From an uncultured delta proteobacterium (GTDB lineage: Bacteria; Myxococcota_A; Polyangia; Polyangiales; Houyiibacteriaceae), in contig CAVOVB010000001.1 of the NCBI GenBank assembly GCA_963699755.1, positions 1,024,001 to 1,088,000 on the forward strand: a stretch of DNA of 64,000 nucleotides, given 5' to 3'. Shown here piece by piece: positions 1-64,000 of this stretch. The notes under the pieces were generated by a model. That model ran no database searches. It was not told the origin of the DNA and saw only the letters and a list, made by a program, of their open reading frames with translations. Each line of letters starts with the position of its first letter. Position 1 is the first letter of the stretch. The position numbers and the translations under genes are program-made.

Positions 1-96
1 CGAAGTTGGAGAATCGCGCATCCGGCATTCAGGGCCTTGAACGTCAACTCTAGGGGGCGTTCCGTGAGCTCTACGTCGACGATCGCGTAGAGAGAA

Positions 97-960
97 TCAA
101 TCAACGGGCTCGTCTCCAGTCAGCTTGTCATAGAGCTCCGGCCGGCGATCGCGGAAGAAGCCCCAGTTGGCACGGTAGAGACGAAGCGCGTCGCGATCGA
201 ACGAAGCACAAGCCACGCCTTCTTCCTCTCGCCCGAGCTCGGCGCGAAGATCACCGCGCTGATCGCAGACGAAGGAGCTGCCATAGAAGGATAGATTTCC
301 TTCGGTGCCAACGCGGTTGGCCGCGGCCACGGGCATGGCGTTGGCCACCGCATGACCGATCATCACGCGTCGCCAGGGCGGCTGACTGTCCTCCTCCGGC
401 GCCTCCGGCTCACTGCCGATTGCGGTTGGATAGAGCAAGGCCTCGGCTCCTTGGAGGGCCATGCTCCTAGCCGCTTCCGGAAACCACTGGTCCCAGCAGA
501 TACCGACACCGATGCTGCCGTGGCGGGTTTTCCAGACCCGAAAACCCGTGTCACCGGGCCGAAAGTAGAACTTCTCCTGGTAGCCAGGGCCGTCTGGGAT
601 GTGGCTCTTGCGGTACAAGCCGAGCCGCCTCCCGTCGGCGTCGATTGTCACTAGGCTGTTGTAGTAGGCTTGGCCCGCGCGTTCGAAGAAAGAGATCGGA
701 AGAACCACCTCGAGCTCGGCAGCCAGGGCTTGCATGCGCGTCACGGTGGGATGTGAGTCGAGTGGCGCCGCCAAGTCGAACGCACGCTCGTCTTCGTTCT
801 GCGGGAAGTAGGGACCTTCGAAGAGCTCCGGCGTGACGATGATCTGCGCGCCGCGCCCTGCGGCCTCGCGAACCAGAGCTTCGATTCGGGCGACGTTGGC
901 TTCCAGCGAATCGCCAAGGGCGCACTGGACGATTCCGATGGAAAGTGAAGAGGCGGTCAT
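97..960 (-). CDS. aguB: N-carbamoylputrescine amidase (nitrilase superfamily)
   Basis: Catalytic-triad motifs PELF, YRKSHIPDGPGYQEKFYF and GICWDQWFPE. Start taken at ATG 960, which overlaps the aguA stop (ATGA). Confidence 0.93.
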   Translation of the reverse strand: MTASSLSIGIVQCALGDSLEANVARIEALVREAAGRGAQIIVTPELFEGPYFPQNEDERAFDLAAPLDSHPTVTRMQALAAELEVVLPISFFERAGQAYYNSLVTIDADGRRLGLYRKSHIPDGPGYQEKFYFRPGDTGFRVWKTRHGSIGVGICWDQWFPEAARSMALQGAEALLYPTAIGSEPEAPEEDSQPPWRRVMIGHAVANAMPVAAANRVGTEGNLSFYGSSFVCDQRGDLRAELGREEEGVACASFDRDALRLYRANWGFFRDRRPELYDKLTGDEPVD

Positions 961-1955
961 GGGGCCCTGGGCTGAGCTTGTGTGACGCAGTGAAACGCTC
1001 CGCCTCCCCATAGCAGGTCTGCGGCCGGCAAGCCGATCACCTCTCGACCCCGAAAGGCGTTTCCGATCTCGGCGAGCACGGCTCGGTCTTCCGGGAGGCC
1101 GTAGGTTGGAACGATCACGGCAGCGTTGGCGATGTAGAAGTTGCAGTAGCTGGCTGGCAGCGGCTCCCCATTGGGCGCTTGCAGAGCAGACGGTGACGGG
1201 ATTTCGATCGCGTTCAGTCCGCTTGCGCGCAGCTCCCGCACGATCGAATCAAGCACGGCGGCGTTCGGTTTCCCTGGGGTCGACTTCATGCAAAGCACCG
1301 TATCGGCTGCCACGAAACGCGCGACCATGTCGACATGACCATCGGTGTGGTCATGCTCCAAGCCCGCATCGAGCCAAATCAAACGATCGATCGATACCAG
1401 ATCGCTGAGGGCCTTTTCGAAAGAAGCGCGCGTTAATCCCGGATTCCGATTGGGGTTCAGGGCGCACGAAGCGGTGGTTAGAAAGGTTCCCTGACCGTTC
1501 GTCTCGAGGGCGCCTCCCTCCAAGACGAGAGGACAGTCGAGGCGCATCGCCCCGAGTCGCTCGGTCAGCCAGTTGCTGACCCCCGAGTCGAACGGGATCG
1601 GGTACTTGCCACCCCAGCCGTTGAACTCGAAGCAGAGGCCGCCGAGGGAGCCGTCGCTCCTGTGCCCTAGGAGCGGCGCCGTGTCGCGCAGCCAGCAGTC
1701 GCCGTAGTCAGCCGTGACATAGCGAACATTGAGAACCTCACCGATCAACGAGCGCGCCCGCGCCTCGACTTGATCGTTCTTCACGAGAAGCCGCACGGGC
1801 TCGTTTCCCGCCTCGGCGATTGTTCGACAGAGTGCCGCAATTGACCGTTGTGCCTGGCCGAGGTTGAAGGGCCATTCCGCTTGAGAATACGGAAATCCGA
1901 GCCAACAAGCGCTGTGCGGCTCCCATTCAGCCGGAAGCCGAAGTCGTTCGTTCAC
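957..1955 (-). CDS. aguA: agmatine deiminase
   Basis: Motifs PAEWEPH, WLRD, FNGWGGKY, LEGG, HTDGHVD, ASYCNFY and C-terminal GGGAFHCVTQ. Adjacent to aguB. Confidence 0.93.
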   Translation of the reverse strand: MNERLRLPAEWEPHSACWLGFPYSQAEWPFNLGQAQRSIAALCRTIAEAGNEPVRLLVKNDQVEARARSLIGEVLNVRYVTADYGDCWLRDTAPLLGHRSDGSLGGLCFEFNGWGGKYPIPFDSGVSNWLTERLGAMRLDCPLVLEGGALETNGQGTFLTTASCALNPNRNPGLTRASFEKALSDLVSIDRLIWLDAGLEHDHTDGHVDMVARFVAADTVLCMKSTPGKPNAAVLDSIVRELRASGLNAIEIPSPSALQAPNGEPLPASYCNFYIANAAVIVPTYGLPEDRAVLAEIGNAFRGREVIGLPAADLLWGGGAFHCVTQAQPRAP

Positions 1956-1964
1956 CGTCGAAAC

Positions 1965-2966
1965 CTACCACGCGAACACGCGGGCCTCACCGAACCGCGC
2001 GACCATGGCGTTGACGTGCTCGAGGACCGCACGACGCCGCTCTGCGAGTCCCTCGAGTTGCTTCTCGTTGAGCACTGGAGCAAGCGGATCTCCACGCAAA
2101 CGGGCAGAAAACGCCGCAATATCGAGCTTTCGCACCGCTTCGATCGTCGAGCGACGAAAGCGCTGAAGGGCCCTCAAGCGAGCCTCCATCAGGCCCAGGC
2201 GCTGCTCTCCGGGCCAGAAGCCGGCACCGTTGTCCAAGTAGATCAGCGGGCCGCCCTCTCCCCGCGATCGAAGGTTGGTGAAGTCGCCCCCCCAGCGGTC
2301 GACGTTTTGGGTGAGATAATCGAATACGATCAGGTCGGAGAGCTCCGCGGGCCGCTGCGCAATATCAGGGGTCTTTGCGATCGGTCGACTCGGATCGGTC
2401 GCTTCGCGAATTCCCGAGCGCCTGTTCAGATCGGCGCGATAATCTACAGGTCGTTGGTAGGGAGTGATCGGAAGCGAGCTCTGAACCCGTAGCCAGCGCT
2501 CCCAGTTGCGACCCACGCGAATGCGTTTGAGTGGCTCCGGGATCCACCAGATGAACGCGCCCTTTAGCGTGCCATCCGGCGCAATGCCGAGCTCGCTCAC
2601 CCGCGGATCACTTCCGGCGGCAGCTCGCAGCTCGCTCCACCGAAATCTGCGACCGCTTGTCGGAGGTACCCGGCCCAGCCCGAGCTCGCGATCGAGATAG
2701 TACGCGGCGACCTCTGAGTACCAGTGGGCCGCGGAGAAGGTCTGCTTGGGCTTGAAATAGCCCCGAGTCCCGTCCGCGAGCCTGATCTCGAAGGCCAGGC
2801 TGCGGCCCCCTTTGCCCTTGTTTACCCCCGCGATCTCCTCTGTCCTCAGCGCTGCAATTCGCTCGCTATCCGCCTCTCCGAGAAAGGCGTCTGCGCTGCT
2901 CTGCGCGGCGACCGTCCAGGGCATGAGGAGCGCCATCAGCAGGGCGATCGAGGCGACTCGCAGCAC
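1965..2966 (-). CDS. secreted Fam20C/four-jointed-like atypical kinase
   Basis: Sec signal peptide (…PWTVAA|Q). Motifs FKP, EVAAYYLDRELG..RVPP, FDYLTQNVDR and YLDNGAGF, plus C-terminal LRGDPLAPVL. Confidence 0.8.
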   Translation of the reverse strand: MLRVASIALLMALLMPWTVAAQSSADAFLGEADSERIAALRTEEIAGVNKGKGGRSLAFEIRLADGTRGYFKPKQTFSAAHWYSEVAAYYLDRELGLGRVPPTSGRRFRWSELRAAAGSDPRVSELGIAPDGTLKGAFIWWIPEPLKRIRVGRNWERWLRVQSSLPITPYQRPVDYRADLNRRSGIREATDPSRPIAKTPDIAQRPAELSDLIVFDYLTQNVDRWGGDFTNLRSRGEGGPLIYLDNGAGFWPGEQRLGLMEARLRALQRFRRSTIEAVRKLDIAAFSARLRGDPLAPVLNEKQLEGLAERRRAVLEHVNAMVARFGEARVFAW

Positions 2967-3167
2967 CGACGGGAGCGTACTGCCCGTTCAGCTCAAACCC
3001 ATAGTTTTGGGGTTCAACGAATCCCAGGCGGTGCCGCACATCCGTCCGACAAAGTATTACTTTTGCCCTAAGCGGGTGAAAAAGCGGAGTTTTGGGCCTC
3101 ACCAAAGCGCCGCGCTTAACCCCTCCGGCTGGCGAAACGCGAGGATCTGTCGCAATAATGATCCTGC

Positions 3168-4835
3168 ATGAGTCTCGGGGGGATGATCCATACGACGCGG
3201 CTACTCGTGGTGGCCTCTGCGATCGCGCTCTTGGCAGGCTGTGAAGGCTTGATCGGTGACGCCGAGGGCGGTCCAGCCAGGGCTGCGGAGGCGTTCCTCT
3301 GCCAGAATCCTAACGCAATCACAGTCGGGTCATCTCCGGTGAGACGCCTCACGAACACCGAGTACGAAAACACCATACGCGACCTCCTGGGTGGGAACGT
3401 TCCCCAGGTGCCAGAACAGCCGAGCGATGCAGTCTTGGAAGGCTCCTTCGAGAACGACGCACAGTCTCTCGGCCCATCCGATGTTCGTATTGCGCGCTAT
3501 GAAACCGCGGCGATGACCCTGGGCGAGCACGCGGTCAACGACTCCACCGCGCGCAATCGCGTGGTTCCTTGCGCAACGGCGGATGCCGATTGCGGCCGGC
3601 AGTTCGTCGAGAGCTTTGGCAAGCGAGCGTTTCGTCGCCCCCTTACCGAGGCCGAGCTCAGCCGCTGGGTCGACTTCTTCGAATCGCAGCGCGTCTCCAT
3701 CGACTTCGATGCCGCAGTCCAGTTGACCGTCGCCGCAATGCTGCAGACGCCACAGTTCCTCTACCGACTCGAGAGCGAAGGCGGCGCCGCAGACGTGAAT
3801 CATATCGAGCTGAGCCAGCACGAGCTTGCGAGCCGACTTTCGTACTTCCTCTGGGAAACGATGCCGGATGACGCGCTCCTTGCAGCGGCGGACGCCGGTG
3901 AGCTCGAGACCGACGCCCAGCTCGAAGAACAGGCTCGGCGGCTTCTTGCGGACAGGCGCGCGCGCGACGCAGTACGGAACTTCCATCGCCAGTGGCTGTA
4001 CCTCGATCGGGTGCTCGACGAGGACAAGGTAGCGGAGCTCTTTCCCATGTGGGGCCCGCAGGCACGCGCCTCTGCCAAAGAAGAAACCCTCCGTTTCATC
4101 GAGACCACCTTCTTCGAGGGGGGCACGGTCGAGGATCTGTTCACCAGCAATCTCGCCTATGTCGACGACGTGATGTCGGAGCTCTACGACATCCCCGCAC
4201 CCTCCGAGCCCTGGGCTCAGGTCGAGCTCGATCCGACCGAGCGCGCAGGCCTTCTGAGCCGCGTCGCATTCCTTGCCGGCTTTGCACACGAGGCGAACGG
4301 CTCTCCTCCGCTTCGCGGCGTCTTCGTGATGGAGCGTCTGCTTTGTGAGCCGCGTCCCTCGCCACCTGCGAACGCCGATACTTCCGTGCCGGAGCCCGAT
4401 CCCAACGCAGGGCCGGTGACCAACCGCGACCTGTTTGAGGAACGCGTGGCTCCGTCGGCCTGCCAGGGTTGTCACGTTCGAATCGACGGCTTTGGCTTCG
4501 GATTTGAGAACTACGACGCCGCTGGCATATTCCGTAGTGAGGAGAACGGGCTTCCGGTCGATGCATCCGGCTTCGCAAACGGCATCGGAAACGACGCCGC
4601 GTACGAAGGCGCCGTCGAGCTGCAAAACCTTCTCGGCCAGAGCGAAGTCGTTCGCGATTGCGTTGCGAAGCAGTGGTTCACCTATGCGAACGGCCGACCG
4701 ATGGAGCCCGCCGACACCTGCCAGGTCGAGGCGATTCAGGCCGAGCTCGAAGCAAACGGAGGCGACCTCGTCGAGCTACTGGTGAGTATTGTGACCCGCC
4801 CCGAGTTCCGGCTCCGCACCAGCGGAGAGAGCTAA
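3168..4835 (+). CDS. DUF1592-family lipoprotein (DUF1587/1595/1592/1588/1585 architecture) with one c-type heme motif
   Basis: Lipobox LAGC. Motifs RRLTNTEYENTIRDL, AFRRPL, ELASRLSYFLW, SPPLRG and CQGCH. The start may be the ATG at 3183. Confidence 0.88.
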   Translation: MSLGGMIHTTRLLVVASAIALLAGCEGLIGDAEGGPARAAEAFLCQNPNAITVGSSPVRRLTNTEYENTIRDLLGGNVPQVPEQPSDAVLEGSFENDAQSLGPSDVRIARYETAAMTLGEHAVNDSTARNRVVPCATADADCGRQFVESFGKRAFRRPLTEAELSRWVDFFESQRVSIDFDAAVQLTVAAMLQTPQFLYRLESEGGAADVNHIELSQHELASRLSYFLWETMPDDALLAAADAGELETDAQLEEQARRLLADRRARDAVRNFHRQWLYLDRVLDEDKVAELFPMWGPQARASAKEETLRFIETTFFEGGTVEDLFTSNLAYVDDVMSELYDIPAPSEPWAQVELDPTERAGLLSRVAFLAGFAHEANGSPPLRGVFVMERLLCEPRPSPPANADTSVPEPDPNAGPVTNRDLFEERVAPSACQGCHVRIDGFGFGFENYDAAGIFRSEENGLPVDASGFANGIGNDAAYEGAVELQNLLGQSEVVRDCVAKQWFTYANGRPMEPADTCQVEAIQAELEANGGDLVELLVSIVTRPEFRLRTSGES

Positions 4836-4839
4836 CCCC

Positions 4840-6261
4840 ATGAGCCGAAGCCCATTCATCATCGATCGTCGCCGTTTCCTAGGCACGCTGGGTTTGACCG
4901 CAGGGTCGCTGATGTTGCCTTCATTCCCGGGGCGCAGAGCCCATGCGCAGTCCGCCCCGAAGCGTCTCGTGCTTTTCATCACACCGCATGGCACGGTGCC
5001 GGGGCGTTGGCACATGCGCCAACCGGGCCGCGACAACGAGGAGTACGACTATTCGCTCAGCGGCCTGAGCGAATCCCAATTCAGCCAAATTCTTCGTCCC
5101 CTCCACCGTCACCGAGACAAGCTTCTGATCGTCGACGGCTTGGCACGCATGGTGACCTATGCCGAGGAATACCGCGTGGCAGACCTCGGGTACGCTGGTG
5201 ACGTCAACCGTCACCACATCGGCCAGGCGCACCTGCTGACGAATACCTGGGCGTTCCAAGGTGCGGCTACAGCCCGTGGCGGCGCTCATTCCATCGACCA
5301 GGAAATCGGCAATGCGGTCGGTCAGCCGGGACGCTGGAATAGTCGCGTCTACGGGTTCAATCATCAGCACGCCTACAATTATGTGGGGGCCAACCAGCCG
5401 GCACCGCGGGAGCAGAACCCACAGGCCGCGTTCAACGACATTCTCGGCCTGGCGCCCGCGCCGAGCGAAGCCGGAGAGCCAAGCCGCGCCGACATGCTCG
5501 ATGCTGCGCGCGCCAGCGTTCTCGACATGGCAAGCGAGGAGTTTGCCACGGTGTTGCCGAAGCTCAGCGCCGCGGATCGAGAGAAGCTCGAGCGGCATCG
5601 CACGCTCGTCCGGGACCTCGAAGTCGGTGTGAACCTCAGCGCTCCGATGGGATGCGACCCATCTTTCTCAGCTCAGGGGCATGTCATCGATCAGTTCTCG
5701 CGACTCACGACCATGGCGCTCGCGTGCGACCTGACTCGCGTCGTGACCCTGGTGACGCAGGACATTCCAGGAAACGAATTCGGCGTATCGCCTGGGATCG
5801 ACATGCACCAGGATATCGCGCATTCGTCGGACGAGAACAGCGGCAGCTCGCAGGGTGTCGAGGGGATGACCGAGTACAACCGGGTGTATGCAGAGCACTT
5901 CGCTTACCTGCTAGACCAGCTCGATTCCGTCCAGGAAGCGGGCGGCACCTTGCTCGACAATAGCGCCGTGGTGTGGGTTTCGGAGCTTGGAACGGGCACA
6001 CACGAGATTAGTCGCGTGCCAAACGTGATCGCCGGTGGCGCCGGGGGGTACTTCAGGCCCGGGCGCTACGTGCACTACCCTCAAAGCGCGCTTACCGTCG
6101 GCTGGGGCCACCAAGCGCAGGTCGGGCCGGCCCATGAGCGGCTGAACGTCAGCTTGATGCATGCGATGGGGATGACCGATCGGAGCTACTTCGGCCTCGA
6201 GCAGGTGACCATCGGCGGGCAAACCATCTCGCTCCGCGACCCGGTGCCGCGCCTCACCTAG
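4840..6261 (+). CDS. DUF1552-family protein, predicted Tat substrate
   Basis: Twin-arginine signal DRRRFLGTLG. Motifs KRLVLF, SIDQ, ALACDLTRV, TLLDNS and IAGGAGG. Starts 4 bp downstream of the DUF1592 gene. Confidence 0.88.
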   Translation: MSRSPFIIDRRRFLGTLGLTAGSLMLPSFPGRRAHAQSAPKRLVLFITPHGTVPGRWHMRQPGRDNEEYDYSLSGLSESQFSQILRPLHRHRDKLLIVDGLARMVTYAEEYRVADLGYAGDVNRHHIGQAHLLTNTWAFQGAATARGGAHSIDQEIGNAVGQPGRWNSRVYGFNHQHAYNYVGANQPAPREQNPQAAFNDILGLAPAPSEAGEPSRADMLDAARASVLDMASEEFATVLPKLSAADREKLERHRTLVRDLEVGVNLSAPMGCDPSFSAQGHVIDQFSRLTTMALACDLTRVVTLVTQDIPGNEFGVSPGIDMHQDIAHSSDENSGSSQGVEGMTEYNRVYAEHFAYLLDQLDSVQEAGGTLLDNSAVVWVSELGTGTHEISRVPNVIAGGAGGYFRPGRYVHYPQSALTVGWGHQAQVGPAHERLNVSLMHAMGMTDRSYFGLEQVTIGGQTISLRDPVPRLT

Positions 6262-7232
6262 TCGCTTGGCGGCGCGACACCGATCAGGTCGATTTCCTGG
6301 CCGACCGATTGTGCCCTCGCCGTGTCGTAGATCGCCCGCGCGAGCGAGACATCCTGGATAGCTAGGCCCGTCGAGTCGAAGATGGTCGTCGTCGAGACGT
6401 CCGGTTTGGGGAGTAGACCCGCAACCACTTCGCCCAGGGTGCCGGCGAGCTGGTCGACCTCGAAGTCACCGGCGGCGAGGGGGACGTTGATTTCGCCACT
6501 TCCGGTGGCCTGATGAATGTCGTCGATATAGACCGCCGCGTTGTTCAGGAGCTCGGTCGCGAGCTCTTGCTTTCCCGCCGCATCGGCGCCCATCGCGTTG
6601 ATGTGTGCACCGCTTCGAATCCATTCGAGCTTCACGAAGGGGGTTCGCGATGGCGTCGCCGTACATACGATGTCCGCGCCAGCAGCTTCCTCCAGGGAAA
6701 CCACGCGGGCGCCGACCTGGTCGGCGAAGGCGGCTGCGGTCGCTTCGTTGCGGTCATACGCTAGGCTTTCGAAGCCATCGAATACGACACAGTGCGTACC
6801 ATGCAGCGTGTACGCCTGCGCCCCACAACCGATGAAAGCGATCGTCTTGGGGCCGCGTTGCGCGAGGTACTTGGATGCGATTGCGCCGGCTGCGCCTGTC
6901 CGAAGCGAAGTGAGCCAGGTACCATCCATGATCGCCAAGGGGAACGCGTTGGCGGGATCATTGAGCACATACACCGCCATGACCGTTGGCATCCCGAATC
7001 GCCTGCGATTCTGCGCGTGCACGTTCACCCACTTGATTCCCGCAGAGTCGCCGAGGCGCGACGGCATCGCACGGAAATCACCGTCGTGATCCGCGATCGG
7101 AAGATACACCTTGGGGGGCATCGTCGCCTCGCCGCGACCAAATGCCGCAAACGCAGGCTCTGCCGCAGAGACCGCGAGCTCCATCGTTGCCAGTCGTTCG
7201 ACGTCCGATCGTGTCAAGAGCAAGGTTCTCAT
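6258..7232 (-). CDS. ornithine cyclodeaminase/mu-crystallin family protein, resembling archaeal-type alanine dehydrogenase
   Basis: Motifs MPPKVYL, GDFRAMP, GIKWVNVH, LRTGAAG, GCGAQA, HINAMGAD and FDSTGLAIQD. Confidence 0.88.
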   Translation of the reverse strand: MRTLLLTRSDVERLATMELAVSAAEPAFAAFGRGEATMPPKVYLPIADHDGDFRAMPSRLGDSAGIKWVNVHAQNRRRFGMPTVMAVYVLNDPANAFPLAIMDGTWLTSLRTGAAGAIASKYLAQRGPKTIAFIGCGAQAYTLHGTHCVVFDGFESLAYDRNEATAAAFADQVGARVVSLEEAAGADIVCTATPSRTPFVKLEWIRSGAHINAMGADAAGKQELATELLNNAAVYIDDIHQATGSGEINVPLAAGDFEVDQLAGTLGEVVAGLLPKPDVSTTTIFDSTGLAIQDVSLARAIYDTARAQSVGQEIDLIGVAPPSD

Positions 7233-7310
7233 CCGCTCAGCCTCCCCGGAAATTCTATTCGCGACTTGGCGCGTTGGGTATAGTCCGCCCGCCCCATAGG
7301 AACTAGGAGA

Positions 7311-7733
7311 ATGACCATGTCCCCCTCTATACTTGCGCTCGTCGGCTATGTCGCGTGGACGATCTTGTTGACGACGACGATCGTATTTTATCGCACCACG
7401 CTCGTCCTCAAGAAGGAGCGTGCTGCCAACCAGTTTTTACCTAGCGGCGAAGACGTTTCTCCGTTCTCGAATCGACTTTGCCGCGCACATGCGAATTGCT
7501 ACGAGAATCTTCCGGCTTTCGCGGCGTTGATTCTCTTGGCGCTGGTGACCGACAACGCCGGCATCACCGATCCGCTGGCACGCTGGGTCCTGGTCGCGCG
7601 AGTGGCACAATCGACGGTGCATCTTATTTCGACGAGCGAAATGGCCGTGTCGCTTCGAGCGGCCTTGCTCCTCGTTCAGCTAGGCATCGAGGCCTACTGG
7701 GTCGTTCAGCTTGGGCTCATGGGATTTAACTAG
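7311..7733 (+). CDS. MAPEG family membrane protein
   Basis: Four hydrophobic segments, motifs RAHANCYENLP and ARVAQSTVHL, and an AGGAGA RBS. Confidence 0.85.
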   Translation: MTMSPSILALVGYVAWTILLTTTIVFYRTTLVLKKERAANQFLPSGEDVSPFSNRLCRAHANCYENLPAFAALILLALVTDNAGITDPLARWVLVARVAQSTVHLISTSEMAVSLRAALLLVQLGIEAYWVVQLGLMGFN

Positions 7734-7741
7734 CCCTGATT

Positions 7742-10700
7742 TCAGTGAAAGTCGCGGGATTGGTGTGTGTGCTCGGCGAGTGAAACGTCTGGGGCCCATA
7801 GCGACTTTGCGATCAGGTGAATGACGCCATCGGCTTTTTGAATTTCTCCCGTCACGCCGAGTAGGGATGCGGTTTTGGCAAGCACGGCATGGCGGTCGAA
7901 GACCTGCTTCCAAACGACGACGTTGACGAAGCCGGTTTCGTCTTCGAGGGTGAAGAAAGTAACGCCAGACGCCGTGCCCGGACGCTGGCGGCAGATCACC
8001 ATGCCGACGTACTCGAGCTCGTCCCCGTGTCCGCAGCCATGGATTCGGCTTGCTTCGGGTATGCCTCGTGAACGAAGTGCGCCGCGAAGCCCTCGCATGG
8101 GATGGCCGCGTGTGCTGTGATGACTCGAGCGGTAATCCCAGATCACCTCGTCCTCACTTGCCAACGATGCGAATGAGATCTGACTCGGTCCAGGTTCGAG
8201 CGGTAAGGAATCCTGCACAAAGCGTGACAAGCTCCGTACCTGCCAAATCGCGTCGCGCCGGTTGAGACCGAAACACTCGAAGGCGCCCGCTTCAGCCAGC
8301 GCATGCAGGGCCTTCTTGTTGAGCCCGGTCCGTCGAACGAAGGTCGCTAGATTTGGCAGCGGCAGCTCCGTAGCTTCGATGCGCTCTCGCTCGAGGACTC
8401 CGAGCCCCTTCACATAGCGAAGTCCCATCCGCACCCCGTAAAGACGACGCTTTGCGTCGTTCAGGGGGCTTTGCCCCGTCTTGCTGTCTATCGGGAACAG
8501 GGTGCAATCCCATTGGCTTTTGTTGATGTCGATGGGGTGCACCTCGACGCCGTGGCGCTTCGCGTCTTCAACCAGTGTGGCCGGGCTGTAGAAGCCCATC
8601 GGCTGGGCGTTCAAGATCGCACAGGTGAACACCTCGTGGTGATGACGCCGGAGCCAAGCGGTGACGTAGGCCAGCAAGGCAAACGACGCGGCATGGCTCT
8701 CTGGAAAGCCGTACTCACCAAAGCCACGAATCTGCGAAAACACACGCTCCGCAAACTCCTCGGGGATGCCTTCTTCGAGCATACGCGGGACCATGCGCGC
8801 CCGGTGTTTCTCGATACGGCCGGACTTCCGCCATGCGGCCATGTCACGGCGCAACTGATCGGCTTCGCCTGCTGTGTAGCCGGCGGCTTCGACGGCTAGC
8901 TTCATGACTTGCTCTTGGAAAATCGGGATGCCGAGAGTCTTCTTCAAGATGCGCTCCAACTTCGGGTGTGGATAGACGACTTCTTCTTCGCCCTTACGCC
9001 GACGCAGGTACGGATGTACCATGTCACCTTGGATCGGACCGGGACGCACGAGCGCAACTTCGATCACCAAGTCATAGAAGGTCCGTGGCTTAAGCCGTGG
9101 CAGCATCGCCATCTGTGCACGGCTTTCGATTTGAAAGACCCCGACTGTATCGCCTTTCGACACCATCTCGTACGTGGCCTCATCTTCGGCAGGGACTGTC
9201 GCGATCTCGAGGTCCTGCCCTTTGTGCTCGCGCAGTAGATCAAACGCGCGGTGAATGCAGCTGAGCACTCCGAGGCCCAAGAGATCGACCTTGAACAGGG
9301 CCAAATTGTCGACGTCGTACTTGTCCCACTGGATGACGGTGCGGGCCCCCATGCTTGCCGGCTCGATTGGAACGATCTCGTCGACGGGACGATGACCTAG
9401 AAGGAACCCGCCCGGGTGAATCGATAAATGCCTTGGAAAATCGAGCACTTGAGTCGCTAGAGACCAGAGCAGCTGAGTAGCCGGAGCGTCCTTGTCGAGG
9501 CCGGCTTCTCGAAGGAGCTCGGGGTTGAAGCTGTCGTCGCGATGCCTCAGTAGTCGTGTCGCGGTCTCCAGATCCGTTCGGGCCAGGCCGAGCACTTTGC
9601 CGACATCACGGACCGCAGAACGAATACGATAGCGAATGATGTTTGCGACCATCGCGGCATGGCGGCGCCCGTATTTTTCGTAGACGTGTTGAATGACTTC
9701 TTCGCGACGCTCGTGCTCGATGTCGAGGTCGATATCTGGTGGCTCGGCACGTTCGACGCTCAAGAAACGTTCGAACAACAAGTCCATGCGCACGGGATCG
9801 ATTGCGGTTATTCCTAGACAAAAACAGACTGCGCTGTTGGCGGCACTGCCGCGCCCTTGACAGAGGATGTTTTTCTGACGGCAGTATTGAACGATTTCGT
9901 ACATCGTGAGGAAGTAGCCGCCATAGTCCAGCTTGCGAATGATCTGAAGCTCGCGTTCGATCTGAGCGCAAACGTCATCGGGCACTTTGCCCCGGTAGCG
10001 CGTCCGCGCACCGCGAAACGTGAGCTCGCGCAACCAGCCTTGCTCGTTGTGGCCGGAAGGAAGACGCTCTTCTGGATATCGATAACGAAGGTCATCGAGG
10101 CTGAACGTGCACTGTTCAGCGATCTCGATCGTGCGACGAAGGCAGGCAGGGTCGTCCGAAAAGAGACGTTCGAGCTCCTCGGCAGGTTTGAGGTCGTGCT
10201 CCGCGTTTGCGCAGATCGTACGGCCGGCTTCCGAAAGCACTTTCCCCTCGCGAATGCAGGTCAAAACGTCCTGAAGTGGGCGCCGGATCTTGTCGTGATA
10301 GAGGACTTCGTTGACACCGACCGTCTGAACTTCGAGCTCTCTTGCGACAGAGCGCAAGGTTTTTTCTTTTGGCTTTTCGTGATCGCTCAGATGACGAGCG
10401 CAAAGGGCGAACACCGAGGAAGGTCCATGGCTCGCGTGCAGGGCGCGCAAGGCTTCAGGCCTTGTGGAGAGAAAGAACAAGTCGTGCAACGGATCCAGCT
10501 CTTTGCTGTGAATGAGAGAAACTCCCTTCTCGCAGCGGGCATGACCGATTGACAAGATTCTGCAGAGATCAGCATAGCCGCGTCGCGTCTTGGCGAGAGC
10601 AACGACATGCTCTGCATGCCCTTCGATCTCGACCATGAGCTGAGCCCCGATCACAATTCGGATCCCGAGCTCTTTGGCTCTCATATGTGCGCGTACGAGG

Positions 10701-10840
10701 CCATACACCCCGTCACGGTCGGTCATTGCAACTGCAGAAAGACCGAGCGCATGTGCACGTTCGACCAGCTCTTCGGGAAAGGATGCGCCTTCCAAAAAGC
10801 TGTGGTTGCTCTTGACCCACAACGGCACGTAAGCGCTCAT
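7742..10840 (-). CDS. dnaE2: error-prone DNA polymerase DnaE2 (ImuC)
   Basis: PHP N-terminus, motifs GRGSAANS, PPDIDLD and YGFPESHA, and the C-terminal SRDFH DnaE2 signature. Confidence 0.96.
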   Translation of the reverse strand: MSAYVPLWVKSNHSFLEGASFPEELVERAHALGLSAVAMTDRDGVYGLVRAHMRAKELGIRIVIGAQLMVEIEGHAEHVVALAKTRRGYADLCRILSIGHARCEKGVSLIHSKELDPLHDLFFLSTRPEALRALHASHGPSSVFALCARHLSDHEKPKEKTLRSVARELEVQTVGVNEVLYHDKIRRPLQDVLTCIREGKVLSEAGRTICANAEHDLKPAEELERLFSDDPACLRRTIEIAEQCTFSLDDLRYRYPEERLPSGHNEQGWLRELTFRGARTRYRGKVPDDVCAQIERELQIIRKLDYGGYFLTMYEIVQYCRQKNILCQGRGSAANSAVCFCLGITAIDPVRMDLLFERFLSVERAEPPDIDLDIEHERREEVIQHVYEKYGRRHAAMVANIIRYRIRSAVRDVGKVLGLARTDLETATRLLRHRDDSFNPELLREAGLDKDAPATQLLWSLATQVLDFPRHLSIHPGGFLLGHRPVDEIVPIEPASMGARTVIQWDKYDVDNLALFKVDLLGLGVLSCIHRAFDLLREHKGQDLEIATVPAEDEATYEMVSKGDTVGVFQIESRAQMAMLPRLKPRTFYDLVIEVALVRPGPIQGDMVHPYLRRRKGEEEVVYPHPKLERILKKTLGIPIFQEQVMKLAVEAAGYTAGEADQLRRDMAAWRKSGRIEKHRARMVPRMLEEGIPEEFAERVFSQIRGFGEYGFPESHAASFALLAYVTAWLRRHHHEVFTCAILNAQPMGFYSPATLVEDAKRHGVEVHPIDINKSQWDCTLFPIDSKTGQSPLNDAKRRLYGVRMGLRYVKGLGVLERERIEATELPLPNLATFVRRTGLNKKALHALAEAGAFECFGLNRRDAIWQVRSLSRFVQDSLPLEPGPSQISFASLASEDEVIWDYRSSHHSTRGHPMRGLRGALRSRGIPEASRIHGCGHGDELEYVGMVICRQRPGTASGVTFFTLEDETGFVNVVVWKQVFDRHAVLAKTASLLGVTGEIQKADGVIHLIAKSLWAPDVSLAEHTHQSRDFH

Positions 10841-12322
10841 TCAATCGAGCACTCCATGCAAGAACCAGCGCCTTCGCGGACGATCGTAGAAGAGCCAAAG
10901 CAAGTCGCCCTGATCGGTTTCTGCGTAGTAGTAGTCGCGTTCGACGAGACGCTTCCACCAGCCACCGCTCACGCGATACGGGCCATACATGTGCTCGATA
11001 GAATGCTCTTTCGCGAGTGAAGGCCCGGCCTCGGGCTCCTCGGGGATACGGGGAGGGAGCGGCTTGGGACGAGCAAAAACCCTTCTAACCATTGAGGAAA
11101 TTGGGCCTATCGCGGCTTGCTCGCCCATTCGAGCCTGCTGAATGGGCTCCCAGCGAAAGGAGGCCTCCGGCAAATGCGCCTCTCGCAGGCGTGCCCGGGT
11201 CACCGACTGTTCGCCGTATGCTGCACGAACTCGGTCGAGCGCGCGATGTGCAGCTCTCATGTCGCGACGGGCTTGATGACCGGGGAGCGCAACTTGCTCT
11301 GCCTGTGAGCGCACCGTCTTGGCGACGATCTCCACTTCTTCGACTGCGCCTTGCAAGCTCCGTTCGCCGAGGCGAAGGCGGATGAGCTCGAGTAACAACA
11401 TCAGATCCAAGGTCGGTGATGCTGGCTCGATTTGTTCTTGGTGAAGAGGTGCGCGCTCCAAATGCAATGAAAGCTCGAGTGCTTGAATTGATTCTCCACG
11501 GGCACGAACCTGATGCAGCAAGGAATGCAGAGCGCCTTTGACTGCAAACAGCAAACGGCTCTGATCTCTGTCGGGAGGCTCGACTTGAAAAGCGATGCGA
11601 GCGGGCTCTTCGAATGCATGTGGCTGAATCGGCAGCTGCATGTCTTCGGAAAACGAATCGTGAAGCGTGCTTGCCCTAGTGCCGAAACGACTCAGAAGCT
11701 CTCCTCCAGGAACTGCGAGAAAATCACCGAGTGTTTCGATGCCTAATGCACCAAGACTTTCGCAAAGATCTCCAGGCAGATCGAATTCACGAAGCAAGGT
11801 TTTGTTCGAACGTTCGATCTCTTCCTCGACGCTCTTCGAGATGTAGACTCCGCTCTGTGCCATGGAGACCGCGAGCGCTCGCTGGCGATGAAAGCCAACG
11901 GTCACCGAGTTACGCCAATGTCGGGCGCGCAAATACCGGTGAATCGAGATCGCCCAGTTGCGATAACCGCCATAAAGGCGCCGTAGACCTTCGGGATCGA
12001 GCTGGAACGCGCCAGCCCGATCGAGCGCTTCGACCCGGGGAGAGAAGGTTTGAAGCGCAGAGATCAGCTCTCGGCTGACTTCCGAGGTCTGCTCGGGCAA
12101 GAGGACGGCGGTATGCAGGTTCGGAAGGAGATCACGCGCCACGGTTTGTCGCATGCCAATGCGAAGGCGGTTCTTCTTTGCAAACGCGTTGAGGTGCGTG
12201 ATGCGGCCGTTCGGGCCTTCGTCATCGACAAGGGCAACGGGTGCTGCGCGCCAGCACGGCTTTTGCCGCAAGAGAATTTGCAACGGGAGCATCGGCAAAA
12301 GAACGCAACTCACCCGCCTCAT
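10841..12322 (-). CDS. imuB: ImuB, inactive Y-family polymerase
   Basis: Y-family-like N-terminus (FSPRVE) and C-terminal GPYRVSGGWW…RDYY…WFLHG. Lies between imuA and dnaE2. Confidence 0.92.
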   Translation of the reverse strand: MRRVSCVLLPMLPLQILLRQKPCWRAAPVALVDDEGPNGRITHLNAFAKKNRLRIGMRQTVARDLLPNLHTAVLLPEQTSEVSRELISALQTFSPRVEALDRAGAFQLDPEGLRRLYGGYRNWAISIHRYLRARHWRNSVTVGFHRQRALAVSMAQSGVYISKSVEEEIERSNKTLLREFDLPGDLCESLGALGIETLGDFLAVPGGELLSRFGTRASTLHDSFSEDMQLPIQPHAFEEPARIAFQVEPPDRDQSRLLFAVKGALHSLLHQVRARGESIQALELSLHLERAPLHQEQIEPASPTLDLMLLLELIRLRLGERSLQGAVEEVEIVAKTVRSQAEQVALPGHQARRDMRAAHRALDRVRAAYGEQSVTRARLREAHLPEASFRWEPIQQARMGEQAAIGPISSMVRRVFARPKPLPPRIPEEPEAGPSLAKEHSIEHMYGPYRVSGGWWKRLVERDYYYAETDQGDLLWLFYDRPRRRWFLHGVLD

Positions 12323-12951
12323 GAGCTGCCTCGCAAACCGGATGGAGCGATTGGGATGATCGACGAAAGCTCGGTGGCAATGCCGACTTTGTCTTTGAGA
12401 ACATGCGTGTGAACTTCGAAGTGATCGGCTCGAAGAGAACCGCGTTGCGGCTCAACGCGCAAACCAACCAAAGGGCCGGATGAGGGTTCCTCTCGAGCAT
12501 TCGAAGTGAGTAAGAGAATACGTCCGTCATGCTTGCGCAAGAGACCTTGAAGACGGCCTTGCCAGTTGACCGAAGAACCGGGCGGGAGCGCATCGCTGAG
12601 GTCGATGACCGTCAAGCCGAAGGCACCAGAACGCGCAAGCCACTCGGCAACGCGAACCAACGCGAACGGACCTACATGACGCGGCACGTGAATTGCGATG
12701 AACGAATCGAGGTTCACTCCCGCCGCATCGAGGTCGGGAGGAAACAAGGCGCCGTCTTTGGGCTGTACCCAGGCGACCAGCTCGGCGCGCGCCTGCGCCT
12801 GGATCACACAGGACACCGCCGTGGTCGTCCGCGCACAGGCATGCCTGCCAGAAACCTCGACCAAGCGCCCCCGAGGCAGGAGCTCCGAGAGCGGTAAAGC
12901 TTTCGCTCTAACCCGCCGAGCCTCAAAATCGATGACAGTCCCAAAAGCCAT
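12319..12951 (-). CDS. imuA: ImuA, RecA-like accessory protein
   Basis: LPRGRLVEVSG with a degenerate Walker A (GRHACARTT), plus FPPDL and RSGAFGL. First gene of the cassette; ATG 12951 chosen. Confidence 0.85.
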   Translation of the reverse strand: MAFGTVIDFEARRVRAKALPLSELLPRGRLVEVSGRHACARTTTAVSCVIQAQARAELVAWVQPKDGALFPPDLDAAGVNLDSFIAIHVPRHVGPFALVRVAEWLARSGAFGLTVIDLSDALPPGSSVNWQGRLQGLLRKHDGRILLLTSNAREEPSSGPLVGLRVEPQRGSLRADHFEVHTHVLKDKVGIATELSSIIPIAPSGLRGSS

Positions 12952-12961
12952 GGGACCACCC

Positions 12962-12989
12962 AATATACTGAACAAAATAACAGTTACAA
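12962..12989 (-). promoter_or_regulatory. sigma70-like promoter of imuA with a LexA (SOS) box filling the spacer
   Basis: Minus strand reads TTGTAA-CTGTTATTTTGTTCAG-TATATT. The box at 12968-12983 fits CTG-N10-CAG and CTR-N7-GTTCAG. Confidence 0.75.
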
Positions 12990-13075
12990 GGAGGATACGC
13001 GTCCGCCTCCTAAACTATTGAAAACAAAAGGAATTTATGCTGGAACGGTCCATCTAGCCGACTTGAGGGGCTTGT

Positions 13076-15355
13076 TCAGACAAGGGTTTGCACCTCCTGT
13101 GCCATCTCGGAAGGCGTGCGATCGCCAAGCCCTGCTGCATGCTGAGTCGCGATGCCGCGAACGACTTCACTCTGGTCCTGCATCATCTGGCTCAGCGCTT
13201 CTTCGTGGGACATCGAGCGCAGGGTTACCCCGAGCGCGGCGGCAGCAATGCGCGCTCGACGCTCCGCCGGCTCTCCTCGGTCGACGATCACTAACACCGC
13301 CTCGCGAAAATAGCCTGGCAATGTCGCTTCCAATACTTCGTGGCTTGCTGCCTGCAAGCGATTGTTCTCGCTCGTCACGCCTCGCCAAACCAAGGCGAAA
13401 TTTTCCTCGGCATGCCTGAGACCCATCAACGAGAACGCTTGCTCCAAGGTTGCCCGCTCCTTGTCTTGGAGCGCGATGCGCAACAGCTCTGCACCTGGCG
13501 TATCCGGACTGCCACTGCCTTCGATGGCCGCGCGCCACTGGAGAAGCTGCACCACGCGTACCAAGCTCGCGCGAAGCTGTTCCTGCAAGAGCGCGTCGTC
13601 GAGAACCGTAGAAGGATGGCTCGCTTGTAAGCGGCCCAGGGCTCGCAGGATCCTCATGCGCAAGCCTCTTTCCTGCTCCCGATCCAAGTGCCGAAGTAGA
13701 ATGTCAGCAGCTTTCTGTGGCTCGAAAAGGATGATCGTATATGGAATGCGAAGACGTACCTTCCAGGGCACCGACGGGTCCGAAAGCGCCGTTTCGAGCG
13801 CATCCAAGGCCTCGGGTCCGATCGCCAGGATCGCTTTGCGCGCGCGCGCTCGCAATTCGGAGCTCCCGAGAAGCGACAAGAGAAGCGGCAGATAGCGTGG
13901 CTCCGGATTTCCCTCCATGGCGCGCAGGGTCTGGAAGCGGACCGAATCGTCATCGTTCACGATCAGCTTGGTCAGGATTTCGTGGAAGACCGCCCCGCCT
14001 TCGTGCGGAATCGCACCTGCGCGGGGCGACTGAGTATGCGAGTTTCCCGTGCCAATCCATTCATCCGACTTGGCGGCCGTCCCGCCGCTGCTGGCGAATG
14101 CCTCGCGCTCGAGCCGCATGTCGATGACGCCGTGCCGAAGTCGCGCGCGGAACTGATCCACGTACTGACGGCGCGTCGACATGATCGCCATGAGCCAGCC
14201 TAGGACGAGAAATAGCAGCGACACGGCGAGCTGCCGGGTGCTCAGCCCCACGCCGACAGCCGCGATGATGAGCAACGATGCCAGCGCCTGCCCCACGCGA
14301 TGCCCGAACACCTCGATCAAGCCCTTCGCCCGTTCGCGCCGTCGGCTGTCGAGCGGCAGGTAGAGCACCTCGATTGCGCCTCGATAGAGCGTGTGACGCA
14401 GGCTCCCATCGACCGCTTTGAGCGCCACGGCAAAAGGCAGAATCGGCCCGATGGCTAGGCCGAGAGCGCCGCCGAAGACCAAGGCAGGCAGAAGCGCCGA
14501 GCTTCGATGGGCGCCGAATGCACGCAAGAGCCAGCCCGCGCCAACGAGCTGCACCAGTAGCGCCACCGTGTTCAAGCCGAGGTAGAAGCGTGCGAAAAAC
14601 GGACCGAGCCCGGCGGGTGGAATCTCGGCCGCGACCGTGCTCTTGAAGACGAAATCGACGATCGTCAGCGTAATCGTTCCCATCAGCACGAACCCGAGGA
14701 TGCGTGCGAGATACTTGTCCCGAAGAAGCCAGCGCATCGATTGCCGCGGTTCAACGCTGGGCTGGTCCGTGGGCGCGACGCTCCGGCTCTTCCATAGAAA
14801 CGGTGTAGCTCCGGCTAGCGCCAGAACCGCGGCGGCAGTGAAGACGAGCGCAAGGGGTGAAGCTAGTCGGAGCACGCCTTCTGAAAGCAAGGACCCGAAC
14901 GTGGCGCCGGTCACGCCGCCGGCTGCAATGGCGGGAAAGATGCGTTTCGCTTGCCTCACAGTCACCGCGTCGTCGAGCAAGAGCCAAAACTCGATCAGGA
15001 CGACCGTAATCAGCAATCCCGTCCAAATGTAGAATCCAAACGGCGCCCAGGAGCCAAGCTCCTCGAGCAGTGCCCAGAAGCCAAGCGTCACCAGCGCGCC
15101 AAACACGAGGGATGCCGACAATAGCCGTCTTCGATCGCGGACGCGGCGAAGCACCTGCTCGTGGATCTTCAACTCCACGATCGCGAGCACGGCAATGGCC
15201 AGATAGGCCCGTGGCAAATGTTCGGCCGGTAAGCTCGTCAGAAACAAGGTGTCACGGGCCGTCTCCATGACCGAATGCGCAGTCGTGATCGCAAGCAAGC
15301 CGATGAAGCCCACTGCCAAGTTCCTTCGATCCTCGCGGCGAACGGAAAAACGCAT
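13076..15355 (-). CDS. Npt1/Npt2 (NTT/TLC)-like MFS transporter fused to HEAT repeats
   Basis: About 12 TM helices with motifs ETARDTLFL, RQAKRIF and DGSLRHTL…EVLYLPL…RAK. Followed by HEAT-like helical repeats. Confidence 0.8.
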   Translation of the reverse strand: MRFSVRREDRRNLAVGFIGLLAITTAHSVMETARDTLFLTSLPAEHLPRAYLAIAVLAIVELKIHEQVLRRVRDRRRLLSASLVFGALVTLGFWALLEELGSWAPFGFYIWTGLLITVVLIEFWLLLDDAVTVRQAKRIFPAIAAGGVTGATFGSLLSEGVLRLASPLALVFTAAAVLALAGATPFLWKSRSVAPTDQPSVEPRQSMRWLLRDKYLARILGFVLMGTITLTIVDFVFKSTVAAEIPPAGLGPFFARFYLGLNTVALLVQLVGAGWLLRAFGAHRSSALLPALVFGGALGLAIGPILPFAVALKAVDGSLRHTLYRGAIEVLYLPLDSRRRERAKGLIEVFGHRVGQALASLLIIAAVGVGLSTRQLAVSLLFLVLGWLMAIMSTRRQYVDQFRARLRHGVIDMRLEREAFASSGGTAAKSDEWIGTGNSHTQSPRAGAIPHEGGAVFHEILTKLIVNDDDSVRFQTLRAMEGNPEPRYLPLLLSLLGSSELRARARKAILAIGPEALDALETALSDPSVPWKVRLRIPYTIILFEPQKAADILLRHLDREQERGLRMRILRALGRLQASHPSTVLDDALLQEQLRASLVRVVQLLQWRAAIEGSGSPDTPGAELLRIALQDKERATLEQAFSLMGLRHAEENFALVWRGVTSENNRLQAASHEVLEATLPGYFREAVLVIVDRGEPAERRARIAAAALGVTLRSMSHEEALSQMMQDQSEVVRGIATQHAAGLGDRTPSEMAQEVQTLV

Positions 15356-15428
15356 GTTTCAGATGCAACTTATCGTCAAAATCGAAACAGGGACATTTCT
15401 AGCGCATTGAACGCTCCACACAGAGGAG

Positions 15429-16328
15429 CTAGCCGCCACGCCGCGACTCCAGCTCTTCGACCGAGCGCGGCCAGTCGCCCTTGAGCAGCCTCGAAAGAGC
15501 ACGGTCGGCGAGGAGCTTGCCGTCGGTTTGGCAGGTCGGGCAGTAGTTGGTTTCGCGACTCGCAAAGACAATTCGCTGAATCGGGTCTCCACAGCTCGGG
15601 CATGGCTCTCCGTACTTCCCGTGCGCCGCCATTTCTGGCCGAAACGCGGTCACCTTCTCTGGAAACGATTCGCCGTGCTGCTCGATCAGGCGCGCCGACC
15701 ATTCTGAGAGGACATTCTGCGTCGCCTCGTGCAAGCGCTGGACTTGCTCCTCCGTCATTCGCGTCGTCCAGAGCAGAGGGGAGAGCTTGGCGCGGTGAAG
15801 AATTTCATCCGAGTACGCGTTGCCAATGCCGCTGAAGATCTGGGGGTCGGTCAGCGCGCGTTTCACGGTGTGGTTTCGTTCGAGCAGCGCATCCTTGAAC
15901 TCGGGGTAGTCGACTCCGAGTGGCTCGATTCCACCGGGGTCGTGTGCGAGGAGGCCGTCTTCTCCGCGGCAAAGGTGTAAAGCCGCGCGCTTCTTCTTGC
16001 TGGCCTCCGTCAGCAGAAGCGTTCCCTCGTCGAAGTCGAATGCGGCGAGCCCCATTCGACCGGGGATCTTCTGTCCTGGGGGTTTCCAGCGAAACCGGCC
16101 AGCAATCATCAGGTGGATCACGATGTACAGGTCATCCTCGAGACCCAGCACGATTCGTTTCCCGAGTCTGCGCAATCTGAGGACTCGCTTCCCCAGCAGC
16201 TCGTCGACTGAAGGTTCTACCGTCCGGAGCAGGAACGGTGATGCGATGCGGACAGCGCGGAGCGTCTGGTCGAGCACCCGCGGCCGCAGTGCGTGAAGGT
16301 AGAGCTCGACGTCGGGAAGCTCGGGCAT
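15429..16328 (-). CDS. Fpg/Nei-family DNA glycosylase
   Basis: N-terminal PELPDVE, HLMIAGR, the H2TH motif GIGNAYSDEIL and a zinc finger CPSC…CPTCQ. Confidence 0.92.
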   Translation of the reverse strand: MPELPDVELYLHALRPRVLDQTLRAVRIASPFLLRTVEPSVDELLGKRVLRLRRLGKRIVLGLEDDLYIVIHLMIAGRFRWKPPGQKIPGRMGLAAFDFDEGTLLLTEASKKKRAALHLCRGEDGLLAHDPGGIEPLGVDYPEFKDALLERNHTVKRALTDPQIFSGIGNAYSDEILHRAKLSPLLWTTRMTEEQVQRLHEATQNVLSEWSARLIEQHGESFPEKVTAFRPEMAAHGKYGEPCPSCGDPIQRIVFASRETNYCPTCQTDGKLLADRALSRLLKGDWPRSVEELESRRGG

Positions 16329-16330
16329 GT

Positions 16331-17149
16331 CTATCGGAGTCGAGGGTCGAGCCGGTCTCGCAACCAGTCGCCGGTGAGATTGAAGCCGAGGACAGTTAGG
16401 GCGATTGCTCCGCCCGAGAAGAGGGCCACATGTGGAAAGCGGAGCAGCACGCTCGTCCCCTGGTCGAGCAGCGCCCCCCAGGAAACTGCTTTTCCAGGCC
16501 CAAGGCCGAGAAACGAAAGGGTCGACTCCGCTAGGATCACGACCCCCAACCCGGTCGTCGCCTGAATGACCAGCGGGCCGAGCAGGTTCGGAATCACGTG
16601 CCGGACGAGAACCTGCGGCGTGGGCACACCAAGCGCCCGGGCGGCTTCGACGAACTCTCGCTCTCTCAAGCTCAGGGTTTCGGCGCGAGCCAGTCGCGCA
16701 TAGAGGACCCAGCCATTGACTGCGAGCGCCACGATCAAGTGCATGAGGCCAGGCCTTGCGACCAGAGCAAGAACCGCGATGTTCAGCACGATTGCGGGAA
16801 AGGCTTGAACCAGGTCTGCAATGCCAGTGATTGCGTGGTCCGTTGTTCGGCCCGCGTACCCCGCCCAGGTTCCAAGCAAGGTGCCGATGAGCACCGACAC
16901 AGCGACGACGACGACGCCCACTATCGCGGCGAGCTGCGCACCGTGAAGCAGTGCGCTCAAGATGTCGATTCCATTGTCTCCGGTTCCGAGAAGATGCGAC
17001 CAGGACGGAGGGTCGTACTCGTGGAGGAGGTCGATCGCGAGCGGGTCATAGGGTGCGACCGAAGGACCCACGATTGCCAGCAGGAAGAATCCGACCACGA
17101 TCGCCAAGCCGAGCGGTGTCTTTCGAAGGCGCTTGCGGAAGCTGCTCAT
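16331..17149 (-). CDS. peptide/nickel ABC transporter permease (DppC-like)
   Basis: Motifs HLLGTG, the EAA loop EFVEAARALG, RHVIPN and ESTLSFLGLG. Confidence 0.92.
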   Translation of the reverse strand: MSSFRKRLRKTPLGLAIVVGFFLLAIVGPSVAPYDPLAIDLLHEYDPPSWSHLLGTGDNGIDILSALLHGAQLAAIVGVVVVAVSVLIGTLLGTWAGYAGRTTDHAITGIADLVQAFPAIVLNIAVLALVARPGLMHLIVALAVNGWVLYARLARAETLSLREREFVEAARALGVPTPQVLVRHVIPNLLGPLVIQATTGLGVVILAESTLSFLGLGPGKAVSWGALLDQGTSVLLRFPHVALFSGGAIALTVLGFNLTGDWLRDRLDPRLR

Positions 17150-18090
17150 GAAAGCCTCACCCTCGGGTCGACGAGCCCGTACGCCAAGTCGACGATCAGA
17201 TTCACGCCGACGTAGATCACCGCGATGATCAGGACGCAGCCTTGCACTACTGGGATGTCTCGAGCGAAGAACGCATCGAGAAAGAGGGTGCCAAGCCCGG
17301 GCCGTTCGAAAATCTTCTCGGTCACGACCGTCCCAGAAAGCAGTGCGCCGAGCTGGGCCGCGCCGATGGTCATGACGGGCAGGAGCGCGTTTCGAAGTGC
17401 GTGGCGGAGCAGCAAGGCTACGGAAGGGACCCCTCGAGCACGGGCAGCGGTGATGTACTGTTGGGCCAGCACCTCGATCATCGCGGCTCGGGTCTGGCGC
17501 GTCAGGATGGCGGCAAGCGCCGTACCGATCGTGATCGCGGGTAAAATCAGGGCCTCGGGGCCGGCCAGGTCATCCCCGGGCAGGGGCAGCCAACGAAGCT
17601 TCACGCCGAACGCGAGAATCAGCAGAGGTCCCAGCCAGATGTTGGGGATCGCCAATCCCGCGACGGCAACCGTCGAGGCGATCTTGTCCCAGCCCTTGCC
17701 GGCCTGGGCCGCGGCGATCGTGCCGAGCGGGATCGCGACGAACCAGGCCACCGACAAGGCGGCGATCGCCAAGAGAATCGTGTCGGGCAAGACCTCGCGC
17801 ATCATCGACCAGACCGAGCGATCGGGCTGCCTAAACGAGTCCCCCATGCTCCCATCGGCCATGTCGCCGAGGAACGATAGGTACTGCTCCCCCACCGGCC
17901 GGTCGAGATCGAGTGCGCGTCGGAGCTCGGCCTTCTCTTCCGGGCCCGCCTGGTCACCTAGAATCGCTTCGACCGGGTCACCTGGGATGAGGCGCACGAG
18001 CAGGAAGACGATCGTCACCAGCCCGACGACGGTCAAGACTGCGCGCACGAGGCGACCCGCAAGATAGCGCAAGAGGCCCGGAGACATCAT
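17146..18090 (-). CDS. peptide/nickel ABC transporter permease (DppB-like)
   Basis: Motifs PGDP, YITAARARG, HALRNALLP and EKIFERPGLG. Start taken at ATG 18090, 7 nt after TACTAT. Confidence 0.92.
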   Translation of the reverse strand: MMSPGLLRYLAGRLVRAVLTVVGLVTIVFLLVRLIPGDPVEAILGDQAGPEEKAELRRALDLDRPVGEQYLSFLGDMADGSMGDSFRQPDRSVWSMMREVLPDTILLAIAALSVAWFVAIPLGTIAAAQAGKGWDKIASTVAVAGLAIPNIWLGPLLILAFGVKLRWLPLPGDDLAGPEALILPAITIGTALAAILTRQTRAAMIEVLAQQYITAARARGVPSVALLLRHALRNALLPVMTIGAAQLGALLSGTVVTEKIFERPGLGTLFLDAFFARDIPVVQGCVLIIAVIYVGVNLIVDLAYGLVDPRVRLS

Positions 18091-18143
18091 CCGGACCATA
18101 GTACGCTCAATCGCCGTTGGCGTGGGTTTCCTGTCGAGCGGCG

Positions 18144-18623
18144 CTACATGCCAGCGTCGACCTCAACTACCGATTCCAGGGCTTCCGGATTGACGCCCGG
18201 GTCCAGGGCCACGCAGATTTTAGATTCGGCCCTGGTGCGATTGAGGTCGACGATGCGGGCAACCCGCTCGTCCAAAGGGAGGCTGGGATCGTACTTGCCA
18301 TCTCGCGTGATGCCGCTCGGGAAAGCGCAGGAATATTCGCTGCGGCCGCAGTTCGCGTTGCTGCCGCAGGTCTTCATGCACCAGGTTTCCGCGGTGCGGC
18401 TCGGGATGAACCGCCACTCGACGCAGGCCCCTTCCGGACAGGTGTCAGGGTCACAAGCAAAGATTGTGCAGTAGCCGCCAGGCTGAGAAAGGTCGCACTG
18501 CCGCTCGCCTGTGACCGAGCAATCGGTGGAATTGCCGCAGCCATCGCCAATGTGCATTTTACACCCGCTCAGCGCAAGCAGCGCAACAAAGGCCGACAAT
18601 AGGATCGTCGCGGCTCGCATCAT
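18144..18623 (-). CDS. Cys-rich lipoprotein, hypothetical
   Basis: Signal peptide with lipobox LSGC, followed by 12 further Cys including GGYC. This is the C-terminal part of track ORF 18144..20369. Confidence 0.8.
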   Translation of the reverse strand: MMRAATILLSAFVALLALSGCKMHIGDGCGNSTDCSVTGERQCDLSQPGGYCTIFACDPDTCPEGACVEWRFIPSRTAETWCMKTCGSNANCGRSEYSCAFPSGITRDGKYDPSLPLDERVARIVDLNRTRAESKICVALDPGVNPEALESVVEVDAGM

Positions 18624-18704
18624 TCGCGGCGGAGCATACGGGACCGGCACCGTGATCGCCAATCGCTCTGCGTCGGCGTCAATGGGTGTTAGATTCCCCA
18701 AAGG

Positions 18705-20819
18705 TTGAGACGTTTTTGGCTGGGGGTGGGGTTTGTGTTCCTTGTCGGCGCTGGGGCGTGGGCTGCCGATGGGCTCGAACGCGTCGCGAGCCTGGTCCGA
18801 GCCGGCGACGAGCGTGGAGCACTCGAGCAGATCGCCCTCCTGCCCGAGCAGCAGCGGGAAGAGGATGCCTTGCGCTATCTCGAGGGGCGCCTGCTCGTGG
18901 CGGTCGGCCGCTCGTGCGAGGCGATGGCGACGCTTGCACGAGCTCCCTCGAGCCTTCCGGGGTCGATCCGCGAGGACTGGCTGCAACGCTGGGCGATCGC
19001 TGCGGCGCAATGCGGACACTGCGCCGAAGCACGTCCGCTGCTCCTGGGCGCAAGCTCGACGAATCCGGCCATCACTCGACGCAATCGAGCGATTGCTGCC
19101 GATTGCGCAGTCCAGCTCGGCGAGCTCGAGACAGGCGCCGAAGAGCTCTCGAGCTTGACGCAATCGAAGAGTGGAGTCAGCAACCGAGTAGCTCTGCTCG
19201 CCGTCTTGTCGGACGTTTACATCGAGCTCCAGCGCCCCGACGATGCACAGAAGGCGGCGCTCGAGGCTTGGAAAACAGCGGTCCACCCGGGCCAGCAAAC
19301 GGCGGCGCGCAAATTGGAAGAACGCGCATCGCCGAGCCTTGCCGATCGAATCGACCGTGCCGAGGAAATGGTCGAAGCACTGCGTTTTGAAAAGGCCGTC
19401 GAGGAGCTCGAAGCGATCAAGCTCGAAGCAGACTCGGCGCTCTGGGCTCGCTGGCAGCACGTCTACGGGATGGCGCTCTTTCGTACGCGCAAGCGCTACC
19501 TGGATGCGGCGCGCGTTCTTCACCGCTCGGCATTGCTCGGCGGCCCGACCGAGATCGAAGACGCTTTCCATTCGGCACGAGCTCTGTCGCGCGCCGATCA
19601 GGACGCGCGCGCGATACGCTCGTACCGGCGGTTCGCCCAACGCTACCCTCGCGACAGGCGCGCGCCCAAGGCCCGCTTCCTGGCTGCCTGGCTCGAGGTC
19701 CGTCTCGGCCGCGCCAACGGTGAGAAGCAAATGGAAAAGCTGGTACGCGGGAAGTCCCAAGTGCGCGGCCAATGGCGCCGCTCCGCACTCTGGGAGCTCG
19801 GCTTTCGCGCATTCGAAACGCGTCGATATGCTCGAGCGGCGCGGTTCCTGACTCAGTACACCGCGCTCACGACCAGCGCAATGGACAGAGCGCGGGGCTT
19901 CTATTGGCTGGGCCGTGCCTATCGGCGCGGTCCCAGGGCGCTCGAGGCATACCGCGAGGCGATCGCCGTCGAGCCCTTGCATTGGTATGCTGTCTTGGCA
20001 GCCCAGCGCCTCAAACGACTCGAGGTCGAACCCCCGGAGCCCTTTGAAAATGCGGTCTCTCCAAGCTCTCTCGAGGTTCCCGAGGACCCGCTGCCGCTGC
20101 CGCTGACCTTCGAGTTCTATCGTCGCCTCGGCCTCGATCTCGACGGCATCGCCTGGCTGAATGCGCACGAGAACACGCTCGTTGCGGAGCGCCCGAAGTC
20201 GCAGCGCATTCCGCTCCTGGCCAAGCTCTATCGCGATGCGGGCGCCTATCGAGAAGCGCTTCTCGTGGCTCGCCGGCGCATGGTCTACCTGCAGAGCGAC
20301 CCTGCCGCCCACCGCTGGTGGTGGGATGCCGCGTACCCGATGCCCTGGCGCTCGATCGTGGACGAGCATCGAGCGGAGCTGCCACGCGCGCTAATCTACG
20401 CGACCATGCGTCAGGAAAGCGGCTTCCGTCCGGATGTGGTCAGTCGCGCCGGTGCCGTAGGGCTCATGCAGTTGATGCCGGAGCTCGCAAGCAAGCTAGC
20501 CGGCAGCGCGGTCACGCGACCGATGCTACGCGTACCCGAAACCAACATCGCTCTCGGACTCCAAGAAATGGCCGCGCTCGCCGCAGAGTTCGATCAGGTG
20601 TACCCGCTGAGCATCGCTGCCTACAACGCGGGCAAGAGCCGCGTGAGGCGCTGGATCAAGGAAAGCCAAAAGATGGAGCTCGACCGCTTCGTCGAACGCA
20701 TCCCGTTCAACGAAACGCGCAACTACGTGCGTCGCGTCAGCACCCACTACGCACGCTACTCTTACTTGGATGATCCGGCATCGGGCTGGCCAGAGCTACC
20801 CGCCTTCGTTAACCCTTGA
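18705..20819 (+). CDS. Slt70-like lytic transglycosylase with a TPR-like superhelix
   Basis: Signal peptide, TPR-like helices, and SLT motifs MRQESGF, GLMQLMP, AAYNAG and ETRNYV. Confidence 0.9.
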   Translation: MRRFWLGVGFVFLVGAGAWAADGLERVASLVRAGDERGALEQIALLPEQQREEDALRYLEGRLLVAVGRSCEAMATLARAPSSLPGSIREDWLQRWAIAAAQCGHCAEARPLLLGASSTNPAITRRNRAIAADCAVQLGELETGAEELSSLTQSKSGVSNRVALLAVLSDVYIELQRPDDAQKAALEAWKTAVHPGQQTAARKLEERASPSLADRIDRAEEMVEALRFEKAVEELEAIKLEADSALWARWQHVYGMALFRTRKRYLDAARVLHRSALLGGPTEIEDAFHSARALSRADQDARAIRSYRRFAQRYPRDRRAPKARFLAAWLEVRLGRANGEKQMEKLVRGKSQVRGQWRRSALWELGFRAFETRRYARAARFLTQYTALTTSAMDRARGFYWLGRAYRRGPRALEAYREAIAVEPLHWYAVLAAQRLKRLEVEPPEPFENAVSPSSLEVPEDPLPLPLTFEFYRRLGLDLDGIAWLNAHENTLVAERPKSQRIPLLAKLYRDAGAYREALLVARRRMVYLQSDPAAHRWWWDAAYPMPWRSIVDEHRAELPRALIYATMRQESGFRPDVVSRAGAVGLMQLMPELASKLAGSAVTRPMLRVPETNIALGLQEMAALAAEFDQVYPLSIAAYNAGKSRVRRWIKESQKMELDRFVERIPFNETRNYVRRVSTHYARYSYLDDPASGWPELPAFVNP

Positions 20820-20820
20820 T

Positions 20821-20848
20821 TTGCCAGCCCTGACGTTTTCGATAGACT
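20821..20848 (+). promoter_or_regulatory. putative sigma70 promoter for the PP2C-DUF2505 pair
   Basis: TTGCCA-N16-TAGACT. Confidence 0.45.
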
Positions 20849-20930
20849 GGTTCCAACGATTTGGGTTGCCCGCGATGGGACCGAAGGCCAAGAGATGGTC
20901 GGATCACCCTAGAGGGGCACGAGAATACGG

Positions 20931-21704
20931 ATGAACTTCATAGCTGCAGGGCTCTCTGACGTTGGACTACAGCGAGAGCACAACGAGGATAGCTACTGCA
21001 TCCTGTCGGAGCATCGCTTGTTCGTCGTTGCCGACGGGATGGGCGGCCACCGAGCCGGTGATGTTGCAAGCCGTATGGCGACGTCGGAGATGACAGCCTT
21101 CTTCGACGCGGCGGATGCGGACGGTCAAGGTGTGCAATGGCACGGCAAAGACGAGTTGCGCATGACACCTGACCAACGTCGCCTCGTGTCGGCTGTGAAG
21201 CTCGCCAACCAGCGAATTTTCCAAACGTCGGTTCGCAACCACTCGGTTCAAGGGATGGGGACCACGGTGGTCGGTGCCTTGTTCAACCGAAACGAGCGCA
21301 AGATCAACGTTGCGCACGTCGGCGACAGCAGGGCCTATCGGGTCCGCGCTGGCAAGATCACCCAGCTCACTCGAGATCATTCCCTATTGAATGACTACTT
21401 GCTCGTCATGCCAAACCTTTCGGATGCACAAAAGGAGCGACTTCCTAGCAATGTGATCACGCGCGCCCTCGGAATGCAGCAGGCGGTCGCCGTGGATCTG
21501 TCGGTCGAAAGCGTCGAGCCGGGGGACGTCTACGTGCTCTGTTCCGATGGCCTCAACGGGATGGTGAGCGATGATCGAATCTGCGAAATCGTACACGAGG
21601 CCGGCGCAGACGTTGAGACGGCCGCAAAGACTTTGATTTCCCAAGCCAATCAGAACGGGGGCGAGGACAACATCACTGTCGTCGTCGTTCGGATCACCGA
21701 ATAG
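20931..21704 (+). CDS. PP2C-family Ser/Thr protein phosphatase
   Basis: Motifs REHNED, VADGMGGH, GMGTT, HVGDSRAY, LCSDGL and GGEDNIT. Confidence 0.95.
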   Translation: MNFIAAGLSDVGLQREHNEDSYCILSEHRLFVVADGMGGHRAGDVASRMATSEMTAFFDAADADGQGVQWHGKDELRMTPDQRRLVSAVKLANQRIFQTSVRNHSVQGMGTTVVGALFNRNERKINVAHVGDSRAYRVRAGKITQLTRDHSLLNDYLLVMPNLSDAQKERLPSNVITRALGMQQAVAVDLSVESVEPGDVYVLCSDGLNGMVSDDRICEIVHEAGADVETAAKTLISQANQNGGEDNITVVVVRITE

Positions 21705-21706
21705 AC

Positions 21707-22201
21707 ATGCCGAAGAATTTCGCGATCCGGCAACTGCTGGACTGCTCGGAACAAGAATTCTGGGACCAGATCTTTCGCAGCGAAGATTTCAATCACTACT
21801 TGTACGAGGGCCTAGGCTTCGAGTACGAGCTTCAGGAATGGAATCCGGAAACCGGCTACCGGCGAGCGAGGGTCTGGCCTGCGCAGCAGATGCCGCGAGC
21901 CGTCGCAAGAGTTCTCGGCGATCGCTTCAGCTACATCGAAGAAGGCAAGCTCGACTCATCGACCAGGCGCTACGAGTTCATCGTCATTCCCTCGACCATC
22001 GCCGACAGGATTCGAGTGACCGGGACCGTGAGCATCGAGCCGGTCTCGCCCGAGCAGTGCGAACGCTGCGTGAGACTCGACATCGGCGCGGACGTTCTCG
22101 GCTTCGGCCGCCTCATCGAAACGTACTTCGCCGCTGCGACTCGGGCGCAGTACGCGAAGAACGCGGCGCTGGTCAACGATTATCTAGCAGGGCGGCGTTA
22201 G
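21707..22201 (+). CDS. DUF2505-like (START/SRPBCC-like) protein
   Basis: Size 164 aa and pattern (FW..IF, YIEEG, G.GRLIE) recall DUF2505. Starts 2 bp after the PP2C gene. Confidence 0.6.
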   Translation: MPKNFAIRQLLDCSEQEFWDQIFRSEDFNHYLYEGLGFEYELQEWNPETGYRRARVWPAQQMPRAVARVLGDRFSYIEEGKLDSSTRRYEFIVIPSTIADRIRVTGTVSIEPVSPEQCERCVRLDIGADVLGFGRLIETYFAAATRAQYAKNAALVNDYLAGRR

Positions 22202-23907
22202 CGGCCAGCTGGTCGTCCGCCTTTTCGGGGATCGCTTGCGGCGTCGAGCCGCTGTTCTGCGGATTGTTCGATTTGAATGAGTTGTACGTTTGCAACGTTG
22301 TGAATCGGCTCTACTTCGTGACCGCGAGCGATGAGCGCGTCTCGTAGCTCCGGGTCCAAAGGAGCAAGGTCCTCCACGCGAAGCGTTTCGGGCACTCCCT
22401 GATGATGAATGCGGGGCGCTGCCACGGCCTGCGCTGCGTTCATGTGTTGCAGCAAGACGTTCATGGCTACCTGCTCGGTGGCGGTGACGATCCGGCTTCC
22501 GCCGGACGCGCCCACGCAGAGCACGGGACGGCCGTTCTCGAGCACGATCGTGGGGGACATCGTCGATACTGGACGCTTCCAAGGTCCTGGCATGTTCCGG
22601 GCCCCACCCACGAGGCCGAAGGCATTTGCTTCTCCGATACCGCTCGCGAAGTCGTCCATCTCGTCGTTCATGACGATTCCCCCGCCCGTGAAACGGGCCC
22701 CAAAAGGCAGGTTAACCGTCGTCGTCACCGAGGCCACATTCCCCTCGGCGTCGACGACGCAAAGATGAGAGGTGCCAGCGTGGTCCGGCGCACTGACCTT
22801 GGCTCCTGCCCATTCGATTGGCATGTCGTAGGCGGAGCTCGGGTGAGCTCGGCCGTCCGCGGCGAGCTTGGCGCGCGCGTCGATCCGCGACTCGTTCATC
22901 ATCTTGTCGAGCGGTAAGATCACCTGGTCTGGGTCACCGAAGTAGCGCTGGCGATCGACGAACGGCCCCTTCCACGACTCGGCCATCGCGTGCAGCAGGG
23001 CTTCACCAGCGATCGGTTTCGAGCCGACCACCCGCTCGAGAATGGAGAGGCTTTGGATCATCGTGAATCCGCCGGCGCTCGGCGGAGGCGCGGTCACCCA
23101 GCGGTATCCGAATGCGTTTGCCGCCAGCGGCTCCCGAGTCCGTACTCTGTACGCTCGCAGGTCCTGCAAGGTCATGATTCCGCCGTGTTCCTGAACCGAT
23201 GCAGCGATCTCCTGGCCGATGACACCGCCATAGATCACGGCCGCGCCTTTCTCGGCAAAGGCGCGGAGCACTCGGGCTAGGCCCGGACGTCGCAAGATCG
23301 AGCCGGGCCGCAGGTCCCAGCTCGCCATGATCGGATCCTTTTTCAACTGAACCGCGAAGGCGCTTCCCATGGCGCCGAGCGCTTTGCTCACCTCGGAACC
23401 CTGCTCGGCGAGTCGTAGCGCAGGCGCAACGACCTCGCGCAGCGGCAGCTTACCGAAGCGCTCGACCAGGGCCACGATGCCAGCGGGCTCTCCAGGAACC
23501 CCGACCGCGAGGCCCCCGAGCTGTGACGGAGAGCTTGCAGGGCCTTCAGGTCGCTCGCCTTCGACCTCGAACATCGTCCGGCTCGCGGCGCGGGGAGCGC
23601 GCTCACGGAAGTCGAGGAAGGTCAGCGAACCGTCCGCGGCCCTGTAGTAGAGAGCGAACCCCCCACCGCCTAGGCCGCTGCTTGCGGGGTTGACCGCACC
23701 GAGGGCAAGCATCGTGGCGGCCGCTGCGTCGGCGGCGTTTCCTCCCGCAGCGAGAATTTCAGCACCTGCCTCCGAGGCCTCCACGTGATCCGCCGCGACC
23801 GCCTCCCGCTTGAAAATCGCGGCGTGCTCCGGCGGAAAGCCGACCGCCAGGCCCGTCATCAGCAACGCTGAAACACAGCCAAGCGCAATGGATAGCCAGC
23901 GTTTCAT
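22198..23907 (-). CDS. ggt: gamma-glutamyltransferase (periplasmic)
   Basis: Signal peptide, GGNAADAA, SGLGGGGF, DFRERAP, the nucleophile motif GTSHL, NDEMDDF and GASGGSRI. Confidence 0.95.
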   Translation of the reverse strand: MKRWLSIALGCVSALLMTGLAVGFPPEHAAIFKREAVAADHVEASEAGAEILAAGGNAADAAAATMLALGAVNPASSGLGGGGFALYYRAADGSLTFLDFRERAPRAASRTMFEVEGERPEGPASSPSQLGGLAVGVPGEPAGIVALVERFGKLPLREVVAPALRLAEQGSEVSKALGAMGSAFAVQLKKDPIMASWDLRPGSILRRPGLARVLRAFAEKGAAVIYGGVIGQEIAASVQEHGGIMTLQDLRAYRVRTREPLAANAFGYRWVTAPPPSAGGFTMIQSLSILERVVGSKPIAGEALLHAMAESWKGPFVDRQRYFGDPDQVILPLDKMMNESRIDARAKLAADGRAHPSSAYDMPIEWAGAKVSAPDHAGTSHLCVVDAEGNVASVTTTVNLPFGARFTGGGIVMNDEMDDFASGIGEANAFGLVGGARNMPGPWKRPVSTMSPTIVLENGRPVLCVGASGGSRIVTATEQVAMNVLLQHMNAAQAVAAPRIHHQGVPETLRVEDLAPLDPELRDALIARGHEVEPIHNVANVQLIQIEQSAEQRLDAASDPRKGGRPAGR

Positions 23908-23955
23908 CGTTCCCACCTTGCCTCCAAAGCAGCCCCGGTGCTACCGAAGAGCCTC

Positions 23956-24909
23956 ATGCACTTCGTCTTCGTCATGGACCCAGTGTCGACCGTCATCGTC
24001 GACGAGGATACCAGCTTCATCCTGATGCTCGAATCACAGGCGCGAGGTCATCGTGTCGACCACTGCTTGGCAAGTGACGTAGGCCTTCGTGGCCGTCGAG
24101 TGGTCGCGCGGGTCCGTAGGGCGACCATGCAGCTCGACGCGAAGGAACCGATCCGATTGGGCAAGGCCGAAGACATCGACTTGGTGGATGTCGATGCGGT
24201 ATTCGTCCGAAAGGACCCGCCATTCACCGATGCGTACCTCTGGCTGACGCTCGTGCTCGATCACCTGGAGGGCAGCACCCTGGTGGTCAATGACCCAAGA
24301 GGCCTCCGCGAGGCCAACGAGAAGCTCTATGCCCACCACTTTCCAGAGATCGTCCCAGCGACGATCATGACGAGTCACAAGGACGAGATCCTTCGATTCC
24401 TGAGTGACATGGGCGGCAAGGCCGTGATCAAACCGATCGATGGTCACGGTGGCGAAGGTGTGTTCCTTCTCAGCAATGGGGACAGCAACCTCAACGCGCT
24501 GATCGAATCGGTGACCCATCTAGGCGCGAGGAATGCGATCGTGCAAGCGTTGATCCCCGAGGTGTACGAAGAGGGGGACAAGCGAATTCTGCTCGTTGAC
24601 GGCGAGATCCTCGGCGTTGTCGGACGTGTCCCGAGCAAAGGCGACCTTCGGAGCAATGTGCACGTTGGAGGGTCTGCGGCGCCGGCCGAGGTCAGTGATG
24701 CGGATCGAGAGATCGTCGAAACGATCGCGCCGCGTCTGCGTTCCGATCGGCTCTTTTTCGTGGGCCTCGATGTGATTGGCGGCAAGCTCATCGAGGTGAA
24801 CGTCACCAGCCCAACGCTCCTTCAGCAGATGTCACGCCTCGTCGGAGAGAACCTTTCCGCGATCGTCATCGATCGGCTCGAAGAGAAGGTCCGCGCCTAC
24901 CCGAGCTGA
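23956..24909 (+). CDS. gshB: glutathione synthetase
   Basis: Motifs FVMDP, RKDPPF, NEKLY, KPIDGHGG, GDKRI, RSN, GLDVIG and EVNVTSPT. Confidence 0.95.
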   Translation: MHFVFVMDPVSTVIVDEDTSFILMLESQARGHRVDHCLASDVGLRGRRVVARVRRATMQLDAKEPIRLGKAEDIDLVDVDAVFVRKDPPFTDAYLWLTLVLDHLEGSTLVVNDPRGLREANEKLYAHHFPEIVPATIMTSHKDEILRFLSDMGGKAVIKPIDGHGGEGVFLLSNGDSNLNALIESVTHLGARNAIVQALIPEVYEEGDKRILLVDGEILGVVGRVPSKGDLRSNVHVGGSAAPAEVSDADREIVETIAPRLRSDRLFFVGLDVIGGKLIEVNVTSPTLLQQMSRLVGENLSAIVIDRLEEKVRAYPS

Positions 24910-24912
24910 AGC

Positions 24913-25266
24913 TCAGCTCGAGGCGATTCGGACTGCTGCGGAAGCTCCGGCACCTGCGATCGCTGCCACCGCCACCGCCACCAGGAGTGAGACCGTCGGG
25001 CTCATCAAGTCCAGGCCGTCGAGGATGAGCCCGGTCATCCCGAAGAACGAGACAAAGAAGGTCCAGAACCTCCGCGATCGCACTGTCCGCGCGAAATAGT
25101 CACCACCCGCCACCCCGTCGAGCTGACCGAACTGACTCGCACGGGTCGTGTCGTCGTGTGCTCGCGTCTGATCGTCCGAATCAACGCGCTTCTCGCCGAG
25201 GAAGAGCGCTGAGCCGAGGAGCACGGCTCCGAGCACCAGGGACAGAATGTAGACGTTGATGAGCAT
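24913..25266 (-). CDS. small membrane protein resembling the N-terminal TM part of NfeD/YuaF-like proteins
   Basis: Three hydrophobic segments and the motif SRRFWTFFVSFFGMTGL. ATG 25266 lies 16 bp after the PMK stop. Confidence 0.55.
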   Translation of the reverse strand: MLINVYILSLVLGAVLLGSALFLGEKRVDSDDQTRAHDDTTRASQFGQLDGVAGGDYFARTVRSRRFWTFFVSFFGMTGLILDGLDLMSPTVSLLVAVAVAAIAGAGASAAVRIASS

Positions 25267-25282
25267 TCGAAGCTTCCCAGCA

Positions 25283-26215
25283 TCAAAAGGCTTGCACGCC
25301 AATTGCGCCCCAGGAGACCTCGATAGGATGCAGCCCTTCGTCTTTGCAGGCCAGCTCAAACCGGTTCGCAGCAGCCCGGTCGATGAAGAATGCGATGGCG
25401 ACGTCTCCGCCGCCGGCGCCGCAAGGCTTCGCGCTCCCTGAAAATCCGGCTGCAAGCTCGGCAGCACGCCTCAGCCGGGCATCGAGGATGGGGGCGCCAG
25501 CCGACTGCCCCAGCATGCCCATGGTAGCAGCGTAGGAGGCCGCCTCGGCAACGACCGCCGGCGCATTGCCGCTCTCGAAGGCGGATGCGAATCGAGCCGA
25601 GATCTCTGAAAGCCGGTCCATGCACTCGCGATACCGGCGCGGGTCCCTGCGTCGGAGCGCATTCACATGTTTGACGAGCTCGCTGGTTCGTGCGGCGTGC
25701 CCCGTCCAAACGAGGGAAATTTCCAACTCGTCTGGGCACCGAAGGGCATGTGTGTCCACTCGATCGCCGTGCCGCTCGAACCTCAGGAATCCCCCGAAGG
25801 CCGAGGCCGCAACGTCGACGCCACTGCCTTGCGGAGCGATCGAGGAATGACCTTCCAAGGCGCAGGCGAAGACTTGCTGCAAGGTGTCTGGGTGGGTCAG
25901 ATCGTAGCCATGCGACGCGAAGACCGCTGCGGCCGCGCCGACGGCGGCGGCTGCGGATGAGCCCAAGCCGAGCTTGATGCGATCCTGATAGAGGTCGCTG
26001 GCGTGCACGCGCAGCGACCGGCCGACGGGACCGAGCGCAGCTCGCGCAACTGCAAGCGTGGTCTCAACCTCTGGTGGCATCGCCGAGCGATCCTCGATCC
26101 AGGTTACCGTGACGCGCCGATCGACCGCCGCGACGACCGCGGGCGCACCTTCGAGCACTGCGTATTCCCCACAAAGCAGTGCCTTCCCCGGTGCACTCGC
26201 ACCCCTCAGGGTCAC
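25283..26215 (-). CDS. phosphomevalonate kinase (GHMP family)
   Basis: Motifs APGKALLCGEYAVL, KLGLGSSAA, GSGVDVAAS and KPCGAGGGD. In an operon with mvk and mvaD. Confidence 0.85.
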   Translation of the reverse strand: MTLRGASAPGKALLCGEYAVLEGAPAVVAAVDRRVTVTWIEDRSAMPPEVETTLAVARAALGPVGRSLRVHASDLYQDRIKLGLGSSAAAAVGAAAAVFASHGYDLTHPDTLQQVFACALEGHSSIAPQGSGVDVAASAFGGFLRFERHGDRVDTHALRCPDELEISLVWTGHAARTSELVKHVNALRRRDPRRYRECMDRLSEISARFASAFESGNAPAVVAEAASYAATMGMLGQSAGAPILDARLRRAAELAAGFSGSAKPCGAGGGDVAIAFFIDRAAANRFELACKDEGLHPIEVSWGAIGVQAF

Positions 26216-27201
26216 CGATGCACCTCGATACCGGGGCCTGGCTTGGCGACCCAGGTTCGTGTCACGCCCTGAGTTCGGTCGAGCGCCTGACGAACCCGGC
26301 TTGCGTCACTGGCTCCACAAAGCGCCTTCACATGCGGCCCAGCATCCATGGTTGCCCAGACGGAAACCCCGCGTTCTCGAAGTGCGCGCACCGTGGCAAG
26401 CGCAGCTAGTGTCGCTGGCGCCCAGTAGAAGATCGGCGGGTCGGAGGTGATCGCACAGCAGTGAAACGCCAGCGTGCTTCGCTCCATGGCAGCGCCGAGC
26501 GTGTCGAGCTCGCGCTCTTTGATCGCACGTTTGATCGTTCGCGACCATCTGGGGGCCTGATCGAGCCAGGCCTGGTAGTAGGGGGAAGTTTTGCGCGAGC
26601 GTTCCATCCCCTCGGTCGAACCCACCTTCTTTTTGCCAGGCTCGGTCAGCCCAACGACCAACCTGAGGTTCCAGTGCACCGGAGGCGCGATTTGCCTGGC
26701 GGCCAGGTCGACATCGCCATGTCCGCCCGCGGGGAGCTCGACGAAACCTCCATAGATGGAACGCGCGGCAGAGGCGCTCGATGCACGGGCCAAGGCGCTG
26801 AGTTGGCGTGCGTTGAAGGGAATTCCGGCGGCTGCCGACGCAGCGCCCGCAAGCGCCGCGAAGCCGGACGCACTCGATGCAAGCCCTGCGGCAGTTGGAA
26901 AGTGGTTGTGGCTGCTAACGTGCGCCTTCACCGGTAGTCGGGCCTCCCGCCGGACGCGGTTGAGCATGATGGTGACCCGCTCGGCCTCAGCCTCGGTCGC
27001 GCGCCTTCCGTCGAGTCTGACGAGGTCGCTAGAGAGAGAGCGATCGAAGCGGACCCGGGTCTCGGTCACGAGCTGGTCCAGCGTCATCGAGATGCTCGGC
27101 ACGGCCGGAACGTTTCGCCGCACGTCAGCCTTCCCCCAGTACTTGGCGAGCGCGATGTTCGCGCAGGCTCGGGCCCTTGCTTCCATAGGGCGCCCGCTCA
27201 T
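26212..27201 (-). CDS. mvaD: diphosphomevalonate decarboxylase
   Basis: Motifs NIALAKYWGK, PTAAGLASSASGFAAL, RSIYGGF and TMDAGPHVK. Confidence 0.95.
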   Translation of the reverse strand: MSGRPMEARARACANIALAKYWGKADVRRNVPAVPSISMTLDQLVTETRVRFDRSLSSDLVRLDGRRATEAEAERVTIMLNRVRREARLPVKAHVSSHNHFPTAAGLASSASGFAALAGAASAAAGIPFNARQLSALARASSASAARSIYGGFVELPAGGHGDVDLAARQIAPPVHWNLRLVVGLTEPGKKKVGSTEGMERSRKTSPYYQAWLDQAPRWSRTIKRAIKERELDTLGAAMERSTLAFHCCAITSDPPIFYWAPATLAALATVRALRERGVSVWATMDAGPHVKALCGASDASRVRQALDRTQGVTRTWVAKPGPGIEVHR

Positions 27202-28097
27202 GCGCTCACCTCGGCCACGAAGGCATCCTCTCCAAGCACCGCGCCCAAGCGAAGGGCTTCGTCATGCTTCGCCGCCAGCGCGAACATGCAGCCTCCGCCG
27301 CCGGCGCCTGTCATTTTGGCGCCCAATGCTCCGGCGCTTCTCGCGGCCTGACACATCTCTTCGAGCTTGCCGGTGCTGAGCATCAGCGAGCTGAGGATGG
27401 TTTGATTCAAGTCGAGCAATTGCCCAAGCGCGACGTGGTCGCCGGCTTCGATGGCCAGCTTCGCGTTGCGCACCAACACCTCGATGGCTTCGAAGGCCTC
27501 GTTCACGCGTCTGGGCTCGTTCTCGAGTTGGCGTGCGACCGAGGCGACCATCTCCTTGGTGCTAGACGACTCGCCGCTGTAGCCGACCACCAGGTACAGC
27601 GGCTTGTTCGAACGCAACGGCTTGAGCGGATCGCCTCTGCGGTAGAGGGCCACGCCCCCAACTGCCGACATGGCATTGTCTATCCCTGAGGGGTTTCCGT
27701 GGAAGACTTTCTCCCAGGAAAGCGCTGACTCTGCTAGGTCCGTCCGAGTGCGTTTGATACCCAGGGCCTTATCGATCGCGTCGAGCACGGCCACGCCGAT
27801 CGCAGCGGAGCAGCCAAGCCCCGCCCCCGCTGGCAGGTCGACGGCAGCGCTCACCTCGAGCCCTGGACGGTTCGGATAGAGCGAGAGCGCCGCGGCAAAC
27901 GCGCGTTCGAGCGGTTGGCTCCCGCGAGGATCGGGCCTGATCGCCAAGTCCCAGGGTGTGAGGCGCAAGAGATCGCGCTCGGCGGTCTTGGCTTTTGCGG
28001 TAACGCCGCGCTCGATGCCGACGGCGATCGCTGGGTAGCCATGGACGACCGCATGCTCGCCGAGAAGAATGATCTTTCCTCTCCCGAAGCCCATCAA
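27198..28097 (-). CDS. mvk: mevalonate kinase
   Basis: Motifs GKIILLGEHAVVHG, PAGAGLGCSAA, HGNPSGID and KMTGAGGGG. Confidence 0.93.
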   Translation of the reverse strand: MMGFGRGKIILLGEHAVVHGYPAIAVGIERGVTAKAKTAERDLLRLTPWDLAIRPDPRGSQPLERAFAAALSLYPNRPGLEVSAAVDLPAGAGLGCSAAIGVAVLDAIDKALGIKRTRTDLAESALSWEKVFHGNPSGIDNAMSAVGGVALYRRGDPLKPLRSNKPLYLVVGYSGESSSTKEMVASVARQLENEPRRVNEAFEAIEVLVRNAKLAIEAGDHVALGQLLDLNQTILSSLMLSTGKLEEMCQAARSAGALGAKMTGAGGGGCMFALAAKHDEALRLGAVLGEDAFVAEVSA

Positions 28098-29116
28098 TCT
28101 CCCCGGTCCGTGAGCTGCCTCGTGACCTCTCCGAGCATCTCTTTGGCGTCGTCGTCGAACGGGCTTGCGGCTAGTGCGCTTCGGGCTTCATCGGCCAAGA
28201 ACCCAAGCCGTGCTTCGACTTCGGCTCTTGCGCCGTCGAGCACTTCGGCAGCGCTCCGAATCTCGTCATCGCTCGCGTCCGGGTGCCCCCAGACGGCATC
28301 GAGCACGGCGCGCTCCGCGTCGCTCGGTCCTAGCGCTCGAAACGCCGCCACCACCGCGTTGTGCTTGCCGTGCCGGAGATCATCACCGGGCTTTCCGGTT
28401 TCCTGCACGCTTCCGAAGGTGCCGAGCAGATCGTCCCGAAGTTGGAACGCTACGCCAAGCGGCGCGGACCATGCGCGAAGGGCAGCCATGCCCGCTTCGT
28501 CCGCATCGGCGAGGATGCCCCCGAGCTCGGCCGGCCCGCGTGTCGTGTAGCTTCCGGTCTTCAGCTCGTGCATGCGCTCGACGTTCCCGTCGGTCATGAG
28601 GTCGAGCTGCTGCCCAGCGAAGACTTCCTTCTGGATCTTCACGAAGAGCGCCAAGCCTTCGTCCCGACGCCCCTGCGGAAAGCTGGCCTTGAGGAAGAGC
28701 TCCCATCCGAAGGTCGAAGCCAGATCCCCCGCGAGGATACCCAGGCTCGCCCCAAGGTGCTCGTGACCATGTCTCCGCTGAAATGCATAGTGGACCGCAA
28801 GCCCGCCACGGCGTTCACAGTCCTCGTCCATCCAATCATCGTGAATCAGCAGATAGGTCTGCAGCAGCTCTAGCGCCGCCCCCACCTCGAATGTCGCGCC
28901 GAGGTCACTCGATCCGCTCGCAGCCCGGTAGGCCGCGGCCGTTACGATCGGGCGAAGCCGCTTTCCGCCACGCATCGTGAGGTCTCTAACCTCGGCGACG
29001 AGCTCGATCGCCAAGGGCGAAAGCGCCGATGCTTCCTCGCACTTCTGGTCGAAAAAGCGTTCAAGGACGGCGTCGATGCGCTGTCGGATGCCCGCCATCC
29101 AAGACTCCAGATCCAT
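28094..29116 (-). CDS. short-chain polyprenyl (FPP/GGPP) synthase
   Basis: GGKRLRP, FARM DDWMD with Tyr at position -5, RRG, GQQLD, KT and FQLRDDLLG. ATG 29116 chosen. Confidence 0.92.
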   Translation of the reverse strand: MDLESWMAGIRQRIDAVLERFFDQKCEEASALSPLAIELVAEVRDLTMRGGKRLRPIVTAAAYRAASGSSDLGATFEVGAALELLQTYLLIHDDWMDEDCERRGGLAVHYAFQRRHGHEHLGASLGILAGDLASTFGWELFLKASFPQGRRDEGLALFVKIQKEVFAGQQLDLMTDGNVERMHELKTGSYTTRGPAELGGILADADEAGMAALRAWSAPLGVAFQLRDDLLGTFGSVQETGKPGDDLRHGKHNAVVAAFRALGPSDAERAVLDAVWGHPDASDDEIRSAAEVLDGARAEVEARLGFLADEARSALAASPFDDDAKEMLGEVTRQLTDRGD

Positions 29117-29192
29117 TTGCCCTTGCGCCACGGTGTCAGTGTCCCTATCCCGAGCTACGTACACGGCGGGACGCTCCCTAGCAAGCAATGCG

Positions 29193-30233
29193 ATGAGCAC
29201 AGACATCGAGCAGAGAAAGGCGGATCATCTCGATCTGTGCGCGACCGATGAGGTCGCGTTCCGGCAGCGTACGACTCTCCTCGAATGCGTACGGCTCGTG
29301 CACCAGTCGCTGCCGGAAGCAAGCTTCGATTCGATCGACACGCGCGTTCGCTTGCTTGGCAAAGAGCTTCGTGCCCCGCTCCTAATCGCGGCGATGACGG
29401 GCGGCCACGCGCGTGCCGCCGAGATCAACCAGGCGCTCGCCGCGATCGCCAACGAGCAGGGCTATGCGTTTGGCTTGGGCAGCCAGCGCGCGATGCAGAA
29501 GCGGCCGGAGACTAGCTGGACCTACCAGGTGCGCTCGCGCGCGCCTGACACTCTCATTCTCGGCAATGTCGGGGTAGTTCAGGCGCGCGACCTGCCAACC
29601 GAGACAATCGCCGAAATGCTGGCTGAGGTCGGCGCCGATGCGCTCTGTGTTCACATGAACCCGGCCATGGAGCTGGTTCAGCCCGGTGGCGATCGTGACT
29701 TCAGCAGAGGCCTCGAGACCTTCCAACGCCTCTGGGCGGAGCTCGGCATGCCCATCATTGCGAAAGAAACGGGCAGCGGACTCAGTCGCGAAGTCGCGAC
29801 CCGTTTGCGCGCCGTCGGCATTCGGTACGCGGATACTTCCGGAGCAGGTGGCACCTCTTGGGTTGGGGTCGAAACCTTGCGTGCCGAGGGGGACGGCCAG
29901 GCGCTGGGCGAAGCGCTCTGGGATTGGGGGATTCCGACTGCCGCATCGGTCCGGTACTGCGTCGAGGCGGGGATGACCACGATCGCAACTGGCGGGATCC
30001 GATCTGGCATGGACGTCGCCCGCGCGATCGCGCTTGGTGCGAGTTGCGCGGGCATCGCGCGAAATGTCTATCAGGCCTTCCTTGAAGGCGGCGCCGACGG
30101 CGCCCGAACGTTCTTGCGGCGTGTGGAGCTCGAGCTTCGTTCCGTCATGCTGCTCTGCGGCGCAAAGACGATCGGAGAGCTACAAGAGGCTCCGCGAGTC
30201 GTGACCGGCGAGCTCTGCGATTGGATCCGCTAG
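29193..30233 (+). CDS. fni: type 2 isopentenyl-diphosphate isomerase (FMN-dependent)
   Basis: Motifs RKADHL, MTGG, GSQR, HMNPAMELVQPGGD, KETG, GAGGTSW and GGIRSG. Confidence 0.95.
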   Translation: MSTDIEQRKADHLDLCATDEVAFRQRTTLLECVRLVHQSLPEASFDSIDTRVRLLGKELRAPLLIAAMTGGHARAAEINQALAAIANEQGYAFGLGSQRAMQKRPETSWTYQVRSRAPDTLILGNVGVVQARDLPTETIAEMLAEVGADALCVHMNPAMELVQPGGDRDFSRGLETFQRLWAELGMPIIAKETGSGLSREVATRLRAVGIRYADTSGAGGTSWVGVETLRAEGDGQALGEALWDWGIPTAASVRYCVEAGMTTIATGGIRSGMDVARAIALGASCAGIARNVYQAFLEGGADGARTFLRRVELELRSVMLLCGAKTIGELQEAPRVVTGELCDWIR

Positions 30234-30259
30234 TTTGTACCCGGCTGCTTGGCCTTGGG

Positions 30260-31246
30260 TCAGCTCTCGGTCAGGACCGAGCCCGGGACGGTTTCGCGCT
30301 CTTCGGGCACTGGCTCGTAGCGCAGCAAGTCCTCGACGCGTTCGAGCAGCTCACCTTCGAAGCGCAGCGAAAAGCGAGGTTCGAGCAGCTTCATTCGAAC
30401 ACGCCAAACGACAGGGTCGGCAGGGTCGCGCAAGACGACCGGCGTGGCTCCGGCGAGCACCCAGGGCGAGCTGAGCATCGCGTCTGTGAGTGCCAAGCGC
30501 ACCTTCCCCGCGTCCTCGTACCCTTCGAGGCGTACCACCACTTCGTGCTCCGCATCCGAGCCGGCGTCGTACACCATGGGCGCACCGACCATCGCGCGGT
30601 TGGGCACTGTCAAGCGGTGCCCCTGCCCGTCACGGAGCCAGGTCGCACGGAGCGAACGACCTTCCACAGTCCCCTGAAAGCCGTCGCCCGAAACCCACAT
30701 CCCCTTCTTCACACGGCGCTCGGCGGCCAGGATTAGGCCGGACACCAGGTCGGCGAACAGATCTCGAATCGACCAACCGATGACCAGCGCAAGGACGGCC
30801 AAGGCCCATAGGATCCAGTTCTCGCCAGTTGGGACGAGGTAATGAACGATCGCGAGAAGCAGAGAGAAAGCCGCGAGGCGAAGCGCGAAGACCAGCGCGC
30901 CGAGCATACGCCTAAGAGGAATGCTCTTCGTGGTCCAGCCGCGAGTGCGCTCGGCGATGAGCAGCACCACGCCGACGGCGAGCAACCACAGGAAGAGGAT
31001 CATGAGCGGGTTGCGTTCCTGTGCTCGTGTCGACTCTTCGCTCCGAGCGTCTGCGGCCTGCTCCCTCGCAATCGAGGTCGGAGGCTCCTTTGAGCTGGGT
31101 TCGGCTAGCTTCTCTGCCGGCTCGGCCGGAGCTTCCGACTGTGCTTGGGGCTCCTCCGTCAGGCCCTGAGCTTGCGCGGTCCCTGGCGCCGCAACGAGCG
31201 CGACCAGTAGAAGTGATACGAAGAGTCGTTGAAGCTTCGATGTCAC
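30260..31246 (-). CDS. MscS-family mechanosensitive channel-like protein
   Basis: Signal peptide, acidic linker, three TMs, then RDLFADLVSGL, G.WV…G.V…LRAT.L and VPNR. GTG 31246 overlaps the upstream stop. Confidence 0.85.
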   Translation of the reverse strand: MTSKLQRLFVSLLLVALVAAPGTAQAQGLTEEPQAQSEAPAEPAEKLAEPSSKEPPTSIAREQAADARSEESTRAQERNPLMILFLWLLAVGVVLLIAERTRGWTTKSIPLRRMLGALVFALRLAAFSLLLAIVHYLVPTGENWILWALAVLALVIGWSIRDLFADLVSGLILAAERRVKKGMWVSGDGFQGTVEGRSLRATWLRDGQGHRLTVPNRAMVGAPMVYDAGSDAEHEVVVRLEGYEDAGKVRLALTDAMLSSPWVLAGATPVVLRDPADPVVWRVRMKLLEPRFSLRFEGELLERVEDLLRYEPVPEERETVPGSVLTES

Positions 31247-34200
31247 AGCACCCAACCCCGCTCTGCAAAGACGCGACCCAACACCCCTCGTAGATGCACC
31301 GCGATCACGAACGCACCCTCTCGCTCGTCGAGCAAGCCTAGGTGGGCCAAGCGACTGAGCTGCGCCTGTGCCGTGTTGACGTCGAGCCTGAAGAGCCTTC
31401 CTTGGCCGGCCGCGTCCATCCAGCCTTGGCGGGCGATTTGGTAGAGGTTGACCAAGACGTCGTCCGGGAGCCGTCTCACCCGAGTGTACAAGGACGCGGG
31501 GATCGGTCCGACATGGACGATGTCGTCCTGTATTCCTCGAATCGAAGCCAACCACAGCCGAAGCGCATCGCGGACGAGGCCGCCGGTCGCCTCGTGCAAC
31601 TCATGGAAGTACTGGTCGTAGGGCCTTCGAATCCTGGTGGCGCTCCTGGCGAACAGGCCCTCGATCCGCGAGCCTTCTCCCCGGTCGAAGGAGTGCTCGA
31701 AACCGCTCAAGCGATGCCTGGCGATGACTGCGGCCTGCAACTCCTCTTCACTCAGGGGATCGAGTCGAACCACCTCGGGGAACGCGTCCCGCAGAGGCGC
31801 AACGGTGGAGGCAAAGTTCCAGAAGAGCACCGCGCCATGCGCCAGCCAACGTCGCCGTCCGCCCTCTTCGATGATTCCCTTCACGAAGCGTCGCAGTGGG
31901 CCGAAGCCACCGGGAGCCATCGACAGCATCCAGTGGAGGCCGTCGACGACGACCAACTGGCCTTCCGGCGCATCTTGAAAAATCGCGTCGACATCTTCGA
32001 CCTGCACAGGTGCGCTGAAGACCACGCGCTTCACGTTCTTCCAGCGGCGGCTCCGCACGATTGCGCTCGAGACGGCTGCCTTTCCAACGCCGTCGACGCC
32101 CACCAGCGCGACCGAGCGCAATCGACCTTTGACTTCACTCGAAAGCACGGCCTCCCCTCGGCGGATCTCCTGGTCGCGGCCGGTGAGCACGTCGCCGGCC
32201 TCCATCGTATCTGCGGCGAAGAGGCGCCGGTAGACCAGAGGCAGATTGGTCGCCACCTCGGGAGCTGCAAAGGTTCCCGCGGAGAGCTCCTCGGTTGGTA
32301 CGGCTCTGGTAAGGCCGAGACGCTCACTCCAGCGCTCGAGGCGCTCCTCGCCGAACAAGGCTCGAAGGCCGCCGCGGAGTTGTGCCTTGAATCGCTTTAC
32401 CCGGGGCTCGCGCTCGACCTTCTTCATGATCCGAAGTCCGCTGGCGGCGCGCCGCATCGCTTCGAGGCGTGACCTGCTGAAAGACCCTTCCGCAAGCTCG
32501 CCGCGCAGCGTTTCGAGCGTACCGAGCGCCGCGTCATGCATCTCGCGTTCGATGATCTCCGGCCAGCCCTTCGCTTCGGCGCGAATCTCCTCGAGGGAGT
32601 TGTAGTTTCGCTCGAGCTGGCCATAGACCATTTCGCGAAGCAGCGTGTGCATCTCTTCGGGAATCGACTCGTCGTGGACGATTTCGAGCTCGGCGGTTGC
32701 TAGCTCCACATTGAACGCAACGACGCGCTCGAGCTCCTGAAGCAGGTTGGCCAAAGGCTGAACGCGGTCCGCCAGGTCCTGACGGCTTGCGAGTAGCTTC
32801 GGGGCCACGCGGCTGTCGATATAGGTGAGGACCACCTCTCGGAATGGCACTTCAACCTCGGGTAGTGCGGTCGGCAAGCGCCACTCGCCTGTCTGACGCT
32901 GCCCTACGGTCACTCGGTAGCGCGGCGTGAGCGCTCGGCAGGCGTCCACCAGGGTATCGAGCAGAGGGGCGATTTTCGTCTCGTCGCTCAGGTCTTGGTA
33001 GAGCTCGGCAGTGACGCGGGCGGCTTCGCCGGTGGCCTTGCTCGTCGGCTCGGTCGCCTTTCGTAGCGCGGCAGCCAGCTCTTCGCCGGAGTAGTCGCTC
33101 TCGAGCTCTGCGTTCAGCACCGACAGAGCGCTTTGGAGGGTATCGCTCACGCGCTCTACTTGAGATGTCGCTCGTCGCTTCACCGTGTTGGTGAGCCTGA
33201 GAACGTATTCGGCGACGTTGTCCTTGATTCGCGCTTCTAGGCCGAGAAGCTCGAGCTCCATGGCCAGCGTCGAATACTCTGCCGAGCTTGCCTTTCGAAG
33301 GTTCGAGACGTCTTTGGTGAGCGTCTCCATTGCCCGCATGCGGTTCGCGAAGCGGCGGCTCGTGCGTCGCTCGCCAGTGCGAAGGTCGAGGGTTCCAAAG
33401 ATCGGCAAGTCCTCTTTCATCCTGACAAAACCCGTCGCCAGGGCGCTCGCAGCACGATGGGTACCGTCGCCGGTGATGCGCACCGTTTCATCGAGCGCGA
33501 GAGCCAGCTCTTCTTCGACGTCGTGCCTCAGACGAACCAACTGCCCTTCGAGGTCGGCATCCGGATCAGCGGAGATGTCGACGATGTCGTCGTAGCCCGC
33601 GATCACACCGTCAAAGAGACTTCGTGTGCGAGCCGCGAGGTGCCGATCGGCTTCGACGAAGAGCGCGGCCAGGGCCTCGAGCCGAGCAGGCGCATCATAC
33701 GAGAGATGGAAGCGACCAAGGGCGCGTAGCCGGACATCGCGAGTCGGCGGAGTTTGCCCTAGGGCTCTGCGCCAGCCCCGCCTCAGCCGCAGCATGCCCC
33801 GGCGGAGCCGCTTCCAAATCGAATCATCATCTTTGGTCTGGTAGGTGACGTCTTCGAACGGCGCCGTGACGACCGACGGAAGCTCGTCGACCAGACCGTC
33901 GACGTTTTCGAGCATGCCTTCGGGCGTCCAGGTGAGCTTGGCGAGCGTAACCGACCGGCCGAGGACGATCCCCCGCCAGTGCGCCGCCAGGTCAGATTGA
34001 GCGGAGCGCAATAGCGTCACCAGCTCGTCCCGTTCCGCGCCGTCTTCAGCGCGAGCCTGAACGGTCAAGCGCCGATGATGGCGTAAGAACTCACGTCGAA
34101 GGTCCCGCAAATACTTCCCCGCGTCGAGCTGGAACTCTCGAAGGGGGCCGGTCGATACTTCACGCACGAGACTCTGCAGATCACCGCCGAGGTCCTGAAC

Positions 34201-35760
34201 ACGACTATTGAGCTTCGCGCTCTTCGTCTCCAGAGGATCGCCCCATAGGTTCTTCGCGCCAACGTGCTCGGGCCAGGGCTCTAGTTGTTTGGATGCTCCG
34301 TCCTCGCCGGCTGGTCGCATCGAAGGCGGCCTGACCGACAAATGCCTCGTCGGGGTGAGCGACTTTCGGCTGACGCTGGTTTCACCAGCGAGACTGAGGC
34401 CGAGCTTGAAGATGACGGGGCCCAGCAGCTCGTTGATCGCAACTCCGCCGATGAGCAAAGTTTCGAGCGAGCGCCCGAGCTCGCCAAACTCCCTACCGAT
34501 GATGGCGGCCAGCAAGATCGACACGCCGGCCTGGGAAACGAAACCCATCCAGCCGAAGGCTCGAGTCCCATCGTCCGCTTTGCCAATCCGGGCGCCGATC
34601 TTCGTTCCAGAGAACAGCGCAAACGCGCGGACCGAGACGATGGCCAACGCGAAGAGGGCGACCTGTTGCAATTCCTCGAGATGGAGCTTGGCGCCGGCGA
34701 GCGTGAAGAATACGACGTAGACAGGCAAGGAGAGGCGCTCGACCGTTTCGATCAGCCGGTGTCCCGTCTTCGAGAAATTTGAAACCCCAAAGCCTGCCGC
34801 GAGGAAGACGAGCACGGTGTCCCAGCCGAGCTGATTGGCAATGAAGGAGACTAGGTACACGACGCCCACGACGAAAATCAGAAGCTCCTGATTCACGTAG
34901 CGGATGTAGAGCGCCATCAGTCCGCCCACGACCACCGCTCCGAAGAGGATCGAGATGACGATGTGCTGGAGCAGGTAAGCGGCAATTCCGCCTTCCAACG
35001 CGCCCATACCGACTTGCTGCGCGACCACGACCTGTGCAATCGCGAAAGCGACGACGACGACGACGTCCTTGAGAACGACTGCGGACAGAACGTTCCGTGT
35101 CATCGGACCAACAGCCTTGGACTCCATGATCACGGCGATCGTGGCCGCCGGGGAGGTTGCCAGGGATACGGATGCGACCATGGCGCCTACGGCGAGCGCC
35201 GCCGCCGTCGGCAGCCCTGCAAGGCCAGGCAGGCCGATGTAGGGCACCGCACCCGAGATCAGCCAAAAGAACGCCGTCACCAGGACGCCAATTGATACGA
35301 TTTGTGCGGCGATGATCGAGCTGATCGCGCGGAGCCCCTTCCTAAGGCCTTCGAGCTTGAGCTCGCCGCCGGCGGTGAGCGCGATCAGCGCGACGGCGAG
35401 CGTGTCGAACAAGCTCAGCTGCTCGATCACCTCATCGTTGAGAATGCCTTTGTCGAAGGGTGCTGGAAGACCGAATCCATTCAGAACCTTCGCCAGTGAT
35501 GGACCAAAGACCAGGCCGGCGATCAAATATCCGGTGATGTGAGGCAGCCGGATTTGACCGACGAGCCCGCCGATGGTGTAGCTCGCCAGAACGACGAATC
35601 CGAATGCGAGCATCCCACTTGGGTCGAAGGGATGCTGGGCGAACTGCTCGAACTGATAGAGCGCCACCATCCCAAACAAGAGCAGCACGATGACGGTGAT
35701 CTGCCGCCGCGCGTGCGTCTCTTCGCCAGGGGGAGGGATGCTGTACGCGCCCGTCATCAC
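31243..35760 (-). CDS. 1505-aa fusion: CPA2 cation:proton antiporter + long helical region + degenerate P-loop NTPase + probable winged helix
   Basis: N-terminal motifs LPHITGYLIAGLVFGP, ATSPAATIAVI, FFTLAGAKL and SQAGV. C-terminal LTGRDQE, GVDGVGKA and LVVVDG. Confidence 0.85.
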   Translation of the reverse strand: MMTGAYSIPPPGEETHARRQITVIVLLLFGMVALYQFEQFAQHPFDPSGMLAFGFVVLASYTIGGLVGQIRLPHITGYLIAGLVFGPSLAKVLNGFGLPAPFDKGILNDEVIEQLSLFDTLAVALIALTAGGELKLEGLRKGLRAISSIIAAQIVSIGVLVTAFFWLISGAVPYIGLPGLAGLPTAAALAVGAMVASVSLATSPAATIAVIMESKAVGPMTRNVLSAVVLKDVVVVVAFAIAQVVVAQQVGMGALEGGIAAYLLQHIVISILFGAVVVGGLMALYIRYVNQELLIFVVGVVYLVSFIANQLGWDTVLVFLAAGFGVSNFSKTGHRLIETVERLSLPVYVVFFTLAGAKLHLEELQQVALFALAIVSVRAFALFSGTKIGARIGKADDGTRAFGWMGFVSQAGVSILLAAIIGREFGELGRSLETLLIGGVAINELLGPVIFKLGLSLAGETSVSRKSLTPTRHLSVRPPSMRPAGEDGASKQLEPWPEHVGAKNLWGDPLETKSAKLNSRVQDLGGDLQSLVREVSTGPLREFQLDAGKYLRDLRREFLRHHRRLTVQARAEDGAERDELVTLLRSAQSDLAAHWRGIVLGRSVTLAKLTWTPEGMLENVDGLVDELPSVVTAPFEDVTYQTKDDDSIWKRLRRGMLRLRRGWRRALGQTPPTRDVRLRALGRFHLSYDAPARLEALAALFVEADRHLAARTRSLFDGVIAGYDDIVDISADPDADLEGQLVRLRHDVEEELALALDETVRITGDGTHRAASALATGFVRMKEDLPIFGTLDLRTGERRTSRRFANRMRAMETLTKDVSNLRKASSAEYSTLAMELELLGLEARIKDNVAEYVLRLTNTVKRRATSQVERVSDTLQSALSVLNAELESDYSGEELAAALRKATEPTSKATGEAARVTAELYQDLSDETKIAPLLDTLVDACRALTPRYRVTVGQRQTGEWRLPTALPEVEVPFREVVLTYIDSRVAPKLLASRQDLADRVQPLANLLQELERVVAFNVELATAELEIVHDESIPEEMHTLLREMVYGQLERNYNSLEEIRAEAKGWPEIIEREMHDAALGTLETLRGELAEGSFSRSRLEAMRRAASGLRIMKKVEREPRVKRFKAQLRGGLRALFGEERLERWSERLGLTRAVPTEELSAGTFAAPEVATNLPLVYRRLFAADTMEAGDVLTGRDQEIRRGEAVLSSEVKGRLRSVALVGVDGVGKAAVSSAIVRSRRWKNVKRVVFSAPVQVEDVDAIFQDAPEGQLVVVDGLHWMLSMAPGGFGPLRRFVKGIIEEGGRRRWLAHGAVLFWNFASTVAPLRDAFPEVVRLDPLSEEELQAAVIARHRLSGFEHSFDRGEGSRIEGLFARSATRIRRPYDQYFHELHEATGGLVRDALRLWLASIRGIQDDIVHVGPIPASLYTRVRRLPDDVLVNLYQIARQGWMDAAGQGRLFRLDVNTAQAQLSRLAHLGLLDEREGAFVIAVHLRGVLGRVFAERGWVL

Positions 35761-37247
35761 CGCCTCCAGAACGCTGGGAGCATGAGCGCGAAGAGCGTGA
35801 AGAACTCGAGTCGTCCGAGAAGCATGGCCATCGAGAAGAAGAACTTGCTACCAGGCGAGTAAGCGGCGAAGTTGTCCGGCCCCACGTGGAAGGGTGCGGG
35901 GCCCATGTTCGACAGGCAAGTCAGCATCGCCCCAAAAGCCGTGGGCGCGGGAACGCCTTCGACCAGGGTCACGAAGATCAGGCCGAAACCGATGCATCCC
36001 ATGTAGATCAGAAAGAAGGACGCGACGTCGGAGAGAACCTGGTTGCTGATCGCGACTTTCCCCATGCGAACCAGCTGCACGCTGGCCGGGCGGAAGCTCT
36101 TTTGGATTTGAGCGATCGCCTGCTTGCCCATCAAGACCGCTCGCTCGACCTTGATGCCGCCGGCCGTCGAACCGGAGCATCCGCCGACGAACATGATGAG
36201 GATCAAGATCGTCAGCGCCGTCGAGCTGTAGGCGCTGTAGTCGTCGGTACCATAGCCCGTGGAGGAGATCGTGGTCGCCACCATGAAGAAGGAGTAGCGA
36301 AAGGAGGTTAGGAGCTCTTCATGCACGCTCAGGTTGAGGATCGTCAGGAAGATGACCGCCGTCACGACGATTGCGAGGTACCAGCGAAACTCGATGTTAC
36401 GGAGCAGCGACCTCCAGTTGCCGGTTCGCAACAGGCCATAGTAGAGCCCGTAGTTCACGCTGCCGATCAGCATGAAGCAGGCGATCACGTACTCGACGGC
36501 GGCGCTGTGGAAGCCGCCTACCGAGCTGTCGAGGGTCGAAAAGCCGCCCGTCGACATGGTCGTGAACGCATGGCAGACCGCGTCGAAGAGGTCGAGGCCC
36601 AAGATCTTGAGAAGCGCGATCTCGATGATGGTGAGGGCGCCGTAGAGCTTCCACAGCGCAAATGACGTCTCGGCGATTCGCGGCCGCAAACCCTCCGCCG
36701 TGGTTCCAGGCACCTCTCCACGAAACAGATGTTTGCCACCTGCGCCGAGGTTCGGGAAGACCGCGACGAACAAGACGACGATGCCCATGCCGCCTAGCCA
36801 TTGAATCAGCGAACGCCAGAGCAGAAGTGGCCGCGACAAGCGCCCCTCGATGTCGGAGATCACCGTTGCGCCGGTAGTCGTCAGGCCGCTGACCGCTTCG
36901 AAAAATGAATCGGAGGCCGACATTCCTGCTCCGAGAACGAACGGAACTGCACCGCAGACCCCAGCCGCGACCCAGATCAAGCTCACCGCGAGCAAGGCCT
37001 CGCGCCGCGATATCCGCTCGGAGACGAAGCGATTCCCATAGAGAAACGCCGTCAGTCCTAGAATTGAGACGATGATTGCCGAGAGCGCCATCGCCGCCGC
37101 GCCGCCTTGCGGTCGGCTTGGGTCTGGCGCGAATTGGTCCCAAAGCATGCCGACACCAGCGCAGAGGGCGATCATCACGCCGATCCCGAGCACGACGGCT
37201 CCGACGGGTCGGATCACGCCACGAAAGTCTCTCGATTGCGTGCTCAC
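35757..37247 (-). CDS. trkH: Trk potassium uptake membrane protein
   Basis: Selectivity-filter motifs TTTGAT, STGGFS, STGYG and SNMGP, plus QWLGGMG and GSTAGGIK. Confidence 0.95.
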   Translation of the reverse strand: MSTQSRDFRGVIRPVGAVVLGIGVMIALCAGVGMLWDQFAPDPSRPQGGAAAMALSAIIVSILGLTAFLYGNRFVSERISRREALLAVSLIWVAAGVCGAVPFVLGAGMSASDSFFEAVSGLTTTGATVISDIEGRLSRPLLLWRSLIQWLGGMGIVVLFVAVFPNLGAGGKHLFRGEVPGTTAEGLRPRIAETSFALWKLYGALTIIEIALLKILGLDLFDAVCHAFTTMSTGGFSTLDSSVGGFHSAAVEYVIACFMLIGSVNYGLYYGLLRTGNWRSLLRNIEFRWYLAIVVTAVIFLTILNLSVHEELLTSFRYSFFMVATTISSTGYGTDDYSAYSSTALTILILIMFVGGCSGSTAGGIKVERAVLMGKQAIAQIQKSFRPASVQLVRMGKVAISNQVLSDVASFFLIYMGCIGFGLIFVTLVEGVPAPTAFGAMLTCLSNMGPAPFHVGPDNFAAYSPGSKFFFSMAMLLGRLEFFTLFALMLPAFWRR

Positions 37248-38584
37248 TCACCCCTCGGCCGGAAGAGACGCTCGACGGTTGCCCGCGCGTCCCTGGTGGT
37301 CATCAGGATCACCCGGTCCCCCGGATGCACGACGTCCTTTCCGTGTGGAATGATCACCTCGTCGCCGTGTACGATTGCCGCCAGCAGCGAGCCGCGGGGC
37401 AGATTCATACGGTGCAAGGGCTTGTTCACCGCGCGGCACTTCGCGCTTGCGGTGAGTTCCACGACCTCCGCTTGGCCGTCCTCGAGCACCGTCAAGCCGT
37501 GAAGGCCCCCACCTCGTGAGAAGCGAAGGATCTGGTCGGAGGCCACGGTGCGCGGCGACAGAACGATGTCGATGCCGAGCTGTCGATATATCGACGCGTA
37601 GTCCGCGCGCTGCACGATCGTGGCGGTTCGCTTGCAGCCTGCACGCTGCGCGAGAAGCGCCGCCATGAGGTTGATCTCGTCCTGCTTGGTGACGGCGGCG
37701 AACAAGTCATAAGTACCGACCTCCTCCTCGTCGAGGAGCGCCCCGTCGGTACCATCGCCATGCACGACCTGGACCCCTTGGAATTCCCCGCTGATCTCTT
37801 CTGCCACCTCGAGATCGCTTTCGATCATCATGATCGTGGCCTGTTGCTGCAGGAGGTCGCGCGCGAGCGCCTTGCCGACCACACCGCCACCAACGATACA
37901 GACTCTGCGTGCTTCGCGTTCCTTGCTGAAGAGTCGCTCGGCGGCGAGTACGCCCTCGGGCCGGCCGATCAGATACACGCGGTCCCCTTTGACCAAGACG
38001 TCGGCGCCGCCAGGGACGAAGAGCTCTCCCTCACGAACCACCGCGCTGACCAGCGTATGTGGTGGCAGCTCGACGGACGAAAGCGGCTTGTTCAGCATTC
38101 GGGATTCGTCGAGGTCGATCTGTACGAGCTCGACTCGATCCTGGGCGAGGTCGATGACGTCCGAGGCGCCGTAAGAGCGAGCGATGCGGCTGAGCTCCTG
38201 TGCGACGAGCACGCGAGGATTGATCACGACGTCGACGCCGAGCAAGCCGTAGCGGATTCCTTCCGTCCATTCGGACCAGGCCGTCCCCTGGACGCGAGCC
38301 ACCACGTGCTTTGCGCCGAGCTGCTTCGCGGCCAGAGCGGCGATCAGATTCATTTCGTCGTGGTCGGTTACCGAAACCACTAGGTCTGCTCGGCCCACGC
38401 CAGCGATCTTCAGCAGGGTTTCGCTCGCGCCGTAGCCGATGATGGAGGCGACATCGTAGTGCTCTTCGGCGTATTGCACCGCCTTGGGGTTCGAATCGAC
38501 AGCGATGATGTCGTGGCCTTCCTTGTCGAGCACGCTCAACAAGTGACGACCCACCTCGCCCAAGCCTATGATGACGATGTTCAA
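37244..38584 (-). CDS. trkA: Trk potassium uptake NAD-binding subunit (two RCK modules)
   Basis: GLGEVG and GGGVVG Rossmann motifs in tandem RCK_N/RCK_C repeats. TTG start overlaps the upstream stop. Confidence 0.93.
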   Translation of the reverse strand: MNIVIIGLGEVGRHLLSVLDKEGHDIIAVDSNPKAVQYAEEHYDVASIIGYGASETLLKIAGVGRADLVVSVTDHDEMNLIAALAAKQLGAKHVVARVQGTAWSEWTEGIRYGLLGVDVVINPRVLVAQELSRIARSYGASDVIDLAQDRVELVQIDLDESRMLNKPLSSVELPPHTLVSAVVREGELFVPGGADVLVKGDRVYLIGRPEGVLAAERLFSKEREARRVCIVGGGVVGKALARDLLQQQATIMMIESDLEVAEEISGEFQGVQVVHGDGTDGALLDEEEVGTYDLFAAVTKQDEINLMAALLAQRAGCKRTATIVQRADYASIYRQLGIDIVLSPRTVASDQILRFSRGGGLHGLTVLEDGQAEVVELTASAKCRAVNKPLHRMNLPRGSLLAAIVHGDEVIIPHGKDVVHPGDRVILMTTRDARATVERLFRPRGE

Positions 38585-39921
38585 GTGGCACCCATCTCAA
38601 TCGTTGTTGGGGAATCGCTATCCTTGAGCTCGCGCTGGATTTCACCTTCATCGGCGAGCAAGCCGCGGAGCAGTCGTGGCCCGACCAGGTCGTTGATGAT
38701 GACCGAGCCCAGCACCACGGAATACGCGACGTTCGCCGCCTCGCCTTGGTAGACGAGGCGAAACGAGACCGCCATCGCCAGCGTGACGTCGCCATGCGCC
38801 AAGAGCCCCCGAAACAGATCTTTGCGCAATGTCGTCCCCCAACCTGCAATCACGCTTGCGATCCACTTCGCGCCCGTGCGGGCGGCGAGGAATCCCGAGA
38901 GCGCGACTAGGGTAGGCGCTAGGGGAGTCGGCTGCCAGAGCGCGCCGGCGAAGACGAGCAGCACAATCGCCATCGGACGTTCGGTCGACTCGAGCGTCGT
39001 GTGCAAGAGCTGGCCGCCTCGCGCGAAATTCACGAGAACGAAGCCCATCGAAAGGTTGACCGCCAAGGGCGACAGCTCGAGGAAGTAGGCGCCGCCTGAA
39101 GCGAAAGCGATGATGCCGACGAGCGCCAGGAAGCGCGAGTTGTCCGATTCGTCGCCAGCCAGGAAGAGCGAAAACAGGAAGCCGAGCGCAGCGCCCAGCA
39201 AGACCGTGACCCAGGCCCAGAGCGAGGGGGAATAGTCCTGCGCTTGAGGCGCATTCTCGTGGAATACGCAGAAGATCAGACCAAAGGCCAATATCACGGC
39301 GATGTCCCCGAGCCGCGTTCCGTTGCGCAGGAGGGAAGTGAGCCTTCCGCTGATCTCGTAGCGTCTAGCCAGAAGGTCGAACGGCTCGGTCGAATCGGCA
39401 GCGGCGAAGCAGGCAAGGGCCGCCGCGCTCAGTGCTGCATCGCGCCGCGTCGTCACGAGCCAGCCGGCCTCGGTGAAGAAGTAGTAGGCACCGAACCCGA
39501 CCGCCAGGCCGGGCAGAAGGTGATGCAGGAAGACTACTCGCCAGGTTGCCGGGTCGAGCTTCTGAAGGCTGGTGAAGTCGAAGTCCGTGCCTCGCAGAAG
39601 TCCGACCCAGCCCGCCGCGAGGGCGATGATGGGAAGCAGACCCGTCAGATTGTCGAACGCGTGAATCGCCGGAAAGGCTGGGCCGAGCAGGAAGCCGAGA
39701 AGGAGGTACTCTGCGCCACTCACGACGAGGAAGCGCCGTTGCAAACGCTCGACGACGTTGTGGGCGAGTACGTACGCAACTCCGATCACGACGACGAGCA
39801 CGACCACCGTGCCAAGCTCGCCCGCGCTACCCTTCGCAGCGGCTCCGCTCGCCGCGTACGCAGCGCTAGGCAGCGCCGCCCAGACGAGCACCACTGCGGT
39901 CAAGATCAGGCTCCCCGCCAT
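38581..39921 (-). CDS. cation:proton antiporter-like membrane protein (CPA superfamily, divergent)
   Basis: About 12-13 TM helices with motifs YLLLGFLLGP, LELSPL, ERP…LLVFAGA and GLLAHG. Confidence 0.75.
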   Translation of the reverse strand: MAGSLILTAVVLVWAALPSAAYAASGAAAKGSAGELGTVVVLVVVIGVAYVLAHNVVERLQRRFLVVSGAEYLLLGFLLGPAFPAIHAFDNLTGLLPIIALAAGWVGLLRGTDFDFTSLQKLDPATWRVVFLHHLLPGLAVGFGAYYFFTEAGWLVTTRRDAALSAAALACFAAADSTEPFDLLARRYEISGRLTSLLRNGTRLGDIAVILAFGLIFCVFHENAPQAQDYSPSLWAWVTVLLGAALGFLFSLFLAGDESDNSRFLALVGIIAFASGGAYFLELSPLAVNLSMGFVLVNFARGGQLLHTTLESTERPMAIVLLVFAGALWQPTPLAPTLVALSGFLAARTGAKWIASVIAGWGTTLRKDLFRGLLAHGDVTLAMAVSFRLVYQGEAANVAYSVVLGSVIINDLVGPRLLRGLLADEGEIQRELKDSDSPTTIEMGAT

Positions 39922-39997
39922 ATCCGCTCAATTGTGAAGAAGAAGCTCTCCGAACGGTAGTTTCAGGCTGGACAGCCGTTCAGCCAGCCCGCGCGTT

Positions 39998-40663
39998 CTA
40001 ACCCCGCAGCCCATCGAGCACGATCGCGATCAAGCTCCTGCTTGTTTCGATCGGGTCCAACTGGACCTGTTTCCGCACGGAGGCCAAAGCGAGCGCCTCC
40101 ACGGCTCCGAGAACCGCCAGCGCGCTCACACGAGGGTCGGAGACCGACACGAAGTCTCGGTCTGCGGCGATCTGGCTCAGGGTCATGGCCTTTTCGTCGA
40201 GATCGTTCGCCAGATCGGAGATCGCCTGCCGTGCCACCGTCGCCGGCGCCCGGCGCTCCTGGAGATAAAGGCACATCGCATCCGGATACATGGCAAGCGC
40301 CCCAACCAATCGATTGCCGAGCTGACCGTATGCCGCGACCGCCTCGTCGCGACCATTCGCCTTGCGGAGTTGCTCCTCGCATGCGTCGATCGCCTCATGC
40401 GTGGTAGTGGCGACCGGGGTGATGACCGCTTCGACGAGATCTGATTTGTCTCGAAAATAGCGGTAGAAATTGCCCTTGGCCATGCCGGCTTCGCGGGCGA
40501 CGTCATCGATCGTCACCGCTTCGATCCCGCGTTCCAGAAAGAGCGAGAGCCCAGCGTCGATCAGGTCCTGGACTCGTTTCCGTCGGTTGAGATCTCGCTT
40601 GCCACCAAATGCGCCGGGTCTTTCAACGGGGCCGGCGCGCCTTGGCCTTCTCTCGTCGTCCAT
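39998..40663 (-). CDS. TetR/AcrR family transcriptional regulator
   Basis: HTH motif LFLERGIEAVTIDDVAREAGMAKGNFYRYFRDKSDL. Confidence 0.93.
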   Translation of the reverse strand: MDDERRPRRAGPVERPGAFGGKRDLNRRKRVQDLIDAGLSLFLERGIEAVTIDDVAREAGMAKGNFYRYFRDKSDLVEAVITPVATTTHEAIDACEEQLRKANGRDEAVAAYGQLGNRLVGALAMYPDAMCLYLQERRAPATVARQAISDLANDLDEKAMTLSQIAADRDFVSVSDPRVSALAVLGAVEALALASVRKQVQLDPIETSRSLIAIVLDGLRG

Positions 40664-40884
40664 CGAGTTGCTCCTCGGGGGTCATGAGCCGCTTCGAGGA
40701 GCGAGTATGGGGCACGCGCGGCCCAGGTAAAGGGTCATTCGCGAAAATATTGCGCCCGAGCGTCCTCGATTTCACAAAATTGCGCCAAATGGGAGAACCC
40801 AACACAATTCGAAGAGTTAGACGCGATTGACAGGGACGGTGCCTCCCTCTAAGAGCTTGGCTTGGGACCACTGGAGCAAACTGG

Positions 40885-41841
40885 ATGACCTTGCCAGCGC
40901 GCAAACCGGATTGGCTTCGCGTGCGGCTCCCAGCAGGGCCGGAGCAGGACGAATTCACTGTTTTGAAGTCCCGGTTCCGCGGAAGGGGTCTTCATACCGT
41001 CTGCGAGGAAGCCCGCTGCCCGAACATCTTTGAATGCTGGGGGCAGGGGACCGCAACGGTGATGATCCTCGGCGAGACCTGCACGAGGGGCTGCCGCTTC
41101 TGCTCCGTTCAGACCGGGAAGCCCGGCGGCGCCGTAGATTCGAACGAACCCGAGAATACGGCGCTCTCGCTCGCCGAGATGGGGCTTGCGTACGTGGTGC
41201 TCACGATGGTCGATCGCGACGACCTCCCCGATGGCGGCGCCGCGCACGTCGCGAAGACGGTTCAGCGCATCAAGCATCATAGCCCTGAGCTTCGCGTCGA
41301 AACCTTGGTCGGAGATTTCCAGGGGCATCACGATGATGTTCGCGTCGTGGTGCAGGAAGGGCGCCCTGATGTCTTCGCGCACAACGTAGAAGTCGTACCG
41401 CGTTTGCAGCGGAGCGTTCGAGACGTGCGTTGTTCTTGGGAACGTTCGGTCGATGCACTGGTCGCCGCCAAAGAGCTCGGCGCTTCGATCACTAAGACCT
41501 CGCTGATGGTGGGCCTCGGAGAGGAATCACGCGAGGTGCTGGACGCCATGCAGCGTTTGCGAGATGCGAACGTCGACGTGCTCACGATCGGTCAGTACTT
41601 GCGACCGACTACACGCCATGCGTCGGTGCATCGATACGTCGAGCCCTCCGAGTTCGACGACTACGAAAAGGCTGGGCTCGACATGGGGTTCCGCTTCGTG
41701 GCCTCGGGCCCGCTCGTTCGCTCGAGCTATCGTGCGGCCGAGGTCTTTCTCACGGGGGCGCTCTCCGTAGGGGCAGAGCATGGCTCGGCGCCCAAAATGA
41801 ATCGCTACGGCAAGAAACGAAAGCTCGACGTGCTCGGCTGA
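40885..41841 (+). CDS. lipA: lipoyl synthase
   Basis: Motifs CEEARCPNIFEC, CTRGCRFC and GPLVRSSYRA. Confidence 0.96.
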   Translation: MTLPARKPDWLRVRLPAGPEQDEFTVLKSRFRGRGLHTVCEEARCPNIFECWGQGTATVMILGETCTRGCRFCSVQTGKPGGAVDSNEPENTALSLAEMGLAYVVLTMVDRDDLPDGGAAHVAKTVQRIKHHSPELRVETLVGDFQGHHDDVRVVVQEGRPDVFAHNVEVVPRLQRSVRDVRCSWERSVDALVAAKELGASITKTSLMVGLGEESREVLDAMQRLRDANVDVLTIGQYLRPTTRHASVHRYVEPSEFDDYEKAGLDMGFRFVASGPLVRSSYRAAEVFLTGALSVGAEHGSAPKMNRYGKKRKLDVLG

Positions 41842-41848
41842 GGGGGAC

Positions 41849-42931
41849 ATGCAGGTCATTCGGGAGGACGGAAGCCTCGATCCAGAGCTCGACCCGGGCT
41901 TGTCGGTCGATCAGCTCGTCGCGCTCTACAAGGCGATGGTTCGAACCCGTATCGTCGATGACCGGCTCGAGAAGGTTCAGCGGCAAGGGCGGATCGCGTT
42001 TCACGTGGGCTCCCTGGGCGAAGAGGCTGCCATCATCGGGGCCGCCGCCGCTCTTCGCGACCGGGATTGGATCGTTCCCTGCTATCGTGAAGTAGGCGCG
42101 CTGCTCTGGCGCGGCTACCCCTTACAGCGGTACGTCGACCACATGTACGGGAACGCGGGCGACCCAGCGCGCGGCCGACAAATGCCGGATCACAGCTTCA
42201 GTCGCGCGCATCGCTATCTCGCGGTGAGCGCCCCGATCGGGACGCAGATCCCGCACGCCGTTGGCGTCGCGATGGCGGCCAAGAAGCGGGGCCTCGATGA
42301 ATGTGTTGGGGTCTTTTTCGGCGACGGAGCCACGAGCTCGAACGATTTCCATGCCGCGATGAATTTCGCCGGAGTGTATCAGTCGCCCGTTCTCTTTCTT
42401 TGTCGCAACAACGGCTATGCGATCAGCTTGCCCGTCGCGCAGCAAACCGCGACCCGAACCCTGGCCGAAAAGGCCGCCGCGTATCGGGTGATGGCGTCTC
42501 GAGTCGATGGAAACGACGTGCTTGCGGTTCTCGCCGCAGCGCGCGAGGGGGTACAGCGCGCCGCAAATGGCGGAGGACCGACCTTCATCGAGCTCCTCAC
42601 GTATCGTGTCGGCGGCCATTCGACCTCCGACGACCCCCGGATCTACAGAAGCGAGGAAGAGGTCGACTCCTGGCGCAAAGCCGATCCCATCGTTCGGCTC
42701 CGCAAGCACATGGAGAAGCGCGGGAGTTGGAACCAAGAGCTCGATGGCGACTGGCGCACGGTTTGCGATCTGGAGGTCAAAGATTGCATCCGGCGCGCCG
42801 AGGAGAAGCCACCACCTCAGCTCGCCGAGATGTTTACCGACGTGTTCGCCGAACAGCCCTGGCACCTCCGCGAGCAGCAAGCGCAATCGGTAAATGGCCC
42901 CCGGGGCGAAGACCAGGAGGACGAGACGTGA
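41849..42931 (+). CDS. 2-oxoacid dehydrogenase E1 alpha, probably branched-chain type
   Basis: RQGRI…GEEA, GRQMP, the TPP motif GDGATS…NN and HSTSDDP. Confidence 0.92.
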   Translation: MQVIREDGSLDPELDPGLSVDQLVALYKAMVRTRIVDDRLEKVQRQGRIAFHVGSLGEEAAIIGAAAALRDRDWIVPCYREVGALLWRGYPLQRYVDHMYGNAGDPARGRQMPDHSFSRAHRYLAVSAPIGTQIPHAVGVAMAAKKRGLDECVGVFFGDGATSSNDFHAAMNFAGVYQSPVLFLCRNNGYAISLPVAQQTATRTLAEKAAAYRVMASRVDGNDVLAVLAAAREGVQRAANGGGPTFIELLTYRVGGHSTSDDPRIYRSEEEVDSWRKADPIVRLRKHMEKRGSWNQELDGDWRTVCDLEVKDCIRRAEEKPPPQLAEMFTDVFAEQPWHLREQQAQSVNGPRGEDQEDET

Positions 42932-43902
42932 CTCAGATGAACCTCGTTCAGGCCATCAACAGCGCGCTGCGGAACGCGCTCCAAGAGGACGAAAACGTCC
43001 TGCTCATGGGCGAGGACGTCGGAACGCTTGGTGGCGTCTTTCGTGTCACTCAAGGCCTACGTGAAGAGTTTGGCGCCGATCGGGTGCTCGACACGCCGCT
43101 TTCGGAAACCGGGATCCTCGGGACGGCGATCGGGATGGCGCTACACGGGCTACGGCCCGTTTCCGAAATCCAGTTCGCGGACTTCATCTACCCGGGTTTC
43201 GATCAGCTCGTCAGCGAGGCAGCGAAGTATCGCTATCGAACGGCAGGTGATTTCCATGTGCCGATGGTCGTGCGCACGCCGTATGGCGGCGGCATTCGTG
43301 GCGGTCAGTATCATTCCCAGTCGCCCGAGGCTTTGTTCATTCACACACCGGGACTGAAGGTCGTCTGCCCGTCGAATCCCTACGACGCCAAGGGGCTCTT
43401 GCTCCAAGCAATTCGCGACGAGGATCCGGTGATCTTCTTCGAACCGAAGCGTGTGTACCGCGCGGTGAAGATGGACGTTCCCGACTCCCAATATCTGGTC
43501 CCTCTCGGCGAAGCGAAGGTCGTCCGGCCTGGCGCGCAGCTCAGCTGCCTCGCTTGGGGAGCAATGCTCTACGAAGCCTTCGCTGCAGCCGAAGAGGTGG
43601 CCAGAGAGGGGGTCGATGTCGAGGTCATCGACCTCAGAACGCTCTGGCCACTCGACATTGGAACGATCTTATCGAGCGTGAGGAAGACTGGCCGGGTGGT
43701 GGTCGTCCATGAAGCGCCTCGGGCGTGCGGCTTTGGAAGTGAGCTCGTGGCGCTCATCACCGAGCGAGCATTCCTTCAGCTCGAGGCCCCACCGCTTCGC
43801 GTGACCGGTTGGGACACGCCCTTCCCTTTGACGCACGAGCGCGAGTATCTTCCCTTAGCGCACCGCATAGCGCCTGCTCTGCTCGAAACGGCGAGGTACT
43901 GA
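42928..43902 (+). CDS. 2-oxoacid dehydrogenase E1 beta
   Basis: Motifs GEDVG..GGVFR, DTPLSE, EIQFADF, HSQSPE and KGLL. GTG 42928 follows GGAGG and overlaps the upstream stop. Confidence 0.92.
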   Translation: MTQMNLVQAINSALRNALQEDENVLLMGEDVGTLGGVFRVTQGLREEFGADRVLDTPLSETGILGTAIGMALHGLRPVSEIQFADFIYPGFDQLVSEAAKYRYRTAGDFHVPMVVRTPYGGGIRGGQYHSQSPEALFIHTPGLKVVCPSNPYDAKGLLLQAIRDEDPVIFFEPKRVYRAVKMDVPDSQYLVPLGEAKVVRPGAQLSCLAWGAMLYEAFAAAEEVAREGVDVEVIDLRTLWPLDIGTILSSVRKTGRVVVVHEAPRACGFGSELVALITERAFLQLEAPPLRVTGWDTPFPLTHEREYLPLAHRIAPALLETARY

Positions 43903-43905
43903 GCA

Positions 43906-45138
43906 ATGCGTAGGGTCGACTTCAAGCTTCCTGACATCGGAGAAGGGGTGACTGAAGGCGAGATCGTCCAATGGTTCGTCGCGGTAGGCGACCGGGTCGC
44001 CGAGGACGACCCGATGGTCGAGGTCATGACCGACAAAGCAACCGTCACGATCGGCGCACCCTGCGACGCATGGGTCGATCAGCTCTGCTTCGATGTGGGT
44101 GCAGTCGCACAGGTGGGACAGGTGATTCTCACTCTGGAAGCTGAAGCGGCATCGGACCTGGGTCTTGCGAAGCGATCTTCGAGGCCGGCGGCTAGCGCGG
44201 TGGGGGAGATTCGGGATGAGGTGCCTGGGGCGGAGCTTTTTCAGACCGGATCCGGCGCAGAGACCGGCGTTGTGGCTGGATACTTTCGAGCCAGGCCTTT
44301 GGCGACGCCAGCTACGCGGCGCCTCGCCAAAGAGCTTGGTGTCGACCTTCGGCGGGTTCGTCCTGGCGCTGCGGAGCCGCGAGTCACGGACGACGACGTG
44401 CGCCTCGCCGCGATTGGCGAGCGAGCGCAGACCTCGCTCGAAGAGCGGCAACCGATCACGGGGATGCGGCGAAAAATCGCCGAGCGTATGCACGAGTCCA
44501 AGACGACGGCCGCGCACTTCACCTTCGTCGAGGAATGTGATGCGTCCCGCCTAGTCGATCTGCGACAGCGACTCTTGCCAGAGGCAACGCGCCGCGGGGT
44601 CTCGCTCACCTTCTTGCCCTTCATCGTCAAGGCGGTTGCAGATGTCTTGCCTCGCCATCCAGTATTGAACGCCGCGGTCGACGAGCGTAGGAACGAGCTG
44701 GTTTACAAGAAGTACTACAACATCGGAGTGGCGACAGCGACCGAGGCGGGACTGATGGTTCCAGTGGTGCAGAACGCGGACCAGCTTCCACTCTTCAAGC
44801 TCGCAAGCCGGATCGGACATCTCGCGCGTTTGGCACGAGACGGAACCATTGCACCCGAAGATCTTCGGGGCTCCACATTCACCGTGACCTCGCTCGGGAA
44901 GCAATCGGGTCTTCTTGCAACGCCCATCCTGAATTACCCGGAGCTCGGCATCCTCGGCGTACATCGTATCAAGGAAACACCGGTCGTTCGCGACGGCGAG
45001 GTGGTTGTTGGCAAAGTCATGTTGCTTTCGCTGTCGCTCGACCACCGCATCGTCGATGGACACGTCGGCGCGGCGTTCGCCTACGACGTCATCGAGATGC
45101 TGGAGAATCCGGACCGCCTACTCCAAGGCGGCCCCTGA
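43906..45138 (+). CDS. dihydrolipoamide acyltransferase E2
   Basis: Lipoyl motif TDKA, peripheral subunit-binding domain ATPATRRLA and catalytic DHRIVDG. Confidence 0.94.
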   Translation: MRRVDFKLPDIGEGVTEGEIVQWFVAVGDRVAEDDPMVEVMTDKATVTIGAPCDAWVDQLCFDVGAVAQVGQVILTLEAEAASDLGLAKRSSRPAASAVGEIRDEVPGAELFQTGSGAETGVVAGYFRARPLATPATRRLAKELGVDLRRVRPGAAEPRVTDDDVRLAAIGERAQTSLEERQPITGMRRKIAERMHESKTTAAHFTFVEECDASRLVDLRQRLLPEATRRGVSLTFLPFIVKAVADVLPRHPVLNAAVDERRNELVYKKYYNIGVATATEAGLMVPVVQNADQLPLFKLASRIGHLARLARDGTIAPEDLRGSTFTVTSLGKQSGLLATPILNYPELGILGVHRIKETPVVRDGEVVVGKVMLLSLSLDHRIVDGHVGAAFAYDVIEMLENPDRLLQGGP

Positions 45139-46187
45139 TGGCGGCCATTCGGCAGAAGCTACTCGGCTGGTACGACGAGGCCGCGCGTGCTCTTCCTTGG
45201 CGCCGAACCCGCGACCCTTACGCGATCTGGGTGTCCGAGGTCATGCTGCAGCAGACGCGCGTCGAGACGGTCATCCCATACTATGAGCGCTTCCTTGCGA
45301 GCTTTCCCACCCCGATCGCTTTGGCCGAGGCGAACGAAGACACGGTCCTCTCGCATTGGAGCGGCCTTGGTTACTATCGGCGCGCGCGCTTACTTCAGGC
45401 GGGTGTCCGTGAGGTGGTGGCTCAGTACGGCGGAAGGGTTCCTGAAGATGCTGAAGCGCGGCGCGCCCTCCCCGGGGTTGGCCGCTATACGGCAGGTGCG
45501 ATCGGCAGCATTGCCTTCGGCAAGGAAGAGCCCATCGTCGATGGGAACGTGGCCCGTGTCCTCGCGCGGATGTTCCGAATCGACACCCCGCTCGGCTCGC
45601 CCGTCACGAACAAACGACTCTGGGAAGAAGCTGGGCGTCTGGTTCCGGGTGCTCGACCTGGCGACCTGAATCAGGCCCTGATGGAGCTTGGCGCCATGAT
45701 ATGCACGCCCAAGGAACCGAGCTGTGAGTCCTGCCCCGTCGCCGCAGACTGCGAAGCACACGCATGCGGCGAGGTTGGTTCTCTCCCGGTTCCGCGTCCG
45801 CGAAGAACGCCCAGCGAGATGAAGCTGTCCGCGGTGGTGGCAACGCGCGGTCGTGAGACCGAGCAACGCGTCTGGCTCCTTCAGAGCCAACAGAAGTTGT
45901 TCGCTGGGCTCTGGGGATTGCCGATGGTTGCTCGAGAAGATTCCGGTGCGCACGATCCTCGAAGCGCACTTCGGGACGCTGGCATTTCAGCGAGGCTCGA
46001 CCCGGATCCAATTGGGGAGATCGAGCACGTACTGACGCACCGGCGAATGCGGATCGAGTTGTTCAGAGCCAGGGGGGCGAAGGCTGCGGAGTCGAAGAGC
46101 CGACGGCTATTCAGCGTGGATGAGCTCGAGAAGGTTGGTGTCTCCAGGCTGACGAAGAAACTTCTGGCCGCAGGCCTCGAGCGTTAG
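45138..46187 (+). CDS. mutY: A/G-specific adenine glycosylase
   Basis: Motifs LPWR, SEVMLQQT, GLGYY.RAR, LPGVGRYTA and VDGNV, plus the Fe-S motif C-X6-C-X2-C-X5-C. Confidence 0.95.
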   Translation: MAAIRQKLLGWYDEAARALPWRRTRDPYAIWVSEVMLQQTRVETVIPYYERFLASFPTPIALAEANEDTVLSHWSGLGYYRRARLLQAGVREVVAQYGGRVPEDAEARRALPGVGRYTAGAIGSIAFGKEEPIVDGNVARVLARMFRIDTPLGSPVTNKRLWEEAGRLVPGARPGDLNQALMELGAMICTPKEPSCESCPVAADCEAHACGEVGSLPVPRPRRTPSEMKLSAVVATRGRETEQRVWLLQSQQKLFAGLWGLPMVAREDSGAHDPRSALRDAGISARLDPDPIGEIEHVLTHRRMRIELFRARGAKAAESKSRRLFSVDELEKVGVSRLTKKLLAAGLER

Positions 46188-46188
46188 C

Positions 46189-46332
46189 GGGGCTAGGGAG
46201 GGCTACAGCGCACCCTAAACCGCAAAGCGCGGCCCGGTCTGCGTTGCGCATTCGGTGTGAGGGCCGGCGCCGATGCCGGCGGCAGCGCCAATGAGGGCGC
46301 CGCTGTCCCTCCCCCCGCAGCGGACTAGCCCC
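46189..46332. other. intergenic element with nested inverted repeats (candidate structured RNA or miniature repeat element)
   Basis: Arm pairs GGGGCTAG/CTAGCCCC, GGGAGGG..ACAGCG/CGCTGT-CCCTCCC, GGCCC/GGGCC and TGCG/CGCA. Confidence 0.4.
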
Positions 46333-46361
46333 CCGACCCCCTCAGCCGATACACTATCGGC

Positions 46362-47252
46362 GTGGGTGTTCTCGCGTATCGGGGCCTGTCTAAGCGTTTC
46401 GGGCAGCACACTGCGCTCGATCGCGTATCGCTCGAGATCATGCAGGGCGAGGTCTTTGGCCTTCTAGGTCCAAACGGTGCGGGCAAGACGACCTTGATCC
46501 GAATTGGGCTCGACATTCTTCGCCCGAACGAAGGAGAGGTGTCGCTCTTTGGCTTCGCTCCGACTCCCCAGGCGCTCGATCGCACAGCCTATCTTCCGGA
46601 GGAGCGCGGAGTGTACCGTCGTGCCAAGGTGGGTGAGCTTCTAGCCTATCTCGGCGGATTGAAGGGGATGAAGCGCCTGGCGGCTCGTGCTTCGGCAGAC
46701 CATTGGCTCGAGCGTGTGGGTCTGAGCCATGTCGCCGACCAGCGGGTCGAGAGCCTTTCCAAAGGCATGACGCAGAAGGTTCAGATCGCAGCTTGCCTGA
46801 TGAGCGACCCCGAGCTTTGTGTTCTAGACGAGCCATTTTCCGGTCTGGATCCGGTCAACGTCGCGTTGGTCACCGAGCTGATCGAAGAGCGTCGGCGAAC
46901 CGGCCAAACAACCGTCTTGTCGACCCATATGATGCATCAAGTCGAAGCGCTCTGTGATCGCGTTGCGCTCATCCATCGCGGAAACCTCGTGGTGTACGGA
47001 CAGCTCGATGAGATTCGTCGACGCCATTCGCCGCACGGAGTGATCGTCTGGACGGCGATGGATCTGACCGCCCTTGGGGTAGAAGCCACAAGACAAAGAG
47101 CCGGTGGCTGGCGCGTCGAGTTGCCGCCGAGCGCAACGCCGGCCGGATACCTGAACGAGCTCGTCCGAAACGGCGTCTCGGTCGACCGTTACGAGCCGCT
47201 GGTGGCGCGCATGGACGAAATCTTCGTCCACTTGGTCAGCGAGGTGCACTGA
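46362..47252 (+). CDS. ABC-2 type transporter ATP-binding protein
   Basis: Walker A GPNGAGKT, signature LSKGM, Walker B LDEPFSGLDP and H-loop STH. Confidence 0.94.
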   Translation: MGVLAYRGLSKRFGQHTALDRVSLEIMQGEVFGLLGPNGAGKTTLIRIGLDILRPNEGEVSLFGFAPTPQALDRTAYLPEERGVYRRAKVGELLAYLGGLKGMKRLAARASADHWLERVGLSHVADQRVESLSKGMTQKVQIAACLMSDPELCVLDEPFSGLDPVNVALVTELIEERRRTGQTTVLSTHMMHQVEALCDRVALIHRGNLVVYGQLDEIRRRHSPHGVIVWTAMDLTALGVEATRQRAGGWRVELPPSATPAGYLNELVRNGVSVDRYEPLVARMDEIFVHLVSEVH

Positions 47253-47255
47253 GTC

Positions 47256-48530
47256 ATGCGCCTCCAACGCATTGCGGTCGTCGCGCGCTTCGAGCTCTTA
47301 TCGGTCGTCAAACGCTGGTCCTATTTGATCGCGACATTCGGCCTGCCTCTCTTCCTGGCTGCCGTTTCGGGCACGGTCCTCGGCCTCCAAACGTATTTCT
47401 TCTCGCAGCGCGCTGCAGAGAGCTCGCGCTTCGGCCTCGTCGACGATGCAAACGTCATCGATCGTTCACTGTTCGAGGAACGGGATGGCGAGCTCCGGTG
47501 CAAAGCGAGTGAGGGAGCCGACGATGTGGTGCTCTACGACCAACGCGACGCGGCGAGCAAGGATCTCGAAGCGGGCCGCCTTCGGGCTCTGTACGTCGTC
47601 CAAAAAGACTACCTCGCGAGCGGAAAGGTGCGTGCGGTCGAGTCGAACAAGACTCCGCTTCTGAGTATGCGCGGAACCTCGATCGAACCGCTTCTCCAGA
47701 AGCTCTTGAGAAAGTCACTCCTCGAAGGGCGGCTCGACGGACAGTTACGAGAACGAGTGCTTTCCCCGGCGTTCTTCGTGCGCAGCCGCCTGGGGCCTGA
47801 AGGCCATGAGCTGGTCGACCTCGACCAGGCCCTCGACCTCCTCGTGCGCACGACCATCCCGCTCTTCTTAGGAATCCTGCTTCTTACCGCCCTGCTGAGC
47901 GCTTCGGGATACCTCGTACAAACCGTGTCGACCGACAAGGAGAGCAAGATCGTCGAGGTTCTACTCTCCTCGGTGACGCCTGAAGAAATCCTCGCCGGCA
48001 AGCTCTTCGGCCTTGGCGCCGCGGGGCTCGTTCAGTTTGCCGTCTGGTCCTCGATGGTCGTATTCGTGGCGATCTCTGCTTCGGCGGCGCTTGCAGCGGT
48101 CGTGTCGATCCCCTGGGTAGCCCTGGCCGTGGCGCCAGTCTTCTTCGTCCTCGGCTACCTCTTTCTCGGTAGCTTGATGCTTGCGACCGCCGCGCTTGGC
48201 GCCAACGCTGCCGAAAGTCAGAAGCTCACCATGGGCTGGGCCATCCTTGCAATCCTTCCCTTGATGGTGCCGGTGATCCTTCTCGAAGAGCCCAACGGCA
48301 TCCTTGGTCAAGTGATGACATGGATCCCCTTCACTTCCCCGCTCACGGTCATCGTCCGGCTCGCAGTCGACTCCTCGGGCATTGCCTGGTGGGAGGTCCT
48401 AGGCTCGATGCTGGTATTGGTGGTTTCGACTTGGCTGTCGATTCGAGTCGGTGCGCGGCTATTTCGGGTTGGATTCCTCCTGACGGGAACGATGCCTTCG
48501 CTCGGGGAGCTCTGGCGGCAGGCGCGCTGA
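47256..48530 (+). CDS. ABC-2 type permease (NatB/YhaP-like)
   Basis: One TM, a large periplasmic loop and five further TMs. Motifs DKESKIVEVLLSSV, GKLFG and IPFTSP. Confidence 0.88.
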   Translation: MRLQRIAVVARFELLSVVKRWSYLIATFGLPLFLAAVSGTVLGLQTYFFSQRAAESSRFGLVDDANVIDRSLFEERDGELRCKASEGADDVVLYDQRDAASKDLEAGRLRALYVVQKDYLASGKVRAVESNKTPLLSMRGTSIEPLLQKLLRKSLLEGRLDGQLRERVLSPAFFVRSRLGPEGHELVDLDQALDLLVRTTIPLFLGILLLTALLSASGYLVQTVSTDKESKIVEVLLSSVTPEEILAGKLFGLGAAGLVQFAVWSSMVVFVAISASAALAAVVSIPWVALAVAPVFFVLGYLFLGSLMLATAALGANAAESQKLTMGWAILAILPLMVPVILLEEPNGILGQVMTWIPFTSPLTVIVRLAVDSSGIAWWEVLGSMLVLVVSTWLSIRVGARLFRVGFLLTGTMPSLGELWRQAR

Positions 48531-48547
48531 ATCTCTGAGAATCTACA

Positions 48548-49216
48548 CTAGGCAACCGGGCCCGGCATGGGCAGCTCGAGCTCTTCGATCAGCGTCGCTG
48601 TGTTTAGCTCAGCCGCCGAGTAGGCCGAAACCCGCATCGCAACGAAGTCCAGCACCGTAAACGACTGCTCGTCCTTGCGGTGAATGGTGCCGGCGTTGAT
48701 GACGGTGAGGCCCGGGAAGACACGGACCATTCGTTCGTGTGTATGTCCGCCGATCATGAACTGAATCTCGTCATCGAACATCAGCTCCCGCAGGGTTGGG
48801 ATGTCTTGAAGGGCGTAACCCCGCGTCTCGGGGAGAAGCCAGGCTTCGTCGTCCTCGCCGACGCCGTGACAGAGGAGCGCGTTGCCTTTGGGCGTAGCAT
48901 ACCTTCGCACAGCTGGGAGCGACTCGATGAACGAGCGCGACGCCGCGCTGATTTCAATCGTGGCGTTCTCGAGCGATCGTTGCTCACCAGCGAGAAACCA
49001 ACGTTCGTGGTTGCCGGCTACGCATTGCACATGTCGCGCTTCGAGCAGACGTACCGTGGCGTCCGCATCGCCGGGCCCGTCGACCAAATCGCCGACGCAA
49101 AGAACCGCTTCGACGTTCATCCTGTCCAGGGCATCGAGCACTCGCCCGAGCGTCTCGTCCTCGCAATGAACGTCGCCGATCACCCCCAATCGGCCGAGCA
49201 TGCCACTCTCGCTCAC
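48548..49216 (-). CDS. calcineurin-like metallophosphoesterase
   Basis: Motifs DVH, GDLVD, GNHE, HG, GHTH and NAG. Confidence 0.9.
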   Translation of the reverse strand: MSESGMLGRLGVIGDVHCEDETLGRVLDALDRMNVEAVLCVGDLVDGPGDADATVRLLEARHVQCVAGNHERWFLAGEQRSLENATIEISAASRSFIESLPAVRRYATPKGNALLCHGVGEDDEAWLLPETRGYALQDIPTLRELMFDDEIQFMIGGHTHERMVRVFPGLTVINAGTIHRKDEQSFTVLDFVAMRVSAYSAAELNTATLIEELELPMPGPVA

Positions 49217-49299
49217 GCCAGCAACTTAGGAGGTTTTCCACCTAGCGCCAAGAACTACGCGACTGGTGCTCTCGAGCCTCCTGTTGTAGACCCGCTCCC

Positions 49300-50622
49300 A
49301 TGCTCGACCTGCGCTTCGTGAGCGAAAACTTGCCGGATGTGAAGGCTGCCCTGACGCGCCGCGGCTTCGCGGATGCTGCCCTCCTCGATCGACTTGGATC
49401 CCTGGCCGAAGAACGACGATCCGTCATCGCCGCAGTCGAGGCGCTGCGACAGGAGCGGAACGAGGCCAGCCAGGCGATGGCGAAGGTGGCCGACAAGAGC
49501 TCCGAGGAGTTTCAGGCCAAGCGCGATCAGCTTCGGCGCCTCGGCGACGAGATCAAGCAAAGGGAGTCGCGGCAAGCCGAGGTGGAGACCGAGCTCGAAG
49601 CGATCTTGCTGAACTTGCCGAATCTTCCCCACGCCGACACTCCGGACGGCCTGAGCGAAGACGACAACGTCGAGATCCGCGTCTGGGGGGAGAAGCCTGT
49701 CTTCGCCTTCGACGTCGTCGATCACGTCGAGGTCGGTACCAAGCTCGACATCCTCGACTTCGAGCGCGCCGCCAAGATCAGCGGCTCGCGATTCGTCGTG
49801 CTCAAGGGTCTTGGGTCACGCCTCAATCGCGCGCTGATGCAGTTCATGCTCGACGTACACAGCAGTGAGCATGGCTACGAAGAAGTCTGGCCGCCGGTGC
49901 TCGTCAAAGACAGCGCCATGCGCGGCACCGGCCAGCTGCCAAAGTTCGCCAAGGATGCGTTTCGGATGGCAAAAGACGAGGACTGGGAAGCGCAGGCCGA
50001 TGCACAGGGGCACGAGCTCTATCTCGTGCCGACGGCCGAAGTGCCTCTTACCAACCTTCACGCGAACGAGATCCTCACTGGGGCTGACTTGCCGGTTGCG
50101 TATACCGGATACACTGCCTGCTTCCGAAGCGAGGCGGGGAGCTATGGTAAAGACACACGTGGCATGATCCGTGTTCATCAGTTCGACAAGGTAGAGCTGG
50201 TTCGTTTCTGCCATCCCGACCAGGGCGTGGCAGAGCTCGAAGCTCTTACCCATCATGCCGAGTCGATCCTGCAGAAGCTCGGCTTGCATCATCGTGTCGT
50301 GCAGCTCTGTGCGGGCGACATGGGGTTTGCCGCGCAGAAGTCTTACGATCTGGAGGTCTGGCTGCCCGCGCAGAACGCCTATCGGGAGATCTCGAGCTGC
50401 TCTTGGTTTGGCGACTTCCAAGCGCGACGCATGAACGCCCGTTTTAGGTCCGACGAGAAGGCCAAGCCGCGCTTCCTTCATACCCTCAATGGTTCTGGCC
50501 TTGCGATCGGCCGGACGCTGGTCGCGATTCTGGAGCAGAATCAACAGGCCGATGCAAGCGTGCTCATCCCCGACGCGTTGCGTCCCTACATGGGCGGACT
50601 GGAAAGAATCCCAGCGCCCTAA
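49300..50622 (+). CDS. serS: seryl-tRNA synthetase
   Basis: N-terminal coiled coil, plus PTAEVP, FRSEAG, HQFDKVE, EISSCS and TLNGSGLA. Confidence 0.97.
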   Translation: MLDLRFVSENLPDVKAALTRRGFADAALLDRLGSLAEERRSVIAAVEALRQERNEASQAMAKVADKSSEEFQAKRDQLRRLGDEIKQRESRQAEVETELEAILLNLPNLPHADTPDGLSEDDNVEIRVWGEKPVFAFDVVDHVEVGTKLDILDFERAAKISGSRFVVLKGLGSRLNRALMQFMLDVHSSEHGYEEVWPPVLVKDSAMRGTGQLPKFAKDAFRMAKDEDWEAQADAQGHELYLVPTAEVPLTNLHANEILTGADLPVAYTGYTACFRSEAGSYGKDTRGMIRVHQFDKVELVRFCHPDQGVAELEALTHHAESILQKLGLHHRVVQLCAGDMGFAAQKSYDLEVWLPAQNAYREISSCSWFGDFQARRMNARFRSDEKAKPRFLHTLNGSGLAIGRTLVAILEQNQQADASVLIPDALRPYMGGLERIPAP

Positions 50623-50633
50623 ATGACCGGCGA

Positions 50634-51680
50634 ATGACAAGGCTCGGGATCCAACGCGACGTTCCGCTTGCCCCGCTCACCAGCTTGGAGCTCGGCGGGC
50701 CCGCGAAGTATCTCGTGCGCGCGAGCGACGAAGCCACCCTCGTCGATGCGCTTCGCTGGGCCGCCGACGAAGCGATTCCGGCAGCCATCCTGGCCGGCGG
50801 CTCGAATCTCATCGTGCCCGACGAGGGCTATGCAGGTCTGGTCGTTCACATGGCGATCGGCGAGCTCACGTTCTCAGAGGGCGGCGTCGTGACAGCAGGC
50901 GCAGGAGTGCCCTGGGATCAGGTCGTGGACGGTGCGGTCGCCCGAAATTGGGCCGGGGTCGAATGCCTTGCGGGAATTCCGGGGTCTAGCGGTGCAACGC
51001 CCATCCAGAACGTCGGGGCGTACGGCGCGGAGGTCGCCGGGGTGATTGACCGGGTCCGCGTTCTTCGCCGCGACACGCTCGCGTTCGAGGAGCTCGCCCC
51101 AGAGGCCTGTGGCTTTGGGTATCGCGACAGCCTGTTCAAGCGCGACCCCGAGCGCTTCGTCATCTCCTCGGTCCGCTTCGCCTTGCGTCCTGGGGGCCCC
51201 GGGACGATTCGCTACGCCGAGCTCGAGAAGCGTGTTGGGCGCGACGCAACGCTTGCCGAGATCCGGCAGCGCGTGCTCGAGCTTCGCCGACACAAGTCGA
51301 TGCTGATCGATCCCGCCGATCCCAATCGCCGAAGCGCGGGCTCCTTCTTCCTGAATCCGGTCGTTTCCGCCGCGGAGGCGGACCGCCTCGTCGAGCAGGC
51401 GCTCCGCGAGAGACTCGTGAGAGCTCCCGAGGAAGTCCCGAGCTACCCGACCCAGGATACCCGGGTGAAGCTCGCTGCGGGTTGGCTCATCGAAAGGGCC
51501 GGGATTGCAAAGGGCAGCCGACGTGGCGCCATCGGCGTATCGAGCAATCACGCACTTTCTCTAGTGCACCATGGTGGCGGCACGACCACCGAGTTGCTCG
51601 CCTTCGCCGACGAGATCCGAGCACGCGTTCGCGACCGTTTCGGCATCGCCCTCGAACGCGAGCCGCGACTGCTGGTCTAG
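50634..51680 (+). CDS. murB: UDP-N-acetylenolpyruvoylglucosamine reductase
   Basis: Motifs GGSN, GIPG..GATPIQNVGAYG, FGYRDS.FK, SAGSFF.NP, HAL and LEREP. Confidence 0.96.
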   Translation: MTRLGIQRDVPLAPLTSLELGGPAKYLVRASDEATLVDALRWAADEAIPAAILAGGSNLIVPDEGYAGLVVHMAIGELTFSEGGVVTAGAGVPWDQVVDGAVARNWAGVECLAGIPGSSGATPIQNVGAYGAEVAGVIDRVRVLRRDTLAFEELAPEACGFGYRDSLFKRDPERFVISSVRFALRPGGPGTIRYAELEKRVGRDATLAEIRQRVLELRRHKSMLIDPADPNRRSAGSFFLNPVVSAAEADRLVEQALRERLVRAPEEVPSYPTQDTRVKLAAGWLIERAGIAKGSRRGAIGVSSNHALSLVHHGGGTTTELLAFADEIRARVRDRFGIALEREPRLLV

Positions 51681-51681
51681 G

Positions 51682-52836
51682 TCACTCCGCGAACGGGTCG
51701 CTGAACGCCGGGTTGGTGAGCAAGCTCTCGTCGGTCAGCGTCCGAAGAAATGCGATCAGGTCCTGCTTCTCTTGCTCGCTGATCTTGAAGCCATCGAGGA
51801 AGCTGCTCTTGTTGGGGTTGTCGAAGCCGTCGCCCGCGTCGGGCCCGCTTTCGATCAAGCGCCCTCCACGCGCATAGTGGTCCACGACCTCTTCGAGGGT
51901 GGCGATCGAGCCGTCGTGCATGTAGGGCGCGGTGACCGCGACATTGCGCAGGCTCGGCGGCTTGAACTTCCCCTTGTCGGCCGGGTCGTTGGTGACCTCG
52001 AAGAGCCCCTGATTGCCTTCCGGATAGCTGCCGTCCGAATCGAGATTGTAGAGGCCGTTGTTGATGAAGGTCTGCTGATTGAACTCGCTGCCACTGTGGT
52101 CGACCGACTGGGAGAGCAGGAAGCCGCCGTGACAATGGAAACACTCCAGCGCATCGGGGACTCCCTCCTCGGTGGTGCCTCCGAAAAAGAGCGCCTTTCC
52201 TCTTTGCTCGGACAAGGTCAGCGCGCTCGACCCCTGGTCGTACCTGGAGCTGAAGCTGGTCAGGGCACGCTGAAACGCGGCGATCGCCTTGGTGATGCTG
52301 TCCAGGTCGATTGGATCCGCTTTTTCGGGAAAAGCCTTGGCAAACATGTCCGGATAGCGCTCGTCGTCGCGCAGGCGGCGGAGAAGCTCGTCTTCCATGT
52401 TCGCCATTCCGAGCTCGACCGGATCCTCGCCAAACATCGGCACCAAGGCTTGCTCTTCGAGCCGGACGACCGCCGGGTTCGCCCAGTTCAGCGATGCCGC
52501 ATAGCCTACGTTGGCCAAGCTCATTGCGCTACGCGGATGAATCTCGCCCGTCGAGCCCTTGGCCTGGGCCAGCCCATCGGTGAATGCAAGCTCCTGCAAG
52601 TGGCAGCCCCCGCAGCTCTGGGTTTGGTTCCCCGATAGCTTCGTGTCGTAGAAGAGGAAACGCCCAAGCTCGACCTTTGCATCGGACATCGGGTTGTCTT
52701 CGGGGACCCGCGGTTGAGGAACGGTGTCCGGAATGTCCCAGACCCATTCCTTGGACACGGATGCGGTCTCGCTGTCACCGCATCCGGTCCAAAGGAGCAA
52801 TGGGAACAAGACAAGCGCGAGAGGGAGATGTTTCAT
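51682..52836 (-). CDS. mbnH: MbnH-family di-heme enzyme (cytochrome c peroxidase/MauG superfamily), lipoprotein
   Basis: Lipobox WTGC, LGRFLFYD, hemes CGGCH and CFHCH, and FKPPSLRNVAVTAPYMHDG. Lies downstream of mbnP. Confidence 0.88.
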   Translation of the reverse strand: MKHLPLALVLFPLLLWTGCGDSETASVSKEWVWDIPDTVPQPRVPEDNPMSDAKVELGRFLFYDTKLSGNQTQSCGGCHLQELAFTDGLAQAKGSTGEIHPRSAMSLANVGYAASLNWANPAVVRLEEQALVPMFGEDPVELGMANMEDELLRRLRDDERYPDMFAKAFPEKADPIDLDSITKAIAAFQRALTSFSSRYDQGSSALTLSEQRGKALFFGGTTEEGVPDALECFHCHGGFLLSQSVDHSGSEFNQQTFINNGLYNLDSDGSYPEGNQGLFEVTNDPADKGKFKPPSLRNVAVTAPYMHDGSIATLEEVVDHYARGGRLIESGPDAGDGFDNPNKSSFLDGFKISEQEKQDLIAFLRTLTDESLLTNPAFSDPFAE

Positions 52837-52879
52837 GTGGAGTTGGGAGTAAGACCGACCTCTTGACCGAGCAGGAGCA

Positions 52880-53698
52880 CTACTCGGCGGAGAAGAACTG
52901 TTGCGTGCCAGCTTCGGAACCAGCAAAGGAAAGCCCTAGGTTTGCAAAGAGCGGTGCGCAGTCCGTGTCCGCAGGCTTCGACATGCAGCCAAAGTCAGCA
53001 GCGGCGTCGTTGTCGAGAGCGGCGCCTTCGACCAGTGCTGCGTAATCGGCGATGACGGTGTTGGCACTCGCGTCGAACGCATCAAACTCGACCTCCACAC
53101 GGTTGCCGTTGGCGCACTCAGTGACCCCACCGGCCTCCGGGTTCCCGACGCAGCCCGTGCTGCCCAGGTGCATACGCCAGTCATTCGCGCTGAACTGCCC
53201 GGAGTCGATTCGGAGGAACTTGTATCCGCCCTGCCAATCCCAGAACAGTGCGGTGATATTCAAGGGGCTCTGTGCCGTCGAATGATTCTGGTGGTTCACT
53301 TCGAAGGGCACACCCATCTTGAAGCGAAGGCCGTCATACTCCCCAGCCGGCAAAGAACCCGTCACCAGGCCGTTGAGGTCCGCGTTCCCCGTCGCGGCGC
53401 AGTCCTCGAAGTCGAGCAACGCGACGCCGCCCGTCTGGAACTTGTTCTCATCGAGCGCCACCGGAATCCAGCCACCGGCCGCGTTCTTCATTTGGACATC
53501 GTGCACGTAAAAGCGAAAGTCGCTGAGCACGAGCGAGGTATCGTTCGTCCCGAGGTTCTCGTACGTCTCACCACAGACAAAGGGTTGCTCGCCGACGACC
53601 GCGGCGAAGCTGAGCTCGACCTCCTGCGACGCGCTCGAGTCGTCTCCACAGCCCAAAGCAAAGGCGCTCAGCGCCATGAGTATCCATAGTCTTTTCAT
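52880..53698 (-). CDS. mbnP: MbnP-family copper-binding lipoprotein
   Basis: Lipobox ALGC, DFRFYV, LLDFED, GVPFEVNH, the WxW motif FWDWQGGYKFLR and HLGSTGC. Confidence 0.88.
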   Translation of the reverse strand: MKRLWILMALSAFALGCGDDSSASQEVELSFAAVVGEQPFVCGETYENLGTNDTSLVLSDFRFYVHDVQMKNAAGGWIPVALDENKFQTGGVALLDFEDCAATGNADLNGLVTGSLPAGEYDGLRFKMGVPFEVNHQNHSTAQSPLNITALFWDWQGGYKFLRIDSGQFSANDWRMHLGSTGCVGNPEAGGVTECANGNRVEVEFDAFDASANTVIADYAALVEGAALDNDAAADFGCMSKPADTDCAPLFANLGLSFAGSEAGTQQFFSAE

Positions 53699-53730
53699 TT
53701 CATTCTCCACCGTCTCTAGTGCCCGACTTC

Positions 53731-54453
53731 CTAGTTGGTAAGGACAGCCCGCAACGACGAACGTATGTTTTGGGTTATCTGTTCCTGCACTTCGGTTGAC
53801 TCCTCTAGTGCAAAGTCTGCAAAATCGATGCCATCGAACCACTTCGTCTGGTCGATTTGGATGGAGACGCTTTCGAGAACGGGGCTGTCAAAAACCAGCG
53901 GCCGGTCGAACTTCATCTCGCAGAGAAGGATGTCCCAAATCCGCGCGACGAGAGCGGCTTGCTCCACCCCCTCGGCGTCCTCGACACGCCCCACGATGAC
54001 AACGCTGTTCTGCAGCATGTCCAGGTTTTCGTCGGTTACACCCTCTGCATCCTGGTCGGCTGGCATTGCGATCACCCGAATGCCGCAGTAGCGATCTGGA
54101 GGCGGTCGTAGGGTTCCAGCGAAGAGCGGGACGCCGGCGCTCTCCATGAGGTCGATCACCAAGGGAACCCCCAAGCTCGTCGGTGACGAGAACGCGTGGG
54201 CTTTCGCTCGCGCGGCCCCGACCCGCTTCAGAAGATCCAGGACAAAATTGTCACAGCGCAGAAGCTCGACCCTGCCAACGGCGAGCAGAGCTCGCTCGAG
54301 ACGGACCCGATAGCCCAAGTCTGTGCGGACCGCTGCGGGTGTGGCTACCGGTTGGTAGGCGACGTCCACCTCGATGCCTTCAGTCACGCGCGCGCAGTTC
54401 GGGAGCAATGCCGCGGCGAACAGTGCAGCTGCGATGAGGAGACTAAATCTCAT
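53731..54453 (-). CDS. hypothetical exported lipoprotein in the mbnPH operon
   Basis: Hydrophobic leader ending LPNC, an internal AKAH segment and several Cys. Co-directional with its neighbours and overlapping the upstream gene. Confidence 0.65.
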   Translation of the reverse strand: MRFSLLIAAALFAAALLPNCARVTEGIEVDVAYQPVATPAAVRTDLGYRVRLERALLAVGRVELLRCDNFVLDLLKRVGAARAKAHAFSSPTSLGVPLVIDLMESAGVPLFAGTLRPPPDRYCGIRVIAMPADQDAEGVTDENLDMLQNSVVIVGRVEDAEGVEQAALVARIWDILLCEMKFDRPLVFDSPVLESVSIQIDQTKWFDGIDFADFALEESTEVQEQITQNIRSSLRAVLTN

Positions 54454-55333
54454 AGACCAGCCCTGCGGTGATTGCGAGACCTTCCACGTGACTTCCATCC
54501 AATCGCTGAATCATTGGAACCGCCGTAGTGAAGTGCAGCAGCACCTTCTCATGAGGCAGGCCGATTAGGCCAAAGGTTCCGTAAGTGACGTGACCGCCGG
54601 TGTTTGGGTCGCGAACTCCGCTGATGTAGCTTGGCTCGTCCAATCTGAGCTCGGCGCCCAACTGAAAAGCGAGAAAGTGCCAAGGCTGAAACTGCGCAAG
54701 CGCGGTTTGCCGGTAGCTGATCCCGACCCTCGTATCCGCGGTACCCTTGGTCGGAAAGATAGCGACCGATGAAACGTAGAGCGACCAGGGATCGTTGAAC
54801 ATCGTATACGAAGCGCCAGCGATCGGGTCCCAGGAGCCGGTGCCTGCCTGAAACTCCAAAGGAAGCGGGACGCCCTCTGCATCACGCTCGATCGAGCCGG
54901 TCGGGAACTCGATGCCGCCGATCAGGCTGACGAGATGTCGGGGCGCAAACTTGCGATCACGCCAGATGACCGCGCGGGCCCGAAACTCCAAATCACCCGG
55001 TGCCCAGATATCGGCCTGCGCGAGGTTGATCGCGCTCACCAAGCGGTGGACCAGCGGCATCATCAAGGAGAGCGTCCACCGGTCGCTTGGCGAATAGGCG
55101 CCGGCGAGCTCCATGCGCTGTTCAGCCAGCCTGACCTGGTCGACCTGAGCGTCGCCAATTCGATCGTTCCGATGGCGAATGGTGCCCGACGTGCGGACGC
55201 GTTGGCTCTTGGGTTGTTCGAAGCCGACGATGGTCAGGGTCGGATCACCAACGGCGCAAGTCCCGCACGCGGAAGCCTCCGCCGCAATCCAAGACGGCGC
55301 GAGCAGCACCGCGATCGCCCAACAACCCTTCAC
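54443..55333 (-). CDS. putative outer-membrane beta-barrel transporter with an N-terminal CxxC
   Basis: Signal peptide followed by CGTC. Motifs GDL, PTG and QAGTGSWD, with alternating beta-strand patterns ending in LVYEI. Confidence 0.7.
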   Translation of the reverse strand: MKGCWAIAVLLAPSWIAAEASACGTCAVGDPTLTIVGFEQPKSQRVRTSGTIRHRNDRIGDAQVDQVRLAEQRMELAGAYSPSDRWTLSLMMPLVHRLVSAINLAQADIWAPGDLEFRARAVIWRDRKFAPRHLVSLIGGIEFPTGSIERDAEGVPLPLEFQAGTGSWDPIAGASYTMFNDPWSLYVSSVAIFPTKGTADTRVGISYRQTALAQFQPWHFLAFQLGAELRLDEPSYISGVRDPNTGGHVTYGTFGLIGLPHEKVLLHFTTAVPMIQRLDGSHVEGLAITAGLVYEI

Positions 55334-55340
55334 CGGCCTT

Positions 55341-55385
55341 AGCTTAGGGAAGGAACCCCTCCGATCGTACGCGGCAAATCGTCGC
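55341..55385 (-). promoter_or_regulatory. RegA/RegR box and -10 element of the OMP-mbnPH operon
   Basis: GCGGC-AAATC-GTCGC at 55371-55385. TAAGCT (minus strand, 55341-55346) lies 7 nt before GTG 55333. Confidence 0.7.
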
Positions 55386-55391
55386 GGCGGC

Positions 55392-55967
55392 TCAGCGCGA
55401 CATGGGGAACTTCGACAGCTTACGTTGGAGCGAGCGACGATGAATTCCCAATCTTTCCGACGCCTTGGTGATGTTGCCCCCGCAGTCGGTCAGCACCCGC
55501 TGGATGTGCTCCCATTCGACCCTGGCCAAAGACGGCGTCTCGGGAGTGACGGTTTCTGAGGCCGTGCCCTCCGAATGGGTTCCGGCATCTCCCCGCTCGA
55601 ACGAAGCGATCACCTCATCGACGTCAGCGGGTTTGGTCAGATAGTGCCTCGCACCGAGGCGCACCGCTTCGAGCGCTGTAGCGATGCTCCCGTAGCCGGT
55701 CAGCACCACGATCTTGGTCGCTGGATCGATCCGGTGGAGCTCGCGCACGACCTCCAAACCCGACTTCCCCGGCATACGGAGATCGACCACGGCGTACTCG
55801 GTGCTCTCCTGCTGAGCGACTGCCACCGCACGATCGTAGCCATCGGCTTCTTGTGCTTCGTAGCCGCGCTCCTCGAAGGCACGGGCCATCCGCGACCGGA
55901 GTCGCTCGTCATCATCGACGAGCAGAATCGAAGGCTTTGGGTTGCTGCGGTCTTGGGCGTCGGTCAT
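55392..55967 (-). CDS. regA: RegA/PrrA/ActR-family response regulator
   Basis: REC domain (VDDD, VVDLRM, LTGYGSIATA, YLTKP) and a Fis-like HTH WEHIQRVL…GNIT..S.RLGIHRRSLQRKL. Confidence 0.92.
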   Translation of the reverse strand: MTDAQDRSNPKPSILLVDDDERLRSRMARAFEERGYEAQEADGYDRAVAVAQQESTEYAVVDLRMPGKSGLEVVRELHRIDPATKIVVLTGYGSIATALEAVRLGARHYLTKPADVDEVIASFERGDAGTHSEGTASETVTPETPSLARVEWEHIQRVLTDCGGNITKASERLGIHRRSLQRKLSKFPMSR

Positions 55968-57205
55968 GAGCGCTGTGGAAGCACGACCCGGATCGTCGTA
56001 CCTCGGCCGCTAGCGGACTCGATCGTCAGCTGGCCGTGCAGGGAGTCTACGAGCGTTCGTGCGAGGAACAAGCCCAGGCCCATCCGGTCACCGGTGTTCT
56101 TCGTAGTGAAGAACGGCTCTGTTGCGCGTGCGACTGCCAACTCGTCCATGCCCTTGCCTTCGTCGACGAAGCAAAGCTCGATGCCTCGATCGGCCTTCCG
56201 CACCTCAAGTGAAATGCGCCCGGTGTCACAGGCATCGAAACCGTTGCGTGCGATGTTCTCGACCATCTGCACGAGGGCGGCCCCGGGTGCCTCAACATAG
56301 GCAACCTCAGTCGAGGTGACCCAGCGTTCTGATTGCTCCGGGCTCAGGCGCGCGCGCACTTGCGCGAACAGCGCCTCGACCGAGATCGAGCTCAGCGCCT
56401 CGCCCACGTGCTCGCCGCCTGCCGCCGCCATGCGGCCGAGGACCAGGCGGCATCGCTCGAGCTCTTCGCGAATCAGCTTCGCATCCTCGACCAGCCCCTC
56501 ACAGCCCGGAACCTTTCGAGCTTGACGTTCCATCTCCTTGGCGGCGACCGCGATCGTGCCGAGCGGCGTGCCGAGCTCGTGCGCCGCACCAGCCGCCAAG
56601 GTCGCAATCGAGGCAAGCTTTCCCCAGCGGTGCGTCCGCTCTTCGGCCTCGGCAAGCGCCCGCTCACGCCTGCGGAGCTCCAAAGACAGCTGGCTCACGA
56701 AATAGGTGATGAGCGCCACCGCTAGAACCAAGGCGATGAACATCCCGTACAGATGGGCTTGAAACCCACCACTTTGTTCGGCATGGCCCAGGTGCTCACT
56801 CGGCACGTGAGCCACGAACAGCGTTGCGAACGACACGATCGAGAGCCCGGCGATCGTCCAGGTCCAGGTCGGCGCGAGCATCACCGCGGACATCGCGATG
56901 TAAACGACGTAGATGACACTGAACGGGTTGGTCGGGCCACCTGAGAGGTAGAGCAGGCCCGAGAGGAGCGCGACGTCCAAAACGAGGAACGCGCCTAGAT
57001 GACCTGCATCAGCCTTGCGCGACGCCAGCCAGACGTTTGAAAGGGCGCCCACGGCCACCAGCGACCACATCGGAACGAGGGGAAGGGCAACCCCGAGGCC
57101 CTCTGCGGCGATTAGAATGGCAGTCGCTTGAATGGCGAGCGCTCCCCAGCGCATCCTCGACAGCCATTGCGCACCGGTTTCCGACGCTCGTTCTTCGCCG
57201 CTCAC
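55964..57205 (-). CDS. regB: RegB/PrrB-family membrane sensor kinase
   Basis: Six TMs, the quinone-binding motif GGPTNPF, H-box AAHELGTPL, a redox Cys in ERCR and G-box GMGLGLF-like RMGLGLF. Confidence 0.9.
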
Positions 57206-59043
57206 GACTCGGATTGAGCTTCGTTGGCCGAGTCCAATTCAACGTTGCCGTACATCGCTTCGGCGATCTTGTAGGCGCTCAGCTCGAGGGTCTCGAGGGC
57301 GTCTTTGATGGCGATCGCGTCGCCTTCGTTCACGGAATAGTGCAAGGCCTCGATGTCGGCCTCGACCTGAGCCACGACCTCTTCGGGAACCAGTTCGCGG
57401 CATTCCGCAACCGCCCGCTCGCTCGTGTAGAGCAGTGCTTCAGCCGCATTGCGGAGCTCGGCGAGCTCGCGACGCTTCTGGTCGGTCGTCCTGTACGCGT
57501 CGGCTTCTTCGATGATGCGCTCGATGTCTTTTTCGGTGAGGCCGCTCGATGCAACGACGCGGATGTTCTGCTCACGGCTGGTTCCGAGATCCTTGGCGCT
57601 CACGTTCACTACGCCGTCGGCGTCGATGTCGAAGGTCACTTCGATTTCCGGAACACCTCGCGGTGCAGGCAGGATCGGCGCAAGCTCGAACTTTGCCAAG
57701 GACTTGTTGTCCGCTGCCATCTCGCGCTCGCCCTGCAATACGTGAATCGGCACGAAGGACTGGTTGTCGACGCTGGTTGTGAACACCTCTTTGGCGCGGG
57801 TGGGCACCGTGGTGTTCCGCGGGATCAGCTTGTAGAACACGCCGCCGCCGGTTTCGACACCGAGGCTCAGGGGCGTCACGTCGAGCAGCAGAACCTCTTC
57901 GACCTCCCCAGCAAGCGCAGCGCCTTGCAGGGCGGCGCCCATCGCCACCACTTCGTCCGGATTCACCCCCTTGTAGGGCGCCTTTCCGAAGAAATCCTTC
58001 ACCTTCGACTGGACCAGGGGCATGCGCGTTTGACCACCCACCAAGAGTATTTCGTCGATATCTTCCGTCTTGACGCCCGCGTCCTCCAGAGCCTGTTTGC
58101 AGGGCCCGAGCGTCCTGTCGATGATTTCCGACACCAGGATCTCGAGCTCACTCCGCTTGAGCTTGGTTTCGAGATGCTTCGGGCCCGATTCGTCGGACGC
58201 GATGAACGGAAGGTTGATTTCCGTCTCGAACGAAGAGGAGAGCTCGTGCTTCGCCTTCTCGGCCTGCTCTTTGAGGCGCTGAAGCGCGACGCGATCACCG
58301 TGCAAATCGATTCCGCTGCTCTCTTCGAAGCGCCGAGCCAGCTCTTCGACCAGGGCGTTGTCGAGGTCTTCGCCGCCGAGGTGGGTGTCGCCCGCGGTCG
58401 ACTTCACGCTGAAGACGCCGTTGGCGATCTCGAGGATTGAAATATCGAAGGTGCCGCCGCCCAAATCGTACACGGCAACGCGCTTGCCTTCCTTCTCTTC
58501 GAAGCCATACGCAAGTGCTGCCGCAGTCGGCTCGTTGATGATTCGGCGAACTTCGAGGCCTGCGATCTTGCCTGCCGCAATCGTCGCAGAGCGCTGCGCG
58601 TCATTGAAGTACGCGGGCACCGTCACGATCGCTTCTTGGACATCCTCCCCGAGGAACGACTCCGCGACCTCACGCATCTTTTCGAGGATCATGGCGGAGA
58701 TTTCCGGCGGCGAGTATCGATGACCGTGCGCTTGGATCCAGGCGTCCCCGCCCTCGTTCTCGACGACCTCGTAAGGCACTGCGCGCTTGTGCCTCTGCGC
58801 GGGCTCGGCTTGGAACGGAAGTCCCATCAGTCGCTTAATGGCGAAGATCGTGCTCTGAGGATTGGTCACGCCCTGGCGCTTGGCCACGCTGCCCACGCGC
58901 CGCTCGCCGTCCTTCGCAAAAGAGACCACCGAAGGTGTCGTGCGGCTCCCCTCGGCATTCGGAATGACCTGCGGCTCCCCGTTGTCGACGAACGCAACAC
59001 AGGAGTTGGTCGTGCCCAGATCGATCCCGATGATTTTCCCCAT
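57202..59043 (-). CDS. dnaK: molecular chaperone DnaK
   Basis: Motifs [33 protein letters not shown] and VGGQTRMP. Confidence 0.97.
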
Positions 59044-59099
59044 CTCGCCCTAGTCCCCTTTATACTCCGACCTCGAGGCTTGTCGCAGCAAACCTGCGA

Positions 59100-59723
59100 T
59101 CACCCATCGTGCTGGTCGCCTTCCGCGGATGGGGAGCCGCCTCCTTCGTCCGTGCCGCTCGGCGGCTTGGCCACCACCACCATGGCCGGCCGCAAGAGAC
59201 GGTCTCCGAGGAAGTAGCCTGGAACGATCTCGGTCACGATGGTGCCTGGCGCATGCTCGTTGGTCTCTTCCTGCTGCATGGCGTCGTGGCAAGTCGGGTC
59301 GAATTGTTGCCCAACGGTCGGGACGCGCTTGAGCCCCAATCGTTGGGCAATGTCCTCGAAGCCGCGCAGCACCATGCGGACGCCCTCGGAGACTGCCGAA
59401 ACCTCAGTGGCGCCCGCCATCGCGTCCGCTGCCCGTTCGAGATTGTCGACGATCGGTAAAACCTCGCGGAGCGTGTCCTCGATGCTTCGGCGGCGAACCT
59501 CTTCGATCTCCTTGCGCGATCGCTTGCGAAAATTGTCGAAGTCGGCGGCAATCCGAAGGAGCTGATCGCGCATTCGGTCGCGTTCTGCCTGCGCCTTCTC
59601 GAGGTCGCTGGTCTCGGCTGCTCCCTCTTTGGCCGCCTCTTCCTCCGGAAAAATGACCTCATCGTCTTCGCCAGCGCCGTTGGTCTGCTCGTCTTCCGGT
59701 TTGTCCCCCGCGTGTTCGCTCAT
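59100..59723 (-). CDS. grpE: nucleotide exchange factor GrpE
   Basis: Motifs ADFDNFRKR, LPIVDNLERA, FDP..H.A and GY…RLLRPAMVVV. Confidence 0.95.
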   Translation of the reverse strand: MSEHAGDKPEDEQTNGAGEDDEVIFPEEEAAKEGAAETSDLEKAQAERDRMRDQLLRIAADFDNFRKRSRKEIEEVRRRSIEDTLREVLPIVDNLERAADAMAGATEVSAVSEGVRMVLRGFEDIAQRLGLKRVPTVGQQFDPTCHDAMQQEETNEHAPGTIVTEIVPGYFLGDRLLRPAMVVVAKPPSGTDEGGGSPSAEGDQHDG

Positions 59724-59741
59724 TCCCCCAACCGTCTTTCT

Positions 59742-60800
59742 CTAGGAGCCCTTGGATCTGCCTGGCAGCCTTCCATCGAGGACGTCGCTTAGCACATCGG
59801 CTGCAAATCCTACCAAAGGTACGTATTTCTTGTAGTCCATGCGTGTGGGACCCACGATGCCAAACGAGCCAACCGGGGTCCCATCCCGGCGATACGGGCT
59901 CGAAATGACGCTGATGTCGTTCACGTCGTCGAGGGCCGCCTCCGAGCCGATGAAGACCTGAACGCCATCGGTGAGCAAGGTCTGTTCGAGCAGCTCGAGA
60001 AGCTTCTGCTTTTCCTCGAAGGCGCTCAGGTATCGGCGGATCTTCTCCGCATCGCCGAATTCCGGGCGATCGAATAGAGCACCCTGGCCTTCGATGACCA
60101 CCTGGGTTCGTTCCGGCTCGCCTCCGACCGTGGCCTCGACCATCTGCTGGGCCTGCTCACGCAAGACCTGATACTGGCTTTCTTCGGTGGCGAGGCGCAC
60201 GGCAAGCAGATCTCGGACCTCCTCGAGTGTCCGACCGCCGACCAGCTCAGCCAGGTAATTGTTCACGCGCTCGAGGCTTTGGTCGTCCACTGCGAGCTCT
60301 GTCACGACCACTCGATTTTCGACCGTGCCACTCCGCGTCACCAGTACCGCGAGTGTCCGTCCCTCGGCGAGCCGCATGAAGCGCAATTGATCGAGGCTCG
60401 TTTTCGCGACCTGCGCTCGCGCGATGATCGCCGCCGTCCCAGTGAGGCGGCTCAGAAGCTGCCCTGTTTCACGTACCGCGTCGGCACCAGGCTCCAAGCT
60501 CTGAAGCCGTCGGATCAACGCGGTCCGGTGTGCGCCGGAGATCTCCCCGGCGCTGGCCATCGCATCGACGAAGCGTCGAAACCCCGCATCGGTCGGGACA
60601 CGGCCCGCACTGGTGTGTGGCTGGTGCAGAAGCTCGGCTTCTTCCAAATCTGCGAGCACGTTCCGGATCGTCGCTGGTGACAGTTGAATGGCATAGCGCT
60701 TCGCGATACGTCGCGAGCTCACGGCCTTTCCCGACGCGATGTACTCGGTCACGACCGCGAACAGGATTCGGCGATGCCGCTCGTCCAAGGTGATTGTCAC
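59742..60800 (-). CDS. hrcA: heat-inducible transcription repressor HrcA
   Basis: Motifs SPATIRN, QPHTSAGRVPT and GPTRMDY. GTG 60800 chosen; the track ORF is over-extended upstream. Confidence 0.95.
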   Translation of the reverse strand: MTITLDERHRRILFAVVTEYIASGKAVSSRRIAKRYAIQLSPATIRNVLADLEEAELLHQPHTSAGRVPTDAGFRRFVDAMASAGEISGAHRTALIRRLQSLEPGADAVRETGQLLSRLTGTAAIIARAQVAKTSLDQLRFMRLAEGRTLAVLVTRSGTVENRVVVTELAVDDQSLERVNNYLAELVGGRTLEEVRDLLAVRLATEESQYQVLREQAQQMVEATVGGEPERTQVVIEGQGALFDRPEFGDAEKIRRYLSAFEEKQKLLELLEQTLLTDGVQVFIGSEAALDDVNDISVISSPYRRDGTPVGSFGIVGPTRMDYKKYVPLVGFAADVLSDVLDGRLPGRSKGS

Positions 60801-60810
60801 ACTCTCACAG

Positions 60811-60858
60811 AAAGTAGAAGCTGCAGGGGTTCTGTCAAGCCCGCGAAACTGGACAGAA
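60811..60858 (-). promoter_or_regulatory. hrcA promoter with an overlapping 10-N9-10 inverted repeat
   Basis: Minus strand TTGACA-N16-TACTTT. TTCTGTCAAG-N9-CTGGACAGAA at 60830-60858. Confidence 0.6.
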
Positions 60859-60896
60859 AATTGCAAACCAGACCCGGATTGAGGCAGGCTCGGCAC

Positions 60897-61181
60897 GTGA
60901 GAGCAGGCGCTGAGCTTCTTCCGTTCGCCCTGATGGTGATGGCCGTCATGACGGTCCCCACGCTGGTCCTCGACGAGCAGGGTCTGCCCCGCTATCGGCA
61001 CCTCCGCGAAGAGCTTCAGGAGCTGCGCGCATCCAACGAGGAGCTGGTCCAGGAGATCGCCATCCTCAAGGGCCAGATCGATGCTCTCCGCAGCGATCCA
61101 AACTATGTCGAACGAATTGCCCGGGACGAGCTGGGGATGGTTCGGGCCGAGGAGTTCGTATTCCAGTTCCCCCCGCCCTAG
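60897..61181 (+). CDS. ftsB: FtsB/DivIC septum formation initiator
   Basis: One TM, a coiled coil and ERIARDELGMV..EE. Confidence 0.85.
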   Translation: MRAGAELLPFALMVMAVMTVPTLVLDEQGLPRYRHLREELQELRASNEELVQEIAILKGQIDALRSDPNYVERIARDELGMVRAEEFVFQFPPP

Positions 61182-61246
61182 GTAGGCGGATTTCCCACAT
61201 TCGAGCCAATTTCTTGCTGAACGGATGCTTCGGGGCGTAACAGCGA

Positions 61247-63340
61247 GTGGGTATGACGGCCCTCGTCCAGGCAGCGCTTCGCGCAAGGCGGACCGCGCGG
61301 TCGACATGGGGAGCGGCGGCCGGCTTCCTGCTCGGCGCGTTCTTGCTAGCGGGTTTCTTTCTTCCCGAGCGCCATGGTTGGGGATGGGGACATCTGGCCT
61401 GGTTTGTGAGCTGGTTGTTGCTTTTCGGACATCGCGCTCGGAGCGCCTATCCAGAAGGCACGAACCCGAAGTCGGCGTTCGAGCTGGGCGTCCTGCTGCT
61501 CGTGGGCGTGCATGCCTTGATTCAGTTTCGTGGCGGGGTTGCCAGTGAGCTCTATCCGTTGAGCTATGTCGCCGTCGCGCTCGTGGCCGCGTTCGCCACG
61601 GGTCGGGCAGGCGTTGGGGTCGTGCTCTTCGCACTCGCGCTAGGATTCGCAGTCGCAGTCCTCGGCGAGCACGTTCGCGATCCCCTGCGCCTCGGCTTCA
61701 ACGCGCTCTTCACCGTAGGCTTTGGGGCGCTCAGCTATCTGTTCACGCGCGCCGAGATCGTTCGTGTGCGCCGCAAGTCCGCGCTCGAGCTCGAAGCACA
61801 GAAGGAAAAGGTCCGCGACGACACGCGACTCTTTCGTTTGGTTGCGCCCTCGTCGGGCGTGGCGAGGGACGAGGATCGCCTCTATCAAACCAGCGTCCAA
61901 GAGGTTCGCCAAGCGCTCTACCACGCTCTGCAGTTGCTCCACCAGACGCTGGACCTCCACACCTGCGTGCTGCTGATGCCAACGGGCGAAGAGGACGAGC
62001 TTACCATCGTCGAATCGGTCTCGGAGAGTGACGACCTTGCGGACGGCCCGTTTTCCCTCGGCGCGGGCGCGGTCGGAGCGGCCGTTCGCCGAAAGTTGAC
62101 CACCAACCTTCAACAGATTCGGCCCGGATACGCGGGCATTTGTTACTATCGGGGCCCAGCACCGATCCGTGCGTTCATCGCGGTGCCCGTCCTCGAGCGA
62201 GGCCATCTCCGGGCTGTCCTTTGCGCCGATCGCGTCGTCGACCGAGGCTTCAGCCCCGAGGAAGAGCAACTGCTCCGCGACAGCACCTCCCACGTCCTGC
62301 GTGCGTTCGAGAACGAACGCGTCTTCATGCAACTCGAGCGCTCGAAACTAGAGCAGGAAATCCTCTATCGGGTCTCCCAAGACCTCAGCACCGCACGGAC
62401 ACAAGACGCCGTCATGGAAGTGGGCCTCAAAGCGGCGCGAGAAATCGCGCCACACGACTTCGCCGCAGTGACCGAATACCAAGCGGAGGGCAGGCGCCAC
62501 AGCGTGCGACGCGCTTCGGGTGAGCGCGCGCTCGACTTTCAAGGCCTTCGCTTTCGCGACAACACTTCGCTCACGGCGATGGTCGTCAAGAACCGACACT
62601 ACCTGCCGTACCGTGGCGACTTCGATCCCAAACAGCAGGTGCTCTTCACCAAGAAGGCCAAGCTCAAAGGGATGGAGTCGCTTCTGGTTCTGCCATTGGT
62701 GGTGCGCGAGGAACCCATCGGTACGCTGATCGTTGCGGCCAAAGCGCCCGGCGCATTCGGAGCCCCGGTGCGCGCGACGCTGCAAGCGCTTTCGAACCAC
62801 CTCGCCGTTGCGATGGCCAACGCGCGGCTCGTTCGCCAACTCGAGGAGCTCGCCACGACCGACGGGCTGACCGGCTGCTTGAACAAGCGCGCGTTTCTCG
62901 ACCAGATGGAGCAGAAGCTTCTTGCAGCGCAGCGATTCGGCCGAAAGCTCTCCGTCATCGTGACCGACCTCGACCACTTCAAGGCCGTCAACGACACCTA
63001 CGGCCACGCAGCGGGTGACCGGGTTCTTCAAGAGCTCGGCCAGGTGCTCAGGCGGGTCAAACGGGAGACCGACCTCGTGGCGCGATTTGGCGGGGAAGAG
63101 TTTTGCGTGCTCTGCGAAGAAACCGACTCGCGCGGCGCTCAACTTCTCGCGGAGCGCGTTCGGGAAGAGCTGGCGGGCACCGAGCTCCAAACCGAGCTCG
63201 GCCCATTGAGGGTGACGGCCTCGCTTGGCGTCGCGACCTTCCCAGACCACGCATCGACCGCGCCGGATCTGTTCGCGCAGGGCGACAAGGCGCTCTACGA
63301 AGCAAAGCACCGCGGCCGCAACCGGGTCTGCACCGTCTAG
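61247..63340 (+). CDS. membrane-anchored GAF-GAF-GGDEF diguanylate cyclase
   Basis: About six N-terminal TMs and two GAF-like regions. Motifs DGLTG, DLDHFKAVND.YGH and GGEEF, with I-site RETD. The start may be ATG 61253. Confidence 0.92.
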   Translation: MGMTALVQAALRARRTARSTWGAAAGFLLGAFLLAGFFLPERHGWGWGHLAWFVSWLLLFGHRARSAYPEGTNPKSAFELGVLLLVGVHALIQFRGGVASELYPLSYVAVALVAAFATGRAGVGVVLFALALGFAVAVLGEHVRDPLRLGFNALFTVGFGALSYLFTRAEIVRVRRKSALELEAQKEKVRDDTRLFRLVAPSSGVARDEDRLYQTSVQEVRQALYHALQLLHQTLDLHTCVLLMPTGEEDELTIVESVSESDDLADGPFSLGAGAVGAAVRRKLTTNLQQIRPGYAGICYYRGPAPIRAFIAVPVLERGHLRAVLCADRVVDRGFSPEEEQLLRDSTSHVLRAFENERVFMQLERSKLEQEILYRVSQDLSTARTQDAVMEVGLKAAREIAPHDFAAVTEYQAEGRRHSVRRASGERALDFQGLRFRDNTSLTAMVVKNRHYLPYRGDFDPKQQVLFTKKAKLKGMESLLVLPLVVREEPIGTLIVAAKAPGAFGAPVRATLQALSNHLAVAMANARLVRQLEELATTDGLTGCLNKRAFLDQMEQKLLAAQRFGRKLSVIVTDLDHFKAVNDTYGHAAGDRVLQELGQVLRRVKRETDLVARFGGEEFCVLCEETDSRGAQLLAERVREELAGTELQTELGPLRVTASLGVATFPDHASTAPDLFAQGDKALYEAKHRGRNRVCTV

Positions 63341-63362
63341 TCGGCTCCGGACGCTCAGCGCT

Positions 63363-63857
63363 TCAGGCGCGCTTGCGTTCGAGTGTTTCCGGGTCGAGCA
63401 TCCACTGGAAGCAGCCATTTGCTTCCGGACCTGCTTCGACGCTCAGCAGGCAAGCCGAGGCCGGTAGAAATGAAGGGGCCGTGGTGAGCCGGCCGAGGTG
63501 GGCAGCAAGCAGGCCTATCTTGGGCATGTGAGAGACCATGACGATGAGCTCGTCATCCTCGGCATCTTCGAACGGTTCGAGTACCTGCGCCATGGTGCCC
63601 TCTTCGGTCGAGAGCGCGCTCAGCACTTCGACGGGACCGTTGAAGCTGGGCTGGCTAGCGGCCAGCAGCTCGGCGGTTTGGACCGCGCGCACCAGCGGAC
63701 TCGTGTAGATACGCGAGTATCGCAGCTCCCACTTCACGAGCGCCTCGCCGACCAGAGACATCGTTTCCCGACCGTCCTTGGTCAGCCAGCGCTCGTAGTC
63801 GGTTTGCGCAGAGCGCGTATCGACCGCCTTTGCATGCCGCACCAACAGAATCTGCAT
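63363..63857 (-). CDS. sixA: phosphohistidine phosphatase SixA-like
   Basis: Motifs RHAKA, R.LT..G, SPLVRAVQTA and SHMP. Confidence 0.85.
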   Translation of the reverse strand: MQILLVRHAKAVDTRSAQTDYERWLTKDGRETMSLVGEALVKWELRYSRIYTSPLVRAVQTAELLAASQPSFNGPVEVLSALSTEEGTMAQVLEPFEDAEDDELIVMVSHMPKIGLLAAHLGRLTTAPSFLPASACLLSVEAGPEANGCFQWMLDPETLERKRA

Positions 63858-63878
63858 GGTCGGAGCTTGGCACGCTGG

Positions 63879-64000
63879 CTAAGGCTCGTCCCGCAAATCA
63901 TGCGCAGAGAGCGCGAAAGCCTCCTCCGGGGCCAGCACGAGCCGGCGCCGCGCATAGACCGCAAACCAGAGAAGCCCGAGGCCGTACCAGACCGCCGCGC
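63879..64000 (-). CDS. 3' end of a membrane protein, possibly an amino acid/ethanolamine permease (truncated by the window)
   Basis: Translation AAVWYGLGLLWFAVYARRRLVLAPEEAFALSAHDLRDEP* resembles the C-terminus of APC-family ethanolamine permeases. Confidence 0.5.
   Translation of the reverse strand, partial: AAVWYGLGLLWFAVYARRRLVLAPEEAFALSAHDLRDEP

Follow-up and report, generated by a model that had tools for sequence, protein, structure and literature searches.

The 333-residue product of an open reading frame in the analyzed DNA stretch (64,000 nucleotides, hereafter the window) is a true Fam20 homologue. Judged by its sequence, it is a strongly conserved Fam20-fold kinase, predicted to be exported, of an uncharacterised myxobacterial family. 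The explanation that we favor overall, tentatively and at slightly less than an even chance, is that it phosphorylates a glycoconjugate of the cell envelope.

The homology was supported at several levels. The Pfam model Fam20C (PF06702) matched the protein with 37.8 bits (cut-off 26.8; E = 2.1e-9), FAM198 matched weakly and below its cut-off (E = 0.0022), and CotH gave no match at E ≤ 1. Using phmmer, human Fam20C was matched with E = 2.2e-13, and the six significant sequence matches in the PDB were all Fam20 proteins, with human Fam20C as the best. A search of a representative library yielded 819 hits at E ≤ 0.001, the best 150 of which were considered; 111 of these 150 listed 50%-identity representatives, picked for coverage, were combined with 7 close homologues into a profile of 118 bacterial relatives. 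This profile aligned with human Fam20C over the whole span between the Gly-rich loop and the final helix (E = 8.8e-43) and also with hydra Fam20, which lies on the Fam20B side (E = 1.8e-31), while the next family, PI4K type II, reached only 0.03. At E ≤ 0.01, Pfam Fam20C was found in 94 of the 118 family members and CotH in none. An earlier, sequence-only reading had proposed a kinase resembling Fam20C on the basis of shared motifs. Indeed, all motifs that it quoted are present in the translation in the same order, those that it gave for Fam20C are the ones in the alignments with PDB 5yh3_C, and the protein is devoid of Cys, as was stated.

The mature part of the protein (residues 28 to 333) was compared with 22 gap-free orthologues. 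Since dN was low (0.085 to 0.21) and dS high (0.98 to 2.6), we conclude that the reading frame is a real gene, and it is under strong purifying selection. No consensus for a sigma-70 promoter or a terminator was detected at positions 1 to 3400 of the window. The coordinates are listed in Table 1.

Table 1. Kinase gene, its predicted functional residues and its conserved downstream neighbors (positions in the window)
Feature	Position	Strand	Remarks
Fam20-like kinase gene	1965..2966	minus	GTG start, 333 aa, 0 Cys
Likely Sec signal peptide, residues 1-21	2904..2966	minus	Pattern heuristic; cleavage after Ala21 inferred by eye
Gly-rich loop G53-A58	2793..2810	minus	S56 = Fam20C Q269; A58 = Fam20C K271 (Lys lost)
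Lys72, ATP lysine (Fam20C K285)	2751..2753	minus	By alignment
Ala80, position of the Fam20-specific Glu306	2727..2729	minus	Loop from Lys to alphaC Glu has 13 residues vs 26 in Fam20C
Glu85, alphaC glutamate (Fam20C E311)	2712..2714	minus	By alignment
Subfamily-specific insertion of ~30 residues, 160-189	2400..2489	minus	Strongly conserved within the genus; occupies the site of the acceptor-side loop
Asp223, catalytic base (Fam20C D458)	2298..2300	minus	By alignment
Asn231, nearly invariant catalytic-loop Asn	2274..2276	minus	Human Fam20C has no Asn within 8 residues after D458
Asp245, metal-binding Asp of the DNG motif (Fam20C D478)	2232..2234	minus	Invariant, 118/118
aguA-like gene, agmatine deiminase family	957..1955	minus	Begins 9 bases after the kinase stop codon; conserved neighbor
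aguB, N-carbamoylputrescine amidase	97..1011	minus	Above the NCBIfam cut-off; conserved neighbor

An exported location had also been proposed, and heuristics agree with it. The N terminus carries Arg3, a hydrophobic stretch at residues 4 to 15, Pro16 and V-A-A followed by Gln22. A hydrophobic window of 11 residues was present in 115 of 120 close homologues, by a loose rule to which 4 of 15 cytoplasmic controls conform as well. Furthermore, codons 2 to 27 diverge fast (dN 0.5 to 1.2) yet remain hydrophobic, in the fashion of signal peptides. Beyond the N-terminal one, no further hydrophobic segment was detected in the protein. Overall, the protein is almost certainly an exported Fam20 homologue.

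The AlphaFold2 model (pLDDT 95.5) matched Fam20 structures in Foldseek with E = 2e-16 and TM = 0.67. In VIA-align, Z was 26.0 for hydra Fam20, 25.6 for zebrafish Fam20C and 25.0 for worm Fam20, compared with 15.8 for PI4KII, 13.7 for CtkA and 11.1 for CotH. By modeled fold and by sequence, Fam20 is the closest family by a wide margin, as the sequence-only reading had anticipated. The Fam20C structures (PDB 5yh3, 5yh0 and 4kqa; Z 25.0 to 25.6) superimposed with rmsd 2.7 to 3.4 over 269 to 283 residues. The protein shares with Fam20C the motif order, the equivalents of K285, E311, D458 and D478, and the (here predicted) export signal. In contrast to Fam20C, it is bacterial and free of Cys, has only 20 to 24% identity to it, retains the catalytic-loop Asn, and lacks K271, the 13-residue E306 loop and the dimer motifs (beta3-alphaC aromatic motif and FxSP insertion, both segments missing). 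The N-lobe Cys-rich insertion, which had been said to be absent, is a gap in the profile alignment.

The best structural match was the hydra Fam20 xylosylkinase of the Fam20B type (PDB 5xom and 5xoo; rmsd 3.0 over 273 residues), with a well-conserved hinge strand, and the Fam20C dimer elements are missing in both. However, hydra H301, K321 and Y253 correspond to Trp225, Ala248 and Leu159, and the loops with Y148-Y151 and Y214 are gone. Thus, when the Gal-Xyl pocket described in PMC5865150 (hydra T114, Q115, Y148-Y151, Y214, Y253, H301 and K321) was mapped by sequence alignment rather than by superposition, none of the mappable residues was kept. The pseudokinase Fam20A (PDB 5wrr) is similar in having no acid at the E306 position, but its loop is retained, with Gln at that position, and it contains an additional insertion with a disulfide, whereas here the loop is gone and the Gly-rich loop is intact. 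CotH, the Bacillus spore-coat kinase (PDB 5jda), is bacterial, of the same superfamily and, according to PMC7821199, acts outside the vegetative cytoplasm; however, it is far more distant (8% identity) and is made in the mother-cell cytoplasm. The next structures were PI4K type II, CtkA, actin-fragmin kinase (Z 12.4) and HipA (Z 11.9), which lie about 10 Z units below Fam20 and are cytoplasmic or host-directed. Four-jointed/FJX1 and Fam198 belong to the same wider family, as described in PMC7948968. The PDB matches of the profile included no four-jointed protein. Because the E306 loop, K271, the Cys-rich insertion, the dimer motifs and the Gal-Xyl pocket are missing, the protein is predicted to work like a Fam20-fold kinase outside Fam20A, Fam20B and Fam20C. 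We assign it, by these sequence characters, to a sister family to Fam20 and not to any of the three. The catalytic-loop region of four-jointed presumably resembles the bacterial protein at least as much as that of Fam20C does.

In the active site, K72, E85, D223 and D245 align with the four Fam20C residues whose roles are described in PMC4421793. This is in line with the earlier claim that the ATP lysine, the alphaC glutamate, the catalytic aspartate and the DNG aspartate are conserved. Neither these four nor N231 vary among the 120 close homologues, and all five occur jointly in 111 of the 118 family members, at a median pairwise identity of 32%. According to PMC4421793, however, Fam20A has the same four residues and yet is a pseudokinase, since its Glu306 is replaced by Gln, and PMC5413348 reports that Lys271 is needed for ATP binding in Fam20C. 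The position of Glu306 is occupied by Ala, Ser or Thr in 100 of the 118 family members and is acidic in 8; at the position of K271, 112 of the 118 have one of the six most frequent residues, and Lys is not among these. Activity is therefore less safe than was first stated, because Fam20A is inactive with the same four residues and our protein is without Glu306 and Lys271. The sequence-only reading had overlooked that K271, E306, the dimer surfaces and the sugar pocket of Fam20B are gone, and that the catalytic-loop Asn is kept. This Asn is nearly invariant in the family, at +6 or +8 from the catalytic Asp and just ahead of the next strand of the model; worm Fam20 has an Asn at +8. Asn231 would supply the metal ligand that Glu306 provides in Fam20C. 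In addition, a Gln three residues after the ATP lysine is conserved in 102 of the 118 members, and an aromatic residue, which could stack against a sugar, is found two residues after the catalytic Asp in 116. The insertion at residues 160 to 189 is a candidate substrate-binding surface. Taken as a whole, the protein is probably an active kinase.

Relatives were detected in 115 of 401 sampled Myxococcota genomes, including 18 of 18 in the genus and 33 of 34 in family f20, with few or none in many other groups. The closest named relatives are in Polyangiales/Myxococcales genomes, including SG8_38, and the ESM Atlas contained bacterial clusters, mostly from Myxococcota, one of which was automatically named after Fam20. 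The Pfam Fam20C family was found in 0 of 14 control genomes, and single-protein queries of plasmids and viral contigs gave no match. Two queries of longer proteins each yielded a single bacterial protein and nothing eukaryotic. Two loci labeled Binatia (L057 and L058) were dropped as chance matches in a stop-ridden frame. A hydrophobic start was present in 81 of 111 relatives and a lipobox-like Cys in 47 of 111. A quick tree of 64 loci resolved several subfamilies; the clade that contains this protein has 23 members and a support of 99. The members from family f20 (L091, L092, L094, L095 and L098-L100) are 750 to 1150 aa long and consist of an N-terminal zinc ribbon, a long low-complexity linker, a membrane helix and a C-terminal kinase domain. 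Two second copies in this family (L094 and L099) have lost catalytic residues. Families f6 and f15 (L113-L125; genomes G120, G285, G365 and G395) encode multiple divergent paralogues in each genome, and in some of these the alphaC Glu or the ATP Lys is replaced by Asp or Arg.

The genome under study also has a second Fam20-like gene (G000:C2:656719-657675; L111:6720-7676, minus strand), the product of which is 27% identical and has a signal-like start. This paralogue was present in 39 of 40 genomes of the genus. The position of the ATP lysine is Arg in 15 of the 20 genus copies read and Lys in 5. By analogy with Fam20A and Fam20C, the Arg form is possibly a weakened or regulatory partner.

The kinase gene was followed by aguA and then aguB at 45 of 46 named loci of the genus, and the remaining locus ends just past the gene. 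Similarly, of 60 metagenomic loci at which the downstream DNA was long enough, 59 had aguA next (68 loci were counted as close, and two more close loci were listed apart). An ornithine cyclodeaminase (OCD)-family gene is often located upstream. Among 13 orthologue-bearing genomes outside the genus, which are kin and not independent, aguA follows in 9 and a DUF2079 gene in 7, while in 8 a gene for a NAGPA/DUF2233 phosphodiester glycosidase lies head-to-head upstream. This NAGPA protein starts with a signal and ends in a membrane helix, the layout that PMC13474241 gives for the human Golgi uncovering enzyme, and its DGGGS motif is invariant. The NAGPA neighbor occurs in all early branches of the kinase clade of the quick tree, and in each of the 3 f6 genomes, NAGPA of this type is next to a kinase gene of another subfamily. 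A model of the DUF2079 protein matched GT-C glycosyltransferases, namely ALG12 (E = 1.3e-5), STT3, ArnT and DPY19; by sequence, it matched nothing in the PDB.

A NAGPA search of the 401 genomes gave 12 matches below E = 1e-100, 11 of which adjoin the kinase; 9 of these 11 were already in the query alignment, and 2 of the 3 independent matches adjoin it as well. No kinase gene was within 1.5 kb of any of the 18 weaker NAGPA loci. The adjacency may be mere inheritance, because gene order in this clade is sticky: the paralogue retains an acyl-CoA dehydrogenase neighbor across the same families, an association that is equally old. PMC12419801 describes NAGPA beside other enzymes, and its passages on these neighbors make no mention of Fam20. 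No NAGPA match was found in the genome under study (completeness 100%, contamination 9%), which is also missing the DUF2079 orthologue. In a stricter first look, 0 of 18 sampled genus genomes had the NAGPA subfamily, a count to be read as a floor. Since the kinase is strongly conserved in a genus without both genes, it does not need NAGPA or DUF2079. In some members of the genus only, the gap between the OCD gene and the kinase contains a patchy insertion, a DUF1592-family and DUF1552 pair (window 3168-6261, plus strand), which we rejected as a partner.

In the explanation that we favor, a minimal Cys-free kinase with the Fam20 fold would be exported by Sec and act in the periplasm or at the cell surface. 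Metal-ATP would be bound by K72, E85, D223, N231 and D245, with N231 in the metal-binding role of Glu306, and the phosphate would go to a hydroxyl group on a glycoconjugate of the envelope, the likeliest acceptor being a sugar in a glycan linked to lipid or protein. In the ancestral cluster, the GT-C glycosyltransferase would build the phospho-glycan, and the membrane-anchored NAGPA-type enzyme would uncap it or turn it over. Since NAGPA and GT-C-fold neighbors accompany the kinase outside the genus, a glycan substrate is hinted at. PMC5865150 describes Fam20B as a monomeric, older animal form and a glycan kinase; given this precedent and the ancestral neighbors, a glycan acceptor is possible rather than probable. 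Against it speak the missing counterparts of the hydra sugar-binding residues, K271 and E306, and a genus without NAGPA and DUF2079.

An exported Ser/Thr kinase that modifies periplasmic or surface proteins, like Fam20C, four-jointed or CotH, is a somewhat unlikely alternative. It would be consistent with the better profile match to Fam20C than to Fam20B, with the persistence of the kinase in a genus without glycan-enzyme neighbors, with the periplasmic-type PPIase neighbors in several relatives and with the f20 kinase domains behind a membrane helix, which suggest signaling or scaffold roles. CotH, acting on structural coat proteins, is a bacterial precedent (PMC7821199). On the other hand, substrate-side features of Fam20C are missing (the three "clash" elements described in PMC5865150, the Cys-rich insertion and the dimer motifs), the basic substrate loop maps differently in two alignments, and a scan of 216 neighbor and fusion proteins revealed no recurring Ser-rich secreted neighbor. 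We regard it as unlikely that the protein is no conventional kinase at all, being instead a nucleotide-sensing protein or pseudokinase of the Fam20A kind, or else an enzyme that uses the fold for other chemistry or with another phosphoryl donor. The loss of E306 and K271, each essential in Fam20C, the conserved Gln after the ATP lysine, the Arg of most paralogue copies and the general view that the periplasm does not contain ATP would fit such a role. Pseudokinases usually lose canonical kinase residues, whereas here all five are invariant among close homologues and mostly kept together across a divergent family; moreover, CotH is active with an equivalent Asp/Asn/Asp set, as reported in PMC12189002.

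The question of ATP supply would be solved if the protein were a secreted effector that draws on the ATP of prey or competitor cells. The fold is shared by CtkA and HipA, and families f6 and f15 show multicopy expansions. Nevertheless, this is highly unlikely for a slowly evolving single-copy gene in a housekeeping neighborhood in 18 of 18 genus genomes; no immunity-like partner was seen, many relatives are lipoproteins or membrane-anchored, and the searched plasmids and viral contigs lacked the gene. The persistent aguA neighbor, in and outside the genus, and the frequent OCD-family gene upstream could also point to a polyamine-related small-molecule kinase tied to arginine, ornithine or agmatine metabolism. 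This is most improbable, as AguA and AguB have no signal peptides while the kinase has a predicted one, and the earliest sampled branches (f7 and f9) and all other subfamilies show no agu link.

To our knowledge, the periplasm is not regarded as containing ATP. For the favored envelope glycan kinase, lysis, prey or an exporter could be the source of ATP. No conserved ATP exporter was detected in the kinase neighborhood. At a distance of 10 kb from the kinase (window 13076-15355, minus strand), the only TLC match in the genome encodes an NTT/TLC ATP/ADP-transporter-like domain fused to HEAT repeats. The TLC gene lies 1.5 to 16 kb from the kinase in f1 and f8 relatives and elsewhere in f3, f4, f5, f7 and f9; it was found in 0 of 3 f6 genomes, and in f2, 8 of the 15 genomes with the kinase and 4 of the 14 without it have the gene. 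This distribution does not support it as a conserved ATP-supply partner, and we read it as part of a lineage-specific syntenic block (cf. PMC5381601). The MFS neighbors of another kinase subfamily were also rejected, as they resemble drug-efflux MFS proteins and not NTT. For CotH, PMC7821199 likewise treats the source of ATP as an open question.

In the open-access literature, to which the search was directed, no study of bacterial Fam20 proteins was found. PMC7948968 presents Fam20 as conserved across animals, and the kinome survey in PMC9758233 describes the FAM20 cluster as eukaryote- or Metazoa-specific. A preprint (10.64898/2026.05.08.723234) names possible contributions of Myxococcota to the endomembrane functions of eukaryotes, at most five in number, and FAM20B is one of them; the signal is equivocal. 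Identity within the bacterial family goes down to 21 to 27%, as compared with 42% between Fam20B and Fam20C (PMC5865150). A sister or ancestral position fits better than a recent transfer from animals, because the Fam20-specific insertions are missing, the Asn is kept and the internal diversity is greater. Fast evolution with secondary loss could give the same picture. It is doubtful, if conceivable, that Myxococcota were the bacterial stock of the eukaryotic Fam20/four-jointed kinases and of a periplasmic, Golgi-like module for glycan phosphorylation with extracytoplasmic ATP. The genes of such a module would be clustered and specify three proteins: the Fam20-type kinase, an uncovering enzyme of the NAGPA type that is a type I membrane protein, and a GT-C transferase. 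On this view, the minimal kinase, with its Asn and without the loop, would represent the ancestral form, and Glu306 and control by dimerization would have arisen later.

A diverse, putatively exported bacterial branch makes the origin of secretory-pathway kinases testable, as well as the phosphorylation of envelope glycans or proteins by Gram-negative bacteria with ATP outside the cytoplasm. The 300-residue Cys-free version should express easily and would reveal how the Fam20 core works without the loop, disulfides and dimer.

Several other observations were made at related loci and in the window. The kinase subfamily of f10 and f11 (L102, L104, L126 and L128) is encoded directly before a gene for a membrane-anchored HEAT-repeat protein, usually followed by an MFS transporter gene; in P0272, kinase and HEAT repeats are in one frame, possibly due to a frameshift artefact. 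Polysaccharide deacetylase genes (L105:3613-4641 and L106:6931-7347) were near the kinase in 2 of 3 f2 loci examined. Lipoprotein parvulin PPIases adjoining the kinase (L136:5331-5894 and L055:7024-7641) contain long linkers rich in Ser and Glu, in which S-x-E and S-E-E motifs are frequent; these motifs match the Fam20C consensus and make the linkers a candidate protein substrate in those relatives. Finally, the region 7742-12975 of the window (minus strand) contains dnaE2, a type seen by Pfam scan in a relative only, and two upstream genes that resemble imuB and imuA by sequence.

Follow-up and report, generated by a model that had tools for sequence, protein, structure and literature searches.

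The window analyzed here, a stretch of 64,000 nucleotides, holds a gene that joins a CPA2-type antiporter domain, a helical arm, an AAA+-fold pseudo-ATPase with its lid, and a winged helix in one chain. This antiporter-arm-AAA+ fusion is a genuine, conserved bacterial gene rather than an artefact, and the constant partner of its C-terminal module (AAA+ core, lid and winged helix) is an MscS-like channel gene, not the antiporter. These findings suggest that the module is a previously undescribed accessory subunit linking MscS-type channels to ion transporters. Its novelty lies in the conserved architecture and the gene pairing, from which we infer a function; literature searches found no description of it.

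More than 100 full-length relatives of the fusion were found in sequence databases, and contigs from public runs cross both domain junctions, which answers the concern of an earlier note on this DNA that reads should be checked for an assembly artefact. The 1505-aa reading frame and every motif named in that note were located where it had placed them (Table 1). The covalent union of antiporter and module is stable across two deep branches, and of the 18 other genomes in the genus, all carry the fusion, always in the same operon with TrkAH. Among the 109 nearest full-length relatives, conservation is highest in the AAA+ core and lid (0.83-0.84, with 0.76 for the antiporter). Stop and start codons overlap throughout the operon, implying translational coupling: the TrkH stop overlaps the fusion start, and the fusion stop overlaps the channel start.

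Table 1. Features of the operon and of the fusion protein, with window coordinates
Feature	Position	Strand	Description or evidence
Partner-type MscS-like channel, 328 aa	30260..31246	-	PF00924, E 2.1e-11
Fusion gene	31243..35760	-	1504-1505 aa, with antiporter domain (CPA2-type), arm, pseudo-ATPase of AAA+ fold, lid and winged helix
Winged helix, about aa 1426-1505	31246..31485	-	Terminates protein; model
Helical lid with TGGLVR, about aa 1351-1425	31486..31710	-	Structure model and alignment
AAA+-fold nucleotide-binding domain, about aa 1171-1350	31711..32250	-	Model, fold matches, motif tallies
Walker B LVVVDG	31939-31956	-	Within AAA+-fold domain
Walker A GVDGVGKA	32077-32100	-	Within AAA+-fold domain
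Helical arm, aa 515-1090	32491..34218	-	Long helices, two small beta-hairpin inserts; structure model
Basic amphipathic helix, aa 652-669	33754..33807	-	Candidate membrane-surface anchor
Antiporter membrane domain, aa 20-462	34375..35703	-	Pfam PF00999, E 5.9e-23, above gathering score
VVLKD, aa 228-232	35065..35079	-	Lys at motif position 6, ion-binding Asp at position 7
TrkH potassium-uptake channel subunit	35757..37247	-	PF02386, E 4.4e-50; NCBIfam TrkH, E 6.6e-92
TrkA (RCK) gating subunit	37244..38584	-	NCBIfam TrkA, 432 bits, above cut-off
Upstream antiporter paralogue, 446 aa	38581..39921	-	HHalign to fused domain, probability 99.8%, 392 columns

The antiporter domain belongs to the CPA superfamily, having an NhaA-fold membrane domain, an acidic residue at motif position 7 and Arg or Lys at position 8, and its profile matches include NHE1/6/9, SOS1, 5bz2 and 4czb. 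In the scheme of positions 1 to 8 taken from PMC6181914, the motif of the fused antiporter, placed by alignment to NHE1, NHE6 and SOS1, reads ATSP, no Glu5, Lys6-Asp7 (Asp232) and Arg8 (Arg378), and the ion-binding Asp is kept. LKD recurs in 101 of 109 near relatives. Across 59 diverse relatives, position 6 is Lys in 30, Glu in 2 and never Asp; position 7 is Asp in 35, Glu in 13 and Asn in 10, with one gap; and Arg8 is present in 58. The conserved Glu133 of TM3 covaries with Lys6. Glu was found at position 5 in neither candidate column (59 relatives; 32 loci), which excludes the CPA1 signature of Glu5 with Arg8 and bears out the CPA2-type assignment of the earlier note. The signature of electrogenic CPA2 proteins (Asp6 with Lys8, as in NhaA and NapA) is replaced here by Lys6 and Arg8, and the Kef-type LSST of positions 1 to 4, linked to K+ selectivity, by ATSP here and in most relatives. 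No KTN/RCK domain was detected in the fusion with Pfam TrkA_N and TrkA_C, though the neighbouring TrkA matches strongly.

The upstream paralogue of the fused antiporter has no Pfam antiporter match of its own. Such a paralogue lies upstream at 35 of 41 antiporter-fused loci (25/31 and 10/10) and at none of 20 other loci, and a tandem antiporter pair lacking the tail is encoded elsewhere in the same genome. This pattern suggests that the two antiporters are candidate partners in a heterodimer.

The structure model confirms the helical middle described previously. The arm has no Pfam match, no usable Atlas match and no family name; its halves were aligned by HHalign (probability 26-50%, E 1.6e-4 to 7e-4), and it is possibly an internal duplication. 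When 18-residue windows were scored over the alignment, aa 652-669 ranked first both in mean net charge (+5.0) and in hydrophobic moment (0.55), marking this helix as one that may anchor the arm on the membrane surface.

The model (pLDDT 93) places an ASCE alpha/beta core, a helical lid and a winged helix in succession, resembling RuvB and Orc1/Cdc6. The lid Gly is invariant, and a Pro two places on occurs in 13 of 76 rows, all from a distant branch. The winged helix also has a profile match to that of EutK (3i71, E 2.6e-7), and the chain stops about 5 residues past its last helix. The confident model with its lid, together with the fold matches, upholds the AAA+-fold P-loop and probable winged helix of the earlier note, and its further claim of motifs impaired for hydrolysis gained support from the homologue check that it had recommended. 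In Walker A, the 109 near relatives have GKA (99), GKG (5), GKS (4) or GKV (1), and among the 59 diverse antiporter-fused relatives six have GK[ST], none of them together with a DE Walker B. Walker B here, VVVDG, departs from hhhhD[ED], with Gly at the second place in 48/59; DD is kept in most forms carried on a 4-5 TM block or a cation-chloride transporter. The best reading of these motifs is that the module is probably hydrolysis-dead in the clade of the fusion.

The partner channel has a signal-like N-terminus, a linker, three TM helices and cytoplasmic cage domains; the TM3 pore helix, beta-domain (PF00924) and alpha/beta domain that define MscS channels are all present, aligned to MscK residues 905-1079. 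An MscS-like gene lies downstream of the module at 58 of 61 loci (within 2.6 kb at 39/41, plus 19/20 further loci), the exceptions being L035, L059 and L085. When 81 genomes were searched with both profiles, the module was present in 24, and 34 of 35 modules had an adjacent channel gene; the locus of the remaining one is cut by a contig end. Of 32 channel matches of at least 113 bits, a cut picked after the list was seen, 31 directly followed a module, and the 57 genomes with no module match had no such channel. Related genomes are not independent in these counts, and partner genes were the source of the channel profile, with rows from 3 of the 22 positive genomes. L100 has a partner-type channel whose available upstream sequence, 1.7 kb, contains no module. 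The genome of the window has several paralogues of the module, one copy broken, and the three best of its 22 MscS matches (232, 218 and 209 bits) are the three that adjoin module genes, the rest scoring at most 85.5.

Some modules are soluble, and others are carried on a cation-chloride transporter or on a membrane block of 4-5 TM helices that bears an outer coiled coil. Both a soluble form that has neither antiporter nor Trk (L071) and cation-chloride-transporter forms (L092, L065) retain the channel gene. A cultured alphaproteobacterium, Novosphingobium pentaromativorans, has a two-gene version, the module-channel pair WP_007014233.1 and WP_039857743.1, in which Walker A is intact. In P0260, a single sequence on one contig, the winged helix is joined in frame to the channel at about TM2, on the side expected to face the cytoplasm. 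Two other apparent module-channel fusions, P0150 and P0226, look frameshifted. The earlier note had remarked that the protein might contact the MscS-like channel: the gene linkage proved the strongest of all, and the contact itself would follow from it by inference, the support being genomic throughout.

We propose that the module may act as a cytoplasmic accessory subunit of a dedicated MscS-like channel, the product of the gene that follows, and that its N-terminal partner would thereby be brought to the channel: antiporter and arm here, and in other forms the arm alone, a 4-5 TM block or a cation-chloride transporter. The antiporter and its upstream paralogue would together make up a heterodimer that exchanges cations for H+, probably electroneutrally, and turgor would be controlled by an operon that combines this exchange with K+ uptake through TrkAH and with osmolyte release. 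In the clade of the fusion, the module would not hydrolyze ATP but would serve as a scaffold or allosteric coupler holding at most a structural nucleotide; to see its role as purely structural may be to underrate nucleotide binding here, since the Walker A Lys is present in all 109 nearest relatives. We give an even chance to this reading, in which a hydrolysis-dead accessory subunit ties a dedicated channel to K+ and other ion transporters. Such antiporters are dimeric and MscS channels heptameric, and the lack of a simple match counts against it, as does a 2026 review stating that MscS and MscL do not require an accessory protein for their activation (PMC13591265). In its favour, MscM is described as showing that the cytoplasmic cage can be the gate (PMC13503660). 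An extended version is improbable: a whole MscS subfamily would have an obligate AAA+/winged-helix subunit ringing the cage and operating its side windows as an additional gate; where the motifs are intact, the channels would be mechanosensitive and under ATP control; and the dead ATPase here would couple the channel mechanically, through a lever of ~600 residues anchored on the membrane by the basic amphipathic helix, to a heterodimeric Lys-Asp antiporter, in a supercomplex for K+ uptake, exchange and release.

The earlier note had instead read the module as a nucleotide-sensing switch for its own antiporter, in place of the RCK/KTN domain of Kef; ADP or ATP would move the arm and gate transport, and the channel would be a co-regulated neighbour. 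The stability of the fusion in two deep branches agrees with this, as do the well-conserved core and lid and the HLRG motif, found in 107 of 109 near relatives. Its His (His1489, which opens the last helix; His in 54/76 rows) occupies, judging from secondary structure, a place similar to that of the winged-helix His reported to touch the ADP phosphates in the STAND protein PH0952 (PMC6468293). Given the Walker A Lys in 109/109 and the conservation of core and lid, the fusion may indeed bind nucleotide. Both parts of the claim nevertheless fared poorly: a switch for the antiporter fits badly with modules that lack an antiporter and with the tailless antiporter pair in this very genome, and nucleotide sensing as the chief role fits badly with the Walker A Lys, which is kept in 26 but lost in 33 of the 59 diverse antiporter-fused relatives. 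It also leaves the one-to-one channel subfamily unexplained, and we regard it as unlikely.

Slightly less probable again is that module and channel are co-inherited in one osmotic-response pathway without touching, the tail serving as a scaffold on which the transporters, namely the antiporter pair and TrkAH, or an unseen partner would assemble. Genes that share an operon need not encode proteins that bind each other, and translational coupling is the one thing read directly from the DNA. The pairing persists, however, when the rest of the operon is exchanged, paralogues within one genome are each accompanied by a channel gene of their own, and one in-frame module-channel fusion exists.

An anti-phage role, in which a STAND-like sensor would open the channel or drive ion loss on infection and arrest the cell, is very unlikely. 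The layout of nucleotide-binding domain, lid and winged helix is that of STAND proteins, a match to nSTAND1 occurs in 11 of 76 rows, and the patchy presence of the module, its several paralogues per genome and the broken copy would suit a defence gene, for which Tmn, a membrane P-loop NTPase described as defending by ion export (PMC13001434), offers a precedent. Against this, PADLOC gave no match for the fusion, channel or upstream antiporter and weak AAA-type matches in 2 of 7 proteins only, no defence families occur among the scanned neighbours, no sensor repeats follow the winged helix, and no genome among the 18 others in the genus lacks the fusion. Hardly any weight is given to a membrane-tethered regulator that would control the operon by binding DNA with its winged helix, in the manner of Orc1/Cdc6, RuvB or MarR proteins. 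The best fold matches are DNA-binding AAA+/winged-helix proteins and MarR_2 matches 5/76 rows, but a check of charge and conservation showed a barely basic winged helix (mean net charge +1.3, range -6 to +7) whose putative recognition helix varies at its exposed positions, only core residues being fixed, and the channel pairing would go unexplained.

MscS channels are the textbook example of gating by lipid force alone. If the accessory-subunit reading is true, one of their subfamilies has a dedicated one-to-one partner that has been fused to two unrelated ion-transporter folds, and in some bacteria protein contacts couple the release of osmolytes to ion transport. The locus further suggests an antiporter type made from two genes, likely heterodimeric and with a Lys-Asp/Arg site, and the N. 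pentaromativorans pair makes the module-channel pairing directly testable.

Comparison with known systems places each component. STAND NTPases are described as having a nucleotide-binding and helical domain fused to a winged helix (PMC6468293), a layout common to MalT, PH0952, archaeal SSO1545/Paby2304 and Avs5; it does not single out STAND, since Orc1/Cdc6 and RuvB share it. In place of the GxP of the STAND helical domain, the fusion has GLV, with no GxP in its clade; it ends at the winged helix, with none of the arm and repeat sensor that come next in most STAND members, and the fold scores of the module are no better against STAND than against other AAA+ proteins. Relative to Orc1/Cdc6 initiators, which bind DNA through winged helix and ISM, and to RuvB, both likewise combining AAA+ core, lid and winged helix, the fusion lacks the Walker A S/T, the Walker B Glu and any sign of a DNA-binding surface, and is attached to membrane transporters and linked to a channel gene. 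The K+/H+ exchangers KefC and KefB, after which JGI annotates many relatives of the fusion ("KefB"), also join a CPA2-type membrane domain (no Glu5) to a C-terminal cytoplasmic module. Theirs is KTN/RCK, whereas the fusion has a 1040-aa tail of helical arm and AAA+/winged helix; the Kef-like motif given in PMC6181914 is LSST, polar 6 and Lys8, against ATSP/Lys6/Asp7/Arg8; and the fused antiporter, unlike KefC/KefB, comes with an upstream paralogue. Both TrkAH genes are ordinary members of that potassium-uptake system and are optional in the operon, occurring at 25 of 41 antiporter-fused loci (TrkH upstream at 23/31 and 2/10) and 0 of 20 others. The partner channel finds its best sequence matches in E. 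coli MscK and MscM (E 1.3e-10 and 1.5e-8), whose extra parts lie in the channel's own chain, with no AAA+ module and no sequence match to the block found at the N-terminus of the 4-5 TM forms; MscM, according to PMC13503660, is gated through its cytoplasmic cage.

The constant partner of the module (the AAA+-fold, lid and winged-helix part of the fusion, aa 1165 to 1505) is an MscS-like channel gene. Among loci chosen from search matches with their neighbours unseen beforehand, such a gene lies ≤2.6 kb downstream in 39 of 41, and in 19 of 20 further loci. To test the reverse, a module profile (only 22 candidates scored per genome) and a second profile, built from the channels beside modules, were run against 81 genomes of the class, giving 35 module matches in 24 genomes and at least 48 channel matches; a channel gene adjoins 34 of the 35 modules. 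Among the matches listed, 31 of 32 channels at ≥113 bits and 0 of 16 below 113 bits lie directly behind a module, the cut having been set post hoc and three positive genomes having contributed to the channel profile. None of the 57 module-negative genomes holds a channel of ≥113 bits; four reach 97 to 104 bits. In the genome of the window (G000), the three best of 22 MscS matches adjoin the three module genes. Twenty-two such open frames are exceptionally many for one genome; two of them, on separate contigs, have the same score, and the listed contamination of the genome is 9%.

Four forms of the module were seen, each with a channel gene: fused to the antiporter; soluble, of about 1000 aa (15 representatives, context with channel for loci L071 and L081); fused to a cation-chloride-type permease (locus L092, 1734 aa, intact); and behind a signal peptide, a coiled coil and 4 to 5 TM helices (as on plasmid pLA3 of N. 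pentaromativorans). A quick tree places the 15 soluble rows among antiporter-fused ones with decayed motifs, which suggests that the antiporter was lost and the channel retained. That the module serves to regulate its own antiporter is unlikely. A single sequence, P0260, has all parts in one reading frame: antiporter, arm and module, followed by the channel starting near TM2. A partner-type channel gene also stands behind the second module copy of G000, with two more MscS-like genes within 5 kb; the channel gene behind the third copy, a copy that is a broken gene or an assembly error, is still an open reading frame.

The earlier note had raised the possibility of an assembly artefact; full-length relatives exist and contigs of a public run, X1, bridge both junctions, and the fusion is no such artefact. 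Its ORF has 1505 open codons and contains, in place, all motifs that the note had named. A search with aa 480 to 1505 matched 203 proteins (109 of the best 120 are ≥1400 aa), and 1151 proteins in a 50%-cluster library matched at E ≤ 0.001. Within the phylum, 135 of 401 genomes gave a match, 54 of them at E ≤ 3e-62, and within the genus all 18 further genomes did; near relatives are labelled Polyangiales, Myxococcales and Sandaracinus. Four public runs were compared with the gene as contigs, not raw reads. One X1 contig covers 33066-35089, the antiporter/arm junction, gapless with 9 differences, and another covers 31425-32790, the arm/ATPase junction; run X2 bridges the antiporter/arm junction too, and no insertions or deletions within the gene were listed in the contigs of the four runs. 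The runs best covering the region are sediment metagenomes. X2 is possibly the sample of origin. X1, which differs, probably represents another strain, and two of its joints, each on one contig only and with short sides, probably stem from other organisms.

The arm yielded no family name in Pfam or Atlas searches of its sequence. A model of aa 490-1505 (81 sequences, pLDDT 91.2, pTM 0.65) folds aa 515 to 1090 into long helices with two small beta-hairpin inserts, which may faintly record an old duplication. Residues 652-669, its most basic and most amphipathic window, are a candidate membrane anchor. The arm profile also matches antiporter-fused proteins of the distant branch, at E values from 4e-53 to 1e-3.

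By the eight-position motif scheme for CPA antiporters in the available part of PMC6181914, the fused domain reads A-T-S-P, without Glu5, and with Lys6, Asp7 and Arg8. It is of CPA2 type, as the earlier note proposed, because Glu5 is missing; Lys6 and Arg8 led us to reject an electrogenic type. The ion-binding acid is retained at position 7 (Asp 35, Glu 13 and Asn 10 of 59 relatives). A TM3 Glu, which could neutralise Lys6, is present in 25 of 30 relatives with Lys6 versus 12 of 29 without it, these kin not being independent.

The upstream gene, which has no Pfam antiporter match, is a full-length paralogue of the fused antiporter (probability 99.8%). Of 31 antiporter-fused loci, 25 have it upstream, and of the six that do not, one lies at a contig end; alignment served to assign two of the 31, which gave no Pfam antiporter match. 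In a second sample it is present at 10 of 10 antiporter-fused loci. It is present at 0 of 20 loci where the N-terminus is of another kind, for some of which the upstream DNA is short. trkH stands upstream at 23 of the 31 antiporter-fused loci and at 2 of the 10 in the second sample; where trkAH is absent, the paralogue usually adjoins the fusion directly. G000 also holds a second tandem pair, which combines both types but lacks the tail. The antiporter of two subunits is thus the older arrangement, and fused antiporter and paralogue likely form a heterodimer. The antiporter domain is strongly diverged at loci L047, L051 and L053, where the paralogue is also absent from the upstream DNA fetched, and diverged at L055, where it is kept. 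The 1817-aa relative P0281 has carboxypeptidase-regulatory-like beta domains inserted within its antiporter domain.

Features of the window and of genome G000
Feature	Position	Strand	Remarks
Antiporter-like gene	38581-39921	-	First of five genes with overlapping stops/starts
trkA, then trkH			Second and third
Fusion	31243-35760	-	Fourth
MscS-like gene	start most likely 31246	-	Fifth
TetR-family regulator	39998-40663		Upstream of operon; no tblastn match within 6.5 kb of upstream DNA at any of 41 related loci
Mevalonate-pathway cluster	25283-30233	-	Three GHMP-family genes and polyprenyl synthase, faced by an FMN-dependent gene that probably encodes IPP isomerase type 2
gamma-Glutamyltranspeptidase, glutathione synthetase	22198-24909		Divergent, about 5 kb from operon
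741-aa ORF	18144-20369	-	No Pfam match at E 1e-5; overlaps 704-aa plus-strand ORF
759-aa protein	13076-15355		TLC nucleotide-transporter match, HEAT repeats
IMS-family, then DNA polymerase III alpha-like gene	7742-12975		Arranged as in an imuB-dnaE2 mutagenesis cassette
356-aa ORF	62348-63418	-	No Pfam match at E 1e-5
Second module copy (L098)	G000:C1:1913635-1918231		4-5 TM class, intact Walker A (GKTT)
Third module copy	G000:C2:59536-62849		4-5 TM class, several pieces
Tailless tandem antiporter pair	G000:C1:362315-365142 (L073:5337-8146)		First gene without Pfam match

The operon content, which would combine K+ uptake, cation/H+ exchange and osmolyte release, points to turgor control. The likeliest reading, to which we give an even chance, is that the module docks on its own channel, which would tie the channel to the transporter in front. 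The available part of PMC13503660 shows that the cytoplasmic cage of MscM can serve as the gate, a possible route by which the module might regulate the channel. It is rather improbable that module and channel, constantly paired as they are, share a pathway without contact. A phage defence system is very improbable, and DNA binding by the winged-helix module hardly credible.

A literature search found no description of the fusion or the pairing, of which subscription journals and supplementary tables could contain a mention; PMC10219603, in the part available, proved irrelevant. The function of fusion and module is what we infer. The features tested ruled out a Kef exchanger, an active AAA+ ATPase and a full STAND protein. 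Kef exchangers are gated by glutathione. Unlike in Kef, the motif of the fused domain is A-T-S-P with Lys6, Asp7 and Arg8. If the proposed docking is true, a module-bound channel would depart from the view, in the available part of the review PMC13591265, that accessory proteins are not required by MscS and MscL.
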